Source of the DNA: a virus
Lineage: Duplodnaviria; Caudoviricetes
IMG/VR virus record: IMGVR_UViG_3300032096_000018
Location: 1 to 54,391 of that record
Reading direction: 5' to 3' (one strand)
Length of the DNA stretch: 54,391 nucleotides
Part shown: piece after piece, positions 1 through 54,391 of the stretch
How positions within the stretch are numbered: position 1 is the first letter of the stretch
Layout: every line of letters starts with the position of its first letter
The notes under the pieces: model-generated
Told to the model about the DNA's origin: nothing
What the model saw: the letters and a program-made list of their open reading frames with translations, nothing else
Database searches by the model: none
Made by a program: the position numbers and the translations under genes

Positions 1-90
1 ATGGTCATCGAAATCCTGGCCGGCGCCGCCTTCTTCATCGGCGGTTTATGGCTGATGAAAAAGGCGTTTGAGGCGATCGGCTTACTTTAG
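1..90 (+). CDS. Small hydrophobic peptide (29 aa, MVIEILAGAAFFIGGLWLMKKAFEAIGLL), possibly 5'-truncated
   Basis: ATG at 1, TAG at 88-90, one hydrophobic stretch; converges on the giant gene. Confidence 0.35.
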   Translation: MVIEILAGAAFFIGGLWLMKKAFEAIGLL

Positions 91-3000
91 CACCACCCGG
101 TTGTACAGGGTGTTGAACCGCTTGATCTCGGCCACGATCTCGTCGTCGATCGCCTCAACCCGATCCTTGCTGGCGTCCCGCGCCTTGAGCAGATCCTTGC
201 GCTTGCGCAGCGCTTTCAATCGCTTCTCCGTGGTCTTGAGCCGGCCGAGCATCTTGCGCTCGTCAGCAAAGCGCGTGGCGACCTCCTGGTACTCCTCGCC
301 GGTGAACGTGTCCAACTCCCGCTTTAGCGTCTCGAGACTGCTCTTGCGGTCGTAGTACATCTCGTAATCCATCGTGTCGTACTCGCTGCCGAACAGCTTG
401 CGGTAGAACGGCGCGTTGCGCTTCTCGATCTCCTCGCCAGGCGCCGCGGCCCGATACCCGGTGTCGATCGTGTTGAGCACGAAATGCCCGGCGCCGCCCG
501 TCATCGTGCTAACCAGCAGATCCAGCGACTCCGGCGACACGTCGAACGCCCCCGACCGAAGCTCGTTGCCGCCGGTAAGCTCATTGAGCGTCTGCGTGAT
601 CCACTTCGACGGCGCCGAGGCGGTCGCGAAATACCGCTCGCTGTCCGGCCGCTCCGAGAATGGGTTTTGGTCGGGCATCAGCGGCCCGCCGTGCCAGGCC
701 GTGTTGGTGGCGATGCTCACGCCCGGATCAAGCAGCGTCGGCGACAGGGTGAGCAGCGGCGAGGCAGACGAGATCGGGTTGAACGCGTCCATCGTGGCCG
801 TCGCCAGTCGCCCGGCCTCCCCGGCAATCGAGTAGGTCGGGATCGGGTCGATGGCGTTGCTCACGCCGCGGCCGATCGTTTGCCCGACGACGTGGAACAC
901 GTTGTAGCCCCAGGGCGCCGGGATCGTCACATAGTCGTCCTTCCCGCCGCCGTAGACGATAACGATGTTCCGGTCTTTGACGTGGTTCGGCAGCTTGTCG
1001 TACCACGTCAGCCCGTCGTCGTCCTCGTCGCTTAGTGCCCGGTTCACCATGTCGAGCACCGCCGCGGCAACTACCGTGGCGCCGGCCATCGCCTGCACCT
1101 TTCGGCTCTTGCCCAAGGCGCTGAACATGCGGGCCGTGCCCTGCACGCTGGCGTTGAAGAACAGATACATGGTGTTCATCAACTGCCCCTGCGCGCCCCG
1201 GCGGTTGAAGTTGACCGTCAGGTTCTTCGCCAGGTTCGCCGCCTTGGCCGAGCTCATGCCGTTGCGTCGACCGTGAACGAAGGCAGACAGTCGCACCGCG
1301 TTCTCGATCGCGTTGTTGGCATCCATGATGAGATCCGACGCCGCGCGCAGCGCCTTTTTCGACCGGTGCCCCGGGCCGATCATCGCAAGCTCGCGGTTGA
1401 TCGCGTTGGCTCGATCCTCGACGTTCTCGTAAATGTCCATCCAGCCGACCATGCCACCGGCCCGCTCGAACTCGTCGGCCCAGCGATCCCACTCGGTTTC
1501 TACCGTGCCGCGCCGGCTGCGCCACATGGCCTTGATGCCGTGCTTCGATGCGTCCTTGACGATCCGCGTCGCCATGTCGTGAAGCTCGGTGTCGCCGAGG
1601 TTGTAGAACGCCGTTTGCAGGTCGCGGGCGTAGTTTGTGATCGTGAACTCGGGGTTGAGCGAGGTGTTGACCATCGACAGCACGCGCATGATGCCGTGCA
1701 TGAACTGCATCAACTTGGGCATCTGCTTCTGCGTCAGGTTGCGCATTTCACTGACGAGCCGCATCGCCTGCGGATTCTTGTCGTTGAAGGTCACGCGCAC
1801 CGACTTGCCGCCCACCTTCACGCTCAACTCGTTGTCGCGCAGCATCGGATCAGGGCGGTAAACCACCTCGCCGGCCGCGTTTAGCGCGGCCACCTTGCGC
1901 GGCTTGTCGATCTCCCAAAGGTTCGGGTCGGGGTGCTCGGTCACAAGCTCGAGCAACGCCTGGCCGACCAGGTTCTTCTCGCCGCGCGTGGCGCTGGCCT
2001 CGTACTGAGCAACCATATGCGTGAAGATCAGGCCATGCTCGACCGGCTTGGTCGAGCCCGCCCGCACCTTCGACTCCTTGCCGGCGATATGGAAGCCCTG
2101 CCCCTTGGCCGGCATGTTGGGTACGTCGGCCAGGTCGCCATCCTCATCGGTGAGCATGTCGCGATGCAGCGGGACATAGTGCTGATACATGCTCGCCCAC
2201 GACTCCGCTTGCTCTGGTGACAGCAGGCCGTCGTCCACCATCTTTTCGAGGCGAGTGCGGTTCATTTCATCGACGCTCCGACCGACTTCCTGCATGTCCG
2301 CGTTGTCCGCGTACTCGGTCAGGATGGCGTCAGCCTCCTGGTTGCTCATGCCTGACAACGCTTGGTTGTCCTCCCGATCCGGGTTGCGCTCGGCCAGTAC
2401 CGCGTTTGCTTCCTTGGCGTGGCGGGCGTGCAGGAATCGACCTACCTCCTCCATGTCAAAGCCGCCGCGGTTCATCACCTCGAGGATCGGCTTGACGTGG
2501 AAATCATCGAGATCATCGAGCCGCTTGCGCGCCCGGCCGGCGAAGTTTTCCTGCGCCATCATGGCGTCGGCCGTCTCGGGAACGGAGCCCGCCGCTTTCT
2601 GGAAGTCGGCGAGATCCTTGAACCGATCCACGATGTTGTAGATGAACGAATCGAGCGCCTTGTCCGACGACGACTTGAGGCGGGTGAATCCGCCGTTGCG
2701 CGGTGGGCGCTCGGATGCCGTCGGGCCGCGGCTGAAATGAATCCGCGGGTCGGAGCCATCGAATGCGCCGCTATTCGGGCCGGAGCCATCCATCGGCTGC
2801 CCGTTGAACAGGGAGCGAACCGGCCCATCTTCTGCCGACTTGATTTGCTCGGGCTCGAATGCGACGAAAACGGAATGCGGCCGGGTTGCGGTGACGTTGT
2901 AGGTGTCTACCGTGTTTCGGATTACAAGCCCGTCGTGTCCGTCGCGCTTTGCCTGCTCAAGCTGCTCACCCTGGGCGGCCGGGCCGCCTCGGGCGCCCCA

Positions 3001-6000
3001 AGACCGGCCGCCGGCGTCCACTTCCATCGGGTTTTTGATCGACAGGTACAGTTGGCCGATCGCGTTCTCGGCGTTCTGATAGTCAAACGCCCGGCTGTCA
3101 TCGGCATAGGTGCGCGCAACGTCACGGCGATCGGTGAAGAAGAAAGCCGCCTCCGGGTCGTCCTCGCCGTATCGCTGCCACATCGTTTGAAATTTGCCGT
3201 CCTGATCGAACAGGCCGCGAGCGTCGGGCGATCCGTGGAATGCCACCATCGGGCGCCCCTGCTCATCGACCACCCTCGAGTCGCCGAACCAGCGCCAGAA
3301 GTTGCGCACGCCCTGCTCATCGGCAGCGATCGGCTGGCCGTTGCTGTTTCGCGCCGGGCGCCGCTTGCCATCCACTTCGATCGCGTCGGGGAGCGAGTCG
3401 CCACCCTGCGATCGCGAGTACCAGGCGCGACCGTCGCTCGAGGTAACGATCTCGCCGATCTCGGCCATCGATCGGATGCCGCCGCCTTGGCCCGAGACAA
3501 AGCCATCGAGCACTCGCGCCTTGCCCTTCTCCACCAGGTAGCGCGCGACGTTGTTCGCCACTTCCTCGCTCGACGCCTTGATGATGGTCGCCGCGGCGCC
3601 GCTGTCATGCAGCGCCTTGAGGATGCGGGGGATCGTGTCGCCATCGCGAAGGCGTGACATTTCCTCGTTGGACAGCGCCAGGCTGCCAATGACCTGATGG
3701 GTGTTGGCAAGCAAGAGGATGCCGCTATCGGCGTCCATGTCCTCGACAAACGCCTTCGCATCAGCCGGCGCCTTGATCTCGGGTGCCCCGCTCATTCGTC
3801 GGCGCCGCACCTGGCTCTCGGTGATTGAGATAGTGCGGTCTCGTCGCGCCGGCGTAATAGCGATGGTGTCGCTGCCATCGCCCAGCGCGTCGATAAACGT
3901 CGCGCTGCGCCCTTCGCCAAACACGACATGGCCGGCCGTCTCAATGCCGGAGCCATCCAGCGCTGTGTTCAGTGTGCCGGTGATACGCAAGTCGGCTCTT
4001 GAGGCGATCATCCGGCCGCTTGGATGGTTGTGCCCAAACCAGACTTGCTTCGCGCCAGGCACCGACGCGACGGATGATGCGATCACGCCCGGATCTGCCG
4101 GCGCAGACGACATATCGCCCTTGCCGTGGCGTTGCAGGTCGAGGATCTTGCCGTCGCCGTCAGTCACCAGGGCATAGAAGTTTTCCACGCCATGCTTTCG
4201 GATCGGCGCCATGACGTGCGCCGCCTGCTCGGCGCTCGAGACGGTATCGAATGCCGATTGCACCTTACCGATCGGGACGCGCTTTCGCTTGATGCGGAAG
4301 TTGTCGGCAAGCTGCGCCTTTTGGGCGGGCTCGCTGGGCGCCGGATCCAAGTCGAGGGCGTACTGATTCGCCGGGTCGCGCACCTCGGACTGCCGCCCTG
4401 CCGATCGGGCGTACCGGGTTTGCTCAACGAACGCCCGCGCCGGCTCGATGTAGTCACGAACGATCTCGGCGTCAGTCACTCCCATGTCGCGGAACATCGG
4501 CACGTTCTCGCGGAGCCACTGGCGGATTGCGGCGATGGCCCGGCGCACAAAGCCGATCTCCGGCTTGTCCTGGGCAAGCTCGGCCAGCACCTCCTCGGCG
4601 GCGATGCGGCGATCGCTCTGCATGCGCTCGCGAGCCAGCCGGTTCAACTCGTCCAGCGAGTAGGTGCGCCCGTCGGCGTCGCCCTCCTCGGCCACCTGCA
4701 TGCGCGCGTCGCGCAGATTGGTGACAAGTCCGTACTCCTTCGCCTTGGCGCGAATGTCGGCCGGCCGCGCCTTGGCGAGCCGATCAAGCTCGCCGTCCAG
4801 CGCATCACCGAACACGCCGCGCAGCCCGTAGTGGCCCAACGCCTCGTGGAACAGCACGCGCTCGGCGTCCTGCACCGATCCCAGCGCGCCAGAAACGACG
4901 TACACGCGCCCCTGGTAGTAGAACCCTTGGGGCTGCCCTTCGGCGCCCTGCGATAGCTGGCGCTCGTTCTCTGCCTGCACGTCGCTCGGCACGCGCGGGT
5001 CGCTCATGCTCTCGACCACAATCGCATCGGGTGCGTTTGCCCAGCCCTTCGTGATGCCGCGCACGGCGCGCTCGACTTGCTCGTGCATACCGAAGGCCGC
5101 GCCGGTCTGACTGGCCCGGCTGAACATCACCACGTTGCCGTCGGCGCCCTCCTCCGTCTCGATCACCGAAAACAGGGTGTCGAACGCCTGGGTGATGGGC
5201 TCAAGCTCGTCGGGAAGTAGGTACGGATAGCGCTCGGGGTCGCGCGTGAACTCCTCGACCGAAACGACGTTCGCCAGGAACTCGTTGCGCCCACTCTCCT
5301 GGCGCATCTTCTCGATCATGTAGCTCTCGAAGCCGCGGGCGGCCCGCTCGATGATCTGCGACCAATACTTCTTGCTGCGGCTGCCGTCGATCGCCTCGGT
5401 GCGCTTGGTCATCGGCGACTTGTCCAGCGCCTCGGTTAGCTCGGCGAATGCCGCGCCCACCTCTGGCCGGATGCCGCCGACGTACTCCCACTGCGACCGG
5501 TCGCGCCCGGCGGGCAGGATCTTTCGGCCACCCATGTACGACTTGCCGGCCATCGCGTCATCAAAGTGCCGCTCGGGAATGCGGATCGACGGGCGATCCT
5601 TGTGCCGGTAGTAGTTCTCCGGCCCGTAGGTGATGAAATTGTCCTCGGTCTTGTTCGATGCCGGCTCGCCGCGCTTCAACTGGAAATGGTTGTCGAGCGC
5701 GTGGAACCACTCGTGCGCCAGGCTGCCGGCGCCCCGGGTCTTAGTCAGGTTGATAACGAAGGTGTCGGGCTCGAAGTGCGCCGATGCCCAGCCGCGACCG
5801 CGGGCGCCAAAGGCAATGCCCAGCCGGCCGCCAAGCGAGATCGCACGCGGCGGCACGCCCAGCACGTCGGCCATGTCCATCAGGCCGTCATAGGCCGCGT
5901 TCAGGATGCCTTGGCGCTCCTTGGCGTTCTTACCTTGCTGAACCCATTTCCCGAACTCGCCACCACGGAACCCGAAGGTGTCTTGGAACTGCTCAACGGT

Positions 6001-9000
6001 AATGTCGCGGCCGTTGCGGTGATCCTTGCCGATCCGGTCGCGGTTGTCCTTGCGGCGAAGGTCAGTTTTCCGCACGTTGTCCCGTGCCTTGATCGCCTCC
6101 CATGCTTCGGCCAGGGCGTCGGTGTTGCTGCGCAAGAACTCGCGCGCCTCGTCCACGGTGTCGAACTGGCGCAGCGTGCGCATCTGCTTGTCACCGGTGC
6201 GATTGATCGTCACCTCGCCGGTGCGCGTGTTGCGCCGGATCTCGTACTTGCGGCGCTCGTCGGCGCTCGATTCCTGCTCGGGCTCGGACTGCGCAAGGTA
6301 CTCGGCCACTTGCGGCGCGATCTCCTCGGCCTGGCCGGAGCCCTCGAAGCTCTTGCGGCGGTCATCGACTCGAACCGCGACCTGCGGACTTTGGACGGTG
6401 TAGGTGTTGCCAGGCGGTCCCTTGATCTGGTGCGCATCGGGGAACTCCTCGACGTGACCAATGCGCGACCACTCCGATTCATCAATCTGCTCTAGCAGCT
6501 TGACCTTGGCGAACATGGTGCGCTTGAGACGGCGGTACTCCGGCTCGTCGGCCACCTCCTCGATGCGGTCACGAGTAATCCGGCCGTCGCGGATCGCCTC
6601 AAAAATGCCGCGCATCATCTTGACCTCATTCACCCAAGCGCGCTTCTTCCACGCATCGCGTGGCTTGCGACGGATGTTTGAGCGCGCGGCCGTGGCAAAC
6701 GCCCGGCCCCACTTGGTCGGCATTTCCTCGATCTCGGACAGCGGCCAGAGCTTGCTCAACGGCTGCTTGCCGATCTCGTCGTCGGTCATTTCGCCAATGC
6801 TCGACCGCTGATCGCGGCGGGCCGGCGGCAGTGCGTCGCCGAACTGATCCGGGGTGATTTGTGTATCACCGTCGGCGGTTTCGTTATCAGCAACGTCGGT
6901 TGCTTGTTGCTCGTTATCGTCAACCGGCGCGTCCTGGTCAGCGCGATCATTGGCGCCGCCATCGTCGTCCACTTCACTGCTGGGGAATTCCCGGGCGGCC
7001 TCGAGCACGTCGTCAATCGGCGCGTCCAGCCGTATCACGCGAACATCGCTGCCTTGATCGGCATCAGCCATCCACTGGTGATGCCCATCGACTACATGAT
7101 CGTCTGACGATACGAGAATGGCTCGGTCGCCGCCCTCGCGATCCTTGGCGGCGTCAATGCGCGCCTCGGAGAATTCGCGCTGGGTCGGTTTAAGGGACAG
7201 GGCCGGTACCGTTTCCTCGACGCTCTCAATTCCCCGAGCAGAAAGGAAATTTGCCAAGGCGCCTCGGTGCTCGGATTTGACTTGCGGCATTTCCGATCGA
7301 GGTATGCCGCGAGTGCCCGACTCATCGGAAAAGGACGACCACTCATCATCAATGGGGGCGCCCCGCATGTTGCGGGCTTGCTGGTCGGATTCGGCGCTCT
7401 GGCCGTCTGCCGCCGAGATCGGCGTGGCGTAGTCGTCCTCGATGATCTCGCCGGCGGCGTTCTCGTAAACGCCCGGCTCGTCATCGAGCTCGCGCAGTGG
7501 CTCGCCGGTGGCGCTTTCGTGGGTCGGGGTGAAGCCGTCGGTTACGCCTTGCGCGGCGGCAGGGTTGCCGACTTGATCCGCGTTCCCTTCGGCAGTGTCG
7601 CCAGGTACTCCGGCGTCACTTCGGGCTGGCGTGCGCTCGACGCCTGGCGGGTCTTGCTCGCGGCCGGCTCGGAGCCCATCGCGCTCGCGCTGCTGCTTGT
7701 GCTCTTGTAGGCGCCGCTCCGCGCGCCGTTCCGCTTGCTTGAGGTCATTGGTCGCTCCGCTTGCGATTCCGTAGCTCAATCCGATGCCGGTCTTGGCGGT
7801 GATCGAGCCATCGTCGTGCTCAAATACGATAGTAGCGCCTGCGAGGCGATCTGCAATGCGCTGCATGGCCTGCTCGGCATCGGCCTCGCTGTCGGCCTGC
7901 ATCCAGAACTCATCGCCGGACTTGTGGTAAGCCTCGACGCCCTCGCCGGCCAGCGCCTCGCCAATCAGGGCAAGCATCTTGTCGCCCGAGGCGTGGTCGA
8001 AATTGTCGTTGATCCACTTGAGCGAGTCGGCGTCGATCGATACCTGCACATCGCGCGGGCTGTTCGCCCACGCGCGCACCAGCGCCGCGCCGTTTCCGAG
8101 GCCGGTCATGGGGTCGGTGTAAACCTGCGCGCGAAGCTGCTCGATCGCCTGCCGCATCTGCTCCGGGGTCATGGCCGCCGGGTCGGCGTCGGCCGCCAAG
8201 GCGCGAATGTTGGCGTTTTCATCGGCGCGGCGGTCAGCATCGGGCTCGGCCTGGGTGGCTGCGTCCGGCTGGCCGGTGGCTTCCGTGGTTTCTGCGGTGT
8301 CTGTGGCCTCCGGCTGCGGCTGGGCGCCCTGGGGAACCAGCACAAAGCCGCCATCGACGGCTTGCAGGTCGTGGGTCTTGGCAAGCCCGCGGTTGGTGCG
8401 TGCGGTCTTGGCGGCGCGCTCGGTGGCGAACGGGGTACCGTCGCTCTTGGTCTGGGCGCCTTCGGGGATTCCTACTTGAGCGTCCCGCGCTTGCGGTGCT
8501 TCATCGTTAGCTCGGGGATCTCGTCCCGACGCCTCTCGACCGCTCGACTCGTCCCGGGCTCGTTCTTGCCCACCCGGGCGATCTGATCCAGTAGCAGGTT
8601 GTCCGCTTTCGGTGAATAGGCCGGACTGCGCCCCGGGCTGCCCTTCTTGTTGCTCGATTCGGTCACGCTGCGTCTCCAATGTCTGCTGCGGGTCGGCGCG
8701 GTCGCCGAACATATCTTCGCCCGGCATGGTGGCGCGGGCATTCTCAGTGTAGCCAACCAGGCCGTCCGTCACCTTGGCCTTGGCCCGCGGGCGCTTGAAC
8801 GCCTCATCGCGGAAGAACAGGCGCAGGAACGTCTCGGCGACCGGGTTGATCGCATCGCCAGAAAGCAGATCACGTTGATCGGCCAAGCCCTTGATTGACT
8901 TGCCCTCTTTGCGAGCGCGCATCACCACATCAACGGCTTCTGTCAGCGCGTCGGTCACGTCCATCGCCGGATCGATGTTGCCGGCCTCGGCCTCGGCGCG

Positions 9001-12000
9001 CATCTGCGCCCACTGGCCGGCGGCGTCGATCAACGACTCGCCGATGCCCTTGATCTCGGTGTCGGCCGACTCGGCAAGCTCGGCGATCAGGCCCGGGTTG
9101 TCGTATGCCTTGGCGAGCAGCGCGAGCCGCAAACGGCGAGCACCGTCGGCAGACAGCGTGCCGTCGCCCTGCATCATGCCGGCGGCGCTGGCCGGGCCGC
9201 CAAAGTCGTTGATGGCCGATCGAACGAAATCGCGGTTGGCGGCTGTGTTCACGTCGCCGCCGCGGTAGTTCCCGATCGTCGCGTCGCTCATCGTGCGCGC
9301 GTCGGTGATCGCCTGCTCGGTGGCGGAAAGCTCAGCCCCGGCCGCCATGTTCGAGGCCGCGCCCGGGCTCTCGAGGTCGGCAATGGCGTTCTCATCGAAC
9401 AGCCGCACCATCACCGGGTTTTCTTTTGACTCGATCGCGGCGCGCGGGATGCCGTGGGCCTCCTCATCGAGCAGCATCGCCTCGCGGTAGTTGCTTGCCG
9501 TGCCCTGCTCCCACGCGCTCTTGAGCCCGGCCGCCCGGCCGTTGTTGAGCGCAGTCAGGCCGCGTGCGCCGTACTCGTCGTTTCGGTTGCCGCTGGCATC
9601 GTGGGACGGTTGCAGTTCGGCCGCCTCGACAACGGCGTAACGCACGGGCACCCGGCGGGAGCCGCCGCGGCCGTCGGCCATCGTCACGGTGTCCTCACGC
9701 CCCATGTCGGAGTCGGCGACGTTGTAGCCGTCGCGCGGGAAGGCCATTGGCGCGCCCGAGTCGGGCGTGCGGGAAATGCTCACCCGGTCATAGTCGGGGT
9801 TAGTCGCAATGTCGCGCACCTGCGCTTGCAGGGCGGCCCGGGAGCGATCGCGGTTTTGCAGGGCGTCGGTATCGAGTCGCCCGGCCACCTCCTCCTCGGG
9901 AGCGGCGACGTTGGTTTCGCCGCCGGCCGCGTTGGCGGTCTGCTCGGCCTCGTTCAGCGCGCCGGCCAGGCTTTCCGCGTCGGCAAGCTCGGATCGAACG
10001 ATGTTGCCGTCGGCGTCGGTTGCCTGCACGGCCTGGGCGGAATCGAGATCAATGTCGCCCTTGGGCTTCTGGTAGCCAAGAATGGCCGCGCGCACTTCCT
10101 CCGGGGACAGGCCGGTTTCCTCGGCCTCGAGGATGCGGTCGCGCTGGGTCACGTCGCGGGCGATCCATGTGCCGCCATCGACTGACTCGACCGCCAAGCC
10201 GACCTCGGCCGCCTGGCGCGCCTCGCCGGTCAGTTGATCCGTGGTGCCGTCAAAGAAAACCGGCTCCTCGCGGGCGCCATCGCGCAGCGCGCGGATCTGC
10301 GCGTTGATCTGGTCGTCGGGCTCCGGCATGGTGCCGCTCGGCCCGGCGTCGTCCTGCGCAAGCACGGCGGCCGGGGTCACGTCCGGGGTGCCGGCCCCGG
10401 CCGGGGTCATCGGGTTGGAATTGACCTTATCGTTGGCGCGTGTTGCGTCGCCCAAGTCGATCGGCGCGCCCTGGTCGCCGTAGGCCATGCCCTGCGGCTG
10501 GTTCAGCGCGCTTGCCAGCGACGGGGCCGCGGCCCGTCCAAGCGGGCCGGACTGGCGCACCTGGTTGATCTGCTCGACCGCCTGCTCTTTCGCCTGCGTC
10601 TCGGGCGCCGGGGTGTCGTCGCTGGTGATCGCAGCAAAGCGCGGGCCGTTCTCGCCCGGGATCACCTGCACCACGTCACGCTTGCCGTCCGGGCCGCGCA
10701 CCATCGCCTGATCGTCGGCCAGGGCGGAAATGAACTCGCGTTCACCCAGCCCTTCGACAAACACGGAGCGATCGGGGTTGATCGGCTGCTCGGAAGCCGC
10801 GGCCTCCTGGCGCTTTTTCACCTGCCCGTCGGCGCGATCGACAACGTACTCGTCCGGGTCGCCGGCGCCCTTATCCTCGGGCGAGACTTCGCGCCGCGCC
10901 TGCTCGCGGGCGGCCTGCCAAATCTCGTCGGGGATCTCGTCAACGCTGCGGCCGTTTTCGCGCGCCCACTGACCTGCCAGGTCGCCGGCCCGCTTGTTGA
11001 TGTTCGTCTCGGGCTCGCCATCGCCCGGAGTGCCGTCGTTGGCCCGTGGCTCCTCGCCTGGGCCGGCCGCTCCCTCAATCACGCCGGCAGCCGTACCGGT
11101 CGGCCCGCCGAAGGCAAAGCCTTGCGCCGCGGCAACGCCAGCGCCCTCGGTGAGCGACTGATCCTCGTCCACCTTGCCTAGCTGGTAGTTTTCGGCGCCC
11201 TGCTGGAATGCCTCATCACCCGCCTGGGTCGCCCCTTCGGCTGTGCCGACCTTGGCGCCCTGCTTGATGGCGCCGCCCATGCCGCCGCGGTTCTTCTGCC
11301 ATGAGCCGGTGATTACCCGCTCGAGCCCGCGCGATGCAGGCAGGGCGTTCATCAGGCCGGTGAACATGCCGGCCGTGACGCCGGCGGTGGTCGATAGGTC
11401 GTCGGCGATCGTCTTGACCGCCTGCTCCTCGGTCGCGCCCTCGGCAAGCAGCGCCTCGTACTGGCTCTTGACCGCCGGCTCGGCGGCCTGCATGAACTCC
11501 TCGGGGCCGAGATCCACGAGCGAGTCGTAGGTCTGCGATTTGGTCATCGCGCCCGACTCGGCCATGCCGACGCCCACGGCGGTGCCGGTGCCGGCGTAGT
11601 TGCCGGCCTTGTTCGCCGCCTCGTCGCTCTTGCCCAGCCTCTTGGCCGCGCCCTTGGTGAGCGCCTTGGCGCCAAGGCCAGCCAAGCCACCGGCAACCGT
11701 CGTCGGGCCTTCCTCGGCGAGCAGGCCGGCGAGCAAATCCTTGTCGCTGAACGTGTGGCGCAACCAGGCCGCACCCTTTGCCAACTCGCCGTCGGCCGCC
11801 TCAACGTCTCGATCCCGGGCCTCAATGTCGGCCTGATACTGCGCGCTGCGCTCGCCCTCGGCCTCCTCCTGCATTTCCTGGCCCTTGGCCCGCAACGCGT
11901 TGTCCATGCCGCCCAGCGGGCGGGCAAGCAGCGTGCCGATGGTTTCGGCGCCCTGGCCGGCGCCGGCTTTCAGGTCGGAACGTCGATCGCCACCCCATCC

Positions 12001-12240
12001 CTCGTTGAACTCGCGCATTTCATCGACGCGATCGGTGAGATACCCGCCTCGAGCAACGTGGTCGCGCTGCTCATCGGACATGCCGAACAGGCTCGTGCCC
12101 TCACCCTCTTTGTCCGCCTGGCCGGCCAGCGGCTTAACGTGTTCGTCCCACGATCGAAGGATGTACTCGTCATCCAGATCGGGGCGCTTCTCTTTGACTT
12201 GACGTAGGAACTCGCGGGGCGGGATATATTTTTCGGCCAT
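82..12240 (-). CDS. Giant polyvalent internal-virion (ejection) protein, 4052 aa: DdrB-like ParB, GGDEF, ParB/Srx, LPD1-like and second metallopeptidase, JAB/RadC, ART-like, LPD38-like C-terminus
   Basis: Motifs LQNRDR..GAP/YAVVE..SHD; TDPMTGLGN..INDNFDHASGD..SGDEF; VVDGHH; AHEWFH; HEALGH; HNHPSG..SRAD; WFGDSRVVDEQGRPMVAFHGS; WYDKLP..TIPAPWGY. Last gene of the structural operon, after the ejection genes; RBS GGAG. Confidence 0.88.
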   Translation of the reverse strand: MAEKYIPPREFLRQVKEKRPDLDDEYILRSWDEHVKPLAGQADKEGEGTSLFGMSDEQRDHVARGGYLTDRVDEMREFNEGWGGDRRSDLKAGAGQGAETIGTLLARPLGGMDNALRAKGQEMQEEAEGERSAQYQADIEARDRDVEAADGELAKGAAWLRHTFSDKDLLAGLLAEEGPTTVAGGLAGLGAKALTKGAAKRLGKSDEAANKAGNYAGTGTAVGVGMAESGAMTKSQTYDSLVDLGPEEFMQAAEPAVKSQYEALLAEGATEEQAVKTIADDLSTTAGVTAGMFTGLMNALPASRGLERVITGSWQKNRGGMGGAIKQGAKVGTAEGATQAGDEAFQQGAENYQLGKVDEDQSLTEGAGVAAAQGFAFGGPTGTAAGVIEGAAGPGEEPRANDGTPGDGEPETNINKRAGDLAGQWARENGRSVDEIPDEIWQAAREQARREVSPEDKGAGDPDEYVVDRADGQVKKRQEAAASEQPINPDRSVFVEGLGEREFISALADDQAMVRGPDGKRDVVQVIPGENGPRFAAITSDDTPAPETQAKEQAVEQINQVRQSGPLGRAAAPSLASALNQPQGMAYGDQGAPIDLGDATRANDKVNSNPMTPAGAGTPDVTPAAVLAQDDAGPSGTMPEPDDQINAQIRALRDGAREEPVFFDGTTDQLTGEARQAAEVGLAVESVDGGTWIARDVTQRDRILEAEETGLSPEEVRAAILGYQKPKGDIDLDSAQAVQATDADGNIVRSELADAESLAGALNEAEQTANAAGGETNVAAPEEEVAGRLDTDALQNRDRSRAALQAQVRDIATNPDYDRVSISRTPDSGAPMAFPRDGYNVADSDMGREDTVTMADGRGGSRRVPVRYAVVEAAELQPSHDASGNRNDEYGARGLTALNNGRAAGLKSAWEQGTASNYREAMLLDEEAHGIPRAAIESKENPVMVRLFDENAIADLESPGAASNMAAGAELSATEQAITDARTMSDATIGNYRGGDVNTAANRDFVRSAINDFGGPASAAGMMQGDGTLSADGARRLRLALLAKAYDNPGLIAELAESADTEIKGIGESLIDAAGQWAQMRAEAEAGNIDPAMDVTDALTEAVDVVMRARKEGKSIKGLADQRDLLSGDAINPVAETFLRLFFRDEAFKRPRAKAKVTDGLVGYTENARATMPGEDMFGDRADPQQTLETQRDRIEQQEGQPGAQSGLFTESGQPATGSDRPGGQERARDESSGREASGRDPRANDEAPQARDAQVGIPEGAQTKSDGTPFATERAAKTARTNRGLAKTHDLQAVDGGFVLVPQGAQPQPEATDTAETTEATGQPDAATQAEPDADRRADENANIRALAADADPAAMTPEQMRQAIEQLRAQVYTDPMTGLGNGAALVRAWANSPRDVQVSIDADSLKWINDNFDHASGDKMLALIGEALAGEGVEAYHKSGDEFWMQADSEADAEQAMQRIADRLAGATIVFEHDDGSITAKTGIGLSYGIASGATNDLKQAERRAERRLQEHKQQRERDGLRAGREQDPPGVERTPARSDAGVPGDTAEGNADQVGNPAAAQGVTDGFTPTHESATGEPLRELDDEPGVYENAAGEIIEDDYATPISAADGQSAESDQQARNMRGAPIDDEWSSFSDESGTRGIPRSEMPQVKSEHRGALANFLSARGIESVEETVPALSLKPTQREFSEARIDAAKDREGGDRAILVSSDDHVVDGHHQWMADADQGSDVRVIRLDAPIDDVLEAAREFPSSEVDDDGGANDRADQDAPVDDNEQQATDVADNETADGDTQITPDQFGDALPPARRDQRSSIGEMTDDEIGKQPLSKLWPLSEIEEMPTKWGRAFATAARSNIRRKPRDAWKKRAWVNEVKMMRGIFEAIRDGRITRDRIEEVADEPEYRRLKRTMFAKVKLLEQIDESEWSRIGHVEEFPDAHQIKGPPGNTYTVQSPQVAVRVDDRRKSFEGSGQAEEIAPQVAEYLAQSEPEQESSADERRKYEIRRNTRTGEVTINRTGDKQMRTLRQFDTVDEAREFLRSNTDALAEAWEAIKARDNVRKTDLRRKDNRDRIGKDHRNGRDITVEQFQDTFGFRGGEFGKWVQQGKNAKERQGILNAAYDGLMDMADVLGVPPRAISLGGRLGIAFGARGRGWASAHFEPDTFVINLTKTRGAGSLAHEWFHALDNHFQLKRGEPASNKTEDNFITYGPENYYRHKDRPSIRIPERHFDDAMAGKSYMGGRKILPAGRDRSQWEYVGGIRPEVGAAFAELTEALDKSPMTKRTEAIDGSRSKKYWSQIIERAARGFESYMIEKMRQESGRNEFLANVVSVEEFTRDPERYPYLLPDELEPITQAFDTLFSVIETEEGADGNVVMFSRASQTGAAFGMHEQVERAVRGITKGWANAPDAIVVESMSDPRVPSDVQAENERQLSQGAEGQPQGFYYQGRVYVVSGALGSVQDAERVLFHEALGHYGLRGVFGDALDGELDRLAKARPADIRAKAKEYGLVTNLRDARMQVAEEGDADGRTYSLDELNRLARERMQSDRRIAAEEVLAELAQDKPEIGFVRRAIAAIRQWLRENVPMFRDMGVTDAEIVRDYIEPARAFVEQTRYARSAGRQSEVRDPANQYALDLDPAPSEPAQKAQLADNFRIKRKRVPIGKVQSAFDTVSSAEQAAHVMAPIRKHGVENFYALVTDGDGKILDLQRHGKGDMSSAPADPGVIASSVASVPGAKQVWFGHNHPSGRMIASRADLRITGTLNTALDGSGIETAGHVVFGEGRSATFIDALGDGSDTIAITPARRDRTISITESQVRRRRMSGAPEIKAPADAKAFVEDMDADSGILLLANTHQVIGSLALSNEEMSRLRDGDTIPRILKALHDSGAAATIIKASSEEVANNVARYLVEKGKARVLDGFVSGQGGGIRSMAEIGEIVTSSDGRAWYSRSQGGDSLPDAIEVDGKRRPARNSNGQPIAADEQGVRNFWRWFGDSRVVDEQGRPMVAFHGSPDARGLFDQDGKFQTMWQRYGEDDPEAAFFFTDRRDVARTYADDSRAFDYQNAENAIGQLYLSIKNPMEVDAGGRSWGARGGPAAQGEQLEQAKRDGHDGLVIRNTVDTYNVTATRPHSVFVAFEPEQIKSAEDGPVRSLFNGQPMDGSGPNSGAFDGSDPRIHFSRGPTASERPPRNGGFTRLKSSSDKALDSFIYNIVDRFKDLADFQKAAGSVPETADAMMAQENFAGRARKRLDDLDDFHVKPILEVMNRGGFDMEEVGRFLHARHAKEANAVLAERNPDREDNQALSGMSNQEADAILTEYADNADMQEVGRSVDEMNRTRLEKMVDDGLLSPEQAESWASMYQHYVPLHRDMLTDEDGDLADVPNMPAKGQGFHIAGKESKVRAGSTKPVEHGLIFTHMVAQYEASATRGEKNLVGQALLELVTEHPDPNLWEIDKPRKVAALNAAGEVVYRPDPMLRDNELSVKVGGKSVRVTFNDKNPQAMRLVSEMRNLTQKQMPKLMQFMHGIMRVLSMVNTSLNPEFTITNYARDLQTAFYNLGDTELHDMATRIVKDASKHGIKAMWRSRRGTVETEWDRWADEFERAGGMVGWMDIYENVEDRANAINRELAMIGPGHRSKKALRAASDLIMDANNAIENAVRLSAFVHGRRNGMSSAKAANLAKNLTVNFNRRGAQGQLMNTMYLFFNASVQGTARMFSALGKSRKVQAMAGATVVAAAVLDMVNRALSDEDDDGLTWYDKLPNHVKDRNIVIVYGGGKDDYVTIPAPWGYNVFHVVGQTIGRGVSNAIDPIPTYSIAGEAGRLATATMDAFNPISSASPLLTLSPTLLDPGVSIATNTAWHGGPLMPDQNPFSERPDSERYFATASAPSKWITQTLNELTGGNELRSGAFDVSPESLDLLVSTMTGGAGHFVLNTIDTGYRAAAPGEEIEKRNAPFYRKLFGSEYDTMDYEMYYDRKSSLETLKRELDTFTGEEYQEVATRFADERKMLGRLKTTEKRLKALRKRKDLLKARDASKDRVEAIDDEIVAEIKRFNTLYNRVVLK

Positions 12241-12286
12241 GAACGGCTCCGTGGCTTGAGGTTTCCATCGACAACCGCATCAGACC

Positions 12287-12302
12287 AAAGCGGCCAGCAT
12301 TG
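12287..12302 (-). promoter_or_regulatory. Repeated late-module motif, copy 1 (AATGCTGGCCGC)
   Basis: Intergenic, upstream of the giant gene; same core and orientation as three other intergenic copies. Confidence 0.55.
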
Positions 12303-12323
12303 AAAAACCCGCCTTGCGGCGGG
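12303..12323 (-). terminator. Rho-independent terminator
   Basis: CCCGCC-GCAA-GGCGGG-TTTTT on the minus strand, just after the 539-aa gene. Confidence 0.8.
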
Positions 12324-12328
12324 CTTAG

Positions 12329-13948
12329 TCAGTCGGCGAGCAATGTGCTCAAGTCCTCGGTGGTCGGCGCGCCACCCCCGGACGACGATGATCGGCCACT
12401 CGGCACCCCAATGAGCCCGTTGAGCATCTGATCGATGCGCTTGCGCTGGTTCTCGAGCGACAGGATCTCGCGCTCCATTTCCGCGCGGCGCACCTCATCG
12501 GTCGTGACCTGCATTTCCTCCTGCATGGCACTGATCCGCTCGTCAATCTGGCCGCCGTATTGGCGAAGCTCCTGCGTTCTAGCCTCGTCGAACTCGCCAC
12601 CACCCTCGCCGAGTGAGCGCATGCCGCGCAGATCATCGGTGCTGACCGCCTTGCCATCGCTTCGGATCGGCAGGCCGTTGTCGTCGCGGTAGATATAGAC
12701 CGGCTTGCCGCCTTCGCCCTCGACCACGCCCAACACGTCCGGCCGTGAACGCTCGAGCAGCGCGTCCTCGTTCTCCATCGAGGCGCCTCGACGCTGCTCG
12801 TCGCGCAGCCGGGCGGTTGCCGTGCTGGCACCAGCCGATGCGCGTCGCTGGGTCACAAGGGCATCCGACTCGCGACCGGAGCGAATCATGTCGTCCTGCT
12901 CCTTGATCGTCTGCGCGTTGAAAAGCTGCTGGTAGCCATTGATCCGGCGCGTCTGCCCATCCTCGGTGCGCACGATCAACTCGTGCGTCTTGATCGGGCG
13001 CCCGCCCACGTTGGCAACTGTCGGCCGGAAGCCAACCACCATGTCCTCGGTGATGCGCTCCTTGCCCGTCTTGTTGAACGCCTCGAGCGCCCGTTTGAGG
13101 TTGCCGCCGTGAACCGCCTTGATGGCCTCTTCGTAGCCCTCGTTGTCCAGCTTCTTGCGCCATTCGGCGATTGCCTTGGCGCCCTCTGCGTCCATCGGCG
13201 CCCCAAGCTGGGCCGCGCCCTTCGCCATGTGCTTCGCGTACTTGAGCGCGCCGCCCTCGGATTCAATGTCGCCGTCGAACGACTGCGCGTGCATCGCCAT
13301 CGTCTGCTGACGCGCGGCGTCGAGCACCGGCTGCATTTCCTTGAACAACTCGGGCGTCACGGCCACCCGGCGCATAAGCTCCTGATACCGTTTGCCGGCA
13401 TCCTTGATGTCGAACGAGGTGCGCGATGGCTTGCGCTGCTCGCGCTTGCCGGTGGATCGCCCATCGCCACCCTGGCGTGCCGAGACGCGCGCCGCATCGT
13501 CACCCGATCGAGTCATGGCGCCAATAGACGGAAGCTCGCTACCGGGCGCCGACGCGTCGGCCGCTTTACCCCGCCCGGTAGCCGCCGGCTTTTTTCGGCG
13601 TTCTCCCTGGTCGCCCTGCAAGGCGGTAGACAGCGTGAGCCCGCCGCCCGGCTCCTGGCCCTTGAGCGGCGTGGTCTTGGCCCGACCCTCGGGGTTTCGT
13701 TGCAGGTTGCGCTCCTGCGGCCCGGCCTCTCGGCCATCGCTTGAGCCCATCGTGTCGGATGCCGGGGCGGCGCCTTCTCGCTGACCGCCCGATGACTGCG
13801 GGTCGCCAGCGGTGCCCTGCATGAACTCGCGCACCGCCTTCATTGCGTTGCGCCTCTCCTTCTCTTTGTCCTTGCCGGTGCGCCAGTCGTCGCCGACCAT
13901 GTAGCCCTCGACGGCGCCCTTGAGTGCGTGACCTAGTTGCAACGCCAT
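12329..13948 (-). CDS. Putative internal virion/DNA ejection protein (539 aa)
   Basis: Long helical, low-complexity ORF between the DNA-transfer gene and the giant protein; podovirus synteny. Confidence 0.6.
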   Translation of the reverse strand: MALQLGHALKGAVEGYMVGDDWRTGKDKEKERRNAMKAVREFMQGTAGDPQSSGGQREGAAPASDTMGSSDGREAGPQERNLQRNPEGRAKTTPLKGQEPGGGLTLSTALQGDQGERRKKPAATGRGKAADASAPGSELPSIGAMTRSGDDAARVSARQGGDGRSTGKREQRKPSRTSFDIKDAGKRYQELMRRVAVTPELFKEMQPVLDAARQQTMAMHAQSFDGDIESEGGALKYAKHMAKGAAQLGAPMDAEGAKAIAEWRKKLDNEGYEEAIKAVHGGNLKRALEAFNKTGKERITEDMVVGFRPTVANVGGRPIKTHELIVRTEDGQTRRINGYQQLFNAQTIKEQDDMIRSGRESDALVTQRRASAGASTATARLRDEQRRGASMENEDALLERSRPDVLGVVEGEGGKPVYIYRDDNGLPIRSDGKAVSTDDLRGMRSLGEGGGEFDEARTQELRQYGGQIDERISAMQEEMQVTTDEVRRAEMEREILSLENQRKRIDQMLNGLIGVPSGRSSSSGGGAPTTEDLSTLLAD

Positions 13949-13960
13949 ACCAAACCCCCT

Positions 13961-14773
13961 TTACATCATCATGGCGCCGGCCATGCCGATCGCCGAGCCA
14001 AGTGCCGCCGAACTGTCAGAACCGCGCTGCTCGGCCTGGTTGTACATATTCGCCTGTCCATTGAGCGCCGTGCCCATGCCGCTTTGCATCATCTGCCGGC
14101 CACTGCCGATCGTGCTCGAGCCCTGGCCCAATCCGGCCATCAGGTTTTGCCCGGGCTGCTGCGTGTTGCTCGCCGCTGAATTGCCCGCATTGGTCGCCAC
14201 CCCATAGGCGCCCGTAGAGGCGCCGGCCAGATTTCTGCCCAAGCCGGCCGCGTCCATTTTGCGTGCGTAGCCAAGGTTCTCTGCCTGCGTGCGGGCGGTG
14301 TTCATGGCCCCGGCCTTGTTCGCCGCGTTGGTCAGCCCGGTCTGCGCCTGGATCGCCTGATACTTGCCCGAATTGGGATTGACGCCCATCGAGGCCATCG
14401 TGCGCTCGTTGGACTGCCGGGCCTGCGTCTGCTGCTTTTCGTAGTCTGCGGCAGCCTGGCCGGCGCGACGCTCGAACTCGGCCTGCGTGTCGAACTCCTG
14501 CGCGTCGCTGACCAACTCCTTCTCGAGCGGGCGATACGTCTCGCTCAAGTAGTCGTAGTAGTCGCGCCCTTGCTGCTGCGTCTCGTCCATCGTCGCAATC
14601 TGCGACTCCGTGACTTGCTCAATCAGCGGCAACGTGCGCTCGTACTGGCGCCGGGCCTCGTCTAGCTGCTGATAGCCGAGATCGGCCATGATTGCGGCCG
14701 ACTCTTTGCTCGCATTCGCCAACTGGCTGTAATCCGGCGGCGGCGGAGAAGAACCTTTACCACCCATCGTCAA
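13961..14773 (-). CDS. Putative DNA-transfer/pilot ejection protein (270 aa)
   Basis: MGGKGSSPPPPDY N-terminus, Gln/Ala/Gly-rich, Gly-rich hydrophobic C-terminus; follows the GNAT-like gene as in other podoviruses. Confidence 0.65.
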   Translation of the reverse strand: MTMGGKGSSPPPPDYSQLANASKESAAIMADLGYQQLDEARRQYERTLPLIEQVTESQIATMDETQQQGRDYYDYLSETYRPLEKELVSDAQEFDTQAEFERRAGQAAADYEKQQTQARQSNERTMASMGVNPNSGKYQAIQAQTGLTNAANKAGAMNTARTQAENLGYARKMDAAGLGRNLAGASTGAYGVATNAGNSAASNTQQPGQNLMAGLGQGSSTIGSGRQMMQSGMGTALNGQANMYNQAEQRGSDSSAALGSAIGMAGAMMM

Positions 14774-15336
14774 TCACCTCGCTGCTTGATCCAGCGGCAT
14801 TTTTCCTTCCACATGACCAACATGATGACAGCGCCGCCAGCATTTCCATGCGGCACCGTAAACTCGTGCTCGAACCCAAGGTGCTTGTCGAATCGCAGCG
14901 CCTCGTGGTTGTGCTCCGAGACGAGCCCGGTGAGGCGTTTGAGCCCGCACTGATTGAAGGCGTAATCGAAGCAGGCGAACAGGAACGTCTTGGTGAGCCA
15001 CCGCTTGCCGACGCCCGCGATATGAACGTGGGCGTTCGTCTCCGTCATGTTGTTGAGAACGAACCCGGCGACAAGCTCGCCCGATTCGCCCTCGAGCCCG
15101 ATCGCCTCAAAGCTGCCCCAATGCCCCAACTGATCGACGCGATCCGCCACCCAGGCGCCGACGCGCTCGCGATCATCCAGAACCAGCCGTGGCCGGTCGC
15201 CGCGAAATGGCTTGGGCTGCATGCCGGCGACGCTCGAGGCCACCGGCTCATCAAGCTCGGCGTCGATGCCTACCTGAATGCCAACGATCATTTCCGGTGT
15301 CAGGCGATTGCCCTCGTTGTTCCACAATGCGCGCAT
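14770..15336 (-). CDS. GNAT-like acetyltransferase in the virion-assembly module
   Basis: FDYAFNQCGLKRLTGLVSEHNHEALRFDKHLGFEHE matches RimJ/RimL-type GNAT; usual position before ejection genes. Confidence 0.75.
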   Translation of the reverse strand: MRALWNNEGNRLTPEMIVGIQVGIDAELDEPVASSVAGMQPKPFRGDRPRLVLDDRERVGAWVADRVDQLGHWGSFEAIGLEGESGELVAGFVLNNMTETNAHVHIAGVGKRWLTKTFLFACFDYAFNQCGLKRLTGLVSEHNHEALRFDKHLGFEHEFTVPHGNAGGAVIMLVMWKEKCRWIKQRGD

Positions 15337-15542
15337 CAGATCACGCCGATCTCGGCCAGCTTTAGTTTCGCGGCCTCCTCGATTGCCGCCGGGCCGTCCT
15401 CGCCGGCCTGCTTATCCAGCACCACGTCGTAAGTGTCCACCTTCAACACGCCGCCAACGTCGGTTTTCACCGACACTCGCGCCTCCGTTTTTCCCTCGCC
15501 CGAGTGCTCAATGGCCCACGATTCAATAACTACGCTTTTCAC
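15336..15542 (-). CDS. Hypothetical protein (68 aa)
   Basis: Overlapping start/stop with both neighbours. Confidence 0.6.
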   Translation of the reverse strand: MKSVVIESWAIEHSGEGKTEARVSVKTDVGGVLKVDTYDVVLDKQAGEDGPAAIEEAAKLKLAEIGVI

Positions 15543-15976
15543 TGGAATACCCCCGTTACGATTTTGAATGTCAGAGTCCGGCTTGGGATGCTTGTTCCCT
15601 GCATCAGAACGTAATAATCCTGCGTCAAATAGATATTAGTTCCGCTCCACCAAAGACTGACGACGCTTGCGTTTTCCACGTTTTCCCTTGCCGTGTTTAT
15701 CGTCACGTAATCAAGAAGGCTGCCGCACGAATTCCAATTTGTGGTTGTGTCTCCGCCGGCAAGATTCTTGGTGGTGGCGAGAATGAAATCAGGCACCGCC
15801 GACACTGATCCGACAAGGTACGTGTTTGACCCTACCGACCTGTATGAATACCCCGGGAACGTCTTTGTTACGGTCAACGTATTCGCCTTGACCGCCATTT
15901 TCCTGTTCGTGTCAAACGCCGTCCTGTTGGTCGAGTCCTTTACCAGAATGCGATTGTTCGATATGTAAATGCTCAT
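15539..15976 (-). CDS. Putative small tail-associated protein (145 aa)
   Basis: Beta-rich, Thr/Ser/Tyr/Asn-rich, in-operon, visibly lower GC. Confidence 0.6.
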   Translation of the reverse strand: MSIYISNNRILVKDSTNRTAFDTNRKMAVKANTLTVTKTFPGYSYRSVGSNTYLVGSVSAVPDFILATTKNLAGGDTTTNWNSCGSLLDYVTINTARENVENASVVSLWWSGTNIYLTQDYYVLMQGTSIPSRTLTFKIVTGVFQ

Positions 15977-15979
15977 CCG

Positions 15980-16246
15980 TCACGAACTCAACATGATGAT
16001 GCTGGTATAGGCGCCGCTCGGGTTGTATTCGTGCTGCGGGTATGTCCCTTTGAAGAATCCATTGAATTCATAGCCAATCGAGTTATAGCCCGCGTCGTAT
16101 GTGTCGTTGCTCCATCGATACATGGTGCGCCCGGCGGGAAACGCAAAGTCGCCACCGGTGGTCACTTTATGGATATAGGCATTGTCCGAATCGAAACGGC
16201 CGCCGGAGAAAACAACGCGCGTTGGGATGATGCTGATAACCTGCAT
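15980..16246 (-). CDS. Putative small tail-associated protein (88 aa)
   Basis: Tightly packed in-operon ORF, aromatic-rich. Confidence 0.55.
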   Translation of the reverse strand: MQVISIIPTRVVFSGGRFDSDNAYIHKVTTGGDFAFPAGRTMYRWSNDTYDAGYNSIGYEFNGFFKGTYPQHEYNPSGAYTSIIMLSS

Positions 16247-16247
16247 A

Positions 16248-16691
16248 TCAAAGCCCCTCGATCGCCAGGACGTAGATCGTCAGCCCAAGCGTCAGGCCGG
16301 GCAGCGTTCGATTTAGCGTCCACGTCCACTCATCGGTGTAGACGTAGTTGTTATCGCAACCCACCCGCACGCTTCGGAAAGACCCCGATTCAGTCTCGTA
16401 TTGCAGGAACATATCGCCGCCCACGAACAGCCCGTTTGACGCCACGGCAAACGCGATCGGCGAATAGGGCAGCCCATGCGCCCCGTGGTTGGTGGTTTGA
16501 TATTTGGCCGCCATTCCGCTTCGCGTCGGCAGACTGACGGACGAATTGATTACCTTGTGAACGGGTATGTATTCGAGATCGGAATGGAAGAACACGTTTG
16601 CCAGATCCGACATGGGATCATTGAGGTTGGCGCCGGGGTTGCTGATCGTCACCCGCCCCGTGTTCCCGTTGGCTGATAGCACCTTCGCCAC
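16248..16691 (-). CDS. Putative tail-associated protein (147 aa)
   Basis: Contains FHSDLEY motif; packed directly behind the repeat-containing tail gene. Confidence 0.6.
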   Translation of the reverse strand: MAKVLSANGNTGRVTISNPGANLNDPMSDLANVFFHSDLEYIPVHKVINSSVSLPTRSGMAAKYQTTNHGAHGLPYSPIAFAVASNGLFVGGDMFLQYETESGSFRSVRVGCDNNYVYTDEWTWTLNRTLPGLTLGLTIYVLAIEGL

Positions 16692-16692
16692 G

Positions 16693-17727
16693 CTACACCT
16701 CGATGCTGATGTACTTGTTGGTGAGGTCGATCACAAACTTGCCGTCCGATGATCGGAGCTTGCCCGCCGTGATTGTGCCCATGTCGGCGCTTATGGCAGA
16801 CAGCGTGTCCGCGTTGATCTTGTTCGCATCGAGCGATTCCACCTTGGCGCTGTTGATTGCCGCATCGGCAATGTTCGCCGTGTTGATTGCGGCCAGACCG
16901 ATCTTCGCGTTGGTGATAGCGGCATCGGCAATCTTCGCGTTGAGAATCGCCGCGTCCTGAATCTGCGCGCTGCTGATGGCCGCATTGGCAATCTTGGCGT
17001 TGGTCACGGCGGCGTTGTCGATCTTCGCGCTGATAATCGAGGCGTCGGCGATCTTGGCGCTATCGATGGCCGCCACCCCGATCTTGGCGTTACTGATCGC
17101 GCCGTTGGCGATCAAGGCGTCCTTGATGTACGTGCCCTTTGGCACGGTCACGCCGTTGTTGGTGTACGCGGCATCGACGTAGACGTAAGGCTGGTTGTCG
17201 GCGATTCCGGTCATCTGCTCGATCAGATAGGCCGGATCGGGAGCCGTCTCGCCCACCGTGCCGCCGGTGGCGTTGTATGGACCCTCGTTGCCGTCGATGT
17301 TGACGTGACGAATCCAGTAGTAGGCCGACGCCTGGCTGCCGACGGCATCGGGGTACATCACACCCCGGGCGGTGCCGATCAGGACCGCAACGCCCAGGTC
17401 ATCCACGTCGGACCGCCACACTTCCGTGTAGCTGTGGCAGTCCGCATCGCTCACCTCCTCCCACTCGAGCAGAACGGTCGTCATGGCCCCGGTGACGATC
17501 AGGCCAGTGGGGGCGCCCGGGATTGAGCAGCCGGACGACTCGGTGACATTCGCCTCGAGATCCCCGGTGCGCGGGTTGACCGCCGCAAGCCCGGCGTTTT
17601 GCAGATCACCGGCCGTGAGCAGCCGTTTGTCGCCCGATGCCGTCAGCGCCTCGCGCACGCGCTGCAAGAACTGCCGCACGTCATTGGGCAGGGCCGAGGT
17701 GATCGAAGGCAGGAACTTGTTACCCAC
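16693..17727 (-). CDS. Tail fibre/spike-like protein with FN3-like domain and decapeptide repeats
   Basis: PGAPTGL..VLLEW..TEVWRS..YYWIRHVN (FN3-like), then about 9 copies of IAxAAIxxAK, ending KFVIDLTNKYISI. Confidence 0.7.
   Translation of the reverse strand: MGNKFLPSITSALPNDVRQFLQRVREALTASGDKRLLTAGDLQNAGLAAVNPRTGDLEANVTESSGCSIPGAPTGLIVTGAMTTVLLEWEEVSDADCHSYTEVWRSDVDDLGVAVLIGTARGVMYPDAVGSQASAYYWIRHVNIDGNEGPYNATGGTVGETAPDPAYLIEQMTGIADNQPYVYVDAAYTNNGVTVPKGTYIKDALIANGAISNAKIGVAAIDSAKIADASIISAKIDNAAVTNAKIANAAISSAQIQDAAILNAKIADAAITNAKIGLAAINTANIADAAINSAKVESLDANKINADTLSAISADMGTITAGKLRSSDGKFVIDLTNKYISIEV
16842..17112 (-). repeat. About 9 tandem 30-bp coding repeats (IAxAAIxNAK); boundaries approximate
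   Basis: IANGAISNAK IGVAAIDSAK IADASIISAK IDNAAVTNAK IANAAISSAQ IQDAAILNAK IADAAITNAK IGLAAINTAN IADAAINSAK. Confidence 0.8.
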
Positions 17728-19360
17728 TCGTCAACTCCACTGGCGATTCGGCGATCCCCAGGCTGTACAGGCGCCCGGTGCCGCGCACTTCCAATTCCCA
17801 CGTCCGGCCGTGTCCGGCGGGTAGCCGCTTGGGCAGGCCGTCGGTGAAGGTGTAGGCGTGAATCAGCGAGCCGTCGCGGTACACGTCCACCTCGATCGGG
17901 TAGTCGTCGGCTTCGGCCCGCACGGTGGTAAACGCGACCGGCTCCGGCAAGGTGAAGCGCTTCGAGCGCCAGGTGTAGCCGATCGCACTGCCGCCGTCCC
18001 AGCGCTTCACGCGCCCGCCGATGCTCAGGTACAGGCCATCGTTGCGCAGATCCGCGTAACCGACATCGGCGTAGGTGTCGTGGAAAGCGAAGGTCTTGGT
18101 CGCCGGATCGAGCACAAAGCCGCCCTGCTCCGTACCGGTGTCGTAGAAGCCGTGATACTTGCCGTCGTGAACGTAGGCGTGGATCGACGCCGGATTGATC
18201 TCTTGCCACTGGCGACGCTCGAACAGCCCTTGGGTGATGAGTCCGGATCCGCCAGGGGAAAGCTGCACGAGGCCATCCGGCGAGGCGTAGATCACCGCTC
18301 CGCCCATCGAGACGATCGAGCGCTTGGAGACGCACGCTTGCTGAATGTCCGACTCCACGACGCTCATCGCGTCCGGCGAGCCGCCCTGGATGAAATACGG
18401 CGTGCCTTCGGTGAGCACTGCCAGCGTCGTGTCCATCGTGCCCAGGCCGACCACGGGGTAGCCGACCGACTGCATGTACTGAACCGGCCACGCGAACGGC
18501 CGGAATGGATCGGAGAAATACACGTCATGGCCGGAGAATCCGGCGAGCATTCCGCCGGCCATGCCCACCAGACCAACCAGATCATCTTTCGGCGGAAGCC
18601 AGGTCAGCGACGGGCACTCGTTGCCCAGGTCATCCGGCAACACGTCGTCGGTGTAGTCGAGCGTTGCCGCGTTGATCTCGGCGACATAGAGGTAGGTCGC
18701 GCCGCTCGATCCTGTGACGGACCGGTAGATCCGCTTCGCCACAATGTCGTGCGGCCCGGTAGGCGGTGCCGGCGTGCTCACGGTGACGGTCTGCCCGGTG
18801 GTGACTTCCACGATCGCCGCCGATGGCATGGGGCTTTCTTGGAACGGGGCCGACTCCTCGCCCCAGCCGTTGACCCAGGTGTAGGTGTAGACGCGCGTCT
18901 CGATCGTCTCGTCGGCGGCCGGGCCGCCGGAGTCGTTGGTGGCCGTGGGCGCCACGTCCGGCACGGGCAGGCCGAGCATGTAGCTCGAGGCCGGGTATTC
19001 CTCCGTGGTGCCGGCGAGCGCCAGGGCATTGTCGGTGGCCTTCGGGATGCCGTCGCCAGTCCAAAACGTGCGCTCGGTCACGTCGCCATTGATAAAGCCG
19101 CGCACCACGTCCACGTCGGCCGGCCAGTGGAACCAATAGTTGTCGTCGCCGGTGTAGTCCTGGCCGAATCGGTAGATCGTCTGAATCGTGCCGGTCTTGG
19201 CGAGCCCGGTCACGTCGGCCACGCCACGCATGCCCTCGAGCGGCCCGGCGGCGTTGAACACGCGCATGTTGCGCGCTTCCTGCGCCTGGCTGTTGGCGAG
19301 GTAGCGCGGTGGGGTCGCTGGGGCGACGCCGCCGAATTGTCGAAGCACGATTGCTGTCAT
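17720..19360 (-). CDS. Tail nozzle/stabilisation protein (546 aa)
   Basis: Beta-propeller-like repeats, YTYTWVNGWGEESAP, YFSDPFRPFAWP, ACVSKRSIV, YTWRSKRF; podovirus tail position. Confidence 0.7.
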   Translation of the reverse strand: MTAIVLRQFGGVAPATPPRYLANSQAQEARNMRVFNAAGPLEGMRGVADVTGLAKTGTIQTIYRFGQDYTGDDNYWFHWPADVDVVRGFINGDVTERTFWTGDGIPKATDNALALAGTTEEYPASSYMLGLPVPDVAPTATNDSGGPAADETIETRVYTYTWVNGWGEESAPFQESPMPSAAIVEVTTGQTVTVSTPAPPTGPHDIVAKRIYRSVTGSSGATYLYVAEINAATLDYTDDVLPDDLGNECPSLTWLPPKDDLVGLVGMAGGMLAGFSGHDVYFSDPFRPFAWPVQYMQSVGYPVVGLGTMDTTLAVLTEGTPYFIQGGSPDAMSVVESDIQQACVSKRSIVSMGGAVIYASPDGLVQLSPGGSGLITQGLFERRQWQEINPASIHAYVHDGKYHGFYDTGTEQGGFVLDPATKTFAFHDTYADVGYADLRNDGLYLSIGGRVKRWDGGSAIGYTWRSKRFTLPEPVAFTTVRAEADDYPIEVDVYRDGSLIHAYTFTDGLPKRLPAGHGRTWELEVRGTGRLYSLGIAESPVELTSG

Positions 19361-19749
19361 GCGAGTCCAAAACCCTTCATCAGTACCGCGCCAATCAGAA
19401 TCCCGGCGGCGGCCACCCCGACGCGCTCTATATTGCTGGGCTTCTTCGCCGACGCCTTTGCTGAGTCAATCGCCTCGGTCATGGTGGGGCGCTCCGCTTG
19501 CCTCAATCGCTCATCAAAAGAGTCCATTCGCGCATCAGCGGCATCCTGTCGCTCGCCAAGGCGTTTCTGATTCTCGTAGTGAGAAGTCAGCCGCTCCTCG
19601 TGCTTGGCTAGGTAGGTCATCGCCTCGGCGAGTTTGTCGAGCTTGCCGTCAAACCTGTCGTGCATTTCCTGCTGCTGCTGCGCGAGACTTTTCTGCCCCT
19701 CAACAAGCGTCTTGATCTGGTAAGCCAGAACTTCGTCACTCATCCCCAA
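19357..19749 (-). CDS. Coiled-coil protein with C-terminal transmembrane helix (lysis-cassette associated)
   Basis: Heptad-rich N-terminal part, C-terminal VGVAAAGILIGAVLM; start may be 19743. Confidence 0.6.
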   Translation of the reverse strand: MGMSDEVLAYQIKTLVEGQKSLAQQQQEMHDRFDGKLDKLAEAMTYLAKHEERLTSHYENQKRLGERQDAADARMDSFDERLRQAERPTMTEAIDSAKASAKKPSNIERVGVAAAGILIGAVLMKGFGLA

Positions 19750-20005
19750 TGCCCTTCGCCCATTCTTGGAGCGCCTTCTTGTCCCGATTCTGCTTCTTGA
19801 TTACCGACTTCAACCGGAGCGAGTAGTCGATCACGTCCTCGAACGTGCGCCCGGTGTAGTCCGGCACCGGCTCGACCTGCGTGAGCGAGGCCGGCGGGAG
19901 CCGGTAATCAACCTCCGTCGTCGTTACCGGGCTCTGTGCGCAAGAGGCGACCAATGGCATCGCCATGCTCAAGAGCCAGGCACGCGCGCTGTGCATCAGT
20001 CGCAT
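19736..20005 (-). CDS. o-spanin (Rz1-like lipoprotein)
   Basis: Lipobox LVAS-C, Pro-rich mature part, overlaps the 3' end of the i-spanin in another frame, RBS GAGGTGG. Confidence 0.75.
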   Translation of the reverse strand: MRLMHSARAWLLSMAMPLVASCAQSPVTTTEVDYRLPPASLTQVEPVPDYTGRTFEDVIDYSLRLKSVIKKQNRDKKALQEWAKGIGDE

Positions 20006-20273
20006 TGCGCACCACCTCGTCCAGTTGCTCGGAAAGCGCATCGAAGTGCGCATCAATGGCCGCCCGATCACGCCGGACGGCCGCCAGTTGTTCATCAGTG
20101 CGCCGGATCTCGGCGGCCAATGTATTCGCGCGCTCCTCGCTGGTCTTGACCGCATTGCGGAGCTCGGAGTTGTTCGCCTCGACCCGCTGGGCTTTCTGGT
20201 ATTGCCCGTAGGCCAACGCCCATCCGGTCACGATCAGGGCGGCAGCAGCGATGTAGAGCGACACGCGCATCAT
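19908..20273 (-). CDS. i-spanin (Rz-like)
   Basis: N-terminal TM helix (VSLYIAAAALIVTGWALAY) followed by a coiled coil and a C-terminal Cys. Confidence 0.75.
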   Translation of the reverse strand: MMRVSLYIAAAALIVTGWALAYGQYQKAQRVEANNSELRNAVKTSEERANTLAAEIRRTDEQLAAVRRDRAAIDAHFDALSEQLDEVVRNATDAQRACLALEHGDAIGRLLRTEPGNDDGG

Positions 20274-20506
20274 TTGCGCACCTTGCTCATGGCGTCCACG
20301 GCCGATGCGCCGCCGGAGTAGATCACCACGACGGTTGCGAGCGCCCACACGACCGATTGAAGCAGTGGGTTTGCGTGCTCCGGCGTGATCCCGGCGGCGG
20401 CTGCCCCAGCGATCACCCCAATGCCAGCAAGGGCGGCGTGCGCCTGCCGGCGTCGATTGCGCCACCACTTGGACGGATCGGGATGGTCGTTCGTGTTCTC
20501 GTCCAT
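20270..20506 (-). CDS. Putative holin (78 aa, two TM helices)
   Basis: MDENTNDHPD start, basic N-terminus, two hydrophobic segments; lies between endolysin and spanins. Confidence 0.6.
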   Translation of the reverse strand: MDENTNDHPDPSKWWRNRRRQAHAALAGIGVIAGAAAAGITPEHANPLLQSVVWALATVVVIYSGGASAVDAMSKVRK

Positions 20507-21036
20507 CACTCGCACCCCGGCACGTGTGTCAGGAACTCGGCCACGCGGCGAGCCCAGCCGTGCGCAAACACGGCTTGGCTGTGATCTCGCGTGATGAGTC
20601 GACCGTAGAAGATTGTTCGGTGGCCGATGATGCCGAGGAATGGCTTGGTGGGTGGCTGGCCGTTGGCGGCAGCCTTGGTGTTCGGGCCGAAACGACCGTC
20701 GATCTTTGCGCCGACGTACTTTTGCAGCCAGCGCGTCGCCCGGCGCGTGCCGTGATTGACGCCGCAATCCACGACGAGCTCACGCAGCCGGTAATTGGCA
20801 ATCTGGTCGAACCCCGGCCGGATGATGTAGTCGGCCCGGTAGATCGCGCGCGCCTCGTCCTCCTCGATCTCGAACAGGTCGGCGCATGTCAGCGTCTCGT
20901 CGTCACGCCACTCGCGAAAGCGCGGAAGCGTGATGCCGTACATCGTGCAACCGCCGCGGTCGGCGGCGTGATTCGCCTTGCCGCCCTCGCGCCGGATGAT
21001 GCCGTCGATCAGTTTTTCCGCCGGGTCTACGGACAC
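20506..21036 (-). CDS. Endolysin, glycoside hydrolase family 108 with peptidoglycan-binding domain
   Basis: REGG..NHAADRGGCTMYGIT, DCGVNHG, DGRFGPNT, FAHGWARR. Confidence 0.92.
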   Translation of the reverse strand: MSVDPAEKLIDGIIRREGGKANHAADRGGCTMYGITLPRFREWRDDETLTCADLFEIEEDEARAIYRADYIIRPGFDQIANYRLRELVVDCGVNHGTRRATRWLQKYVGAKIDGRFGPNTKAAANGQPPTKPFLGIIGHRTIFYGRLITRDHSQAVFAHGWARRVAEFLTHVPGCE

Positions 21037-21037
21037 G

Positions 21038-21066
21038 AAAACGCCCCACCAATGACTGATGGGGCG
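21038..21066 (-). terminator. Hairpin plus T-tract immediately before the endolysin start (terminator or RBS-occluding)
   Basis: CGCCCCATCA-GTCAT-TGGTGGGGCG-TTTT-C-GTG. Confidence 0.6.
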
Positions 21067-21074
21067 AGAATGGC

Positions 21075-21091
21075 GAAGCGGCCAGCTTTCG
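21075..21091 (-). promoter_or_regulatory. Repeated late-module motif, copy 2 (AAAGCTGGCCGC, 5 nt, CATTCT)
   Basis: Intergenic, upstream of the lysis cassette. Confidence 0.6.
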
Positions 21092-21096
21092 AGAAG

Positions 21097-21774
21097 CTAG
21101 GTAGCGACGAGGTATTGAACGGCCAATGCGGCACCGAAGAACGCGCCCACGATGTACTCGGCCAGGCCGGTGCCTTTGTAGCCACGGCGGCGCAGCCAGC
21201 CAGGCGCATTCCACCCCATCCAGTACACCGGGGCGAACAAGGCCACGCCGATGATGCCCGGCGCCAGCGCCCACCAGGAGGCGAAGGCGGTCGGGATTAC
21301 CAGCATCATCGGCAGGTAGTGCAACCCGCGAAGCGCCATGCCGGTGAAGTCGCGCCACCAGCGCCACGATGCCGGGCGCTCTCGTCCCTCGTTGTAGATC
21401 ACGTCGCCGCGCGCCGCGTGGATCGGGTGAATGCGGGCCTTGTCCATCGCCCACTGCGGGCCGAACACTTCCATCAGCACCCGATCAATCCACTCGACTT
21501 CTGGATCGTCGGACCAGCCGTCGCGCTTACGGGACAGGTCGAAGTACGATCCCCAGCCAGATACGGAGCCAAGCAGGTAGAGCGCGGCAAGGTAGAACGC
21601 CGGCAACGCGCCGATGAAAGGCCAAGCGATAAGGCCCACGATGGGTGTCACCAGCCAAAGGCTGCGCCCCAGGCCGAAGCGCGGCACTTGCGGCTTGAGT
21701 CCGCCGCCGCGAATCCGGTTGAGTAGCGCGCCAACGATGGCCGCCGCGAGGATAATCCCTGCTGTCTCGATCAT
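21097..21774 (-). CDS. Multi-pass membrane protein (225 aa), translationally coupled to the DGR RT
   Basis: Starts MIETAGIILAAA with an ATGA overlap on the RT stop; about 5-6 hydrophobic segments. Confidence 0.7.
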   Translation of the reverse strand: MIETAGIILAAAIVGALLNRIRGGGLKPQVPRFGLGRSLWLVTPIVGLIAWPFIGALPAFYLAALYLLGSVSGWGSYFDLSRKRDGWSDDPEVEWIDRVLMEVFGPQWAMDKARIHPIHAARGDVIYNEGRERPASWRWWRDFTGMALRGLHYLPMMLVIPTAFASWWALAPGIIGVALFAPVYWMGWNAPGWLRRRGYKGTGLAEYIVGAFFGAALAVQYLVAT

Positions 21775-22778
21775 GCCGCCTCCGCGATCTCGTTGAAAAT
21801 CTCCGCCTGCCCGACCCCGCCGCGGCAGTGCTTCATGTAGCCGGCGAAACTGGCCCACGAGGCGAGCAGCTTGTCGTGATCGCCCCGCTTGGCGATCGCC
21901 TTTAGCCTCACCCTCGCCCGCTTGACGTTGCTCTTGCGCGGGAGGATATGCGTCGTCCAGGTGCGGTAGCCGGCGAAGTCCACGCCTCGTGCCGCCGGGT
22001 AGACGGTGCTCTTGCGGTTGACCGTCAGGCGCAATTCCGCGTGCAGCCATCCCCGTAGATGCTCGAGCAGCGCCCACATGGCCGACTTGCTCGGCCCCAT
22101 GATGATCCAGTCATCCATGTAGCGCGCGTAGAAGCCAAAGCCGAGATCGTCGGTGACGTAGTGATCCAGGCTGTCCAGGTAGACGTTTGCGGATAGCTGC
22201 GAGGTGAGTGCGCCGATCGGGATGCCGGTGTCGCCATCGCCCTGCCCGTCGATGATCTGGCGCCATAGGCTCATCAGCCGCTTGTCGCCAATCACCCGCT
22301 CGAGCTTTCGCAGCAAGGTGGGCTGATGGATGCTGGGGAAGTAGCCGGCAATGTCGCCTTGCAGCACATACACATCGCCCCACTTGGCTTGCGCCCGCCG
22401 GAGCATGCGCTGCACGGCAAACACGCATTGATGCGTGCCCTTGCCCTTGCGGCATGCGTAGCTGTGGTCGATGAATCGGCGCTCGAAGTGCGGCTCGACG
22501 ACGCGGTGGATCGCGTGATGCACCACCCGGTCATGGAATGGCGGCGCCTCGATCAGCCGATGCTTGGGCTCGAATACCGGGAAGGCAGAGAACGGCGACG
22601 GCTCCCAACTACCCCACGCCAGGTGGTTATGCAGGTCCAGCACCCGTTCTTCCCATCGACGGTGAAACCGGGAAACGTCCGGCTTGTGGCGCTTGCCCTT
22701 GCGGGCATCGTGGTAAGCGGCAAGCAGGTTGTCCCAACTCACCACCTCGTCGAACAGCCCGTTCACCGTCTTCGGCAT
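21771..22778 (-). CDS. brt: DGR reverse transcriptase (335 aa)
   Basis: YARYMDD catalytic motif, GIPIGALTSQ (DGR-type GxxxSQ), FHDRVVHHA, SYACRKGKG, GVDFAGY; no maturase or endonuclease extension. Confidence 0.96.
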   Translation of the reverse strand: MPKTVNGLFDEVVSWDNLLAAYHDARKGKRHKPDVSRFHRRWEERVLDLHNHLAWGSWEPSPFSAFPVFEPKHRLIEAPPFHDRVVHHAIHRVVEPHFERRFIDHSYACRKGKGTHQCVFAVQRMLRRAQAKWGDVYVLQGDIAGYFPSIHQPTLLRKLERVIGDKRLMSLWRQIIDGQGDGDTGIPIGALTSQLSANVYLDSLDHYVTDDLGFGFYARYMDDWIIMGPSKSAMWALLEHLRGWLHAELRLTVNRKSTVYPAARGVDFAGYRTWTTHILPRKSNVKRARVRLKAIAKRGDHDKLLASWASFAGYMKHCRGGVGQAEIFNEIAEAA

Positions 22779-22940
22779 TTGCTCTCCATGTTGGGTGACG
22801 CGCCCACGTCCGGCTTTCGCCTACTTGCGAGCGAGTCGTCGCGTCTTTCGCCGGTCCGTGGCGCGGGCCAAGGCCCCGATTCCATTTAATCGCATGCGGG
22901 CGCCACCGTAATGGCATCCCGTCTGTAACGACTGCGTGAG

Positions 22941-23044
22941 TCGCAGGCAGCACGCACACCCGTATTGCTATTCACATTCCACGGGTTGTTGTTCAGATTG
23001 GCGCAGCGGGCGCCGGCCTCGGCGCCGTTGTTCCAGTTGCCGCC
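22941..23044 (-). repeat. DGR template repeat (TR), 104 bp
   Basis: Reads GGNWNNGAEAGARCANLNNNPWNVNSNTGVRAAC with 10 AAY codons; ungapped match to 23429-23532. Confidence 0.96.
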
Positions 23045-23394
23045 TACGGCCTTGGCCCTTTGGAAGAAAACCGCTTGATTAACCCGCCGATAATACGACC
23101 GATCTCCGAGATTTTCTCCGTGACGATCATTAATCGCCGGTTACTAATATACCGCATTTCATGCGAATGTCGAATGAAGTGGCGCAGATATTCCAGTTCC
23201 ATATCAGCCTCGAATAACCACTGCGTCTTGTCGCGCGACTTGTTCGCCCGAATGGTGTGCTTGACCAACTGATGCACGCTGTTCTTTATCTGGCTGCAAA
23301 GCGCAAACTTCTCCCGTTGCGGGAAACGATCGACCACTGGGAAAAGCCACTTGGCTAAATCATTCAGGCGGTCGTAAAGGGCAAAATCGCGCAT
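23044..23394 (-). CDS. avd: DGR accessory variability determinant Avd (four-helix bundle, 116 aa)
   Basis: FPQREKFALCSQIKN..EIGRIIGGLIK; basic; lies between target gene and TR. Confidence 0.93.
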   Translation of the reverse strand: MRDFALYDRLNDLAKWLFPVVDRFPQREKFALCSQIKNSVHQLVKHTIRANKSRDKTQWLFEADMELEYLRHFIRHSHEMRYISNRRLMIVTEKISEIGRIIGGLIKRFSSKGPRP

Positions 23395-23418
23395 AAAGAC
23401 AGATTATCAGATAACAGA

Positions 23419-24438
23419 TTACAGGGAATCGCAGGCAGCACGCACACCCGTACCGCTAGGCACAGTCCACGGGGTGGTGTACAGAGCGGCGCAGCGGGCG
23501 CCGGCCTCGGCGCCGAAGAACCAGTAGCCGCCGAAGATCATCCGCTTGAATTCGCCGCCGTACCACTGGCCGTGCTGCTGGGCAGAGTCCTTGCCCGTGT
23601 TGAGATCGTCTTTCCAGCCTGTGCCGCTCACTCGATCGTAGAACTGATCCAGCACTTGGTACAGGTTGCCCGCCGGCTGATCCAGCCCAAGGCACGACAC
23701 CGCGCCAAAACCATAACCCGCGTGGTCGCCCGTGTTCTGGCGCGCAGCCGCACCGGTCGCGCCTTCCGGCACCCCGTAGGCCCCGGCGATCATTTCGGCA
23801 TAGGTTGGGGTACGCATGCCGCTGTTTCGCAGCAAGCGGTCGTAGTCGTAGTAGGAGTAGCCCTCGGTCCCCGTCAGCGGCGCGGCGTTGTACGCGCTGC
23901 GGATGGTGGTGTCCGGCCAAGCAACCACGTCCTCGCTCATCAGGTAGATCGAGAGCCATACGCTGCCAGGGATGACTTCAACCATCCCAGTCGGGTCGCA
24001 CTTGGGGCGGTGCTTCACGTCCCACACGCTGTTGGGAATGATCTGCGTGGTCAGCGTGGCGGCGGCACTGTATGCATCTGCAATGGCGCGCACGCGGCCG
24101 TAGTGGAATCCGCCGATCTTGCGGGAGTTGTCGCTGGTGTAGCCGGTTGGCACGGTGGAGTTTTTCGATGCGACGATCTGCGCCACGCCGCTTGCGTGCT
24201 GGACGGCGTAGAGGTAAATGTCATCGCCCAGCGCCATCGTGGTGAACGAGCCATCGTTGTTCGATTCGGGGTTCCAGTTGGCTTGCGGCGCGAGCGTGTA
24301 GCCCATGCCGTTGCCGCCAATGTTCACCATGCCGCCGGGCAGGTTAAGCGTGTCGCCCGTGCCTTTCTCTACCTGGCCGAACAGCGAAACGAATCCGCCC
24401 GCCATCGCCGGGATGGCCGTCATGTCTCCTGCCGCCAT
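23419..24438 (-). CDS. DGR target protein, Mtd-like receptor-binding adhesin with C-type-lectin/FGE-like fold (339 aa)
   Basis: RKIGGFHYG, PNSVWD, DPTGMV, PTYAEM, AGNLYQ, GGYW..GARC..GVRAACD; VR at the extreme C-terminus. Confidence 0.9.
   Translation of the reverse strand: MAAGDMTAIPAMAGGFVSLFGQVEKGTGDTLNLPGGMVNIGGNGMGYTLAPQANWNPESNNDGSFTTMALGDDIYLYAVQHASGVAQIVASKNSTVPTGYTSDNSRKIGGFHYGRVRAIADAYSAAATLTTQIIPNSVWDVKHRPKCDPTGMVEVIPGSVWLSIYLMSEDVVAWPDTTIRSAYNAAPLTGTEGYSYYDYDRLLRNSGMRTPTYAEMIAGAYGVPEGATGAAARQNTGDHAGYGFGAVSCLGLDQPAGNLYQVLDQFYDRVSGTGWKDDLNTGKDSAQQHGQWYGGEFKRMIFGGYWFFGAEAGARCAALYTTPWTVPSGTGVRAACDSL
23429..23532 (-). repeat. DGR variable repeat (VR), 104 bp
   Basis: Encodes GGYWFFGAEAGARCAALYTTPWTVPSGTGVRAAC; 15 differences from TR, all at TR adenines. 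Confidence 0.96.
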
Positions 24439-24776
24439 TACGCTGCCCCCTCAATCTGCGAAATCATGTTCTCGACCTCGGCCACCGTCAGGCCAAGGCG
24501 GTAAATCCACGCGCTCGGGTTGTCCATTCGCTTGTACTGCGAAATGACGCTCGTTTCGTCGTCGGTCATTACGCGATAATCCGGCTCAGGCCCATCCGGT
24601 GATTCGCCGCTATTCAAATGCCGGTCGAAGAAATACGCGAATCGGTTGTCAATCAGGCCGTGCAGATAATTAAGCCCGCGCTCGATATTATCCGGCGTAG
24701 CCCATTCGCTGCCGAGATAACCCATGAGCAAATCAATGTCATGGCGCGTCTGTATGGTGCTGGGGTAGCCGTACAT
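24438..24776 (-). CDS. Hypothetical protein (112 aa), possibly a fibre-adhesin adaptor or chaperone
   Basis: Coupled to the DGR target by a TAATG overlap. Confidence 0.65.
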   Translation of the reverse strand: MYGYPSTIQTRHDIDLLMGYLGSEWATPDNIERGLNYLHGLIDNRFAYFFDRHLNSGESPDGPEPDYRVMTDDETSVISQYKRMDNPSAWIYRLGLTVAEVENMISQIEGAA

Positions 24777-24955
24777 TAGCGATCACCATTTGGAATAGAG
24801 CGGATGAACTGCTGGAACGAAAGTGGCGCACTGCCATAAAAGCTGCGCGGCGGGTCTTTGAATCCGCCCTGCTCCCAGCGACTAGCGCCAAACCACGGAT
24901 AGCCTGTTCGGTCGCCTTTATACGATGGGGTGTGGTTCTTGTTCTGGTTGTTCAT
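24776..24955 (-). CDS. Hypothetical protein (about 59 aa, MNNQNKNHTPSYKGDRTGYPWF)
   Basis: Fills the gap between the tail fibre and the 112-aa gene; start may be 24961. Confidence 0.5.
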   Translation of the reverse strand: MNNQNKNHTPSYKGDRTGYPWFGASRWEQGGFKDPPRSFYGSAPLSFQQFIRSIPNGDR

Positions 24956-24957
24956 TT

Positions 24958-26295
24958 TCATTGCTCCTCGAGGTAGGGGATGCCGTTGTTGGCGACAATG
25001 GCGTAGATGGTCGAGGTGGTTTGGTCGGTGATTTCTCCCGACGCCACCTGCCCCGGCCCCCACTGGCCCGTCGTGTCGTTCCACACCAGGGCGTCGCCAT
25101 CAACAGCCCCGGCTTGATTCACGTCTGATGGGTTGTGGCTGTGACTGGCGGCGGCGAAATCGCTCGCCTCCGCTGTGGCCGCACTGCCAAGGTCATCGAT
25201 CGTGAGCGTGGAAAGCTGCCAGTTGGACGCACCGGCCGTTGCGTCCAGGCACACGAACACCTCGCCAGTACTGGTGTTCACCCACTTGGAAAGGGGCTCG
25301 TAGCCGGCGCCGCTGTCGTCGTTTACCGTCGGGTCGGTCGTGGCTGCGAGGTTGTGCTGCCTACGGGTCTCGTAGTCCTGCGACAGATCGACGGCGCCGG
25401 TCTTGCCGTCCACGCTTTGCACCGGGGCGGCGGCTGCCGCTTCGGTCGCATCGGTGTACTGCGGGTGCGGGTCGGTCTTGCCTTCGTGCGCGGCAACCGC
25501 ATCATCGGCGGCCGTTGCGGCCGACGAGGCCGATGCGGCCGCTTTCGCCGCATGGTGTAGCGATGAGTACGCACCCGGCTCGACTTCGGTATTCTCCGGC
25601 GTTTCTGCCCAACCCTGGGCCTTTGCCTCCGATCCGGCGGCATTCGATGCACTCGTGGCCGCCGCACTCTCCGATGCCGATGCGTTGCTTTCGCTGGTGG
25701 CGGCTCCGCTCTCACTGGCCGCGGCATTGGTCTCGGATGTGGCCGCCGCGCTGGCGCTGCTTGCGGCGTTCGATTCACTGGTGGCGGCTGCCGTTGCGGA
25801 ATTGGCCGCATTTGTTTCGCTCGTCGCGGCATTTGTCGCGCTGGTCGCCGCTGACGACGCGCTGCTGGCCGCATTCGATTCGCTTATCGATGCGTTTGAT
25901 TCGCTGGTTGCGGCGGCCGATGCCGACGACGCCGACTTGGCGGCATGGTGGAGTGCCGAGTACGCGCCCGTATCAACGGCCGTGCCCTCGGGGTTTTCGG
26001 CCCACTCCTGCGCCTTGCTTTCAAACGACGAGGCGTTGGCCGCGCTCGTCGCCGAGGCGCTTTCAGACGCGCTCGCGTTCGACGCGCTGGTGGCGGCCTG
26101 GTTGGCGCTGGTCGCAGCGTTGCTCTCGCTGGCTGCGGCTGCCGACTCACTGGATGCGGCCGCGGTCTCCGATGCTTGCGCGGCATCACGGGCCGCGACG
26201 GTCGCCTCGTAGAACGGCGACGTGCCGCCAGATGGGTTCGCTAGAGTGACGCTGATTTTGCTTGAATCAACGACCGTTACCGTCACCGTGCTCAT
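24958..26295 (-). CDS. Tail fibre shaft protein (445 aa)
   Basis: Ala/Ser/Thr heptad repeats (AATSESNA), AHEGKTDPHPQY, VQSVDGKTGAV, HSH and DGDALVWN fibre motifs. Confidence 0.85.
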   Translation of the reverse strand: MSTVTVTVVDSSKISVTLANPSGGTSPFYEATVAARDAAQASETAAASSESAAAASESNAATSANQAATSASNASASESASATSAANASSFESKAQEWAENPEGTAVDTGAYSALHHAAKSASSASAAATSESNASISESNAASSASSAATSATNAATSETNAANSATAAATSESNAASSASAAATSETNAAASESGAATSESNASASESAAATSASNAAGSEAKAQGWAETPENTEVEPGAYSSLHHAAKAAASASSAATAADDAVAAHEGKTDPHPQYTDATEAAAAAPVQSVDGKTGAVDLSQDYETRRQHNLAATTDPTVNDDSGAGYEPLSKWVNTSTGEVFVCLDATAGASNWQLSTLTIDDLGSAATAEASDFAAASHSHNPSDVNQAGAVDGDALVWNDTTGQWGPGQVASGEITDQTTSTIYAIVANNGIPYLEEQ

Positions 26296-26627
26296 CGGGT
26301 CACCTCCGGCGTCACCTTGACCTTGCCCTCAATGATTCGAGCCACGAAGCCGGGCACGTCGTCGTACATCTCCAAGTCCCACACGTACTTGTCCACGTCG
26401 GTTGCCTCGATCGCCGCCGTGGTGACGGCATCAAGGCTCAAAACGATCTCGGCCGCCCCCTTGTTGATCGTGAAATCGGCCAACACCGTGTCGTCGTCGT
26501 GGAAGGCGCGTAGCTGCGCCCGGTAGTCGTACGCCATCGGATCGGTGCCGTCGTCAAAGGTCGGCGTGATGGAAAGCTCGAAGCTCGAGCCCTGCTGAAT
26601 CAGAAGATCGTGTTTGCCTGCGATCAT
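26292..26627 (-). CDS. Virion structural protein, possible fibre-attachment domain (111 aa)
   Basis: DLLIQQGSSF..YVWDLEM..RIIEGKVKVTPEVTR; precedes the tail fibre. Confidence 0.65.
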   Translation of the reverse strand: MIAGKHDLLIQQGSSFELSITPTFDDGTDPMAYDYRAQLRAFHDDDTVLADFTINKGAAEIVLSLDAVTTAAIEATDVDKYVWDLEMYDDVPGFVARIIEGKVKVTPEVTR

Positions 26628-26630
26628 GCG

Positions 26631-27299
26631 TTACCCCGGCTGGTTCGATGGGCTGGCTTGGGTATCGGACTTCGACTTGCCGCCGATGCCGGTGGCAAAC
26701 GCCTGATAGTGCGCCGTCGCCCGGTTGGCGTTGGCCTGGCTGTCCGCGTCCTTGGAGTAGGCGCGATAGAGCAGGTAGTCGAGAATCGCCGGCTCATAGG
26801 CGCTGGGCATCTTGATTGCCTCGTCCAGTACGTTGTTTGCGGCCGGATCGTGTGGCTCGGGCGCCTGCGAGTAGACGATCTCGACCTGTGTGCCGGTGGC
26901 GGCCGGTGGATAGACCACGAACTCGCGCGGGTTGCGGTCATCGAAAACCCAGCGCTCAAGCTGCGCGGTGGGCCGGCCACGGCGCCAGTCCGGCATCAGG
27001 CCGTCGATCACCGCCAACTGCGATTGACGCACGGATCTCGGGCGCTTGCCGGCCGTGGCGGTCACGTCGAGGATCATGTGGGCGTCGGGCAGGTTGATCG
27101 AGTCGGCGTCATCGAGACGCTGCCGATACCCCTCGGCCAGCGTCACCACGGCGGACGTGGCGCCGGCATCCGGTCGCAGAATGACGATCTGCTGGTATGC
27201 CTCGTTGAGCCAGCCCAGCGCCTCGCTTTGCGTCCAGCGAACCCCCTCGTCCTGGGTGACGTACTGGAATTTGCCGATCAGGTCGTTAATCGTCGCCAC
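26631..27299 (-). CDS. Head-tail adaptor-like protein (DUF6682-like)
   Basis: RWTQSEALGWLNEA..RPDA..FVVYPP..DYLLYRAYSKDAD. Confidence 0.7.
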   Translation of the reverse strand: MATINDLIGKFQYVTQDEGVRWTQSEALGWLNEAYQQIVILRPDAGATSAVVTLAEGYRQRLDDADSINLPDAHMILDVTATAGKRPRSVRQSQLAVIDGLMPDWRRGRPTAQLERWVFDDRNPREFVVYPPAATGTQVEIVYSQAPEPHDPAANNVLDEAIKMPSAYEPAILDYLLYRAYSKDADSQANANRATAHYQAFATGIGGKSKSDTQASPSNQPG

Positions 27300-27307
27300 G
27301 GCTCACC

Positions 27308-27913
27308 TCAAAACATCGTCGGCCGGGCGCGCACCGGCTGACCGGTGCGGCCGTGGCCGAGTAGGTGGATTGCCCGGCTTACGCCGCGGTCGAACTGCAT
27401 GGCGCCCACTTGGGCCGCGTCCTCGTTGCGGAACGGCACGTAGTCGCGGCCAAGGCGCATCTTGGCGCCACCGGCAATCGCCTCGCGCCAGTCGCGCAGG
27501 AGGGCGTCGGGAACGTCGGTGTCATCAATGGAAGGCCGGAACGTGGCGACGGCATCCAGCGCCTCGTCTGCGGTGGGCGTCGGCCAAAGCACCACGCTTC
27601 CATCTCCTTCCAGATAGAAATGGGTCGGCGTGCCATCGGCATCGCCGAGATCGTTGACCTCTCCCCGGGTTGCGGCGATCAAGTCGCTGCCGTCGCGGCG
27701 CAGGTGGCGCAGGTCGAACGGCTCGCCTTCGGACAGATCGAACGACTGCTCGCGAGATCCGGCCGTGACGTTGAGTGTTGCCCGGCGCTCGATTACCCGC
27801 GATCGCTCGCAGAACTCGATCGCCGAGTCGCGCACTGCCTGGCGCATCAGGGCGTCCGGCACCTCGGGGAACGAGGAGCGGACGTAGGGGAAGAAGTCAT
27901 CGAGTACCGCCAT
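27308..27913 (-). CDS. Head-tail adaptor/tail tubular protein (201 aa)
   Basis: AVRDSAIEFCERS..LWPTP..WREAIAGGA; synteny after head genes. Confidence 0.65.
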   Translation of the reverse strand: MAVLDDFFPYVRSSFPEVPDALMRQAVRDSAIEFCERSRVIERRATLNVTAGSREQSFDLSEGEPFDLRHLRRDGSDLIAATRGEVNDLGDADGTPTHFYLEGDGSVVLWPTPTADEALDAVATFRPSIDDTDVPDALLRDWREAIAGGAKMRLGRDYVPFRNEDAAQVGAMQFDRGVSRAIHLLGHGRTGQPVRARPTMF

Positions 27914-27915
27914 GA

Positions 27916-28314
27916 TTAGCCCTCGGCTGCCTCAATGGCGGCGATCAGGTCCGGCTTGGCGTCGCGGGCGTTCACGTCGAGGCCCATGTCCTTTGCCTTG
28001 GCGAAAAGCTCGGCCTTGCTCATGGACGAAAGCTCATCGCCGCCGTCATCGGCCGGCGCCTCGGGGGCGCTCTCCTCGCCTGCCTGCTCGTCATTTCCCT
28101 CGTTGCCCTGGCCGGCGTCTTTACCGTAAGCGCCCTTGGTGCTGCCGCCACCGACCTTGACGAAGGTGGAAATGGACAGGAAGCGCTTGGCGTGCTCGGC
28201 GTTCTTCACCTCGCAGACGTGACGCCCCTCCTTGTCCTCGCGAAATTCGTAGGTCGTGCCGTCGATCCGGTGATCGGAGCCGCCGGGACGTTTGACCTTG
28301 TGCTCAATCAGCAT
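27916..28314 (-). CDS. Hypothetical head-module protein with a C-terminal Rho-N/HeH-like helical motif
   Basis: LSSMSKAELFAKAKDMGLDVNARDAKPDLIAAI; RBS GAGGT. Confidence 0.65.
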   Translation of the reverse strand: MLIEHKVKRPGGSDHRIDGTTYEFREDKEGRHVCEVKNAEHAKRFLSISTFVKVGGGSTKGAYGKDAGQGNEGNDEQAGEESAPEAPADDGGDELSSMSKAELFAKAKDMGLDVNARDAKPDLIAAIEAAEG

Positions 28315-28339
28315 CGTTGATTACCTCTAGGTTGGTCAG

Positions 28340-28364
28340 AAAAAAGGCCGCACGCGGCGGCCTT
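28340..28364 (-). terminator. Rho-independent terminator after the capsid and decoration genes
   Basis: AAGGCCGC-CGCGT-GCGGCC-TTTTTT. Confidence 0.75.
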
Positions 28365-28378
28365 GTTGCGGCCGGGGC

Positions 28379-28822
28379 TTAGTTGGCCCGGTAATAGAGC
28401 GTGACGCCGACCTCGCCGCTGGTGGCGGTGGTGGCGGTCGTGCCCACCTTCATCGCCAGCTTGCGGTTTTCGTTCGGGTCAGACTCGACGCGGCTCATGG
28501 CTTTCAGGCCGGCCGATTCAGCCCGGCCCGCGCCACTCGTCTCAAGTGCCACGGTGCCCCAGGCATCGCCCTCGATGCCGTCGCCGGCAGCGTTCAGGAC
28601 GCCGACCGTCGCATCGGCGCCCGTGCCGCCGAGTGCGTCGGAATCCCACGCCAGGTCAACGGCAAGGCATCCAGCCGGCAGCACGCCAAGCTCGATAATG
28701 TCGCCGGCCCCCAGGGCTACGCCATCCACCTTGAACTTCATGCGCTCGGCAACCACCGCCTGGTCGATCGGGGTCGGCATGGGCTTGCGGCCGCTCGCTT
28801 GCGCAGTCTGATAAGTAGGCAT
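28379..28822 (-). CDS. Putative capsid decoration/cement protein (147 aa)
   Basis: Directly after the MCP; GDIIELGVLPAG..D.D motif; RBS GGAGG. Confidence 0.7.
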   Translation of the reverse strand: MPTYQTAQASGRKPMPTPIDQAVVAERMKFKVDGVALGAGDIIELGVLPAGCLAVDLAWDSDALGGTGADATVGVLNAAGDGIEGDAWGTVALETSGAGRAESAGLKAMSRVESDPNENRKLAMKVGTTATTATSGEVGVTLYYRAN

Positions 28823-28875
28823 AATCAGTCCTCCAAAATTGATGAGTTAGGGGCGGCCTCCCGCCCCATCACGGG

Positions 28876-29994
28876 TTACGCCGGATCGGCGGCCGCGGTG
28901 TCGAGTGCCATGCAACCGAAGTCGGTGCTCTTGCCTTCGATGTTGAAGCTGGACTTCTTGACACCGAAGATCGAGGACGTGGTGATCGCCACCTGGTTGC
29001 CGCGGTCCTCGCTCTCCTCGTTCCAGTCGAAGCGCAGATCGGTGCCCGGCGAACCGAAGGCAACGACGCCAGCCTGGCGACCGAGGAACAGGGCTCGGGC
29101 TGCAGGAACATCGCCACCGGTGCCGTAGTCGCCAAAGCGAACGACGCCCTTGTGCTTGTGCAGCACGACGTTGTTGTACATGCCCATGCCGCCCTTGAAG
29201 ATCGGGTTGCTGCGACCTTCGGCAGACGCGGCGGCCTTCTGAATGTCGAGCCACTGGCCCGAGTCAGTGCCGGCGCGCAGGTCATACTCCTGCCACGAGT
29301 GCATCACCAGGACGAAGTGCTCCTCGCCGTCGATCTCGACCGGCTGGATGGACGGGGTGTTGGTGGTGCCACCGCCCATCGTGTCGGCCCGGGAAACCGC
29401 GCGGTCGATGAGGTTGAGGCTCATCTTGTCGGCTGCGGCCAGGTCGGACTTCTGCGTGGCGGCGCCGCCGAACAGGTGATGGTTGTCGTCCGGGGCGACC
29501 AGCGGGTTGCCGGCGTAACCGGAAAAGTCGGTCGGCTCGATGAAATCCTCGTTGATGCCACGAGCGCCGGACAGGTAGCAGAAGAAGGTCTCATCGAACA
29601 GACGAGCCCACCACTCGGATTGCCGGGTGCGAGCGATCTTGCGCAGATCGTGGATCGTGCGCTTGCGGGTCATCTTGCCGCCGGTGTTCACGCCGCCACG
29701 CTGCTGATCAATGTAAAGCGAGTCGGTGTAGAACTTGAGATCTTCTTCCTTGCCGCGAAGGGTGTCGTCACCGGAAACGGGACGCATCTTCAACTGCATC
29801 ACCAGGTCATAGCTGATCTGGTCGCCGGAATCGTTCTCGAGGTGCGGCAGGGTTTGCAGCGGGGTTTGCGCGTCCTCGCCGACGCCCATGAACTTCTTGT
29901 TGAAGTAGCTCTTTCGGCCAACATCGACCGCGAGGTGCGCAGAATACTTTTTGACGGCTTTGGGATCGCCGACGCCCACAATAGTGCGAGGCAT
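28876..29994 (-). CDS. Major capsid protein, N4-gp56/DUF4043 family
   Basis: GDQISYDL..GKEEDLKFYTD..IDQQRGGV..KRTIHDLRKIAR..NPIFKGGMGMYNNVVLH. Confidence 0.9.
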   Translation of the reverse strand: MPRTIVGVGDPKAVKKYSAHLAVDVGRKSYFNKKFMGVGEDAQTPLQTLPHLENDSGDQISYDLVMQLKMRPVSGDDTLRGKEEDLKFYTDSLYIDQQRGGVNTGGKMTRKRTIHDLRKIARTRQSEWWARLFDETFFCYLSGARGINEDFIEPTDFSGYAGNPLVAPDDNHHLFGGAATQKSDLAAADKMSLNLIDRAVSRADTMGGGTTNTPSIQPVEIDGEEHFVLVMHSWQEYDLRAGTDSGQWLDIQKAAASAEGRSNPIFKGGMGMYNNVVLHKHKGVVRFGDYGTGGDVPAARALFLGRQAGVVAFGSPGTDLRFDWNEESEDRGNQVAITTSSIFGVKKSSFNIEGKSTDFGCMALDTAAADPA

Positions 29995-30082
29995 AAGAGT
30001 GCTCCTTGGATTTTGGGTTAAATCGTCGGACGCACTCTTGCGCGTTCGGTCGAGCCTATCGGCTCAACAGTATTGAAACAGT

Positions 30083-30108
30083 GCGGCCAGCTTTGGCGAA
30101 CTGGCCGC
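30083..30108 (-). promoter_or_regulatory. Repeated late-module motif, copy 3, embedded in an inverted repeat
   Basis: GCGGCCAG-CTTTGGCGAA-CTGGCCGC on the plus strand, upstream of the MCP. Confidence 0.6.
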
Positions 30109-30117
30109 GTTGCCGGC

Positions 30118-30369
30118 CTACGCCGGACCTTCGGCGGCGAGCATGGACGCGATCGACTGGCCGCGACGATCACCACCTTGGCGAGGCTTGGGCTCACCCT
30201 TGCCTCGACCGCTAACCGGCGGGTCAATCGAAACAGACTCGTCGGCCTCGATGCGCAGGCGGGCGCGCTGCCCGCTCTTGTGCTCGAGCGTGACGGCCGC
30301 CACGCCGTCACCCGATAGGCTTAGTGTCTCGCCGACCTTGAGATCGACATTCATGCTGCGCTGCTGCAT
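30118..30369 (-). CDS. CsrA/RsmA-like small protein (83 aa)
   Basis: DLKVGETLSLSGDGVAAVTLEHKSGQRARLRIEADESVSI aligns by eye with CsrA [38 protein letters not shown]. Confidence 0.6.
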   Translation of the reverse strand: MQQRSMNVDLKVGETLSLSGDGVAAVTLEHKSGQRARLRIEADESVSIDPPVSGRGKGEPKPRQGGDRRGQSIASMLAAEGPA

Positions 30370-30372
30370 TCG

Positions 30373-31311
30373 TTACTCCGTCAGGTAGCGTTCTTGCTGC
30401 TCGGGGGTCAGCTTCGCCAGCGCCCGCTCAAGCTCCATGCCGGACAGCTTCTCGAGGTGAGCGAACTCGCTGGTGCTCGTCTCAGGGATCTCGGCTGCCG
30501 GCGCGTCACCGATGTTCGGCGGCACGTTGGCCCGATCACGCGCGGACTTCTTGCGGGCACGGCGCTTGCCCTCGGGCTGCTCATTGGCGCCAGGCGCGGG
30601 AATGCCAAAGTCGCTACGAAGCTGCTTGTCGGCCTCGGTGATAAAGAAGTCGGCGGTCTGGTTGGCGTTCTCCGGCTTGGCTGCGATCTCCTGCACGATC
30701 TGCTGGAACATGCCTTTGACGCGCTCGGTCTTGTACAGATCGGCGTTCTGCTCAAAGAAGTTGTCGCGCTGCTGGTAGAACTGATTGAGCATGGCCTGCT
30801 GTCGGCCCTTGACCTCGGCCTCGTGCAGACGCATGGACATGCGCAGGTCGTTGCGTTCGTCGTCCAACTTCGTGCGCTCGGCCTCGTACTCATCGAGGTC
30901 AATGTCGCCGTCGTGGAACTTCTCGCGCAGGTGCTTCATGTCGTTGCCGATCTGCGCGAGGCGCTGGTCGGCGTCGTCGGGCACTTCGGTTTGCAGGCGC
31001 ATTTCCGGCTGCTGGGGCTCGGGCTCCTGGGTAGATTCGGCGTCGTCGCCCTCGTCGGCGTCGCCTTCGTCGTCTACCGGCTCGTCGTCCTCGCCATCGC
31101 CTTCCGCTTCGTCCTCGTCGTCGGCTTCGTCGTCATCGTCATCAGCCTCATCGTCCCCGGCCAGGCGATCATCAGCGCCATCGTCAGCGCCTTCGTCGTC
31201 ATCGCCTTCCGCGTCCTGTTCCACCGACTCATCGACTTGCTCCTCGTCCAACAGGGCTTCGCGCTCGGCCTCGGACATGCCGGCCAATTCTTCTTCGCTC
31301 CACTGTGCCAT
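30373..31311 (-). CDS. Scaffolding protein (312 aa)
   Basis: Very acidic N-terminus, coiled coil, between portal and MCP. Confidence 0.75.
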   Translation of the reverse strand: MAQWSEEELAGMSEAEREALLDEEQVDESVEQDAEGDDDEGADDGADDRLAGDDEADDDDDEADDEDEAEGDGEDDEPVDDEGDADEGDDAESTQEPEPQQPEMRLQTEVPDDADQRLAQIGNDMKHLREKFHDGDIDLDEYEAERTKLDDERNDLRMSMRLHEAEVKGRQQAMLNQFYQQRDNFFEQNADLYKTERVKGMFQQIVQEIAAKPENANQTADFFITEADKQLRSDFGIPAPGANEQPEGKRRARKKSARDRANVPPNIGDAPAAEIPETSTSEFAHLEKLSGMELERALAKLTPEQQERYLTE

Positions 31312-31330
31312 CGGGTCGTTCCTCTCTTTC

Positions 31331-31639
31331 TCACTGGCTTTGCTGGTTCAACGTCTCGCGGAGCAGATACCCTTCAAGCATCCACACCTTGCTTTGCGCC
31401 TTGTCCCGGGCGATGCGCCGGCCAATGTCCTCGCGGAAATTGCGGGGATCGGCGGACGCCGAATCACCGATCACGGTGAATCCGTTGCGCAGGGTCAGGC
31501 AGCACACGGTCGTCGTCGTGCCGGGGAAAACGTGATAGTCCTCGGCGACAACGGCATCCCGTATGTCTTGCGCGGCCAGGCGGGGCGCATCGCACCCGGC
31601 CGCCTGGATCTCCTTCTCGATCTCGTCGTCATTGCTCAC
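31331..31639 (-). CDS. N4 gp49/Sf6 gp66 family protein, candidate cyclic-nucleotide sponge
   Basis: TTTTVCCLTLRNGFTVIGDSASADPRNFREDIGRRIARDKA..W.LEGYLL. Confidence 0.8.
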   Translation of the reverse strand: MSNDDEIEKEIQAAGCDAPRLAAQDIRDAVVAEDYHVFPGTTTTVCCLTLRNGFTVIGDSASADPRNFREDIGRRIARDKAQSKVWMLEGYLLRETLNQQSQ

Positions 31640-34050
31640 GTCGGCTCTCCTTCTGGTGGTTGACGCACGCCGTCGGCGTCAGGGGTGTACATGCCCTGGC
31701 CCATGCCAGCGCTGGCGCTCTCCGGGGTGTCCAGCACCTCCTCGGAGCCACCGGGGCCGACTGCCCGCCCGGCGTCCTGCATGGCGCCACGCTCGGCCTC
31801 GGCTTGCTGCTGCTCTTGGATCGCCTGCTGCTGCATGGCTTGCTCTTGCTCGGCCACCTGCTGCTCCTGCTCTTGGCGGGCTTTCTCCACCTGATCCTCG
31901 AAGCCAGCCGACCGCATGATCTCGTCGGCCCCTTGGGCAGCGTCCGGCGCCATGCCGGCGACTTGCGAGGCTTGCAGCGCGGAGTACATCGCCTGCACGC
32001 GGCTGACCACGGCCTCGGCGCCAATCTTGTCGGCCTTCGCCACGATCTCGGCCATTTCCGCCTGCATCTTCGCCAGGGTTAGCTCCTGCTGCATCTGCGC
32101 CATCTGCTGCTGGCGCTGCATTTCGGCCTGCTGCTGCTGCTGCATGGCCGCCTCTTGCTCCGGCGGCAACTCCTCGTCGGGGTCGCGCTGGCCGTTGATC
32201 TGGCGAATGCGCGCCACGATCTCGTCGCGGTTGGGCACGTCGGCGGTTTCCACGAGCAGGTCGAGCAGGCCCAAGGCGACATTCGGCGCCATCTGCGCAA
32301 GGCGGCTCACAATGTCGAAAAGGCTCTCGAACATGGCGATGCGCAGGCTCGAGCGGTAGTCCTGCTCATCGAGGATGAACGAGGCTTGGCGGTGGGTTAC
32401 GTCGTTGAGCACTTCGCCCGTCTGCGGGTCGCGCTCGTTGATCTTCATGTACTTGGCGCCACGGTCGCCCACGACGCGGATCACCTTCTCCTCGTCGTAG
32501 AACTGCTCGACCATCGAAAGCTCAAGCTCGCCAAGCTGCTGCAACCCGAACCGCAGGTTGTCGAAGATCGCCGTGGTAACGACGCTTCCCTGCTCCTGGC
32601 GGGCCATGATTGCCTTGCCGGACGTGGCGTTGGACTCGCGGCCCAGGTTCTCGTCGGTGACGCCGCCCACGTTGCGGATATGCTGAATGTTCCGCTCCAT
32701 CATCCCGACGTGGCTTTGCGCCAGTTGAATGTCGCGGTCGATCACCAACTCCTTTCCCTTGCGCTTGACCAGCACGGCATCGGGCCGGGCGGCCTCCTCG
32801 CGCAGCGCGTCAATGTCATCGACGGCGCCCTCGTCCATCGTGATTCGGTTGACGGACAGGAGCCACAAGGCTTTCGATGCGCGCTTGTTCAGATCGTCTT
32901 GCGGGTCGCGCAGGTTGCGGATGATCCCGTAGGGCGCGTTGTCGCGCTTGCGGCGGTGGCACCAGATCGGCACGAACGGGAACCGGCCGTGGTTGTAAGG
33001 GGAATCGCCCCAAAAGAGCAGGCCCACGTCGGTGAACACGGCGCACTTGACCACCATGCGCACGTTGTCGAACAGGGAATAGCCCTCACGGGCACGCTCG
33101 ACGTGCTCGGGGTTCTTGGCATCGAACACCACGCCGGCCATGTCGTCGTCGCGGAATACGCGGACGCGCTGCGGCTCCTTGTACCAGCACTCGATCACCC
33201 GCACGCGCTTGCGACTGTTGTAGGCAAACGCGGCATTGTCGTAGGGCGTGAAGCGGCCGGACGCGGATTGATAGTCGTGGCCGGGCTCCGTCACCCGGGC
33301 GCCCAGGTAGAAGCCATCCTGCTCGGCCTCGGAAAGCAGCTCACCCTCGCCGCGGCAAGACGACTCAATCACCTCCTCGCGGCCCGGGAAATACGCCTTG
33401 GCGGTGTCGGCATCCAGCCACTTCCAGCGGAAAATGTACCGGGCATCGGACAGATCCGGCTCGTCGCCGTTGGAGTCGTACAGCACGCGGCGCCAGTCCT
33501 CCCGGCGCGTGTAGATCAACTCCTCGGTCGGGTCGCCGCGCAGCCCCGTCTCGAGCCAGCCCACGCCCGCCTTGACGGCATCCTCGAACGCGAGGCTCCG
33601 GGCGTGCGGCGTGCGGTTGGTGTCGGACAGGTACTTGAGCAGCGAGGTCTTGATCTCGGCCTCATCCTGCCCCTCGGGCTCACGCGCCAATACCCGGTAG
33701 TCGATGCGCGATCGACGCTCGGTGCCCAGCACCCAATCGACCGTCGGCTTGATCTCGTTGTAGACGAGCGGTGCCTGGCCGCGATCGAGGAGCGCTTGCG
33801 CGTCCTCCTCCGTCCACTGCATCGAGTCGTAGTAATCCTCGTCGAGCGCCATCTGGTAGCGGTTGGCCGCCTGCCGGCGCCACTCTTGGTCGAACCAGGT
33901 TTTGATGCGCGAGTGCAGATTGCGCGCCTTCTGCGTATCGAGTCGGCTGCGCTTGGGCTTTTTCGGCGCCGGCTCGGGCTCGCCGTAGTCGCGTGGATCG
34001 CGGGACTCCGACCGCATCACGCCATCGTCACGGATCAGATCGTCGGCCAC
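31636..34050 (-). CDS. Portal protein, P22-like (804 aa)
   Basis: YYDSMQW..RGQAPLVYNEIKP..GRFPFVP..YGIIRNLRDPQDDLNKRASK..SNATSGKAIMARQEQG; Gln-rich barrel. Confidence 0.9.
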   Translation of the reverse strand: MADDLIRDDGVMRSESRDPRDYGEPEPAPKKPKRSRLDTQKARNLHSRIKTWFDQEWRRQAANRYQMALDEDYYDSMQWTEEDAQALLDRGQAPLVYNEIKPTVDWVLGTERRSRIDYRVLAREPEGQDEAEIKTSLLKYLSDTNRTPHARSLAFEDAVKAGVGWLETGLRGDPTEELIYTRREDWRRVLYDSNGDEPDLSDARYIFRWKWLDADTAKAYFPGREEVIESSCRGEGELLSEAEQDGFYLGARVTEPGHDYQSASGRFTPYDNAAFAYNSRKRVRVIECWYKEPQRVRVFRDDDMAGVVFDAKNPEHVERAREGYSLFDNVRMVVKCAVFTDVGLLFWGDSPYNHGRFPFVPIWCHRRKRDNAPYGIIRNLRDPQDDLNKRASKALWLLSVNRITMDEGAVDDIDALREEAARPDAVLVKRKGKELVIDRDIQLAQSHVGMMERNIQHIRNVGGVTDENLGRESNATSGKAIMARQEQGSVVTTAIFDNLRFGLQQLGELELSMVEQFYDEEKVIRVVGDRGAKYMKINERDPQTGEVLNDVTHRQASFILDEQDYRSSLRIAMFESLFDIVSRLAQMAPNVALGLLDLLVETADVPNRDEIVARIRQINGQRDPDEELPPEQEAAMQQQQQAEMQRQQQMAQMQQELTLAKMQAEMAEIVAKADKIGAEAVVSRVQAMYSALQASQVAGMAPDAAQGADEIMRSAGFEDQVEKARQEQEQQVAEQEQAMQQQAIQEQQQAEAERGAMQDAGRAVGPGGSEEVLDTPESASAGMGQGMYTPDADGVRQPPEGEPT

Positions 34051-34053
34051 GGC

Positions 34054-34470
34054 TTAAACCTCCTCCTCGTGGACGGTTTCACCGTCCAGCTTGATCGTCA
34101 TTTCGCCCACAGGTGCCGGCTTCTCCTGCTGGCTCACCGGCTCGGGCGGCATCTTGAGCAGATCGCCCATGTTGTCGGCGATGGTTTCGGCGATGCGGTA
34201 GACGCGCTGCTTGGACTCGACCAGCCCCATCATCTGACACGCGATGGGCGCCTGGCTGGCGATGTATTCGTAGTTGGGGTGCCCGTCGGAATGGACGTAC
34301 TTCCAGGCGGAATCGATCGGAATGCAGAACGCACCGGCGCCCTTGTCGGGGTGCCCGTTCGTCGGGAACAGGATCATGTGGGGCTCGCCATTCATCCACT
34401 CGAGCGAGACGCCGATCTCGCCATTGCGGCGCGTGGCCCACGCCTTTTCGCCACCAATCAAGACACCCAT
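34054..34470 (-). CDS. Hypothetical protein between terminase and portal (138 aa)
   Basis: RBS GAGAGG; coherent ORF in operon. Confidence 0.7.
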   Translation of the reverse strand: MGVLIGGEKAWATRRNGEIGVSLEWMNGEPHMILFPTNGHPDKGAGAFCIPIDSAWKYVHSDGHPNYEYIASQAPIACQMMGLVESKQRVYRIAETIADNMGDLLKMPPEPVSQQEKPAPVGEMTIKLDGETVHEEEV

Positions 34471-34510
34471 CGTTTCCTCTCACCATTGCGGGTCATGGCG
34501 GGAAACTACC

Positions 34511-34529
34511 GAAGCGGCCAGCTTTGGCG
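34511..34529 (-). promoter_or_regulatory. Repeated late-module motif, copy 4 (AAAGCTGGCCGC, 5 nt, TAGTTT)
   Basis: Intergenic after terL; 16-bp identity (GCGGCCAGCTTTGGCG) with 30083-30098. Confidence 0.6.
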
Positions 34530-34533
34530 GGAT

Positions 34534-35904
34534 TCAGGTCACGCGCCAGCCGGTGCCGCGCCGGCTTGATCGACGCATCGAGGTCGCGGCTCCCGCCTCG
34601 TAACCCTGGCCCCACTGCCGGAAGGCGTCGGCCCCGTTCGAGTAGCGATCATGCAACGGCGATGCGGTGTAAACATCGAGCGTCGCGTTGTACTTCTTGC
34701 GGTAGTTGTCGAGCGCGGCGATGCCGTCGGCGCACTTCACCTTGTCGATGTAGACCGCGCCCTTCAATCGCATCCGCGTTTGCTGGATGCCGTCCAGCAC
34801 GTTCTCGACACGTGGCACCACCTCGAACGTGTGGCCTGGCAGTAGCTCCTCGAGAATGTCGAGCGCGCTCTTGCCGGTTTGCAGGCTCTTGTTTTCCGCA
34901 TCGTGCGGCAGGTAGTGCGTGCCGTAGGTGTAGCCCTGGGCGAGCAAGTGCTGGGCGTAATGGTCGAGGGCTTCGCCGCTGTTCTCGTAGTAGTTGATGA
35001 ACCGATGTTCGCCGGCGCCGTATTGGTGGAACCAGATTGCCGTCGTGTCGTTGTAGCCGAGATCCCAAAACGTGTTGACCGGCACGCTGGCCTCGTGGGG
35101 AACGCGGCGAATGCGGCCGTCCTCGCGGGCCGCCTGCATCTGCTCGGCGTAGTAGGCGCCTTGCACCTTGCCCGCCTTCCAGTAGCCGTACAGGAGTGCG
35201 TCGCGCTCGTCCTTCGGCATTTGCAGGAGCATTTCCCGGTAGCCGGTGCCGTCGAGGTGCGGGTTGTCGATCAGCCGGGCCGGAACGAACCGGCGATATA
35301 TCGTCGTGACAACGCCGCGCTCCTCGTCCTCGATCTCAACCGGAACCAGGGTCGCCCGGCCTTTCTCGCCGATCTCCCATCGCTCCATCACCCAAAGCTG
35401 TCCCGGGCCGTCCGGGTTGGTGGTCGCCCGGACATAGCGCGGCAGGCTGGGGTCAGTCGATCGGCAGCGGGAAAGCAGGTAGGTGTAGCAAACGTCAGTC
35501 GGCCACAGCGTTAGCTCATCAAAGCCAATGTAGTTCCACGCTCGGCCGCGATACTTGAGGCGATCCGAGTCGTGTTGCAGGTAGCCAAACTCGACCTTGG
35601 CGCCGCTTGAAAACGTCCAGACCTTTTCGGTTTGGTTGTACTCGGCATCGGGATCGAGCGCCGGGTAGATCGCGAGCGTTTCGTCTATCAGGTCGCGCAA
35701 CTCGGGGAACGACCGGCGAAACAGGATTGCCCGGTGGTTCGGGTTGTTGATGCCGTCGTGTTGCAGGCAAAGCGCGTCGATCACCAGCGAGGCGGACTTG
35801 CCGCCGCCGGCCGCCCCGCCGTAAAGAACCTCTAGCTCATCGCACGCCAGGAACTTCGATTGCGCCGGGGTTGGCTCCCATACGACTTCGGCCGCTTCAC
35901 TCAT
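34534..35904 (-). CDS. terL: Terminase large subunit
   Basis: Walker A GGAAGGGKS, Walker B IGFDE, ATTNP, nuclease WDLG..D and ADAFR. Confidence 0.95.
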   Translation of the reverse strand: MSEAAEVVWEPTPAQSKFLACDELEVLYGGAAGGGKSASLVIDALCLQHDGINNPNHRAILFRRSFPELRDLIDETLAIYPALDPDAEYNQTEKVWTFSSGAKVEFGYLQHDSDRLKYRGRAWNYIGFDELTLWPTDVCYTYLLSRCRSTDPSLPRYVRATTNPDGPGQLWVMERWEIGEKGRATLVPVEIEDEERGVVTTIYRRFVPARLIDNPHLDGTGYREMLLQMPKDERDALLYGYWKAGKVQGAYYAEQMQAAREDGRIRRVPHEASVPVNTFWDLGYNDTTAIWFHQYGAGEHRFINYYENSGEALDHYAQHLLAQGYTYGTHYLPHDAENKSLQTGKSALDILEELLPGHTFEVVPRVENVLDGIQQTRMRLKGAVYIDKVKCADGIAALDNYRKKYNATLDVYTASPLHDRYSNGADAFRQWGQGYEAGAATSMRRSSRRGTGWRVT

Positions 35905-36358
35905 CGTCTCGGGTCAGTTTCTTTTGGCTAGACTGCGCCGGCTGCTTCGGCGGCACCTGAACAATTCGCAGCGCCCCACCGTCCTTGCCGGTAACTTCTC
36001 GGCGCTCGATGAAGTCGCCCTGGGCCTTCGCCAGCAACTCGGCCGCCTTGAGCCGGTCGCTCATCCGGTGCGGCTGCTTCTTGCCAGTCTCGGGATCTTC
36101 GATCGTCTCCTCGCCCAGCATCACGCGCGTCCAGAACTCTTGCCGCTGCTCTCGCGTGGCAATGGACTTCTTGGTGGTCGATTCGCGCAGCGCCTCGATT
36201 GCTTGCTGGACTGTAACGATTCGTAATGTCTGTGCGCCTTGAGGGTGCGGTTTCTTGTACCCGGCCGTCTCGGCCGCCTTGGTGGCATTCCCGCCATTCG
36301 CTGCATACGCCTCGACAAACCGGCGCTGCTTCTCCGTCAGTCCGTCATGCCAAGACAT
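35897..36358 (-). CDS. terS: Terminase small subunit
   Basis: LTEKQRRFVEAY..NATKAAETAGYK..DRLKAAELLAK. Confidence 0.9.
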   Translation of the reverse strand: MSWHDGLTEKQRRFVEAYAANGGNATKAAETAGYKKPHPQGAQTLRIVTVQQAIEALRESTTKKSIATREQRQEFWTRVMLGEETIEDPETGKKQPHRMSDRLKAAELLAKAQGDFIERREVTGKDGGALRIVQVPPKQPAQSSQKKLTRDDE

Positions 36359-36689
36359 GGCGCTCCTCCTTCCACACTCGGCCTGTTCGCCCCGATCCCC
36401 ACGACACCGCCCGGCTGGCAGTGACAGCCACGCGTGGGCAGCCCTCTTTCACATCAAGGCTCTCGATGGCGGACAGGCCCATGACGACTTTCCCAAGATC
36501 GGACTCGACAAAGCCACTCATGCCGTGATGCTCGGCCGCGGCAATGAGCGCCTTTAAGTCGCTGGGGTGAATCATCACCACGTCGGCGTCGAGAGCCGCG
36601 TTGCGCTGGATTGCGTGCGCCTGGCGAGCGATCTCCCGCATGATCGGCGCCACACGATCCCGGCTTTCCATCCGGCCGCCTTCGGTCAT
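36345..36689 (-). CDS. Hypothetical protein (114 aa)
   Basis: ATGA-coupled to the upstream gene. Confidence 0.5.
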   Translation of the reverse strand: MTEGGRMESRDRVAPIMREIARQAHAIQRNAALDADVVMIHPSDLKALIAAAEHHGMSGFVESDLGKVVMGLSAIESLDVKEGCPRVAVTASRAVSWGSGRTGRVWKEERHVLA

Positions 36690-36994
36690 ACCGCACCACC
36701 CCTAAGCCACGCCTCAACTCGAGCCGAACTCGGTGGCGGTGCCCCTCGGGTAGCCCGGGTGCGACCTGTCCACTCGTATTCCACAATCCGGTACTTCTTC
36801 CCACTGCGATCGCGCCGGTGACAGAACCCCGACGGCTTGGCGATCCGGGCGGCCAGGCACCACGCGAACGCCCCTCGAACCCGGTACGATTCAGCGCCCA
36901 GCTTCTCGGCCAGATCGCGGATAGTGAACCGGTGATGCAATCCCATGCCGCTGATCTCCTCGATCAATGCGGCTCGACTGACGTGCTCACCCAT
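36686..36994 (-). CDS. Winged-helix-like protein at the early/late boundary, candidate late regulator (102 aa)
   Basis: FTIRDLAEKLGAESYRVRGAF HTH-like plus beta-wing YRIVEYEW; RBS GGAGG. Confidence 0.55.
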   Translation of the reverse strand: MGEHVSRAALIEEISGMGLHHRFTIRDLAEKLGAESYRVRGAFAWCLAARIAKPSGFCHRRDRSGKKYRIVEYEWTGRTRATRGAPPPSSARVEAWLRGGAV

Positions 36995-37283
36995 CGTCTC
37001 GGCCTCCCAACTCCCCATGAGCGAAAGCGACCTCGAGCGTGCGGGCGAGCCAGGGCACTTGCGCCTCGAACTCAATCCGACCGGCGTGAAGGTCGCGGTG
37101 ACAATCGGAGCAGAGCGGAACGGCGAACTCGTCACCCACTTTGCTCCCCATGTGTCCACCGAACAGGCCGATGAGGTGGTGGGCCTCCGACGGGCCGACC
37201 TCACCGCAGTGGGCGCAAGGGCGCGACCGCACCCAATCCAGATACCGGGGCGAGCGCCACGGGCGAATCTTGCTCACGTTCAT
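36987..37283 (-). CDS. DUF968-like zinc-binding HNH-type protein
   Basis: YLDWVRSRPCAHCG..EAHH..AVPLCSDCH. Confidence 0.8.
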   Translation of the reverse strand: MNVSKIRPWRSPRYLDWVRSRPCAHCGEVGPSEAHHLIGLFGGHMGSKVGDEFAVPLCSDCHRDLHAGRIEFEAQVPWLARTLEVAFAHGELGGRDDG

Positions 37284-37747
37284 GCCCTTCGCCTCCCCAT
37301 CGCTTCGAGGTAGTCGTCATCCGACTTGTCCAGGCGGATGCCGGCCTCATCGGCGAATTGCTCCACGTCGGCCAGGTACTCGGCGAACTGCTTGACTGAC
37401 AGATCGGTGGTCGTGAGCAGGTCGATCATCGCGTCCGTCCCCTCGGGGTCGCCGCCGATAGCCCGCTCTACACGCGCAACTTGTTCGTCGTCCCGGGTGA
37501 GGATCGGCAGCAGGTACAGCCCCTTGAAAATCCGATGCTGCTCGTCTTTCCGGTAGCCAAGCGCCTCGCCTATGGTGGTCGTGAAACGCCAGTAAATACG
37601 ATTTTGGGCCAAGCTACGGTTGCGCTTGTGCGGCTTTATCTCCACCTGCAACGTGCATTCCTGGGCAAGATTAAGGGCGCCCAAGTAGCGCAAGGCGTTC
37701 TCCCTGATTTGCTCGTCCCGCAGTATGAAGCGCATTTGTGGCTGCAT
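37280..37747 (-). CDS. ninB: NinB/Orf-family recombination protein
   Basis: KRNRSLAQNRIYW..TTDLSVKQFAEYLADVEQFA. Confidence 0.85.
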   Translation of the reverse strand: MQPQMRFILRDEQIRENALRYLGALNLAQECTLQVEIKPHKRNRSLAQNRIYWRFTTTIGEALGYRKDEQHRIFKGLYLLPILTRDDEQVARVERAIGGDPEGTDAMIDLLTTTDLSVKQFAEYLADVEQFADEAGIRLDKSDDDYLEAMGRRRA

Positions 37748-37750
37748 ACC

Positions 37751-38065
37751 TCAATTCTCCTTATCGGCCAGCTTTCGGCAACGGCGCCGGTACTGCTCAT
37801 AGGTCAGTCCGCGACGCTTGGCGATCGTCCGGCTGGTGTATCGGGCTCGCTCTCGGTCATTGGTCCGTCGCCAGGCCAGCGCCTCATACAGACCGGCCGG
37901 CACCTCGAAGCGGCTCGGTATGTACCCGGTGCGGATCAATCGAACCATGTCCCGGGTCATGCCGAACCGGTACGCCAGCGCGCCATCGGTCAACGTCTTG
38001 GCCCTCGACAGGATCTCGGCTCGCTTCTCGTGCTCCTTGAGCAACCAGCGGTCGATCGAATCCAT
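37751..38065 (-). CDS. Hypothetical HTH-like protein (104 aa)
   Basis: LTDGALAYRFGMTRDMVRLI; start reassigned to MDSIDRW. Confidence 0.55.
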   Translation of the reverse strand: MDSIDRWLLKEHEKRAEILSRAKTLTDGALAYRFGMTRDMVRLIRTGYIPSRFEVPAGLYEALAWRRTNDRERARYTSRTIAKRRGLTYEQYRRRCRKLADKEN

Positions 38066-38070
38066 TGCCC

Positions 38071-38697
38071 TCAAGCCAGGCACCCCGAGAAATCCGGCTC
38101 GCGCCAATAGACACTCTTGAGCACCTTGCCCTTGGGGTAGTGCTTGCCGTCGGCCCCCACCTGATCGCCGGCACTGACGGCCGCGCGGGTCGGGTATTCG
38201 CCTCGGTACTCGATCATCACCCCGATCTCGTCATAGGCACGGGCCGTCTCGATCTCGTCGCGCTCGTGCTTGAGCAGCTTCGACATATTCGAGTCGGCGA
38301 TCTCATCCGTCACCTTGCGCGGGTCATAGCCCAGCCCGACGAGCGCCTGAATGGCGGCCCCGGCCAGGTCGTCAAGGTGGCAGCGGCCATAGCGCCGGTA
38401 CAGGTCATGGACAAAGCCCATATCCTCGAACGCGCGCCACTCGATCGGCGCCAGGGGAAGGGAGCAACCCCACCCCATCACCACGCAGTCGCCCGCCAGC
38501 AGATACAGCGTGTCGCCGGCGCCGTCCACCTGTTCGATCACGTCGCCGTCGTCGGCCCCGGTAAGATACTCGGCCACCTCCTCCTCGAGCAGGTCGGCCC
38601 GCAGCTTGCGCGCCTCGACGCTCGGCGGCGTGCCGTCGTAGATCGGCGCACCGGTGGCCTGGTGGAACTCGCGCACTCGTTCGATCAAGTGCCTCAT
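38071..38697 (-). CDS. MazG-like/PRA-PH nucleotide pyrophosphohydrolase
   Basis: VREFH..LLEEEVAEY..DGAGDTLY..EIADSNMSKL..GKVLKS. Confidence 0.8.
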   Translation of the reverse strand: MRHLIERVREFHQATGAPIYDGTPPSVEARKLRADLLEEEVAEYLTGADDGDVIEQVDGAGDTLYLLAGDCVVMGWGCSLPLAPIEWRAFEDMGFVHDLYRRYGRCHLDDLAGAAIQALVGLGYDPRKVTDEIADSNMSKLLKHERDEIETARAYDEIGVMIEYRGEYPTRAAVSAGDQVGADGKHYPKGKVLKSVYWREPDFSGCLA

Positions 38698-39167
38698 GCC
38701 TCACCCCCGAAGATGAGCCAGTCATCAGCCAGCACGTCAGACTGGCTTGCCACCCACGGCACCACCTCGTGGTTGACGGTTTTCATGGCGATGTAGTCTC
38801 GGCACGGATGCGGCTTCAACCCGTTGCGCGGGACGTGGTACAGAAACATTCCCTCGCCATTCCACCCAGCGCGCGCCACCTTCTCGCCACGCTTGAGCAT
38901 TTCAACGGCATGGCCGAACGACATGGCGGTTTCCGGCTGGTAGGCACGCTCGAACACCTCGGCCGGCGACCAACTCACATAGCCCTCGAACTCGGGCGTG
39001 TTGGCTTGCCCTCCATCGACATACTCCACCAGAAACCCGGCGTCGGCGCCGTTCTCGTCAGCCGGCAGCTTCCAGCCGCGAAAGTCGTTGTATGCCTGCC
39101 GCGTCATCGGCGTGGCGCGGATCACCTTCGTGCCGATGTACGTCATCATTTCGCTCTTATCGATCAC
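38694..39167 (-). CDS. Two-domain protein with C-terminal DUF2829/Tad2-like (Thoeris anti-defence sponge) domain (157 aa)
   Basis: MSFGHAVEMLKRGEKVARAGWNGEGMFL..IAMKT..PWVASQSDVLADDW; N-domain YIGTK..GYVSWSPAEVFERAY; GTG start overlaps the upstream TGA. Confidence 0.85.
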   Translation of the reverse strand: MIDKSEMMTYIGTKVIRATPMTRQAYNDFRGWKLPADENGADAGFLVEYVDGGQANTPEFEGYVSWSPAEVFERAYQPETAMSFGHAVEMLKRGEKVARAGWNGEGMFLYHVPRNGLKPHPCRDYIAMKTVNHEVVPWVASQSDVLADDWLIFGGEA

Positions 39168-39418
39168 TTCTCGCTCTCCTTCTCGTCGTAATGCCGGCAC
39201 CCGGAACAGTCCCAGCCAAAATGTTTGCCTGCGCCCATGTCCTCGTGCTGGACGCAGTGCGTCGTCATGCGATGCGGCAGCCACACGATCCGGCGCGTGC
39301 CGTCGCGGTGCCATCCGTCTTGAACCTCGCGACCCTCGGCGTAGTCCGGCCGGTTGAAGCACGCCGGCTTCTCGCCTGGCCGGAGTCGGCCGGTGCCGCC
39401 GATCGTTACGTCACCCAT
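39164..39418 (-). CDS. Hypothetical Cys-containing protein (84 aa)
   Basis: Coupled ORF with PACFNR..CSGC. Confidence 0.6.
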   Translation of the reverse strand: MGDVTIGGTGRLRPGEKPACFNRPDYAEGREVQDGWHRDGTRRIVWLPHRMTTHCVQHEDMGAGKHFGWDCSGCRHYDEKESEK

Positions 39419-39575
39419 TGCGTCGCTCCTCGAATATCTGGATCACCAGGTCGCGGACGTGCGGCCGGTCATGCAGGGGAATGTCGCGCAGCCGATCCCG
39501 CCTGGCCTCTTTGCCCTGGACGCGCGCGATCCGCTCGGCCTCGCGCATCCTTCGGTTGTCGATCGCGTTGGGCAT
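39411..39575 (-). CDS. Hypothetical protein (54 aa)
   Basis: Short Arg-rich ORF filling an operon gap. Confidence 0.45.
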   Translation of the reverse strand: MPNAIDNRRMREAERIARVQGKEARRDRLRDIPLHDRPHVRDLVIQIFEERRNG

Positions 39576-39591
39576 GCCCGGCGTCCACCCA

Positions 39592-39846
39592 TCACTCACT
39601 GCCGACCTCGCGCAATACCAGCCGGTCGGCCGCGTCGTCCTGGCAACGCCTGCACGCCGGATGCCCACAGCCGCACGCGGTTTGCGCGATCCGCTCGCGC
39701 AGCACGCCGGACACGGACGCCAGGCGCCGCTCCATCTGCTCGCACTCGATCTGCTTGTTCACCCACTGCTCCCGGTACTCGTCAACGCGATCCATCAGCG
39801 ACCGGGTGCGCTGCTGACACTGCACCAGCTTGGCCGCGGCGCTCAC
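39592..39846 (-). CDS. Hypothetical protein with CGCGHPACRRC zinc-finger-like motif
   Basis: GTGA-coupled ORF. Confidence 0.55.
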   Translation of the reverse strand: MSAAAKLVQCQQRTRSLMDRVDEYREQWVNKQIECEQMERRLASVSGVLRERIAQTACGCGHPACRRCQDDAADRLVLREVGSE

Positions 39847-40091
39847 GCCGTCACCTCCGCATCAGCTTCGATCAAGTACGGGCATGACCACGTTTGCACC
39901 GGCGCCTCGCCATTGCGGATAAACGCCGACTCGGGCGGCATCATCACGAAAACCCGGTGGGGCTCGTCGCGCTGGTTCGTCTCGTCGAACGCCAGCCACC
40001 GCTCGCAACGCTTTCGCATCGGGCACGGCATCGCGTCAGGCTCGGGCCGTCGTCCACTGCATCGGGCCGTATCGCCGCTAAATCCAATCAT
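39843..40091 (-). CDS. Hypothetical Cys-containing protein (82 aa)
   Basis: DTARC..CPMRKRCERW; ATGA-coupled. Confidence 0.55.
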   Translation of the reverse strand: MIGFSGDTARCSGRRPEPDAMPCPMRKRCERWLAFDETNQRDEPHRVFVMMPPESAFIRNGEAPVQTWSCPYLIEADAEVTA

Positions 40092-40402
40092 GCCGGCGCC
40101 TCCTGCCGCTCTTTCACCGCCACCGCCAGGCGCCCCAGGTCGGTCAATTCCAGGTACTCGGCCGGGTAGCCGGTGATCGGGCATCGGCCCTTGTGCGCCA
40201 CCTCGAGGAGCCCGGCGCCAACCAGGTCGTTGACTCGGCCGCAGACGGCAGACAAGCGCATGCCGGAATGAACCTCGATCTGCGAGCGCGTGATCGGGAA
40301 CTGCTTGGCGACAGTGGCGAGCACGATCACCTTTTGGCGCGAAAGCGCGCCGCACTCGCGTAGCGCATCGAACGATTCGCGGCTGGTTGCTGCAACGGTC
40401 AC
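40088..40402 (-). CDS. Winged-helix DNA-binding protein (104 aa)
   Basis: TRSQIEVHSGMRLSAVCGRVNDLVGAG..RCPITG. Confidence 0.7.
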   Translation of the reverse strand: MTVAATSRESFDALRECGALSRQKVIVLATVAKQFPITRSQIEVHSGMRLSAVCGRVNDLVGAGLLEVAHKGRCPITGYPAEYLELTDLGRLAVAVKERQEAPA

Positions 40403-41223
40403 TGCTCGCCCTCCTCGTCGCCATCACTCGACGCGGCGCCCTGCTCACGCAACTGCTCGATCACGGACTGCTTGCTGCTGGCGAACACGCGAACCTCCTC
40501 GCGCTTCTCCTCGATCCGTTCGTCCAGGGTCGGCTTGCGCACTGGCTCGATGCTCGCCTTGATCTCGGCCAGCTTGCGCTTGGCGTAATCGGTGGGCTCG
40601 TAGCTCTCGGCCTTCGGGCCGTCGTAGCCAAGCAGGCCGGCCAGGGCCACGCCATCGCCGGTAACTTCCCGATCGCAACCAAGCAGCCGCGGCGCCGCCT
40701 CCTCGTGCGTAAGCATCCCGCGGTCGATCGCCTGCTCGATCGCCGGGCGTCGGCCGGCAGGGTCATGCCCTTCGGAAATCTCCACCTTCGGCGGGCACCC
40801 CGCCTCGATCGCCGCAGTGACGTGCTTCTCGTAGCTGTCGAGGAAGGCCCGACGGGCAGCCACCCGGTCGCCCTCCTCGAGCAACGGGGCGGCGGCTTGG
40901 AAAAACGCCAGCTTCGATTCCGCCGTCCAGACGACGGTTTCCCGCTCGTCGTCGGCGTGCTGCACCATCGCCCAGGCTTCATCGCCGGTCGGCCAGCACG
41001 CGCGCTTGGCGCCCTCGATCGATCCGCGAATGTCGCTGGGCTTGGGCGGGTACTCGCCGGTGCGCAGGTAGTCGTTGGCCGCCTGCTGGATCACCTCGAT
41101 CGGGTACTCCTCGAGCACGGCCCACCATGCGGTCAGCACTCGACGGCTCGGCTCCGGCTGGTTGAACACCTCGAACAGCGTGCCGACCACTTCGGCAAAT
41201 GCGCGTTTGTCTTGCTGGTTCAT
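40399..41223 (-). CDS. Putative helicase loader / replication protein P analogue
   Basis: WWAVLEEYPIEVIQQAANDYLRTGEYPPKPSDI..WPTGDEAW; follows the initiator gene. Confidence 0.65.
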   Translation of the reverse strand: MNQQDKRAFAEVVGTLFEVFNQPEPSRRVLTAWWAVLEEYPIEVIQQAANDYLRTGEYPPKPSDIRGSIEGAKRACWPTGDEAWAMVQHADDERETVVWTAESKLAFFQAAAPLLEEGDRVAARRAFLDSYEKHVTAAIEAGCPPKVEISEGHDPAGRRPAIEQAIDRGMLTHEEAAPRLLGCDREVTGDGVALAGLLGYDGPKAESYEPTDYAKRKLAEIKASIEPVRKPTLDERIEEKREEVRVFASSKQSVIEQLREQGAASSDGDEEGEQ

Positions 41224-42173
41224 GCCCCACCCCCGATCAGTCGCATTTGGGGCTTGCCGGAATCGGCGCGTTCGCCCTCAATCACGTTGCTTTGCCCGGC
41301 CTGGCTGTCGCCAAGCCATTCGGAAATGCCGCCGCCTTGGCGCTGACGGCCATTGGTCTTGCGCTTTGGTGCTGGTGGGTTGTCTGCGAACCCAATGAAC
41401 CGCTCGGCCTTCTCGGCATTGCGGAAGATCAGCGTGAGGTCATCGTGGCGCTGGCCGGAGTCGTTGTCGCCCATGTGGAACGGGCTTGCCTTGCAGCCAT
41501 CGATGGCCTTCTTTGCGCCGTCGATGCCGTACTGCTTGAGCGCCCACTGGATTCGGCGCTTGCGCTTGTCGTCGAGCACGGTGCGGGCGTTCTTACCCAT
41601 CGCATCACGCCAGTAGGCAAACACCTCGCTCACTTGGCCGTCATCACGAGGAGGCGAGGTGGTCGCTTGTCGAGCGCCGACCTCTTTTTGGGTAGGGTCT
41701 GGTTCGGGTCTGGTTCGGGTAGGTTCTTGTTTGCCGAACCCTTCGCAAAGGGTTTCCAAACGGTTTCTAAATGGCTCTTTCCAGTGGCAGCCGTAGGCCA
41801 AAAGATCGGCCACAAGCCCCTCCATGAAGCCAAAAGAGCCGGGAGTCTGCTCGAACTCCTTTACCCTGGCAGTGGCGACATTCCCGTTTGAGACAGGATT
41901 CCACCTCAAGAACCCCGGAATCCAGACGAAACCTGTCCTTTCGCACCGGTAGGCGAATCCGTTTTCAGACAGTTCCGAAAGGGTTTTGGAAACGGTTTCA
42001 TTGGCCCACCCAAGATCGGCAGTGACGTAACCGACTGGCAATCGGTAGCACCCGATGCCATTCGAGTGCGGGCCGGTCAACAAGTAGCACGCGAGCAGCT
42101 TTCCCTCGGCGCTCAAGTCCTGCGTTTGCGGGTTAGTCCAAAAGGCGCACTGGATTTGTCCGTACTCGCGCAT
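41220..42173 (-). CDS. Replication initiator, O-like/replisome organiser (317 aa)
   Basis: MREYGQIQCAFW..KLLACYLLTGPHSNGIGCYRLP..ADLGW; C-domain AIDGCKASPFHMG; internal short repeats. Confidence 0.75.
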   Translation of the reverse strand: MREYGQIQCAFWTNPQTQDLSAEGKLLACYLLTGPHSNGIGCYRLPVGYVTADLGWANETVSKTLSELSENGFAYRCERTGFVWIPGFLRWNPVSNGNVATARVKEFEQTPGSFGFMEGLVADLLAYGCHWKEPFRNRLETLCEGFGKQEPTRTRPEPDPTQKEVGARQATTSPPRDDGQVSEVFAYWRDAMGKNARTVLDDKRKRRIQWALKQYGIDGAKKAIDGCKASPFHMGDNDSGQRHDDLTLIFRNAEKAERFIGFADNPPAPKRKTNGRQRQGGGISEWLGDSQAGQSNVIEGERADSGKPQMRLIGGGA

Positions 42174-42649
42174 TACTTGCCCTCCTCGCCGGCTTTGTTC
42201 ATTTCGGCCTTGACTACCTCGGGGGCGAAAAGCTGGGCCTGCCTTCCCGTCTCGTAATACCCTCGAGCGAATGGGCAGTCCTCCCAATCCGTAGAGTCGA
42301 GCGCGTCCTGATATGGAATGCCAACAAATCCAGCCAAGAGCAGAGCGGCATCGGATCTGCAAAACGGAGCAGAGAAACCGACGTGGGATGAAATCACGTC
42401 CAAGTCGTCTCCATGTCGCGTTATCAACTCGTGACATGATTGGCAAAGGCATGAAAGCTGAGTGTTCTCGTACTCCCACGGCTCACGTCCTTTGATGTAA
42501 ATCTTGTGGTGGACGTGAAGCGTTTCCTCGTCGTCCTCGCACTGCTCACACTTCCATCCGGCAGCCTCAAGAACCTCAAGGCGTTTTTTCTGCCACCGCG
42601 GGTCTCTAAGTTTCTCGATGTAGCTGCGCTTTGATCCCTTCTGTGTCAT
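42173..42649 (-). CDS. HNH endonuclease-like protein
   Basis: DPRWQKKRLEVL..CEQC..LHVHH..LCQSCH. Confidence 0.85.
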   Translation of the reverse strand: MTQKGSKRSYIEKLRDPRWQKKRLEVLEAAGWKCEQCEDDEETLHVHHKIYIKGREPWEYENTQLSCLCQSCHELITRHGDDLDVISSHVGFSAPFCRSDAALLLAGFVGIPYQDALDSTDWEDCPFARGYYETGRQAQLFAPEVVKAEMNKAGEEGK

Positions 42650-42673
42650 ACTTACCTCGCTGATGTTTTCAGT

Positions 42674-42714
42674 AGCCCCGGCCGTTTCGTCACTGTTCGC
42701 GCCGGGGCTTTTTT
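42674..42714 (+). terminator. Terminator-like hairpin oriented against the surrounding minus-strand operon
   Basis: AGCCCCGGC-N18-GCCGGGGCT-TTTTT on the plus strand. Confidence 0.5.
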
Positions 42715-42724
42715 GTGCCCGCCG

Positions 42725-43204
42725 TTAGGCCGCGGGCGTCGCCTGGGTGTCGATGAACCACCGGGCGATCAGCACCGCCTCGGCTCGTCCATCGTCTTTG
42801 ACTCGCGCCAGTTCGCCGGCAAGCTCCGGGTAAAGCTCAACGGCGCGCGTGCGGCTGGCGTCTTTGCTCTTGCCCAGCCCAAAGTGGCCTTTCCACTTGC
42901 GAGGCCGGACGTGGTGAATCGGCAGGCCGGCGGCGATGATTGCCGTGCGTGCCGTGCCGTAGGCTTCGCCAAATGCGAACGTCGAGGCGACGCCCTGGCG
43001 CGGCATGGCCGACACTTCCTCGACCACCCCGGCATCCGCATCGAAGGTCGCGACGATCCCGCACAGGAGCGCGGCATTGACGCGCCGCTTGCTGCCGGAA
43101 CCCCGGCCCATCGTCGGCATGTCAGCCACGCGAACGCTGCCCGTCTTGGTGTCGATGCAGGCGACGGCACCGGACTGGCCCGGGTCGATCGCTACAACCT
43201 TCAC
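42725..43204 (-). CDS. RuvC-like Holliday junction resolvase
   Basis: AIDPG, VVEEV, QGVASTFAFG, PRKWK, DGRAEA. Confidence 0.85.
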   Translation of the reverse strand: MKVVAIDPGQSGAVACIDTKTGSVRVADMPTMGRGSGSKRRVNAALLCGIVATFDADAGVVEEVSAMPRQGVASTFAFGEAYGTARTAIIAAGLPIHHVRPRKWKGHFGLGKSKDASRTRAVELYPELAGELARVKDDGRAEAVLIARWFIDTQATPAA

Positions 43205-43386
43205 GACGCTTCACCCTGCATGTCCTCGAAGCACGACTGGCAGATCGCGTAACCGGCCTCGATCCGCTCGTCACGGTCGCCGCACTTGCGGCACTTTGTC
43301 GGCCCCTGCCGATCGTCGCCGCTGGTCGCAATCGCGTTGTCGATGTGCCGCTGCTGGTTCTCGGCGGCAATGTCTGCTGCGTCCAT
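43201..43386 (-). CDS. TraR/DksA-like C4 zinc-finger protein (61 aa)
   Basis: MDAADIA (DxxDxA) plus CRKC..CQSC; RBS GGAGG. Confidence 0.7.
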   Translation of the reverse strand: MDAADIAAENQQRHIDNAIATSGDDRQGPTKCRKCGDRDERIEAGYAICQSCFEDMQGEAS

Positions 43387-43396
43387 AAAGCCTCCC

Positions 43397-43633
43397 TCAA
43401 CTCTCCCCTTGTGTTCGGCCGCGATGCGCCATGCTCTGTACACGGGAAAATTCCCCGTAGACGTGGCTCTCGAGCACGTCGCGGCAATACTCGGAGGACG
43501 ACATGCCAGCCAAAGCAGCCAACGCGGCAACCTTCGCGTGCAAATCACCGGGCACCTTCGCCCTGATCTCCTCGGTGCATTTCCCGTGCGGGTCGCTGCG
43601 CATCCCCCGGGACATTGCTGGTGCGTCAGTCAT
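43397..43633 (-). CDS. Ribbon-helix-helix-like regulator in the cII position
   Basis: EIRAKVPGDLHAKVAALAALAGMSSSEYCRDVLE. Confidence 0.65.
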   Translation of the reverse strand: MTDAPAMSRGMRSDPHGKCTEEIRAKVPGDLHAKVAALAALAGMSSSEYCRDVLESHVYGEFSRVQSMAHRGRTQGES

Positions 43634-43661
43634 GCCTGCCTCTCCTTCTTCTGGTGGCACG

Positions 43662-43689
43662 AAAAAGGCCGCGCGACTAGGCGGCGGCC
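43662..43689 (-). terminator. tR1-like terminator after cro
   Basis: GGCCGC-N11-GCGGCC-TTTTT spanning the cro stop codon. Confidence 0.5.
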
Positions 43690-43934
43690 ACGGTTTTGCC
43701 CGTGTGGGATTCGATCGCCTTGGCCGCCATGTCGGCAGGCAGCGAATCCCACGGGCATTGGTAAATGTCGGGGCGAACCTCGTGCGGCGTCACTTCCCAA
43801 TTCAGGGCAGCGCACACGTCAACGACGCGACCAGGCGGCACGCCGTTGGCCTTCCAGTAGTAGATCCGCTGATGATCCTCGCCCATCGTCTTGGCAAGCC
43901 GGAGGTTTAGCCGTGATGCAACTTTCTGATTCAT
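43677..43934 (-). CDS. cro: Cro/YdaS-like regulator (85 aa)
   Basis: LAKTMGEDHQRIYYWKANGVP..VTPHEVRPDIY; divergent from cI. Confidence 0.8.
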   Translation of the reverse strand: MNQKVASRLNLRLAKTMGEDHQRIYYWKANGVPPGRVVDVCAALNWEVTPHEVRPDIYQCPWDSLPADMAAKAIESHTGKTVAAA

Positions 43935-43941
43935 GCCGACC

Positions 43942-43970
43942 ATTATGCGCAGACCACGTGCAACGTGCAA
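43942..43970 (-). promoter_or_regulatory. PR-like sigma70 promoter TTGCAC-N17-CATAAT, overlapped by operator 43946-43962
   Basis: Exact 17-bp spacing; ends 7 nt before the cro ATG. Confidence 0.7.
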
Positions 43971-43982
43971 GCCGCGATGCTG

Positions 43983-44015
43983 TTGATCCGAGACTGGGCG
44001 CACAGGATGCTTGCG
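43983..44015 (+). promoter_or_regulatory. PRM-like promoter TTGATC-N17-GATGCT with operator 43999-44015
   Basis: Exact 17-bp spacing; -10 ends 6 nt before the cI ATG. Confidence 0.55.
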
Positions 44016-44017
44016 AC

Positions 44018-44719
44018 ATGAACAGTGACACGCACAAAACCACCTTCTCCGACCGGCTGCACCAGGCGTGCGACCACGCCGGGATACCTCGAGACAAAGG
44101 CCGCACAATGGGCCTTTTCACCAGGGTCAAGAATGCGGGCGTGGTTGCCAGCTATGAGTCTGTCCGTCGCTGGCTGCAAGACGACGCCCGCCCGCGAATG
44201 CGCAACGCTTCGATCCTGGCGCAAACCTTGGGCGTCAATGTCAACTGGCTGCTAACGGGGAGCGGCAGTTGGAGGCCGGACGTTGGATCAAAACCGCACA
44301 CTGGCGACAACATTGAAGATGCGGTCGCGGTTCGCGGCGAGGTGCCGGTCATTTCATGGGTTCAGGCTGGGGCCATGTCGGAAGCTATCGACCTGCACGA
44401 GCCGGGATTCGCGGAAAAATGGGTACCAACGACGATCACCATTGGGGAGCACACGTTTGCGCTGCACGTAACGGGCGACTCGATGATGCCCGAGTTTCCT
44501 CCCGGGCGACTTATCGTTGTCGAGCCTGACATGCAATGGGAGGTCGGCGACTACGTTGTTGCCGCGAACGCAGACAACGAGACGACCTTCAAGCAGATCA
44601 TTCGGGACGGTGGGCAGCTTTATCTCAAGCCGCTCAACGACCGCTATCCGCTGATTCCCGTGGATCACGACTACCGCATTATCGGCGTCGTGCGTGGGCA
44701 GCAGAAAACCTACCGATAG
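44018..44719 (+). CDS. cI: CI-like repressor (HTH plus S24 autopeptidase), 233 aa
   Basis: SYESVRRWL..LGVNVNWLLTG; VPVISWVQAG (Ala-Gly cleavage site), GDSMMP (Ser), TFKQ (Lys). Confidence 0.93.
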   Translation: MNSDTHKTTFSDRLHQACDHAGIPRDKGRTMGLFTRVKNAGVVASYESVRRWLQDDARPRMRNASILAQTLGVNVNWLLTGSGSWRPDVGSKPHTGDNIEDAVAVRGEVPVISWVQAGAMSEAIDLHEPGFAEKWVPTTITIGEHTFALHVTGDSMMPEFPPGRLIVVEPDMQWEVGDYVVAANADNETTFKQIIRDGGQLYLKPLNDRYPLIPVDHDYRIIGVVRGQQKTYR

Positions 44720-44731
44720 GAGGGGATTGCC

Positions 44732-45064
44732 ATGAGCATTCGCACCACACTGATCGCCGGGCTCGCCCTGGCCGTCACCGCCCTGCCGGTCGCCGCCGAC
44801 AGCTACACGCGACAAGGGAACACGATCTACGGCCCCAACGGAGACACCTACACCCAGCAGGGCAACACGGTGTATGGGCCGAACGGCAAGACGTACACAC
44901 GCCAGGGCAACACCACCTACGGATCGAATGGCGACAGCTACACTACGCAGGGCAACACCACCTACGGGCCGAATGGCGACACCTACACGCGCCAGGGCAA
45001 TACGATCTACGGCCCGGACGGGCGAACCTGCACGAAGGTAGGCAGCACGATGCACTGCAACTGA
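44732..45064 (+). CDS. Secreted protein with five 15-aa repeats (lysogenic conversion or exclusion candidate)
   Basis: Signal peptide ending VAA-D; 5 x [D/K][S/T]YTxQGNTxYG[P/S][N/D]G; C-terminal Cys pair; RBS GGAGG. Confidence 0.85.
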   Translation: MSIRTTLIAGLALAVTALPVAADSYTRQGNTIYGPNGDTYTQQGNTVYGPNGKTYTRQGNTTYGSNGDSYTTQGNTTYGPNGDTYTRQGNTIYGPDGRTCTKVGSTMHCN

Positions 45065-45088
45065 CGCCAGAGCCCCGCTCCCGCTACG

Positions 45089-45116
45089 ATCCCCGGCATG
45101 CCCGGGGATTTTTTTT
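45089..45116 (+). terminator. Rho-independent terminator closing the cI operon
   Basis: ATCCCCGG-CATGC-CCGGGGAT-TTTTTTT. Confidence 0.88.
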
Positions 45117-45125
45117 GCCCCGACA

Positions 45126-45166
45126 TGCACAGAACGGTTGCATTGGGCTTTGTTCTTCTCTAATCT
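45126..45166 (+). promoter_or_regulatory. PL-like promoter TTGCAT-N17-TAATCT with operator 45126-45142
   Basis: Operator TGCA-CAGAACGGT-TGCA overlaps the -35 element. Confidence 0.65.
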
Positions 45167-45279
45167 TCACTCATCGCCACGTTGCGGGAGTACACGCAAA
45201 ACGAGCGATGGTCGGCGACAGCCAAGGCCGCGGCCCGGCGCCTAAACCGGGAACCAGACAATCGAGCGAGGTAATCGCA

Positions 45280-45477
45280 ATGCGAACAGTGACAAGACAG
45301 ACAGCAATCGAAATCGAGCGGAAGGCTCAAGAAGGCGAGCGAAACCGCCGGCGCCTGGCGCGCTACTACGACCGACGCATCCGAGAAGAGCGTCGCAAAG
45401 GTGGCTGCTTCAAAGGCATCAACCGGCTGCATTGGTACATCGTGACCGACCTGAATCGGTACGGAGGTGGGGCATGA
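45280..45477 (+). CDS. Small Arg-rich protein, first gene of the early-left operon (65 aa)
   Basis: RBS GAGGT; ERNRRRLARYYDRRIREERRK. Confidence 0.6.
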   Translation: MRTVTRQTAIEIERKAQEGERNRRRLARYYDRRIREERRKGGCFKGINRLHWYIVTDLNRYGGGA

Positions 45478-45806
45478 GCGACTTCAACGGAAAGCTCGAC
45501 GCGTATTTTCGCCGCCTCGATGCCGCGGAGGATCGCCGCATTGCGGAGCGCGAACGGTACGACGAAGCGATCGATGAGGCCGAACTGGCGATCGTCGCCG
45601 ATGCGCACTATTTCGATGACGCCACCGGTGAGTTTGACGAACTGCGCAGCGAGCTATGCGAAGCGCTGATTGAGCAGCACAAGGCATCCCGATCGAGCGA
45701 CCCCGAGGCCATCAAAGAGGCGGCCCAGGGCGTAGTCGAGGTGATGGACAAAATTGCGGCGGCCTACGCGCCGTCGATCGCAGAACACGAGGAGCGAGCA
45801 GCATGA
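45474..45806 (+). CDS. Hypothetical acidic protein (110 aa)
   Basis: ATGA-coupled, RBS GGAGG. Confidence 0.65.
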   Translation: MSDFNGKLDAYFRRLDAAEDRRIAERERYDEAIDEAELAIVADAHYFDDATGEFDELRSELCEALIEQHKASRSSDPEAIKEAAQGVVEVMDKIAAAYAPSIAEHEERAA

Positions 45807-46069
45807 GCAAGACAACCAACGGGATCAGCCCGGCATTCTGTCAGTCGATCACGTCAGATCCAGATGGAAGCAAATGGACGACAGATGAATATGACGCGGG
45901 CGGCGGTGGCCTGACCAAGCGCGAGTATTTTGCCGCCAAGGCCATGCAGGCGTTCTTTTCTATTCCGGAAATTTATCTGCATTGCGGGATAGACGGTGTG
46001 GCACGAGATTCGGTGCGAGCGGCCGACGCACTGCTTGATGCCTTGGAGCAAGAAGGAGGCACCAAATGA
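45803..46069 (+). CDS. Conserved phage hypothetical protein (88 aa)
   Basis: PAF..GLTKREYFAAKAMQ..ADALL motif common in phage early regions. Confidence 0.75.
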   Translation: MSKTTNGISPAFCQSITSDPDGSKWTTDEYDAGGGGLTKREYFAAKAMQAFFSIPEIYLHCGIDGVARDSVRAADALLDALEQEGGTK

Positions 46070-46872
46070 ACCAGCAAGTCGCAACACAGCAGCAGAACAC
46101 CGCGCCAAAGCCGTTCGAGATCATGGCGAACCGGTTGCAGGTAAACCCCGAGGAAATCGAGCGCCTGATGGTCAGCACGCTAATGAAGGCCAAGGGGCGC
46201 AACGAGCAGGTGACGCATGACGAGGTGGTGGCATTCATGGCCGTCGCCAACGAGTACAAGCTGAACCCGCTCACGAAGGAAATCTACGGCTTCAACAACC
46301 GTGGATCGATCCAGCCCATCGTTTCTGTCGATGGCTGGCTGCGAATCATCAATAGCAACCCGAACTTTGACGGTATGGAGTTTGACGACGCTCTTGATGA
46401 CAACGGGGGTCTGACGGCCGTTCGTTGCCGCATCTACCGCAAAGACAGGAACCGCCCCACCGAAGTAACCGAGTACATGGCTGAGTGCAAAGGCGACTCA
46501 CAGCCGTGGAAGAAGTGGCCGGCGCGCATGCTTCGCCACAAGGCGACGATCCAGTGCGCCCGCTACGCCTTCGGTCTGTCTGGAATCGTTGATCCTGACG
46601 AAGCCGACCGGATCAAGGCATCCATCGAAGCGGAGAACGAAAGAAGCCATGCGCCGCAGCCCGTATTGCAGGCGGCGCAAGGAAAGCCGGAATACCCGTG
46701 GGATCGATTCGATAAGAACTTCCCCAAATGGGAGAAGGCGATCCGGTCAGGAGCGCAAACGGCTGACGAAATCATCGCAACGATTGAATCAGGATTTGAG
46801 TTGGTTGGCGACCAGCACGACGCAATTTGGAACGTACAACATGAAGTGAGGGGGCAACATGAAACGGCATAA
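46066..46872 (+). CDS. bet: Red-beta/RecT single-strand annealing protein
   Basis: YKLNPLTKEIY..PIVSVDGW..EYMAEC..PWKKWPARMLRHKATIQCARYAFG. Confidence 0.92.
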   Translation: MNQQVATQQQNTAPKPFEIMANRLQVNPEEIERLMVSTLMKAKGRNEQVTHDEVVAFMAVANEYKLNPLTKEIYGFNNRGSIQPIVSVDGWLRIINSNPNFDGMEFDDALDDNGGLTAVRCRIYRKDRNRPTEVTEYMAECKGDSQPWKKWPARMLRHKATIQCARYAFGLSGIVDPDEADRIKASIEAENERSHAPQPVLQAAQGKPEYPWDRFDKNFPKWEKAIRSGAQTADEIIATIESGFELVGDQHDAIWNVQHEVRGQHETA

Positions 46873-48469
46873 CGTCCAGCAGGGAACCCAGGAATGGCAC
46901 GACCTGCGCGCCCGCATCCCATATTCCGCCAGCATGGCGCCGATCATCATGGGCGCCTCGAGCAAGGGCACACGCAGCGAATTGCTGCGCATCCTGGCCG
47001 GCTACGAGGAGAAGAACTATCCCAAGTGGGTCGAGGAGGTGCTTTTCCCTCGCGGCCATGCGATCGAGGAGGCCACCCGGCCGCTGATCGAGGCGGAGCT
47101 CGATGATGAACTGTTCCCTGTCACCGGCAGCGCCACCTTCGACGGAATCGAACTGCTCGCTTCCTGCGACGGCATGACGATGCTCGGCGACCTGAATTGG
47201 GAGTGCAAGTCGTGGAACGCCAAGAAGGCCGAGGCGGTGAGCAACGGGGATATTCCCGATGAGGACTATTGGCAGGTCGTCCACCAGGCACTCGTCAACG
47301 AGGACGCAGAGCGTTGCATGTACACCGTATCGGACGGACAGGATAAGCGCGAGAGCGTGACGATCGCCCGATCAGACTTCGGCGGCCACCTCGACACCCT
47401 GCTCGCCGCCTGGCGCCAGTTTGATGAGGATCTGCGCAACTACCAGCACGAGGAGAAGCCGGCCGAGGTGGTGGGCAGCGCGCCCGGCGATGTGCCGAGC
47501 CTGCACATTGAACTCGACGGCGCAGTGACGGCATCGAACCTGCCGGCCGTGCGCGAAACCGCCATCGCGAAAATCCGGTCGATCAACACCGACCTCGCCA
47601 CCGACGAGGACTTTGCCGACGCCGAGGCGACGGTCAAGTGGTGCAAAACGCTCGAGGATCGGATCAAGGCCGCCAAAGAGCACGCCCTGTCGCAAACCGA
47701 GTCGGTCGATGCCCTGTTCCGCACGATGGATGAGATCGCCGGTGAGGCGCGCAAGGCGCGGCTTTCACTCGACAAGCAGGTGAAATCCCGCAAGGACGAG
47801 ATCCGTGGCGAGATCGTGGACAAGCGCCTGGGCGAGATCCGCGAGCACTACGGCCAGATCAATGATGGGCTCAATGGCGTTGATCTTGGCGTGCCGACCG
47901 ACGCCCGCCAACGCATCGCCGCGGCCATGAAGAACAAGCGCACGATCGTCTCGCTGCGCGATGCCGCCGATCAGGCCGTCGCCGACATGAAGTTGGAGGC
48001 AAACGACCGGGCCGACAACGCCCATGCCGTGCTCAAGCGCATCGACGCCGTGGCCGACGAGCACCGCCACCTGTTCCCCGATCGCGCCGGGCTCATCACC
48101 GCCGACCCCGCGCAGATCGAGGACACGATCAAGGCGCGCATCGCCGACCACCAGCAGGCCGTGGCCGAGCGTGAGCGTGCGGAGAAGCTGCGCGAAGCCG
48201 AGGAGCGGCAGCGGCAGGCGCAACTCGACGCGATGGAAGTGGCGAACGCAGAGCGTGGATCCGACGAGCGGAAAGCAGCCGCGCAAGTCGCCCAGCCGGC
48301 CGAGGACGACATGGCCGCCATTGCCGCTAACACGACCCCGGCCGACTACCCGACGCCCGACGCCTTCGATGAGGTGATCGAGTGGGCGCGACACCACGGC
48401 GCCACCATCACGCCGGCGGCACGCAACGAACTGATGGACATTCTCAACGTAGTGGAGGAGACGGCATGA
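46859..48469 (+). CDS. YqaJ/lambda-exonuclease family protein with long coiled-coil C-terminus
   Basis: QGTQEWHDLR..ASMAP..RGHAIE..LASCDG..WECK..WQVVHQ. Confidence 0.88.
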   Translation: MKRHNVQQGTQEWHDLRARIPYSASMAPIIMGASSKGTRSELLRILAGYEEKNYPKWVEEVLFPRGHAIEEATRPLIEAELDDELFPVTGSATFDGIELLASCDGMTMLGDLNWECKSWNAKKAEAVSNGDIPDEDYWQVVHQALVNEDAERCMYTVSDGQDKRESVTIARSDFGGHLDTLLAAWRQFDEDLRNYQHEEKPAEVVGSAPGDVPSLHIELDGAVTASNLPAVRETAIAKIRSINTDLATDEDFADAEATVKWCKTLEDRIKAAKEHALSQTESVDALFRTMDEIAGEARKARLSLDKQVKSRKDEIRGEIVDKRLGEIREHYGQINDGLNGVDLGVPTDARQRIAAAMKNKRTIVSLRDAADQAVADMKLEANDRADNAHAVLKRIDAVADEHRHLFPDRAGLITADPAQIEDTIKARIADHQQAVAERERAEKLREAEERQRQAQLDAMEVANAERGSDERKAAAQVAQPAEDDMAAIAANTTPADYPTPDAFDEVIEWARHHGATITPAARNELMDILNVVEETA

Positions 48470-49116
48470 GTGAAGTATTCCACCGCAATTTCAAGGTAAC
48501 TACCGGCCCCCTCATGGATCTAGCCAAAGAGATTGGCGAGCACAACGCGAAGATCGCCGGTGAGCGCGAAGCGATCGCCGAGGAATTCGGCGGTACGGCA
48601 TATGCCTACACAGACGGCCGACTTGCCGGGTTCAAGTTGCCAAAGGTCGATCGCGAGGTGTGGCGCAAGCCGGATTCAAGCGGGCTGACGCTGCCGAAGA
48701 AAACATCCGATTTTGGGAAAGAACTGTGGAAGCGCATCGACGCCATCCAGCAGGGCCGCCATGCGCGCAAAGAGTTGTTCGACGCCATCGGCCTTGGCGG
48801 TCACGAGATCATTGGCGAGTCAACCGGCCGAGGGGTGCGCATCTATTGGGGTGGACTAGCCGGCAACCTCAACGATGGCCCCCTTTTCATCCGGGTGCCG
48901 TGGAAGTCCGTAGACCCGGATCAGGTCAAGGAGTGCCGAGCAATTCTTCAATCCGGCGAAGGCGATGAGAAAGAACGCCGGCGCGCTGCCGTCGAAAAGT
49001 TCAACTCCGAGATCGCAAACCTCACGTGGGAGCCGCCGGCGTATTTCGAGGAGGTTCCCGAGTGGCAAGTAGATAAAGAACTCAACACCTTAAAAGAAAA
49101 GGAGAAGGCAGCATGA
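48466..49116 (+). CDS. Hypothetical protein (216 aa)
   Basis: ATGA-coupled on both sides. Confidence 0.65.
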
Positions 49117-49715
49117 GCAACCGCGGCGTGAACAAGGCAATCATCATAGGCAACTTGGGCGTTGAGCCCGAAGTGCGGCACATGCCGAGCGGCGGCCAGG
49201 TGACAAACATTCGCGTCGCCACCAGCGAGAAGTGGCGCGACAAGAACACCGGCGAGGATCGCGAAAACACCGAATGGCACCGCATCGTGTTCTTCGGGAA
49301 GTTGGCCGAGATCGCCGGTGAGCACCTGAAAAAAGGCAGCCAGGTCTACATCGAAGGCCGCCTGCAAACCCGCAAATGGCAAGGCCAGGACGGCCAGGAC
49401 CGCTACACCACCGAGATCGTCGCCAACGAAATGCAGATGCTCGGCGGTCGCCCTGGGGGTGCCGGGCAAACCGGCGATTACGGCGGCGCTGGCGCCCAAA
49501 GGGGCCAGGGCAGCTTTGGCAATCAGGGCGGCGGGTACGCCGGCGGCCAGGCGGGCGCATCAGCGCATAGTCAGCACGCCGCGGCCGGCATGGCGCCGCC
49601 TCCTGCGCAAGCCGGCGGTTACGGCCACCAAGGCACTGGCGGCCCGCCGCCGGGCGGCGACAACTTCGGCGAGGACGACATACCGTTTGCCGCCGTGGAC
49701 GGCCGCACGGCATGA
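49113..49715 (+). CDS. ssb: Single-stranded DNA-binding protein
   Basis: [41 protein letters not shown]. Confidence 0.96.
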
Positions 49716-49930
49716 GTGGACGGCCGCCTTTCTACAAACCGAATGAGGCGGCCCGATTCCTCAAGGTGAGCCCGCAGAAATTGCGCGGGCTCGTCGCCAC
49801 CGGGGATCTCCCGCCACCAACAACCATCGGCGATGAGCACAGGTCATTCGGCATCGGGTTGAAACAAACGACCGGCTGGCCGCTTACCGTCCTGATCGAG
49901 TACAAGAAACGCAACGAGGTGAACGCATGA
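49712..49930 (+). CDS. Xis/AlpA-like HTH protein (72 aa)
   Basis: [29 protein letters not shown]. Confidence 0.7.
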
Positions 49931-50355
49931 ATAACGTGGCAAACATGGCGAGCGGAGATAACTATTTTTCTGCGCTCAGCAAGCATGAGGTACTTATTAA
50001 CGCCGCGGAAGCGGTTAGACAACACCCTTGCCAAGACACGGATTGCGCAAAGGCTCAAAGAGAGCGTGACGCGCAGGTGATAGATCACATCGCGCATGCC
50101 GCGCTTATGGAGATTTCTGCTTTTGAGATCGCGAACAATTGGCCGGAGGTGGTATCAGAGCTACCAATGCCCGCGAGGTCTCTTGCCGAGAGATGCAAGG
50201 CCGGGGTTTCTGGTTTCCATTTGATCCTGCTTGTAGACAAATCATTTTCGAGCATGGCGTCTGCTAGCACAATAACGCGCCTAAAAAATCAGCTTCTAAG
50301 GCTCAATGAAAACTTGAGCATTTGCGTTGAAGTCAGCAACGAGGTGAACGCATGA
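49911..50355 (+). repeat. 20-bp exact direct repeats GCAACGAGGTGAACGCATGA at 49911-49930 and 50336-50355
   Basis: Read directly from the sequence. Confidence 0.9.
49927..50355 (+). CDS. Hypothetical protein, visibly lower GC (142 aa)
   Basis: Bounded by the 20-bp repeats; AT-richer codons. Confidence 0.6.
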   Translation: MNNVANMASGDNYFSALSKHEVLINAAEAVRQHPCQDTDCAKAQRERDAQVIDHIAHAALMEISAFEIANNWPEVVSELPMPARSLAERCKAGVSGFHLILLVDKSFSSMASASTITRLKNQLLRLNENLSICVEVSNEVNA

Positions 50356-50549
50356 GTGAAGTGATCGACAAGCCGCGGGCCATGACGCTCGAGGACATTG
50401 CCGCGGAACTGCAAATGAACAAGGACACCGCGCGGCGCACCGTGTCACAGCCGGACTTCCCGAAAGGCTGGCACCCGTTCCCGGGCAGCCGCTTGCGCCG
50501 CTGGGATCGCGTTGCCGTCGAGAAGTGGATCGAGGAGCAGCAGGCATGA
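50352..50549 (+). CDS. Xis/AlpA-like HTH protein (65 aa)
   Basis: MTLEDIAAELQM..QPDFPK..RRWDRVAVEKWI. Confidence 0.75.
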   Translation: MSEVIDKPRAMTLEDIAAELQMNKDTARRTVSQPDFPKGWHPFPGSRLRRWDRVAVEKWIEEQQA

Positions 50550-50935
50550 GTGACGACCACAAGACGCGGGGGTTTGAGCCAGAGCGTCTGTCGATGGCGA
50601 TGCACATGGATCAGATCAAGTTCCACACACCAAAGCCGCCCAGCGAAGCCGTGCGCATCATGCAGGCCGGCATCATGCACATGGACGACCGGGCCAAGAC
50701 GCACGACGCGCCCGGCGGCGAACGATCCATCGGCGCGACTCGCGCCGCCTTCGAGGCCATCACCGGCGACGGGCTGATGAATACCGATGAACGCGCCTGG
50801 CTGTTCATGGTGCTGCTCAAGCTGGTGCGCAGCCAGCAGGGCGCCCACCACGCCGATAACTACGAGGACGCATCTTCCTATTGCGCCCTGATGGGCGAAG
50901 CGGCGCTGAATGAGCGAGGTGATGGCGATGGATAA
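50546..50935 (+). CDS. DUF6378-like phage protein (129 aa)
   Basis: GERS..AWLFMVLLKLVR..HADNYEDASSYCALMGE. Confidence 0.7.
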   Translation: MSDDHKTRGFEPERLSMAMHMDQIKFHTPKPPSEAVRIMQAGIMHMDDRAKTHDAPGGERSIGATRAAFEAITGDGLMNTDERAWLFMVLLKLVRSQQGAHHADNYEDASSYCALMGEAALNERGDGDG

Positions 50936-51230
50936 CTTTGAACTGAACCGGGCGGCGCTCGACATGGCCCAAGGCGCCACGCCTTACGAACTGGCGCGGA
51001 AGCTGGTGCAGGCTCGGGCACGCCTGGTCGAATCAGAGCATAACGCCGACCGCTTGGGCGACGAGCTCGAGCAGTCCCAGCACGCACACGATGTTCGTGA
51101 ACGAGAGCGGGACGAAGCGCGGCGCCTTCTATCCGAAGCGAGAACATTCGTCGCGTTCGCCTACTCGAAAGGCGTCGTTGGAGCGGAGGATGTTGGCCGG
51201 AAGATTGACCGAATCACGGAGGCAGCATGA
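50910..51230 (+). CDS. Hypothetical coiled-coil protein (start may be 50922 or 50928)
   Basis: Coherent in-operon ORF. Confidence 0.6.
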   Translation: MSEVMAMDNFELNRAALDMAQGATPYELARKLVQARARLVESEHNADRLGDELEQSQHAHDVRERERDEARRLLSEARTFVAFAYSKGVVGAEDVGRKIDRITEAA

Positions 51231-51790
51231 AGGTCACCGAACAACAGATCACCCAACTCACCATCAGCGGCGCCAAGCGCAATCGCGGACTCGGCACACT
51301 CGACCCGATCGCTGTCGCGCTTGAGAACTTCGGCCCCGGATCTGGACGGATCACGATCAGCATCTATGACGAGTCGTGGCGCGTTATGTGGCCGGCCATG
51401 GGCCCCAACACCATAGAGACGTTCTTCATGGGCGCACACCCTGACTACATCGCCGGGAAGATGACGACCAGGTCCTCGATGGAGGAAGTCGACCTCGACG
51501 CTCTGCGAAAACAGATGCGCGACGCGATCGTGGAGAAGCGGAAGGAACGCGAGATCGATGCTGATGAAGCTCGCGATCTATGGGACGACGTTGGCCGCTT
51601 CCCCGACGACGATGACACGTTCCAGAAGGGCGCGGTGAGCATGCATGAGGACGACCTTCTTAACGACACCCTCGGCTGTGACTGGTGGGATGGCCTGCCG
51701 CACCGGACCAGCTCGCACGGCGAGTACCTGCTCGACGTGATCGAAGCTGTGCAGGCCGGGCTGAAACACAGAATCACGGAGGCAGCATGA
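51211..51790 (+). repeat. 20-bp exact direct repeats GAATCACGGAGGCAGCATGA at 51211-51230 and 51771-51790
   Basis: Read directly from the sequence. Confidence 0.9.
51227..51790 (+). CDS. Conserved phage hypothetical protein (187 aa)
   Basis: LDPIAVALENFGPGSGRITI..W.AMG..YIAGK; bounded by the repeats. Confidence 0.7.
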   Translation: MKVTEQQITQLTISGAKRNRGLGTLDPIAVALENFGPGSGRITISIYDESWRVMWPAMGPNTIETFFMGAHPDYIAGKMTTRSSMEEVDLDALRKQMRDAIVEKRKEREIDADEARDLWDDVGRFPDDDDTFQKGAVSMHEDDLLNDTLGCDWWDGLPHRTSSHGEYLLDVIEAVQAGLKHRITEAA

Positions 51791-52596
51791 GCGAACAACA
51801 CCAGGAAGGCCCGCGGCAAATCTGGCTGCGAAACATCACGGGCAGTACCGAAGTCACCGACTCCGGCGACCCGCTCGCTACCGAGTATCTCCGCGCCGAC
51901 CTGGCCGTCGATCGTGAGCGCCGCATGGCCGCTCGCATCGCCGAGTTTGAGCGTGAGATGGGCAGATACAACATGAATGCCGGTGAGGCGGACCAGCGCA
52001 TGGGTGAGTCCAAGGCTATGCGGGAGGCGTTGGGGTTTGACCCTGACGCTGACGATGTGTCGCCAAACGATTTGCGTGCGGCACTCGCCCGCCGCGACAA
52101 GCTGGTTACGGCGGATGCTTTGGACTACGCGGCAACCATGATTCGGCCGTGTGAGCTTTCCATTGAAGCCGACCGCCTACGCCGAGAAGCCGAGGGAGAA
52201 ACGGTATTCGCCGTTGTCGGCGGCGAGATCGAGCGCCGGTTTGTTGAGGATGGTGCGGTTGGAACTGACGCATGGGACGACGTTTTTACCGAACGCCAGC
52301 GGCAGGTCGAGCAAGAGGGATGGACACCGGAGCACGACGACCAGCACGAGAACGGTGAGTTGGCGTGGGCCGCAGCGTCTTACGCCATCCACGCTGGCGA
52401 GTACCGCGAAAACCAGATGGCCTGCAACGCAGCTAGTGGGAGTCCACCGAACTTTGCTGAGTGGAGTATTTGGCCGTGGCCGATGGGGATCGGGTGGAAG
52501 CCGAGCGACCGCCGACGCGACCTCGTGAAAGCCGGGGCTCTGATTCTCGCCGAGATCGAGCGACTTGATCGGCGAGAAGCCGAGGGGGTGGAGTGA
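51787..52596 (+). CDS. Mosaic phage early protein (269 aa) with C-terminal ERQRQ..EGWTPEHDD domain
   Basis: EYLRADL motif; ERQRQVEQEGWTPEHDDQH..RRDLVKAGALILAEIERLDR. Confidence 0.7.
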   Translation: MSEQHQEGPRQIWLRNITGSTEVTDSGDPLATEYLRADLAVDRERRMAARIAEFEREMGRYNMNAGEADQRMGESKAMREALGFDPDADDVSPNDLRAALARRDKLVTADALDYAATMIRPCELSIEADRLRREAEGETVFAVVGGEIERRFVEDGAVGTDAWDDVFTERQRQVEQEGWTPEHDDQHENGELAWAAASYAIHAGEYRENQMACNAASGSPPNFAEWSIWPWPMGIGWKPSDRRRDLVKAGALILAEIERLDRREAEGVE

Positions 52597-52775
52597 TGGA
52601 CTACGCCGCGTTCGCCTGGGGGCTGGTGGGCACGGTGGCCGCGCATTACGCGCTGCGTCGCCGCATCTACGACCCGGAAACCGGCGACGTTACATTTCTG
52701 CTCGCGTTCGTCGTCATCGGCATTTTCTGGCCGGCGTGGCTGGTGTGGGCCGTTCGCAACAAGGGAGGCTCGTGA
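52593..52775 (+). CDS. Small membrane protein (about 60 aa)
   Basis: Two hydrophobic segments, FWP motif. Confidence 0.55.
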   Translation: MMDYAAFAWGLVGTVAAHYALRRRIYDPETGDVTFLLAFVVIGIFWPAWLVWAVRNKGGS

Positions 52776-52972
52776 TGATCGAGATTCTTGGTTGGCTCGC
52801 ATTCGCCTTCGGCGGCGCCTATGTGTTCGGCGGCATTGCCGTTCTGGTAGGCGCGACCCTGCAAGGCGGCGGCCTTGAGGCATTCGGCACTGGACTGTTC
52901 TTCGGCGCCATCGTGGCGATTGCATGGCTCGCGTTCGCCGCCTGGCTATCGCCACTTACTGTGTCGTTTTGA
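52772..52972 (+). CDS. Small membrane protein (about 66 aa)
   Basis: MIEILGWLAF..; two TM segments; RBS GGAGG. Confidence 0.55.
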   Translation: MMIEILGWLAFAFGGAYVFGGIAVLVGATLQGGGLEAFGTGLFFGAIVAIAWLAFAAWLSPLTVSF

Positions 52973-53395
52973 TGCGCAGTTGATCGGCTTGATATGCACG
53001 TTGCGGCTGTACTACGATGCAACTGCGACGAGAGGAATGGCTGCGCCGCGTCGGGAGACGGAAAGACAGCCGCGTATCGGTGGCTGCCCTGGTGCCTCGG
53101 CGAGCGACGGGGTAAACGTAACTGAATGACCGGCCAGGACAGCCAGCCGATGCGGTGAAGCGATTGATAGGGATAGCCGGGCGACACCTACCGGCCCCGC
53201 ATCACAAGCTATTAGGGGAAGAATCCGGCATTGCGACCGCCCCGATGATGGCCGCCGACCGAGCAGGGCGCATCTGCTCGGATGGCCCGACGCCGGGAGG
53301 CGGGGCCACCTATGGCCGCCTCACAATCGTTTGTAACTTTCACGGTTCAAGCCGATTCCCTGTTTGTCGATGGTGGAGAACGGGGCGGCCACCCA

Positions 53396-54391
53396 TCACC
53401 CCAAGCGCTGCGCTATGTCCGCGGCGCTTTCGTTATAGTAGGTAAGCAATGACCGCAAATCGCGGTGCCCCACCAGCCGGGCCAACGTCATCACGTCCAC
53501 CTTGCGCGCCAGGCGCGTGATTGCCTCGTGCCGACTATCGTGGAACGCGATATGGCGCAGCCCGCTATGATCCCGCCCCTTGCGAAAGTGCGAATCCAGT
53601 TGGGTGCGGTTCAATTCAAGCATCCGGTCATCGCCATCCTGGCGGCCTGATTCCAGTATCTCGATCAACTCCACGGCCCGGCTCGTCAGCGGCACGTCGC
53701 GCTCATCGCCGTTCTTAGTCCTGTCCAAATGGACAAACCGCTTGTCCAAATACACCTGATCCCACGTCAGGCTCACGATCTCACCAGCACGCATGCCCGA
53801 CTCGATGGCGAGCAGGAAGGCGACGGCCGCGCGTTGCTGCATGGTGCGGATCTCCGGGTCGGCAGCATCGAAGCCCAGCGCCAGGGCGATGCGATCCGCG
53901 TCGTCGGGAATCACACGCTGATCCCGGGGGCGGGAATTGCCCGGCTTGCGCACGTCGTCGGACGGGTTGGATGCAATCAGGCGCCACTCACGCCGGCACT
54001 GCTCGAGCACCGATCGGAGTAGGTTGAACTCACGGCGCACCGATGCCGGCTTGACCGCCTCAAGTCGATCGTCGCGCCACTCGGCGATATGGGCGGGCTG
54101 CAACCGGTCGAGACGCACGCGCGCAATCTTGTGCCGCTGCATCTGGCGCAGGCGAATGATCTCCCACCGGCCGCTTTCCCGCTTTGACGAAATCTCGTCG
54201 GCGTAGCGCTGCATGGCGTCGCCCAGGCGGGCAGTGCCGGCCGTGGCGTGAACGCCCAACTCGATCTCGGACTCGGCTCGCTCGGCCCACGCCCGGGCCT
54301 CAGCCTTCGTCTGGAACGACTGCGATCGGCGCACGCCGTTGACGCACACCTCGGCCCGCCACTTCGCACCCCGTTTTCTGTATGTCGGCAT
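53396..54391 (-). CDS. int: Tyrosine recombinase/integrase (331 aa)
   Basis: Catalytic set: SGMRAGE (R), TKNG (K), HDSRH (HxxR), GH, YY; N-terminal arm MPTYRKRGAKWRAEV. Confidence 0.95.
   Translation of the reverse strand: MPTYRKRGAKWRAEVCVNGVRRSQSFQTKAEARAWAERAESEIELGVHATAGTARLGDAMQRYADEISSKRESGRWEIIRLRQMQRHKIARVRLDRLQPAHIAEWRDDRLEAVKPASVRREFNLLRSVLEQCRREWRLIASNPSDDVRKPGNSRPRDQRVIPDDADRIALALGFDAADPEIRTMQQRAAVAFLLAIESGMRAGEIVSLTWDQVYLDKRFVHLDRTKNGDERDVPLTSRAVELIEILESGRQDGDDRMLELNRTQLDSHFRKGRDHSGLRHIAFHDSRHEAITRLARKVDVMTLARLVGHRDLRSLLTYYNESAADIAQRLG

Follow-up and report, generated by a model that had tools for sequence, protein, structure and literature searches.

The last gene of a late operon in the IMG/VR virus record IMGVR_UViG_3300032096_000018, analyzed here as one window of 54,391 nucleotides, raises the question of whether a phage could carry a diguanylate cyclase in its particle and set it to work in the host as soon as infection begins. 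A first-pass annotation of the sequence had placed such a domain inside a probable virion-injected protein. The source is a temperate, Bcep22-like short-tailed phage, present as a prophage related to the short-tailed Burkholderia phages. For near-identical phages, a megablast of 23.7 kb returned no more than 80 bases of capsid sequence matching Pseudomonas phage Skulduggery, and a scan of genome contigs for the host returned distant relatives only, the best of them a Methylococcaceae MAG at 45% identity. All the features described below lie on the minus strand of the window.

One open reading frame of 4052 aa (82–12240), with an ATG start and no internal stops, contains in a single frame all five peptides that the first-pass annotation had quoted as GGDEF hallmarks. 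These are the leader MTPEQ...AQV (aa 1357–1373, 8122–8172), YTDPMTGLGN (aa 1374–1383, 8092–8121), SIDADSLKWINDNFDHASGDKML (aa 1401–1423, 7972–8040), YHKSGDEF (aa 1438–1445, 7906–7929), which includes the active-site motif SGDEF (aa 1441–1445, 7906–7920), and GLSYGIA (aa 1487–1493, 7762–7782). The catalytic domain occupies aa 1374–1519 (7684–8121), on the evidence of Pfam, AF2, Foldseek, and conservation. Pfam GGDEF (PF00990) scored 35.2 bits on the 4052-aa protein, above its cut-off of 23.8 (E 1.3e-8), and the match spans profile positions 2–159 of 161; a six-frame search of the record gave 41.8 bits (E 3.0e-12) at 7684–8121. A chance match or a wrong frame was ruled out by the single frame, the peptide positions, and the Pfam and six-frame scores. 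The AF2 model of the region, built with an alignment, has a diguanylate cyclase fold plus a stalk helix (pLDDT 92.7, pTM 0.86). At a probability of 1.00, Foldseek matched it to over 30 solved GGDEF domains, including SiaD (7e6g), PleD (9g85), WspR (3bre), DgcB (6ttr), and TM1788 (4urs), with TM-scores of 0.5–0.74 as normalized by stand-alone target length; SiaD, PleD, and WspR were the best PDB matches. A profile search found 52 PDB chains at E ≤1e-5, nearly all of them named as diguanylate cyclases or GGDEF proteins. That the GGDEF fold is genuine is close to certain. The best explanation of aa 1357–1537 is a self-contained diguanylate-cyclase unit, composed of a stalk helix, a GGDEF domain with SGDEF, and an Arg-rich, clade-specific C-terminal tail (aa 1520–1537, 7630–7683) that reads DGLRAGREQDPPGV.

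The relatives of the domain bear on whether it is catalytic. In total, 660 cluster representatives match at E ≤1e-10, and the best 150 of these, together with giant proteins found separately, formed a clade set of 162 proteins. The window copy holds D1403/D1405, K1408, N1411, D1412, H1416, D1420, S1441-G-D-E-F1445, K1515, and R1518. It aligns in direct register with the SadC motifs DhFKriNDrhGHaaGD, GGEEF, and ADqALYrAK, so that D1403, D1405, K1408, N1411, and D1420 line up with SadC IDLDHFKRINDRHGHAAGD. K1515 and R1518 fall against the Lys of ADqALYrAK in one alignment, and a profile alignment sets the R-A-x-R-G of the tail on RAKRG, leaving an ambiguity of one register. We take N335 and D344 of PleD to be the guanine-contacting Asn and Asp, and K442 and R446 to be the phosphate-holding Lys and Arg of the last helix. 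The first-pass claim that the metal- and GTP-binding residues are retained was borne out: the window copy has the metal Asp/Glu, the guanine-contacting Asn/Asp, and a Lys and Arg that probably correspond to those of the last helix, and its relatives strongly conserve them. Within the clade set, the first Asp of the DxD pair (D1403) is kept in 161 of the 162 proteins, D1405 in 155, and K1408 in 157; N1411 in all 162, D1412 in 161, and D1420 in 148 (Asn in 12); G1442 in 162, and D1443 and E1444 in 161 each; and K1515 in 160 and R1518 in 151.

The active-site motif keeps G-D-E-F, and its first Gly is replaced by Ser, a departure from the canonical GG(D/E)EF. This is the rule in the clade, in which SGDEF was found in 126 proteins, GGDEF in 18, and other forms in 18 (n=162). 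Some SGDEF enzymes are active. The replacement would agree with a catalytically dead domain that senses GTP or c-di-GMP or that acts within the giant protein as a structural part or a spacer. So would the loss, in the window copy, of the Arg-Arg that follows TGLxN in its relatives (here Gly-Ala; the second Arg is present in 143/162) and of the tail Gly found in 152/162 relatives (here Glu at position 1528); many cellular GGDEF domains are degenerate receptors. Degeneration, however, removes the motif and metal ligands, and the clade keeps G-D-E in 161–162 and the two DxD Asp residues in 155–161 of 162 across architecturally unrelated proteins; a sensor would moreover be without an I-site to bind c-di-GMP. 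From residue conservation in the clade set (n=162), a degenerate, non-catalytic GGDEF was judged unlikely, and we consider a dead domain highly improbable. The Gly-Ala departure and a longer helix are common to a subgroup (P0022, P0025, P0026, and P0033), and the window copy carries two insertions relative to the clade consensus. Overall, we judge the domain to be a real and probably active cyclase, with c-di-GMP as its likely product.

No RxxD lies five residues upstream of SGDEF in the window copy, where the stretch is GEGV-EAYHK, and the canonical site is absent from 159 of the 162 clade proteins, so the absence of an inhibitory site before the motif, remarked on in the first reading, extends to nearly all the relatives. 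Other parts of the domain region do contain RxxD strings, at aa 1461, 1518, and 1527. The R and D pairs 1461/1464 and 1518/1521 are not conserved in the clade; in the third (1527/1530), R1527 is conserved in 154/162 and D1530 is outside the three commonest residues of its column.

It had also been suggested that a domain of this kind could make 3′3′-cGAMP. Ser at the base-selecting position gives cGAMP, and such a hybrid type is unlikely here because the window copy has Asp at that position (D1420). A broader alternative is an active nucleotidyltransferase with another output, namely a linear pppGpG-type, mixed cyclic, or decoy nucleotide, or a GTP sink, used as a counter-defense tool. The clade is indeed distinct from cellular GGDEF domains in the Ser of its motif, in a Trp after the Lys (143/162), and in the conserved Arg-rich tail; 12/162 members have Asn for Asp at the base-selecting position; the accompanying domains are of counter-defense types (ART, methylase/helicase, RadC, and antirestriction); and interference with host nucleotide-based responses was raised by Iyer et al. 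(2017). Yet standard diguanylate cyclases have the same guanine-contacting Asn (162/162 in the clade) and Asp (148/162, including the window copy), every one of the closest structures is a c-di-GMP synthase, and, by our own estimate, a handful of enzyme molecules could not plausibly drain a millimolar GTP pool. Another output is thus rather improbable, and a c-di-GMP synthase remains the preferred reading.

The helical leader (8122–8172) that the first-pass annotation had pointed out is, from modeling, a plausible dimeriser. It corresponds to the AF2 helix at model residues 20–34 and begins with M1357, conserved in 144/162 clade proteins. In the predicted homodimer, the leader helices pair as a parallel coiled coil: the interface covers model residues 10–35, with symmetric contacts 23:23, 27:27, 30:30, and 34:34, all runs give the same contacts, and the partner pLDDT is 90. 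The ipSAE values were 0.58, 0.55, and 0.58, against 0.00 for the best of three controls. In its benchmark, the mark used for dimers was reached by 20/30 proteins solved as pairs and by 1/23 solved as single chains, counts that apply only roughly here because our own alignment was used and GTP was included in the model. The score may also come from the model having memorized coiled-coil diguanylate cyclases of known structure. With few copies per virion, dimerization by diffusion is unlikely unless the copies stay together.

The clade of which the domain is a member is large and distinct, and its proteins are nearly all phage giants. In the clade set, 134/162 proteins are of at least 1000 aa and 7/162 are shorter than 400 aa, and in IMG/VR, 74 of 79 loci carry the domain within an open frame of at least 1000 aa. 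The tail has the consensus G-x-R-A-x-R-G-E-x-P-P-G (G1522 and R1524 conserved in 158/162 each, R1527 in 154/162, and P1531 in 159/162); it was confidently modeled by AF2, with a strand at model residues 195–198, and the stand-alone phage homologs stop directly after it. GGDEF genes of this stand-alone kind are routinely annotated in Yuavirus and Vojvodinavirus siphophages, for example Churro_042 of phage Churro (156 aa), APL99257 of phage CN2 (152 aa), and YuA gp44. They share the signatures of the window copy (a leader helix starting M-S/T, D-x-D-S-L-K-W-x-N-D, S/A-G-D-E-F, and K-x-x-R-E-x-x-G-x-R-A-x-R-G) at an identity of 31–35%, and their existence as solo proteins speaks for the autonomy of the unit. 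They differ in being separate small genes outside the virion proteins, located among non-structural genes upstream of the terminase and adjoining an antirestriction gene (Pfam Antirestrict), and in lacking about 19 residues of helix and β-hairpin present in the window copy. When the neighbors of the solo genes were compared with the giant protein, only the GGDEF genes themselves matched. A search of the 201-aa unit against the 110–352-aa proteins of a 5.8-billion-protein collection gave no match at E ≤1e-5 among 1084 candidates, a weakly informative result, since the search needs shared words and its E-values are scaled to a huge database; short relatives exist nonetheless, as the seven proteins under 400 aa and the phage solo genes attest.

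The carrier (P0001; GC3 0.83) is a polyvalent giant protein with seven Pfam domains and matches to PHROG giant-protein families. Ahead of the cyclase unit is a ddrB-like ParB domain (aa 792–946, 9403–9867; PF18763, 63 bits). After it comes a second ParB-like segment (aa 1637–1760, 6961–7332; phrog_11358 and phrog_2859), with 49% identity to aa 949–1071 of gp69 of phage JC1 and with LKPTQ and DGHHQ motifs, which we take to be ParB-like. The region 5389–6402 contains LPD5 (aa 1947–2088; PF18799, 79 bits) and then an HEWFH (HExxH) segment (aa 2176–2180), probably a zincin-like metallopeptidase, as judged by its motif and by the account of Iyer et al. (2017). These are followed by LPD1 (aa 2285–2363, 5152–5388; PF18796, 45.5 bits), a RadC-like JAB domain with a GHNHPSG motif (aa 2668–2781, 3898–4239; PF04002, 55 bits), and an ART-PolyVal ADP-ribosyltransferase domain (aa 2992–3138, 2827–3267; PF18760, 61.5 bits). 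A single polypeptide therefore combines GGDEF, ART-PolyVal, RadC/JAB, ddrB-ParB, LPD1, LPD5, LPD38, and HExxH. In Pfam searches that allowed E up to 0.5, none of eight unassigned segments, including the second ParB-like one, reached a cut-off. The protein ends in a conserved C-terminal module (aa 3190–4052, 85–2673) that includes LPD38 (aa 3746–3945; 136.7 bits) and matches phrog_14770 (E 9.7e-255) and phrog_616. It is common to the giant proteins of Vibrio, Stx-converting, Ralstonia, and Burkholderia podophages, matched 334 phage records by tblastn (with a query coverage of 80% or more in 330), and is likely a packaging/ejection scaffold.

The gene is the last of the late/structural operon, on the same strand as, and downstream of, the portal, capsid, tail-fiber, and internal-virion-protein genes. 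The neighboring late genes, identified by PHROGs and by BLASTP to JC1 (12329–19360), include those for a 539-aa protein, a JC1 gp64-like virion protein (13961–14773), an N-acetyltransferase (14770–15336), a tail fiber (16693–17727), and a JC1 gp61-like "internal virion/head closure" protein (17720–19360). Identities to JC1 were 42% for the portal, 53% for the major capsid protein, 34% for gp61, 41% for gp63, and 36% for gp64. The giant protein aligned with JC1 gp69 in three BLASTP segments (26% over 920 aa at the C-terminus, 49% over 124 aa, and 30% over 150 aa), and is by position and partial sequence likeness the counterpart of JC1 gp69 and Bcep22 gp75 ("DarB-like"). In JC1, gp69 was detected by mass spectrometry in CsCl-purified virions with 51 unique peptides (PMC9144972). 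The late-operon position and this counterpart support the first-pass view of the carrier as a probable virion protein, and its presence in the particles of this phage appears quite likely. However, JC1 gp69 has no BLASTP alignment across aa 1340–1540 of the window protein, that is, no GGDEF domain, so its detection says nothing about the packaging of the GGDEF-bearing segment; and virion association is not injection. We give about even odds that this segment is delivered and acts in the first minutes.

An active cyclase could instead work in the lysogen, or in the phage-producing cell at a late stage of infection or following induction, if the GGDEF segment were, for example, cleaved off before packaging and only the C-terminal module entered the capsid. 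That module is the only part widely conserved among giant phage proteins, in 334 records, and only 14 of the 162 GGDEF-clade proteins share it; the giant has an HExxH motif of its own; Iyer et al. (2017) note that cleavage of P1 DdrB precedes its encapsidation; and lysogens of the Bordetella phage LK3, which encodes a GGDEF protein, are reported to form hyperbiofilm, as a correlation only (PMC8471281). Expression in a lysogen is, on the other hand, unlikely for a gene of the late structural operon, and the N4 virion RNA polymerase, a giant that also bears a peptidase, is packaged unprocessed (Iyer et al. 2017). The placement of the solo genes suits a role early in infection, and a ready-made activity brought in by the particle would follow the same logic. 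We regard action confined to the producing cell or lysogen as unlikely, and prefer delivery by the particle.

The complete chain from packaging through injection, dimerization, and c-di-GMP synthesis to a host effect has, in our estimate, a probability of about 0.5. By synteny and by homology to JC1 gp69, the giant protein would be produced late, along with the structural proteins, and packaged; following the polyvalent-protein model of Iyer et al. (2017), it would enter the cell with the DNA, where its own HExxH peptidase may cut it into separate domains. Two copies are predicted to pair by their leader helices, bringing together two GTP-loaded GGDEF domains, which, given the conserved residues, would convert 2 GTP to c-di-GMP and 2 PPi. 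Product inhibition would be lacking, because the RxxD I-site is absent. The c-di-GMP would act on host receptors, since the phage encodes no PilZ or EAL domain (no matches in the record). A candidate benefit is a sessile, low-motility, high-exopolysaccharide state that blocks superinfection; others are an influence on the choice between lysis and lysogeny or on host defense. A bolder version, which we hold only tentatively and think doubtful, casts the phage-type SGDEF clade as a weapon dedicated to invasion, a constitutively dimeric, feedback-free, particle-borne cyclase that within minutes, before gene expression, would flood the cell with c-di-GMP or a related nucleotide, to disarm or mislead the host response rather than merely change its lifestyle. 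If so, virion delivery of a second-messenger synthase would have been shown for the first time.

Were the domain both active and delivered, a second messenger central to bacteria, with its hold on motility, pili, exopolysaccharide, and biofilm, would be under phage control from the first moments of infection, without gene expression. The first-pass annotation had seen here its best candidate for an undescribed system, a view that is not supported: GGDEF is among the enzymatic domains of polyvalent proteins predicted by Iyer, Burroughs, Anand, de Souza, and Aravind (2017; J Bacteriol 199:e00245-17; PMC5512222) to be injected with phage DNA, with interference in host nucleotide signaling as the proposed role, and the solo genes were already annotated. 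The hypothesis itself thus dates from 2017. The other statement of the first-pass annotation, that it knew of no characterized virion-borne diguanylate cyclase, agrees with our literature searches, in which we found none, nor any experimental test of GGDEF polyvalent proteins, nor enzymatic, proteomic, or infection data for any clade member. What is added here is that the GGDEF domains of giant phage proteins group into one large and coherent clade, marked by SGDEF, the lack of an I-site, and a conserved tail, that the clade also occurs as an autonomous protein of 150 aa in cultivable Pseudomonas phages, that the leader helix is predicted to dimerize, and that the carrier is of a type proven, in a related phage, to be part of the virion. 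For direct biochemistry, both the 200-aa unit and the solo proteins are convenient objects.

Among known systems, the GGDEF polyvalent proteins of Iyer et al. (2017), such as Acetonema longum WP_004096050.1 (compared by description), are like the window protein giants that combine GGDEF with ART, metallopeptidase, ParB-like, and LPD domains and are encoded among late virion genes. In that account, GGDEF is "not very widespread" in polyvalent proteins, in contrast to the 660 cluster representatives found here (E ≤1e-10), and RadC is assigned to conjugative elements only and LPD38 and DdrB-ParB to phages only, whereas the window protein joins all three. The Lessievirus proteins JC1 gp69 and Bcep22 gp75 ("DarB-like antirestriction protein") likewise end a syntenic structural operon, and JC1 gp69 shares the C-terminal module, the ParB-like segment, and an N-terminal segment; it differs in its length of 4515 aa, its annotated helicase-type domains, and its lack of GGDEF. 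The cellular stalk cyclases SiaD, WspR, DgcB, DgcR, PleD, and SadC have the same fold, catalytic residues, and N-terminal dimerizing helix as the window unit, at an identity of only 16–26%; they are equipped with sensory or receiver domains and, in most cases, with an RxxD I-site, both missing from the window unit, which has SGDEF and an extra C-terminal tail. Finally, the T4 Alt ADP-ribosyltransferase, the N4 virion RNA polymerase, and P1 DarB use other chemistry, and none makes a second messenger, but, as described by Iyer et al. (2017), they follow the same principle, that of enzymes packed in the capsid and working right after entry.

The five peptides quoted in the first-pass annotation, which named no strand for them, proved to be real, and all lie in one minus-strand frame inside a single 4052-aa ORF (82–12240, minus strand), with the SGDEF motif falling exactly at 7906–7920, as that annotation gave it. 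The GGDEF domain was recognized by Pfam on aa 1374–1519 (35.2 bits against a cut-off of 23.8, E 1.3e-8, profile positions 2–159 of 161), and the six-frame search of the record recovered it at 41.8 bits (E 3.0e-12). When the fold of aa 1340–1540 (hereafter the unit) was predicted with a 45-sequence alignment, the model (mean pLDDT 92.7, pTM 0.86) had an extended helix at the N-terminus followed by the GGDEF core; the C-terminal tail, placed with confidence, finishes in a short strand. Foldseek matched it with probability 1.00 to the solved diguanylate cyclases SiaD (7e6g), PleD (9g85), WspR (3bre), DgcB with its coiled coil (6ttr), TM1788 (4urs), and SadC (4wxo). SadC was also found in the PDB by the single sequence (E 9.8e-7), and a small profile retrieved 52 chains at E ≤1e-5. 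In the SadC alignment, IDADSLKWINDNFDHASGD stands opposite IDLDHFKRINDRHGHAAGD, SGDEF opposite GGEEF, and AERRLQEHK opposite ADQALYRAK. The unit thus retains Asp for metal binding, Asn and Asp for contacting guanine, and both acidic residues of the motif, as well as, probably, the last-helix Lys.

These residues are also conserved among the relatives of the domain. When 1.84 billion cluster representatives were searched exhaustively, 9189 matched at E ≤1e-3, 660 at ≤1e-10, and 15 at ≤1e-30, and the best 150 of them were pooled with giant proteins found separately into a clade set of 162. The refutation envisaged beforehand, loss of the catalytic residues in homologs, was not what we found, as the key residues are kept in 148–162 of the 162 proteins: N1411 and G1442 in all; D1403, L1407, D1412, D1443, and E1444 in 161; G1419 and K1515 in 160; K1408 in 157; D1405 in 155; R1518 in 151; F1445 in 149; and D1420 in 148 (Asn in 12), with W1409 kept in 143. 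Beside such a pattern, a purely non-catalytic role seems very improbable. The motif itself reads SGDEF in 126 members, GGDEF in 18, and otherwise in the remaining 18. Outside the Pfam GGDEF model lies an Arg-rich tail, G1522-x-R1524-A-x-R1527-G-E-x-P1531-P-G (aa 1520–1537; 7630–7683, minus strand), kept in 152–159 of the 162. The copy in the window has Glu at the tail Gly position (Gly in 152/162) and belongs to a subgroup with a leader helix seven residues longer and without the Arg-Arg that follows TGLxN in most members.

The absence of an inhibitory RxxD before the motif was likewise borne out: The canonical I-site, five residues upstream, is missing here and present in only three of the 162 clade proteins. 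A separate E-R-R-x-D string, itself an RxxD, precedes the leader Met by at most 20 residues in 94 of the 162 (columns corresponding to aa 1343–1346) and is absent from the window's copy; a displaced allosteric site is one possible reading of it, and a site for processing or recognition another.

Diguanylate cyclases require two GGDEF domains, with one GTP bound on each. Two copies of aa 1340–1540 were therefore modeled with two GTP, in three runs and with three controls. The homodimer gave ipSAE values of 0.58, 0.55, and 0.58, against 0.00 for the best control, and the runs were concordant in their contacts (partner pLDDT 90). In a benchmark, 20 of 30 proteins solved as pairs attained the ipSAE mark, compared with one of 23 solved as single chains; these counts apply only roughly here, since we supplied the alignment ourselves and included a ligand. 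The interface involves model residues 10–35 plus 46, 50, and 54, with in-register symmetric contacts (20:20, 23:23, 27:27, 30:30, and 34:34), and is predicted to be a parallel coiled coil formed by the leader helices, an arrangement that the solved stalk cyclases share. The network may have memorized those structures and drawn on them for this result, which indicates likeness rather than binding.

The protein carrying the unit has the domain layout of a polyvalent protein as defined by Iyer et al. (2017). Pfam places ddrB-ParB at aa 792–946, LPD5 at 1947–2088, LPD1 at 2285–2363, RadC/JAB at 2668–2781, ART-PolyVal at 2992–3138, and LPD38 at 3746–3945, and one HExxH motif lies at aa 2176–2180. 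RadC/JAB, DdrB-ParB, and LPD38 are thus combined in one protein, and RadC together with a GGDEF of this clade was also seen in two other clade giants (P0011 and P0012). Iyer et al. place RadC solely in proteins of conjugative elements, and LPD38 and DdrB-ParB solely in those of phages. Giant ORFs matching the C-terminal 863 aa were found in 330 phage records at no less than 80% of the query, and in 334 overall, the main groups being Vibrio (101), Stx2a-converting (77), Escherichia (73), Ralstonia (31), and Burkholderia (10) phages.

The giant gene is the last of a minus-strand late operon with terminase, portal, major capsid, tail-fiber, and "internal virion protein" genes, syntenic with that of the Bcep22-like podophage JC1. 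BLASTP identities to JC1 were 42% for the portal, 53% for the major capsid, 34% for gp51 and gp61, 41% for the acetyltransferase gp63, and 36% for gp64. The counterpart of gp63, an acyl-CoA N-acyltransferase (14770–15336, minus strand; phrog_4470, E 1e-37), sits at the matching relative position within the structural operon. Immediately upstream of the giant gene, a 539-aa protein (12329–13948, minus strand) is encoded where JC1 has its virion protein gp68 (510 aa); it had no match in Pfam or PHROG, nor to JC1 by BLASTP. The giant ORF aligns with JC1 gp69, a giant "DarB-like" protein itself lacking a GGDEF domain, in three segments. The longest, at the C-terminus, covers 920 aa with 26% identity, and the others cover 124 aa (49%) and 150 aa (30%). 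The JC1 report describes 51 unique peptides of gp69 from CsCl-purified virions (PMC9144972). The earlier suggestion of a virion-injected protein thus gains indirect but real support as far as the virion is concerned, from the place in the late operon and the homology to a protein found in virions; injection is what the polyvalent-protein model would lead one to expect, and the GGDEF segment itself may be packaged along with its carrier.

The window is an IMG/VR provirus record of 54,391 bases (63.6% G+C; about 90% complete by CheckV), and its integrase (53396–54391) and RecT (46066–46872) genes indicate a temperate phage. The record also holds a complete-looking diversity-generating retroelement (21771–24438, minus strand), with a reverse transcriptase (21771–22778; RVT_1, 69.3 bits), an Mtd-like tail protein (23419–24438; Pfam mtd_2nd, 84.5 bits), and a 107-nt template repeat (22938–23044) 85% identical to the variable repeat (23426–23532) at the 3′ end of the mtd-like gene, all on the minus strand. 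Mismatches in the repeat core coincide with adenines of the template copy.

Most relatives of the unit also reside in very large proteins. In the clade set, 134 of the 162 are at least 1000 aa long, 102 at least 2000 aa, and only seven shorter than 400 aa. In IMG/VR, a relative is encoded in 115 stretches, of which 79 loci were retained; the open frame holding the domain reaches at least 1000 aa in 74 and at least 2000 aa in 52, spans 300–999 aa in two, and is under 300 aa in three, the frame being interrupted by the locus end in 25 of the 79. The window's other modules were found by single-sequence phmmer in few clade proteins (C-terminal module 14/162, ART 19, RadC 13, LPD1 region 41), and precomputed Pfam lists for the 20 separately found giants (2228–7091 aa) include LPD38 in six and ART-PolyVal in seven. 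Since the partner domains differ in this way, the GGDEF unit behaves as a mobile cargo domain.

It also occurs alone. By tblastn against 50,697 phage records, the unit matched 53 (28 at ≥80% of the query; best match 35.1% identity, E 1e-10), belonging to Pseudomonas (39), Bordetella (9), Salmonella (2), "Bacteriophage" (2), and Escherichia (1). Churro_042 (156 aa; Yuavirus record L002, 8983–9453) and the CN2 protein (152 aa; Vojvodinavirus record L003, 8968–9426) are separate genes in non-structural surroundings upstream of the terminase, and the Churro gene adjoins one with a Pfam Antirestrict domain. Like the unit, they have the leader, the LKW and S/AGDEF motifs, and the Arg-rich tail, just past which they stop; the unit is thus autonomous in nature, without a sensory domain. 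Among the isolated phages inspected, no giant protein with a domain of this clade was evident. Relative to the giant versions, the domain of the solo proteins is about 19 residues shorter (about 8 of helix and 11 of a beta-hairpin) and matches only the first 87–100 positions of the Pfam GGDEF profile; that these minimal versions are still cyclases is uncertain. Lysogens of a Bordetella phage were hyperbiofilm formers, a trait tentatively ascribed to the GGDEF gene, with no enzymology in the available text of that report (PMC8471281). That the present unit works in the cell making the phage or in a lysogen, and not following injection, is rather unlikely.

Most likely, the unit is a constitutively dimerizing, feedback-free diguanylate cyclase, the cargo of a virion protein and active straight after entry. 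Packed in the particle, it would enter the cell and make c-di-GMP. No match to PilZ or EAL was found in the record, so whatever the unit makes would have to work through host components, where the physiological target would presumably lie. One molecule per cell corresponds to roughly 1–2 nM, and a few enzyme dimers working at 0.1–1 per second would yield roughly micromolar c-di-GMP within minutes, by rough estimate. Known receptors operate in this range, so even a small number of delivered copies could have an effect, provided that they dimerize. Another product, or a role as decoy or sink, is quite unlikely.

The suggestion of an undescribed system is not supported, as the same idea was printed earlier as a prediction. 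Iyer et al. (2017; PMC5512222) count GGDEF as one of the enzymatic domains that polyvalent proteins carry, with an Acetonema longum prophage as example, and call it "not very widespread" in them; they suggest either that it interferes with nucleotide-based responses of the host or that it is directed at rival elements. A full-text search, with most subscription journals outside its coverage, retrieved no report in which the activity of such a domain, its packaging, or its delivery was measured. The unit would make a good, inexpensive subject for experiments. The domain belongs to this already known, computationally defined kind and is not a new category; added here are the size and signature of its clade, the link to solo phage proteins, a model-based prediction of the dimer, and the connection to a virion protein verified by proteomics.
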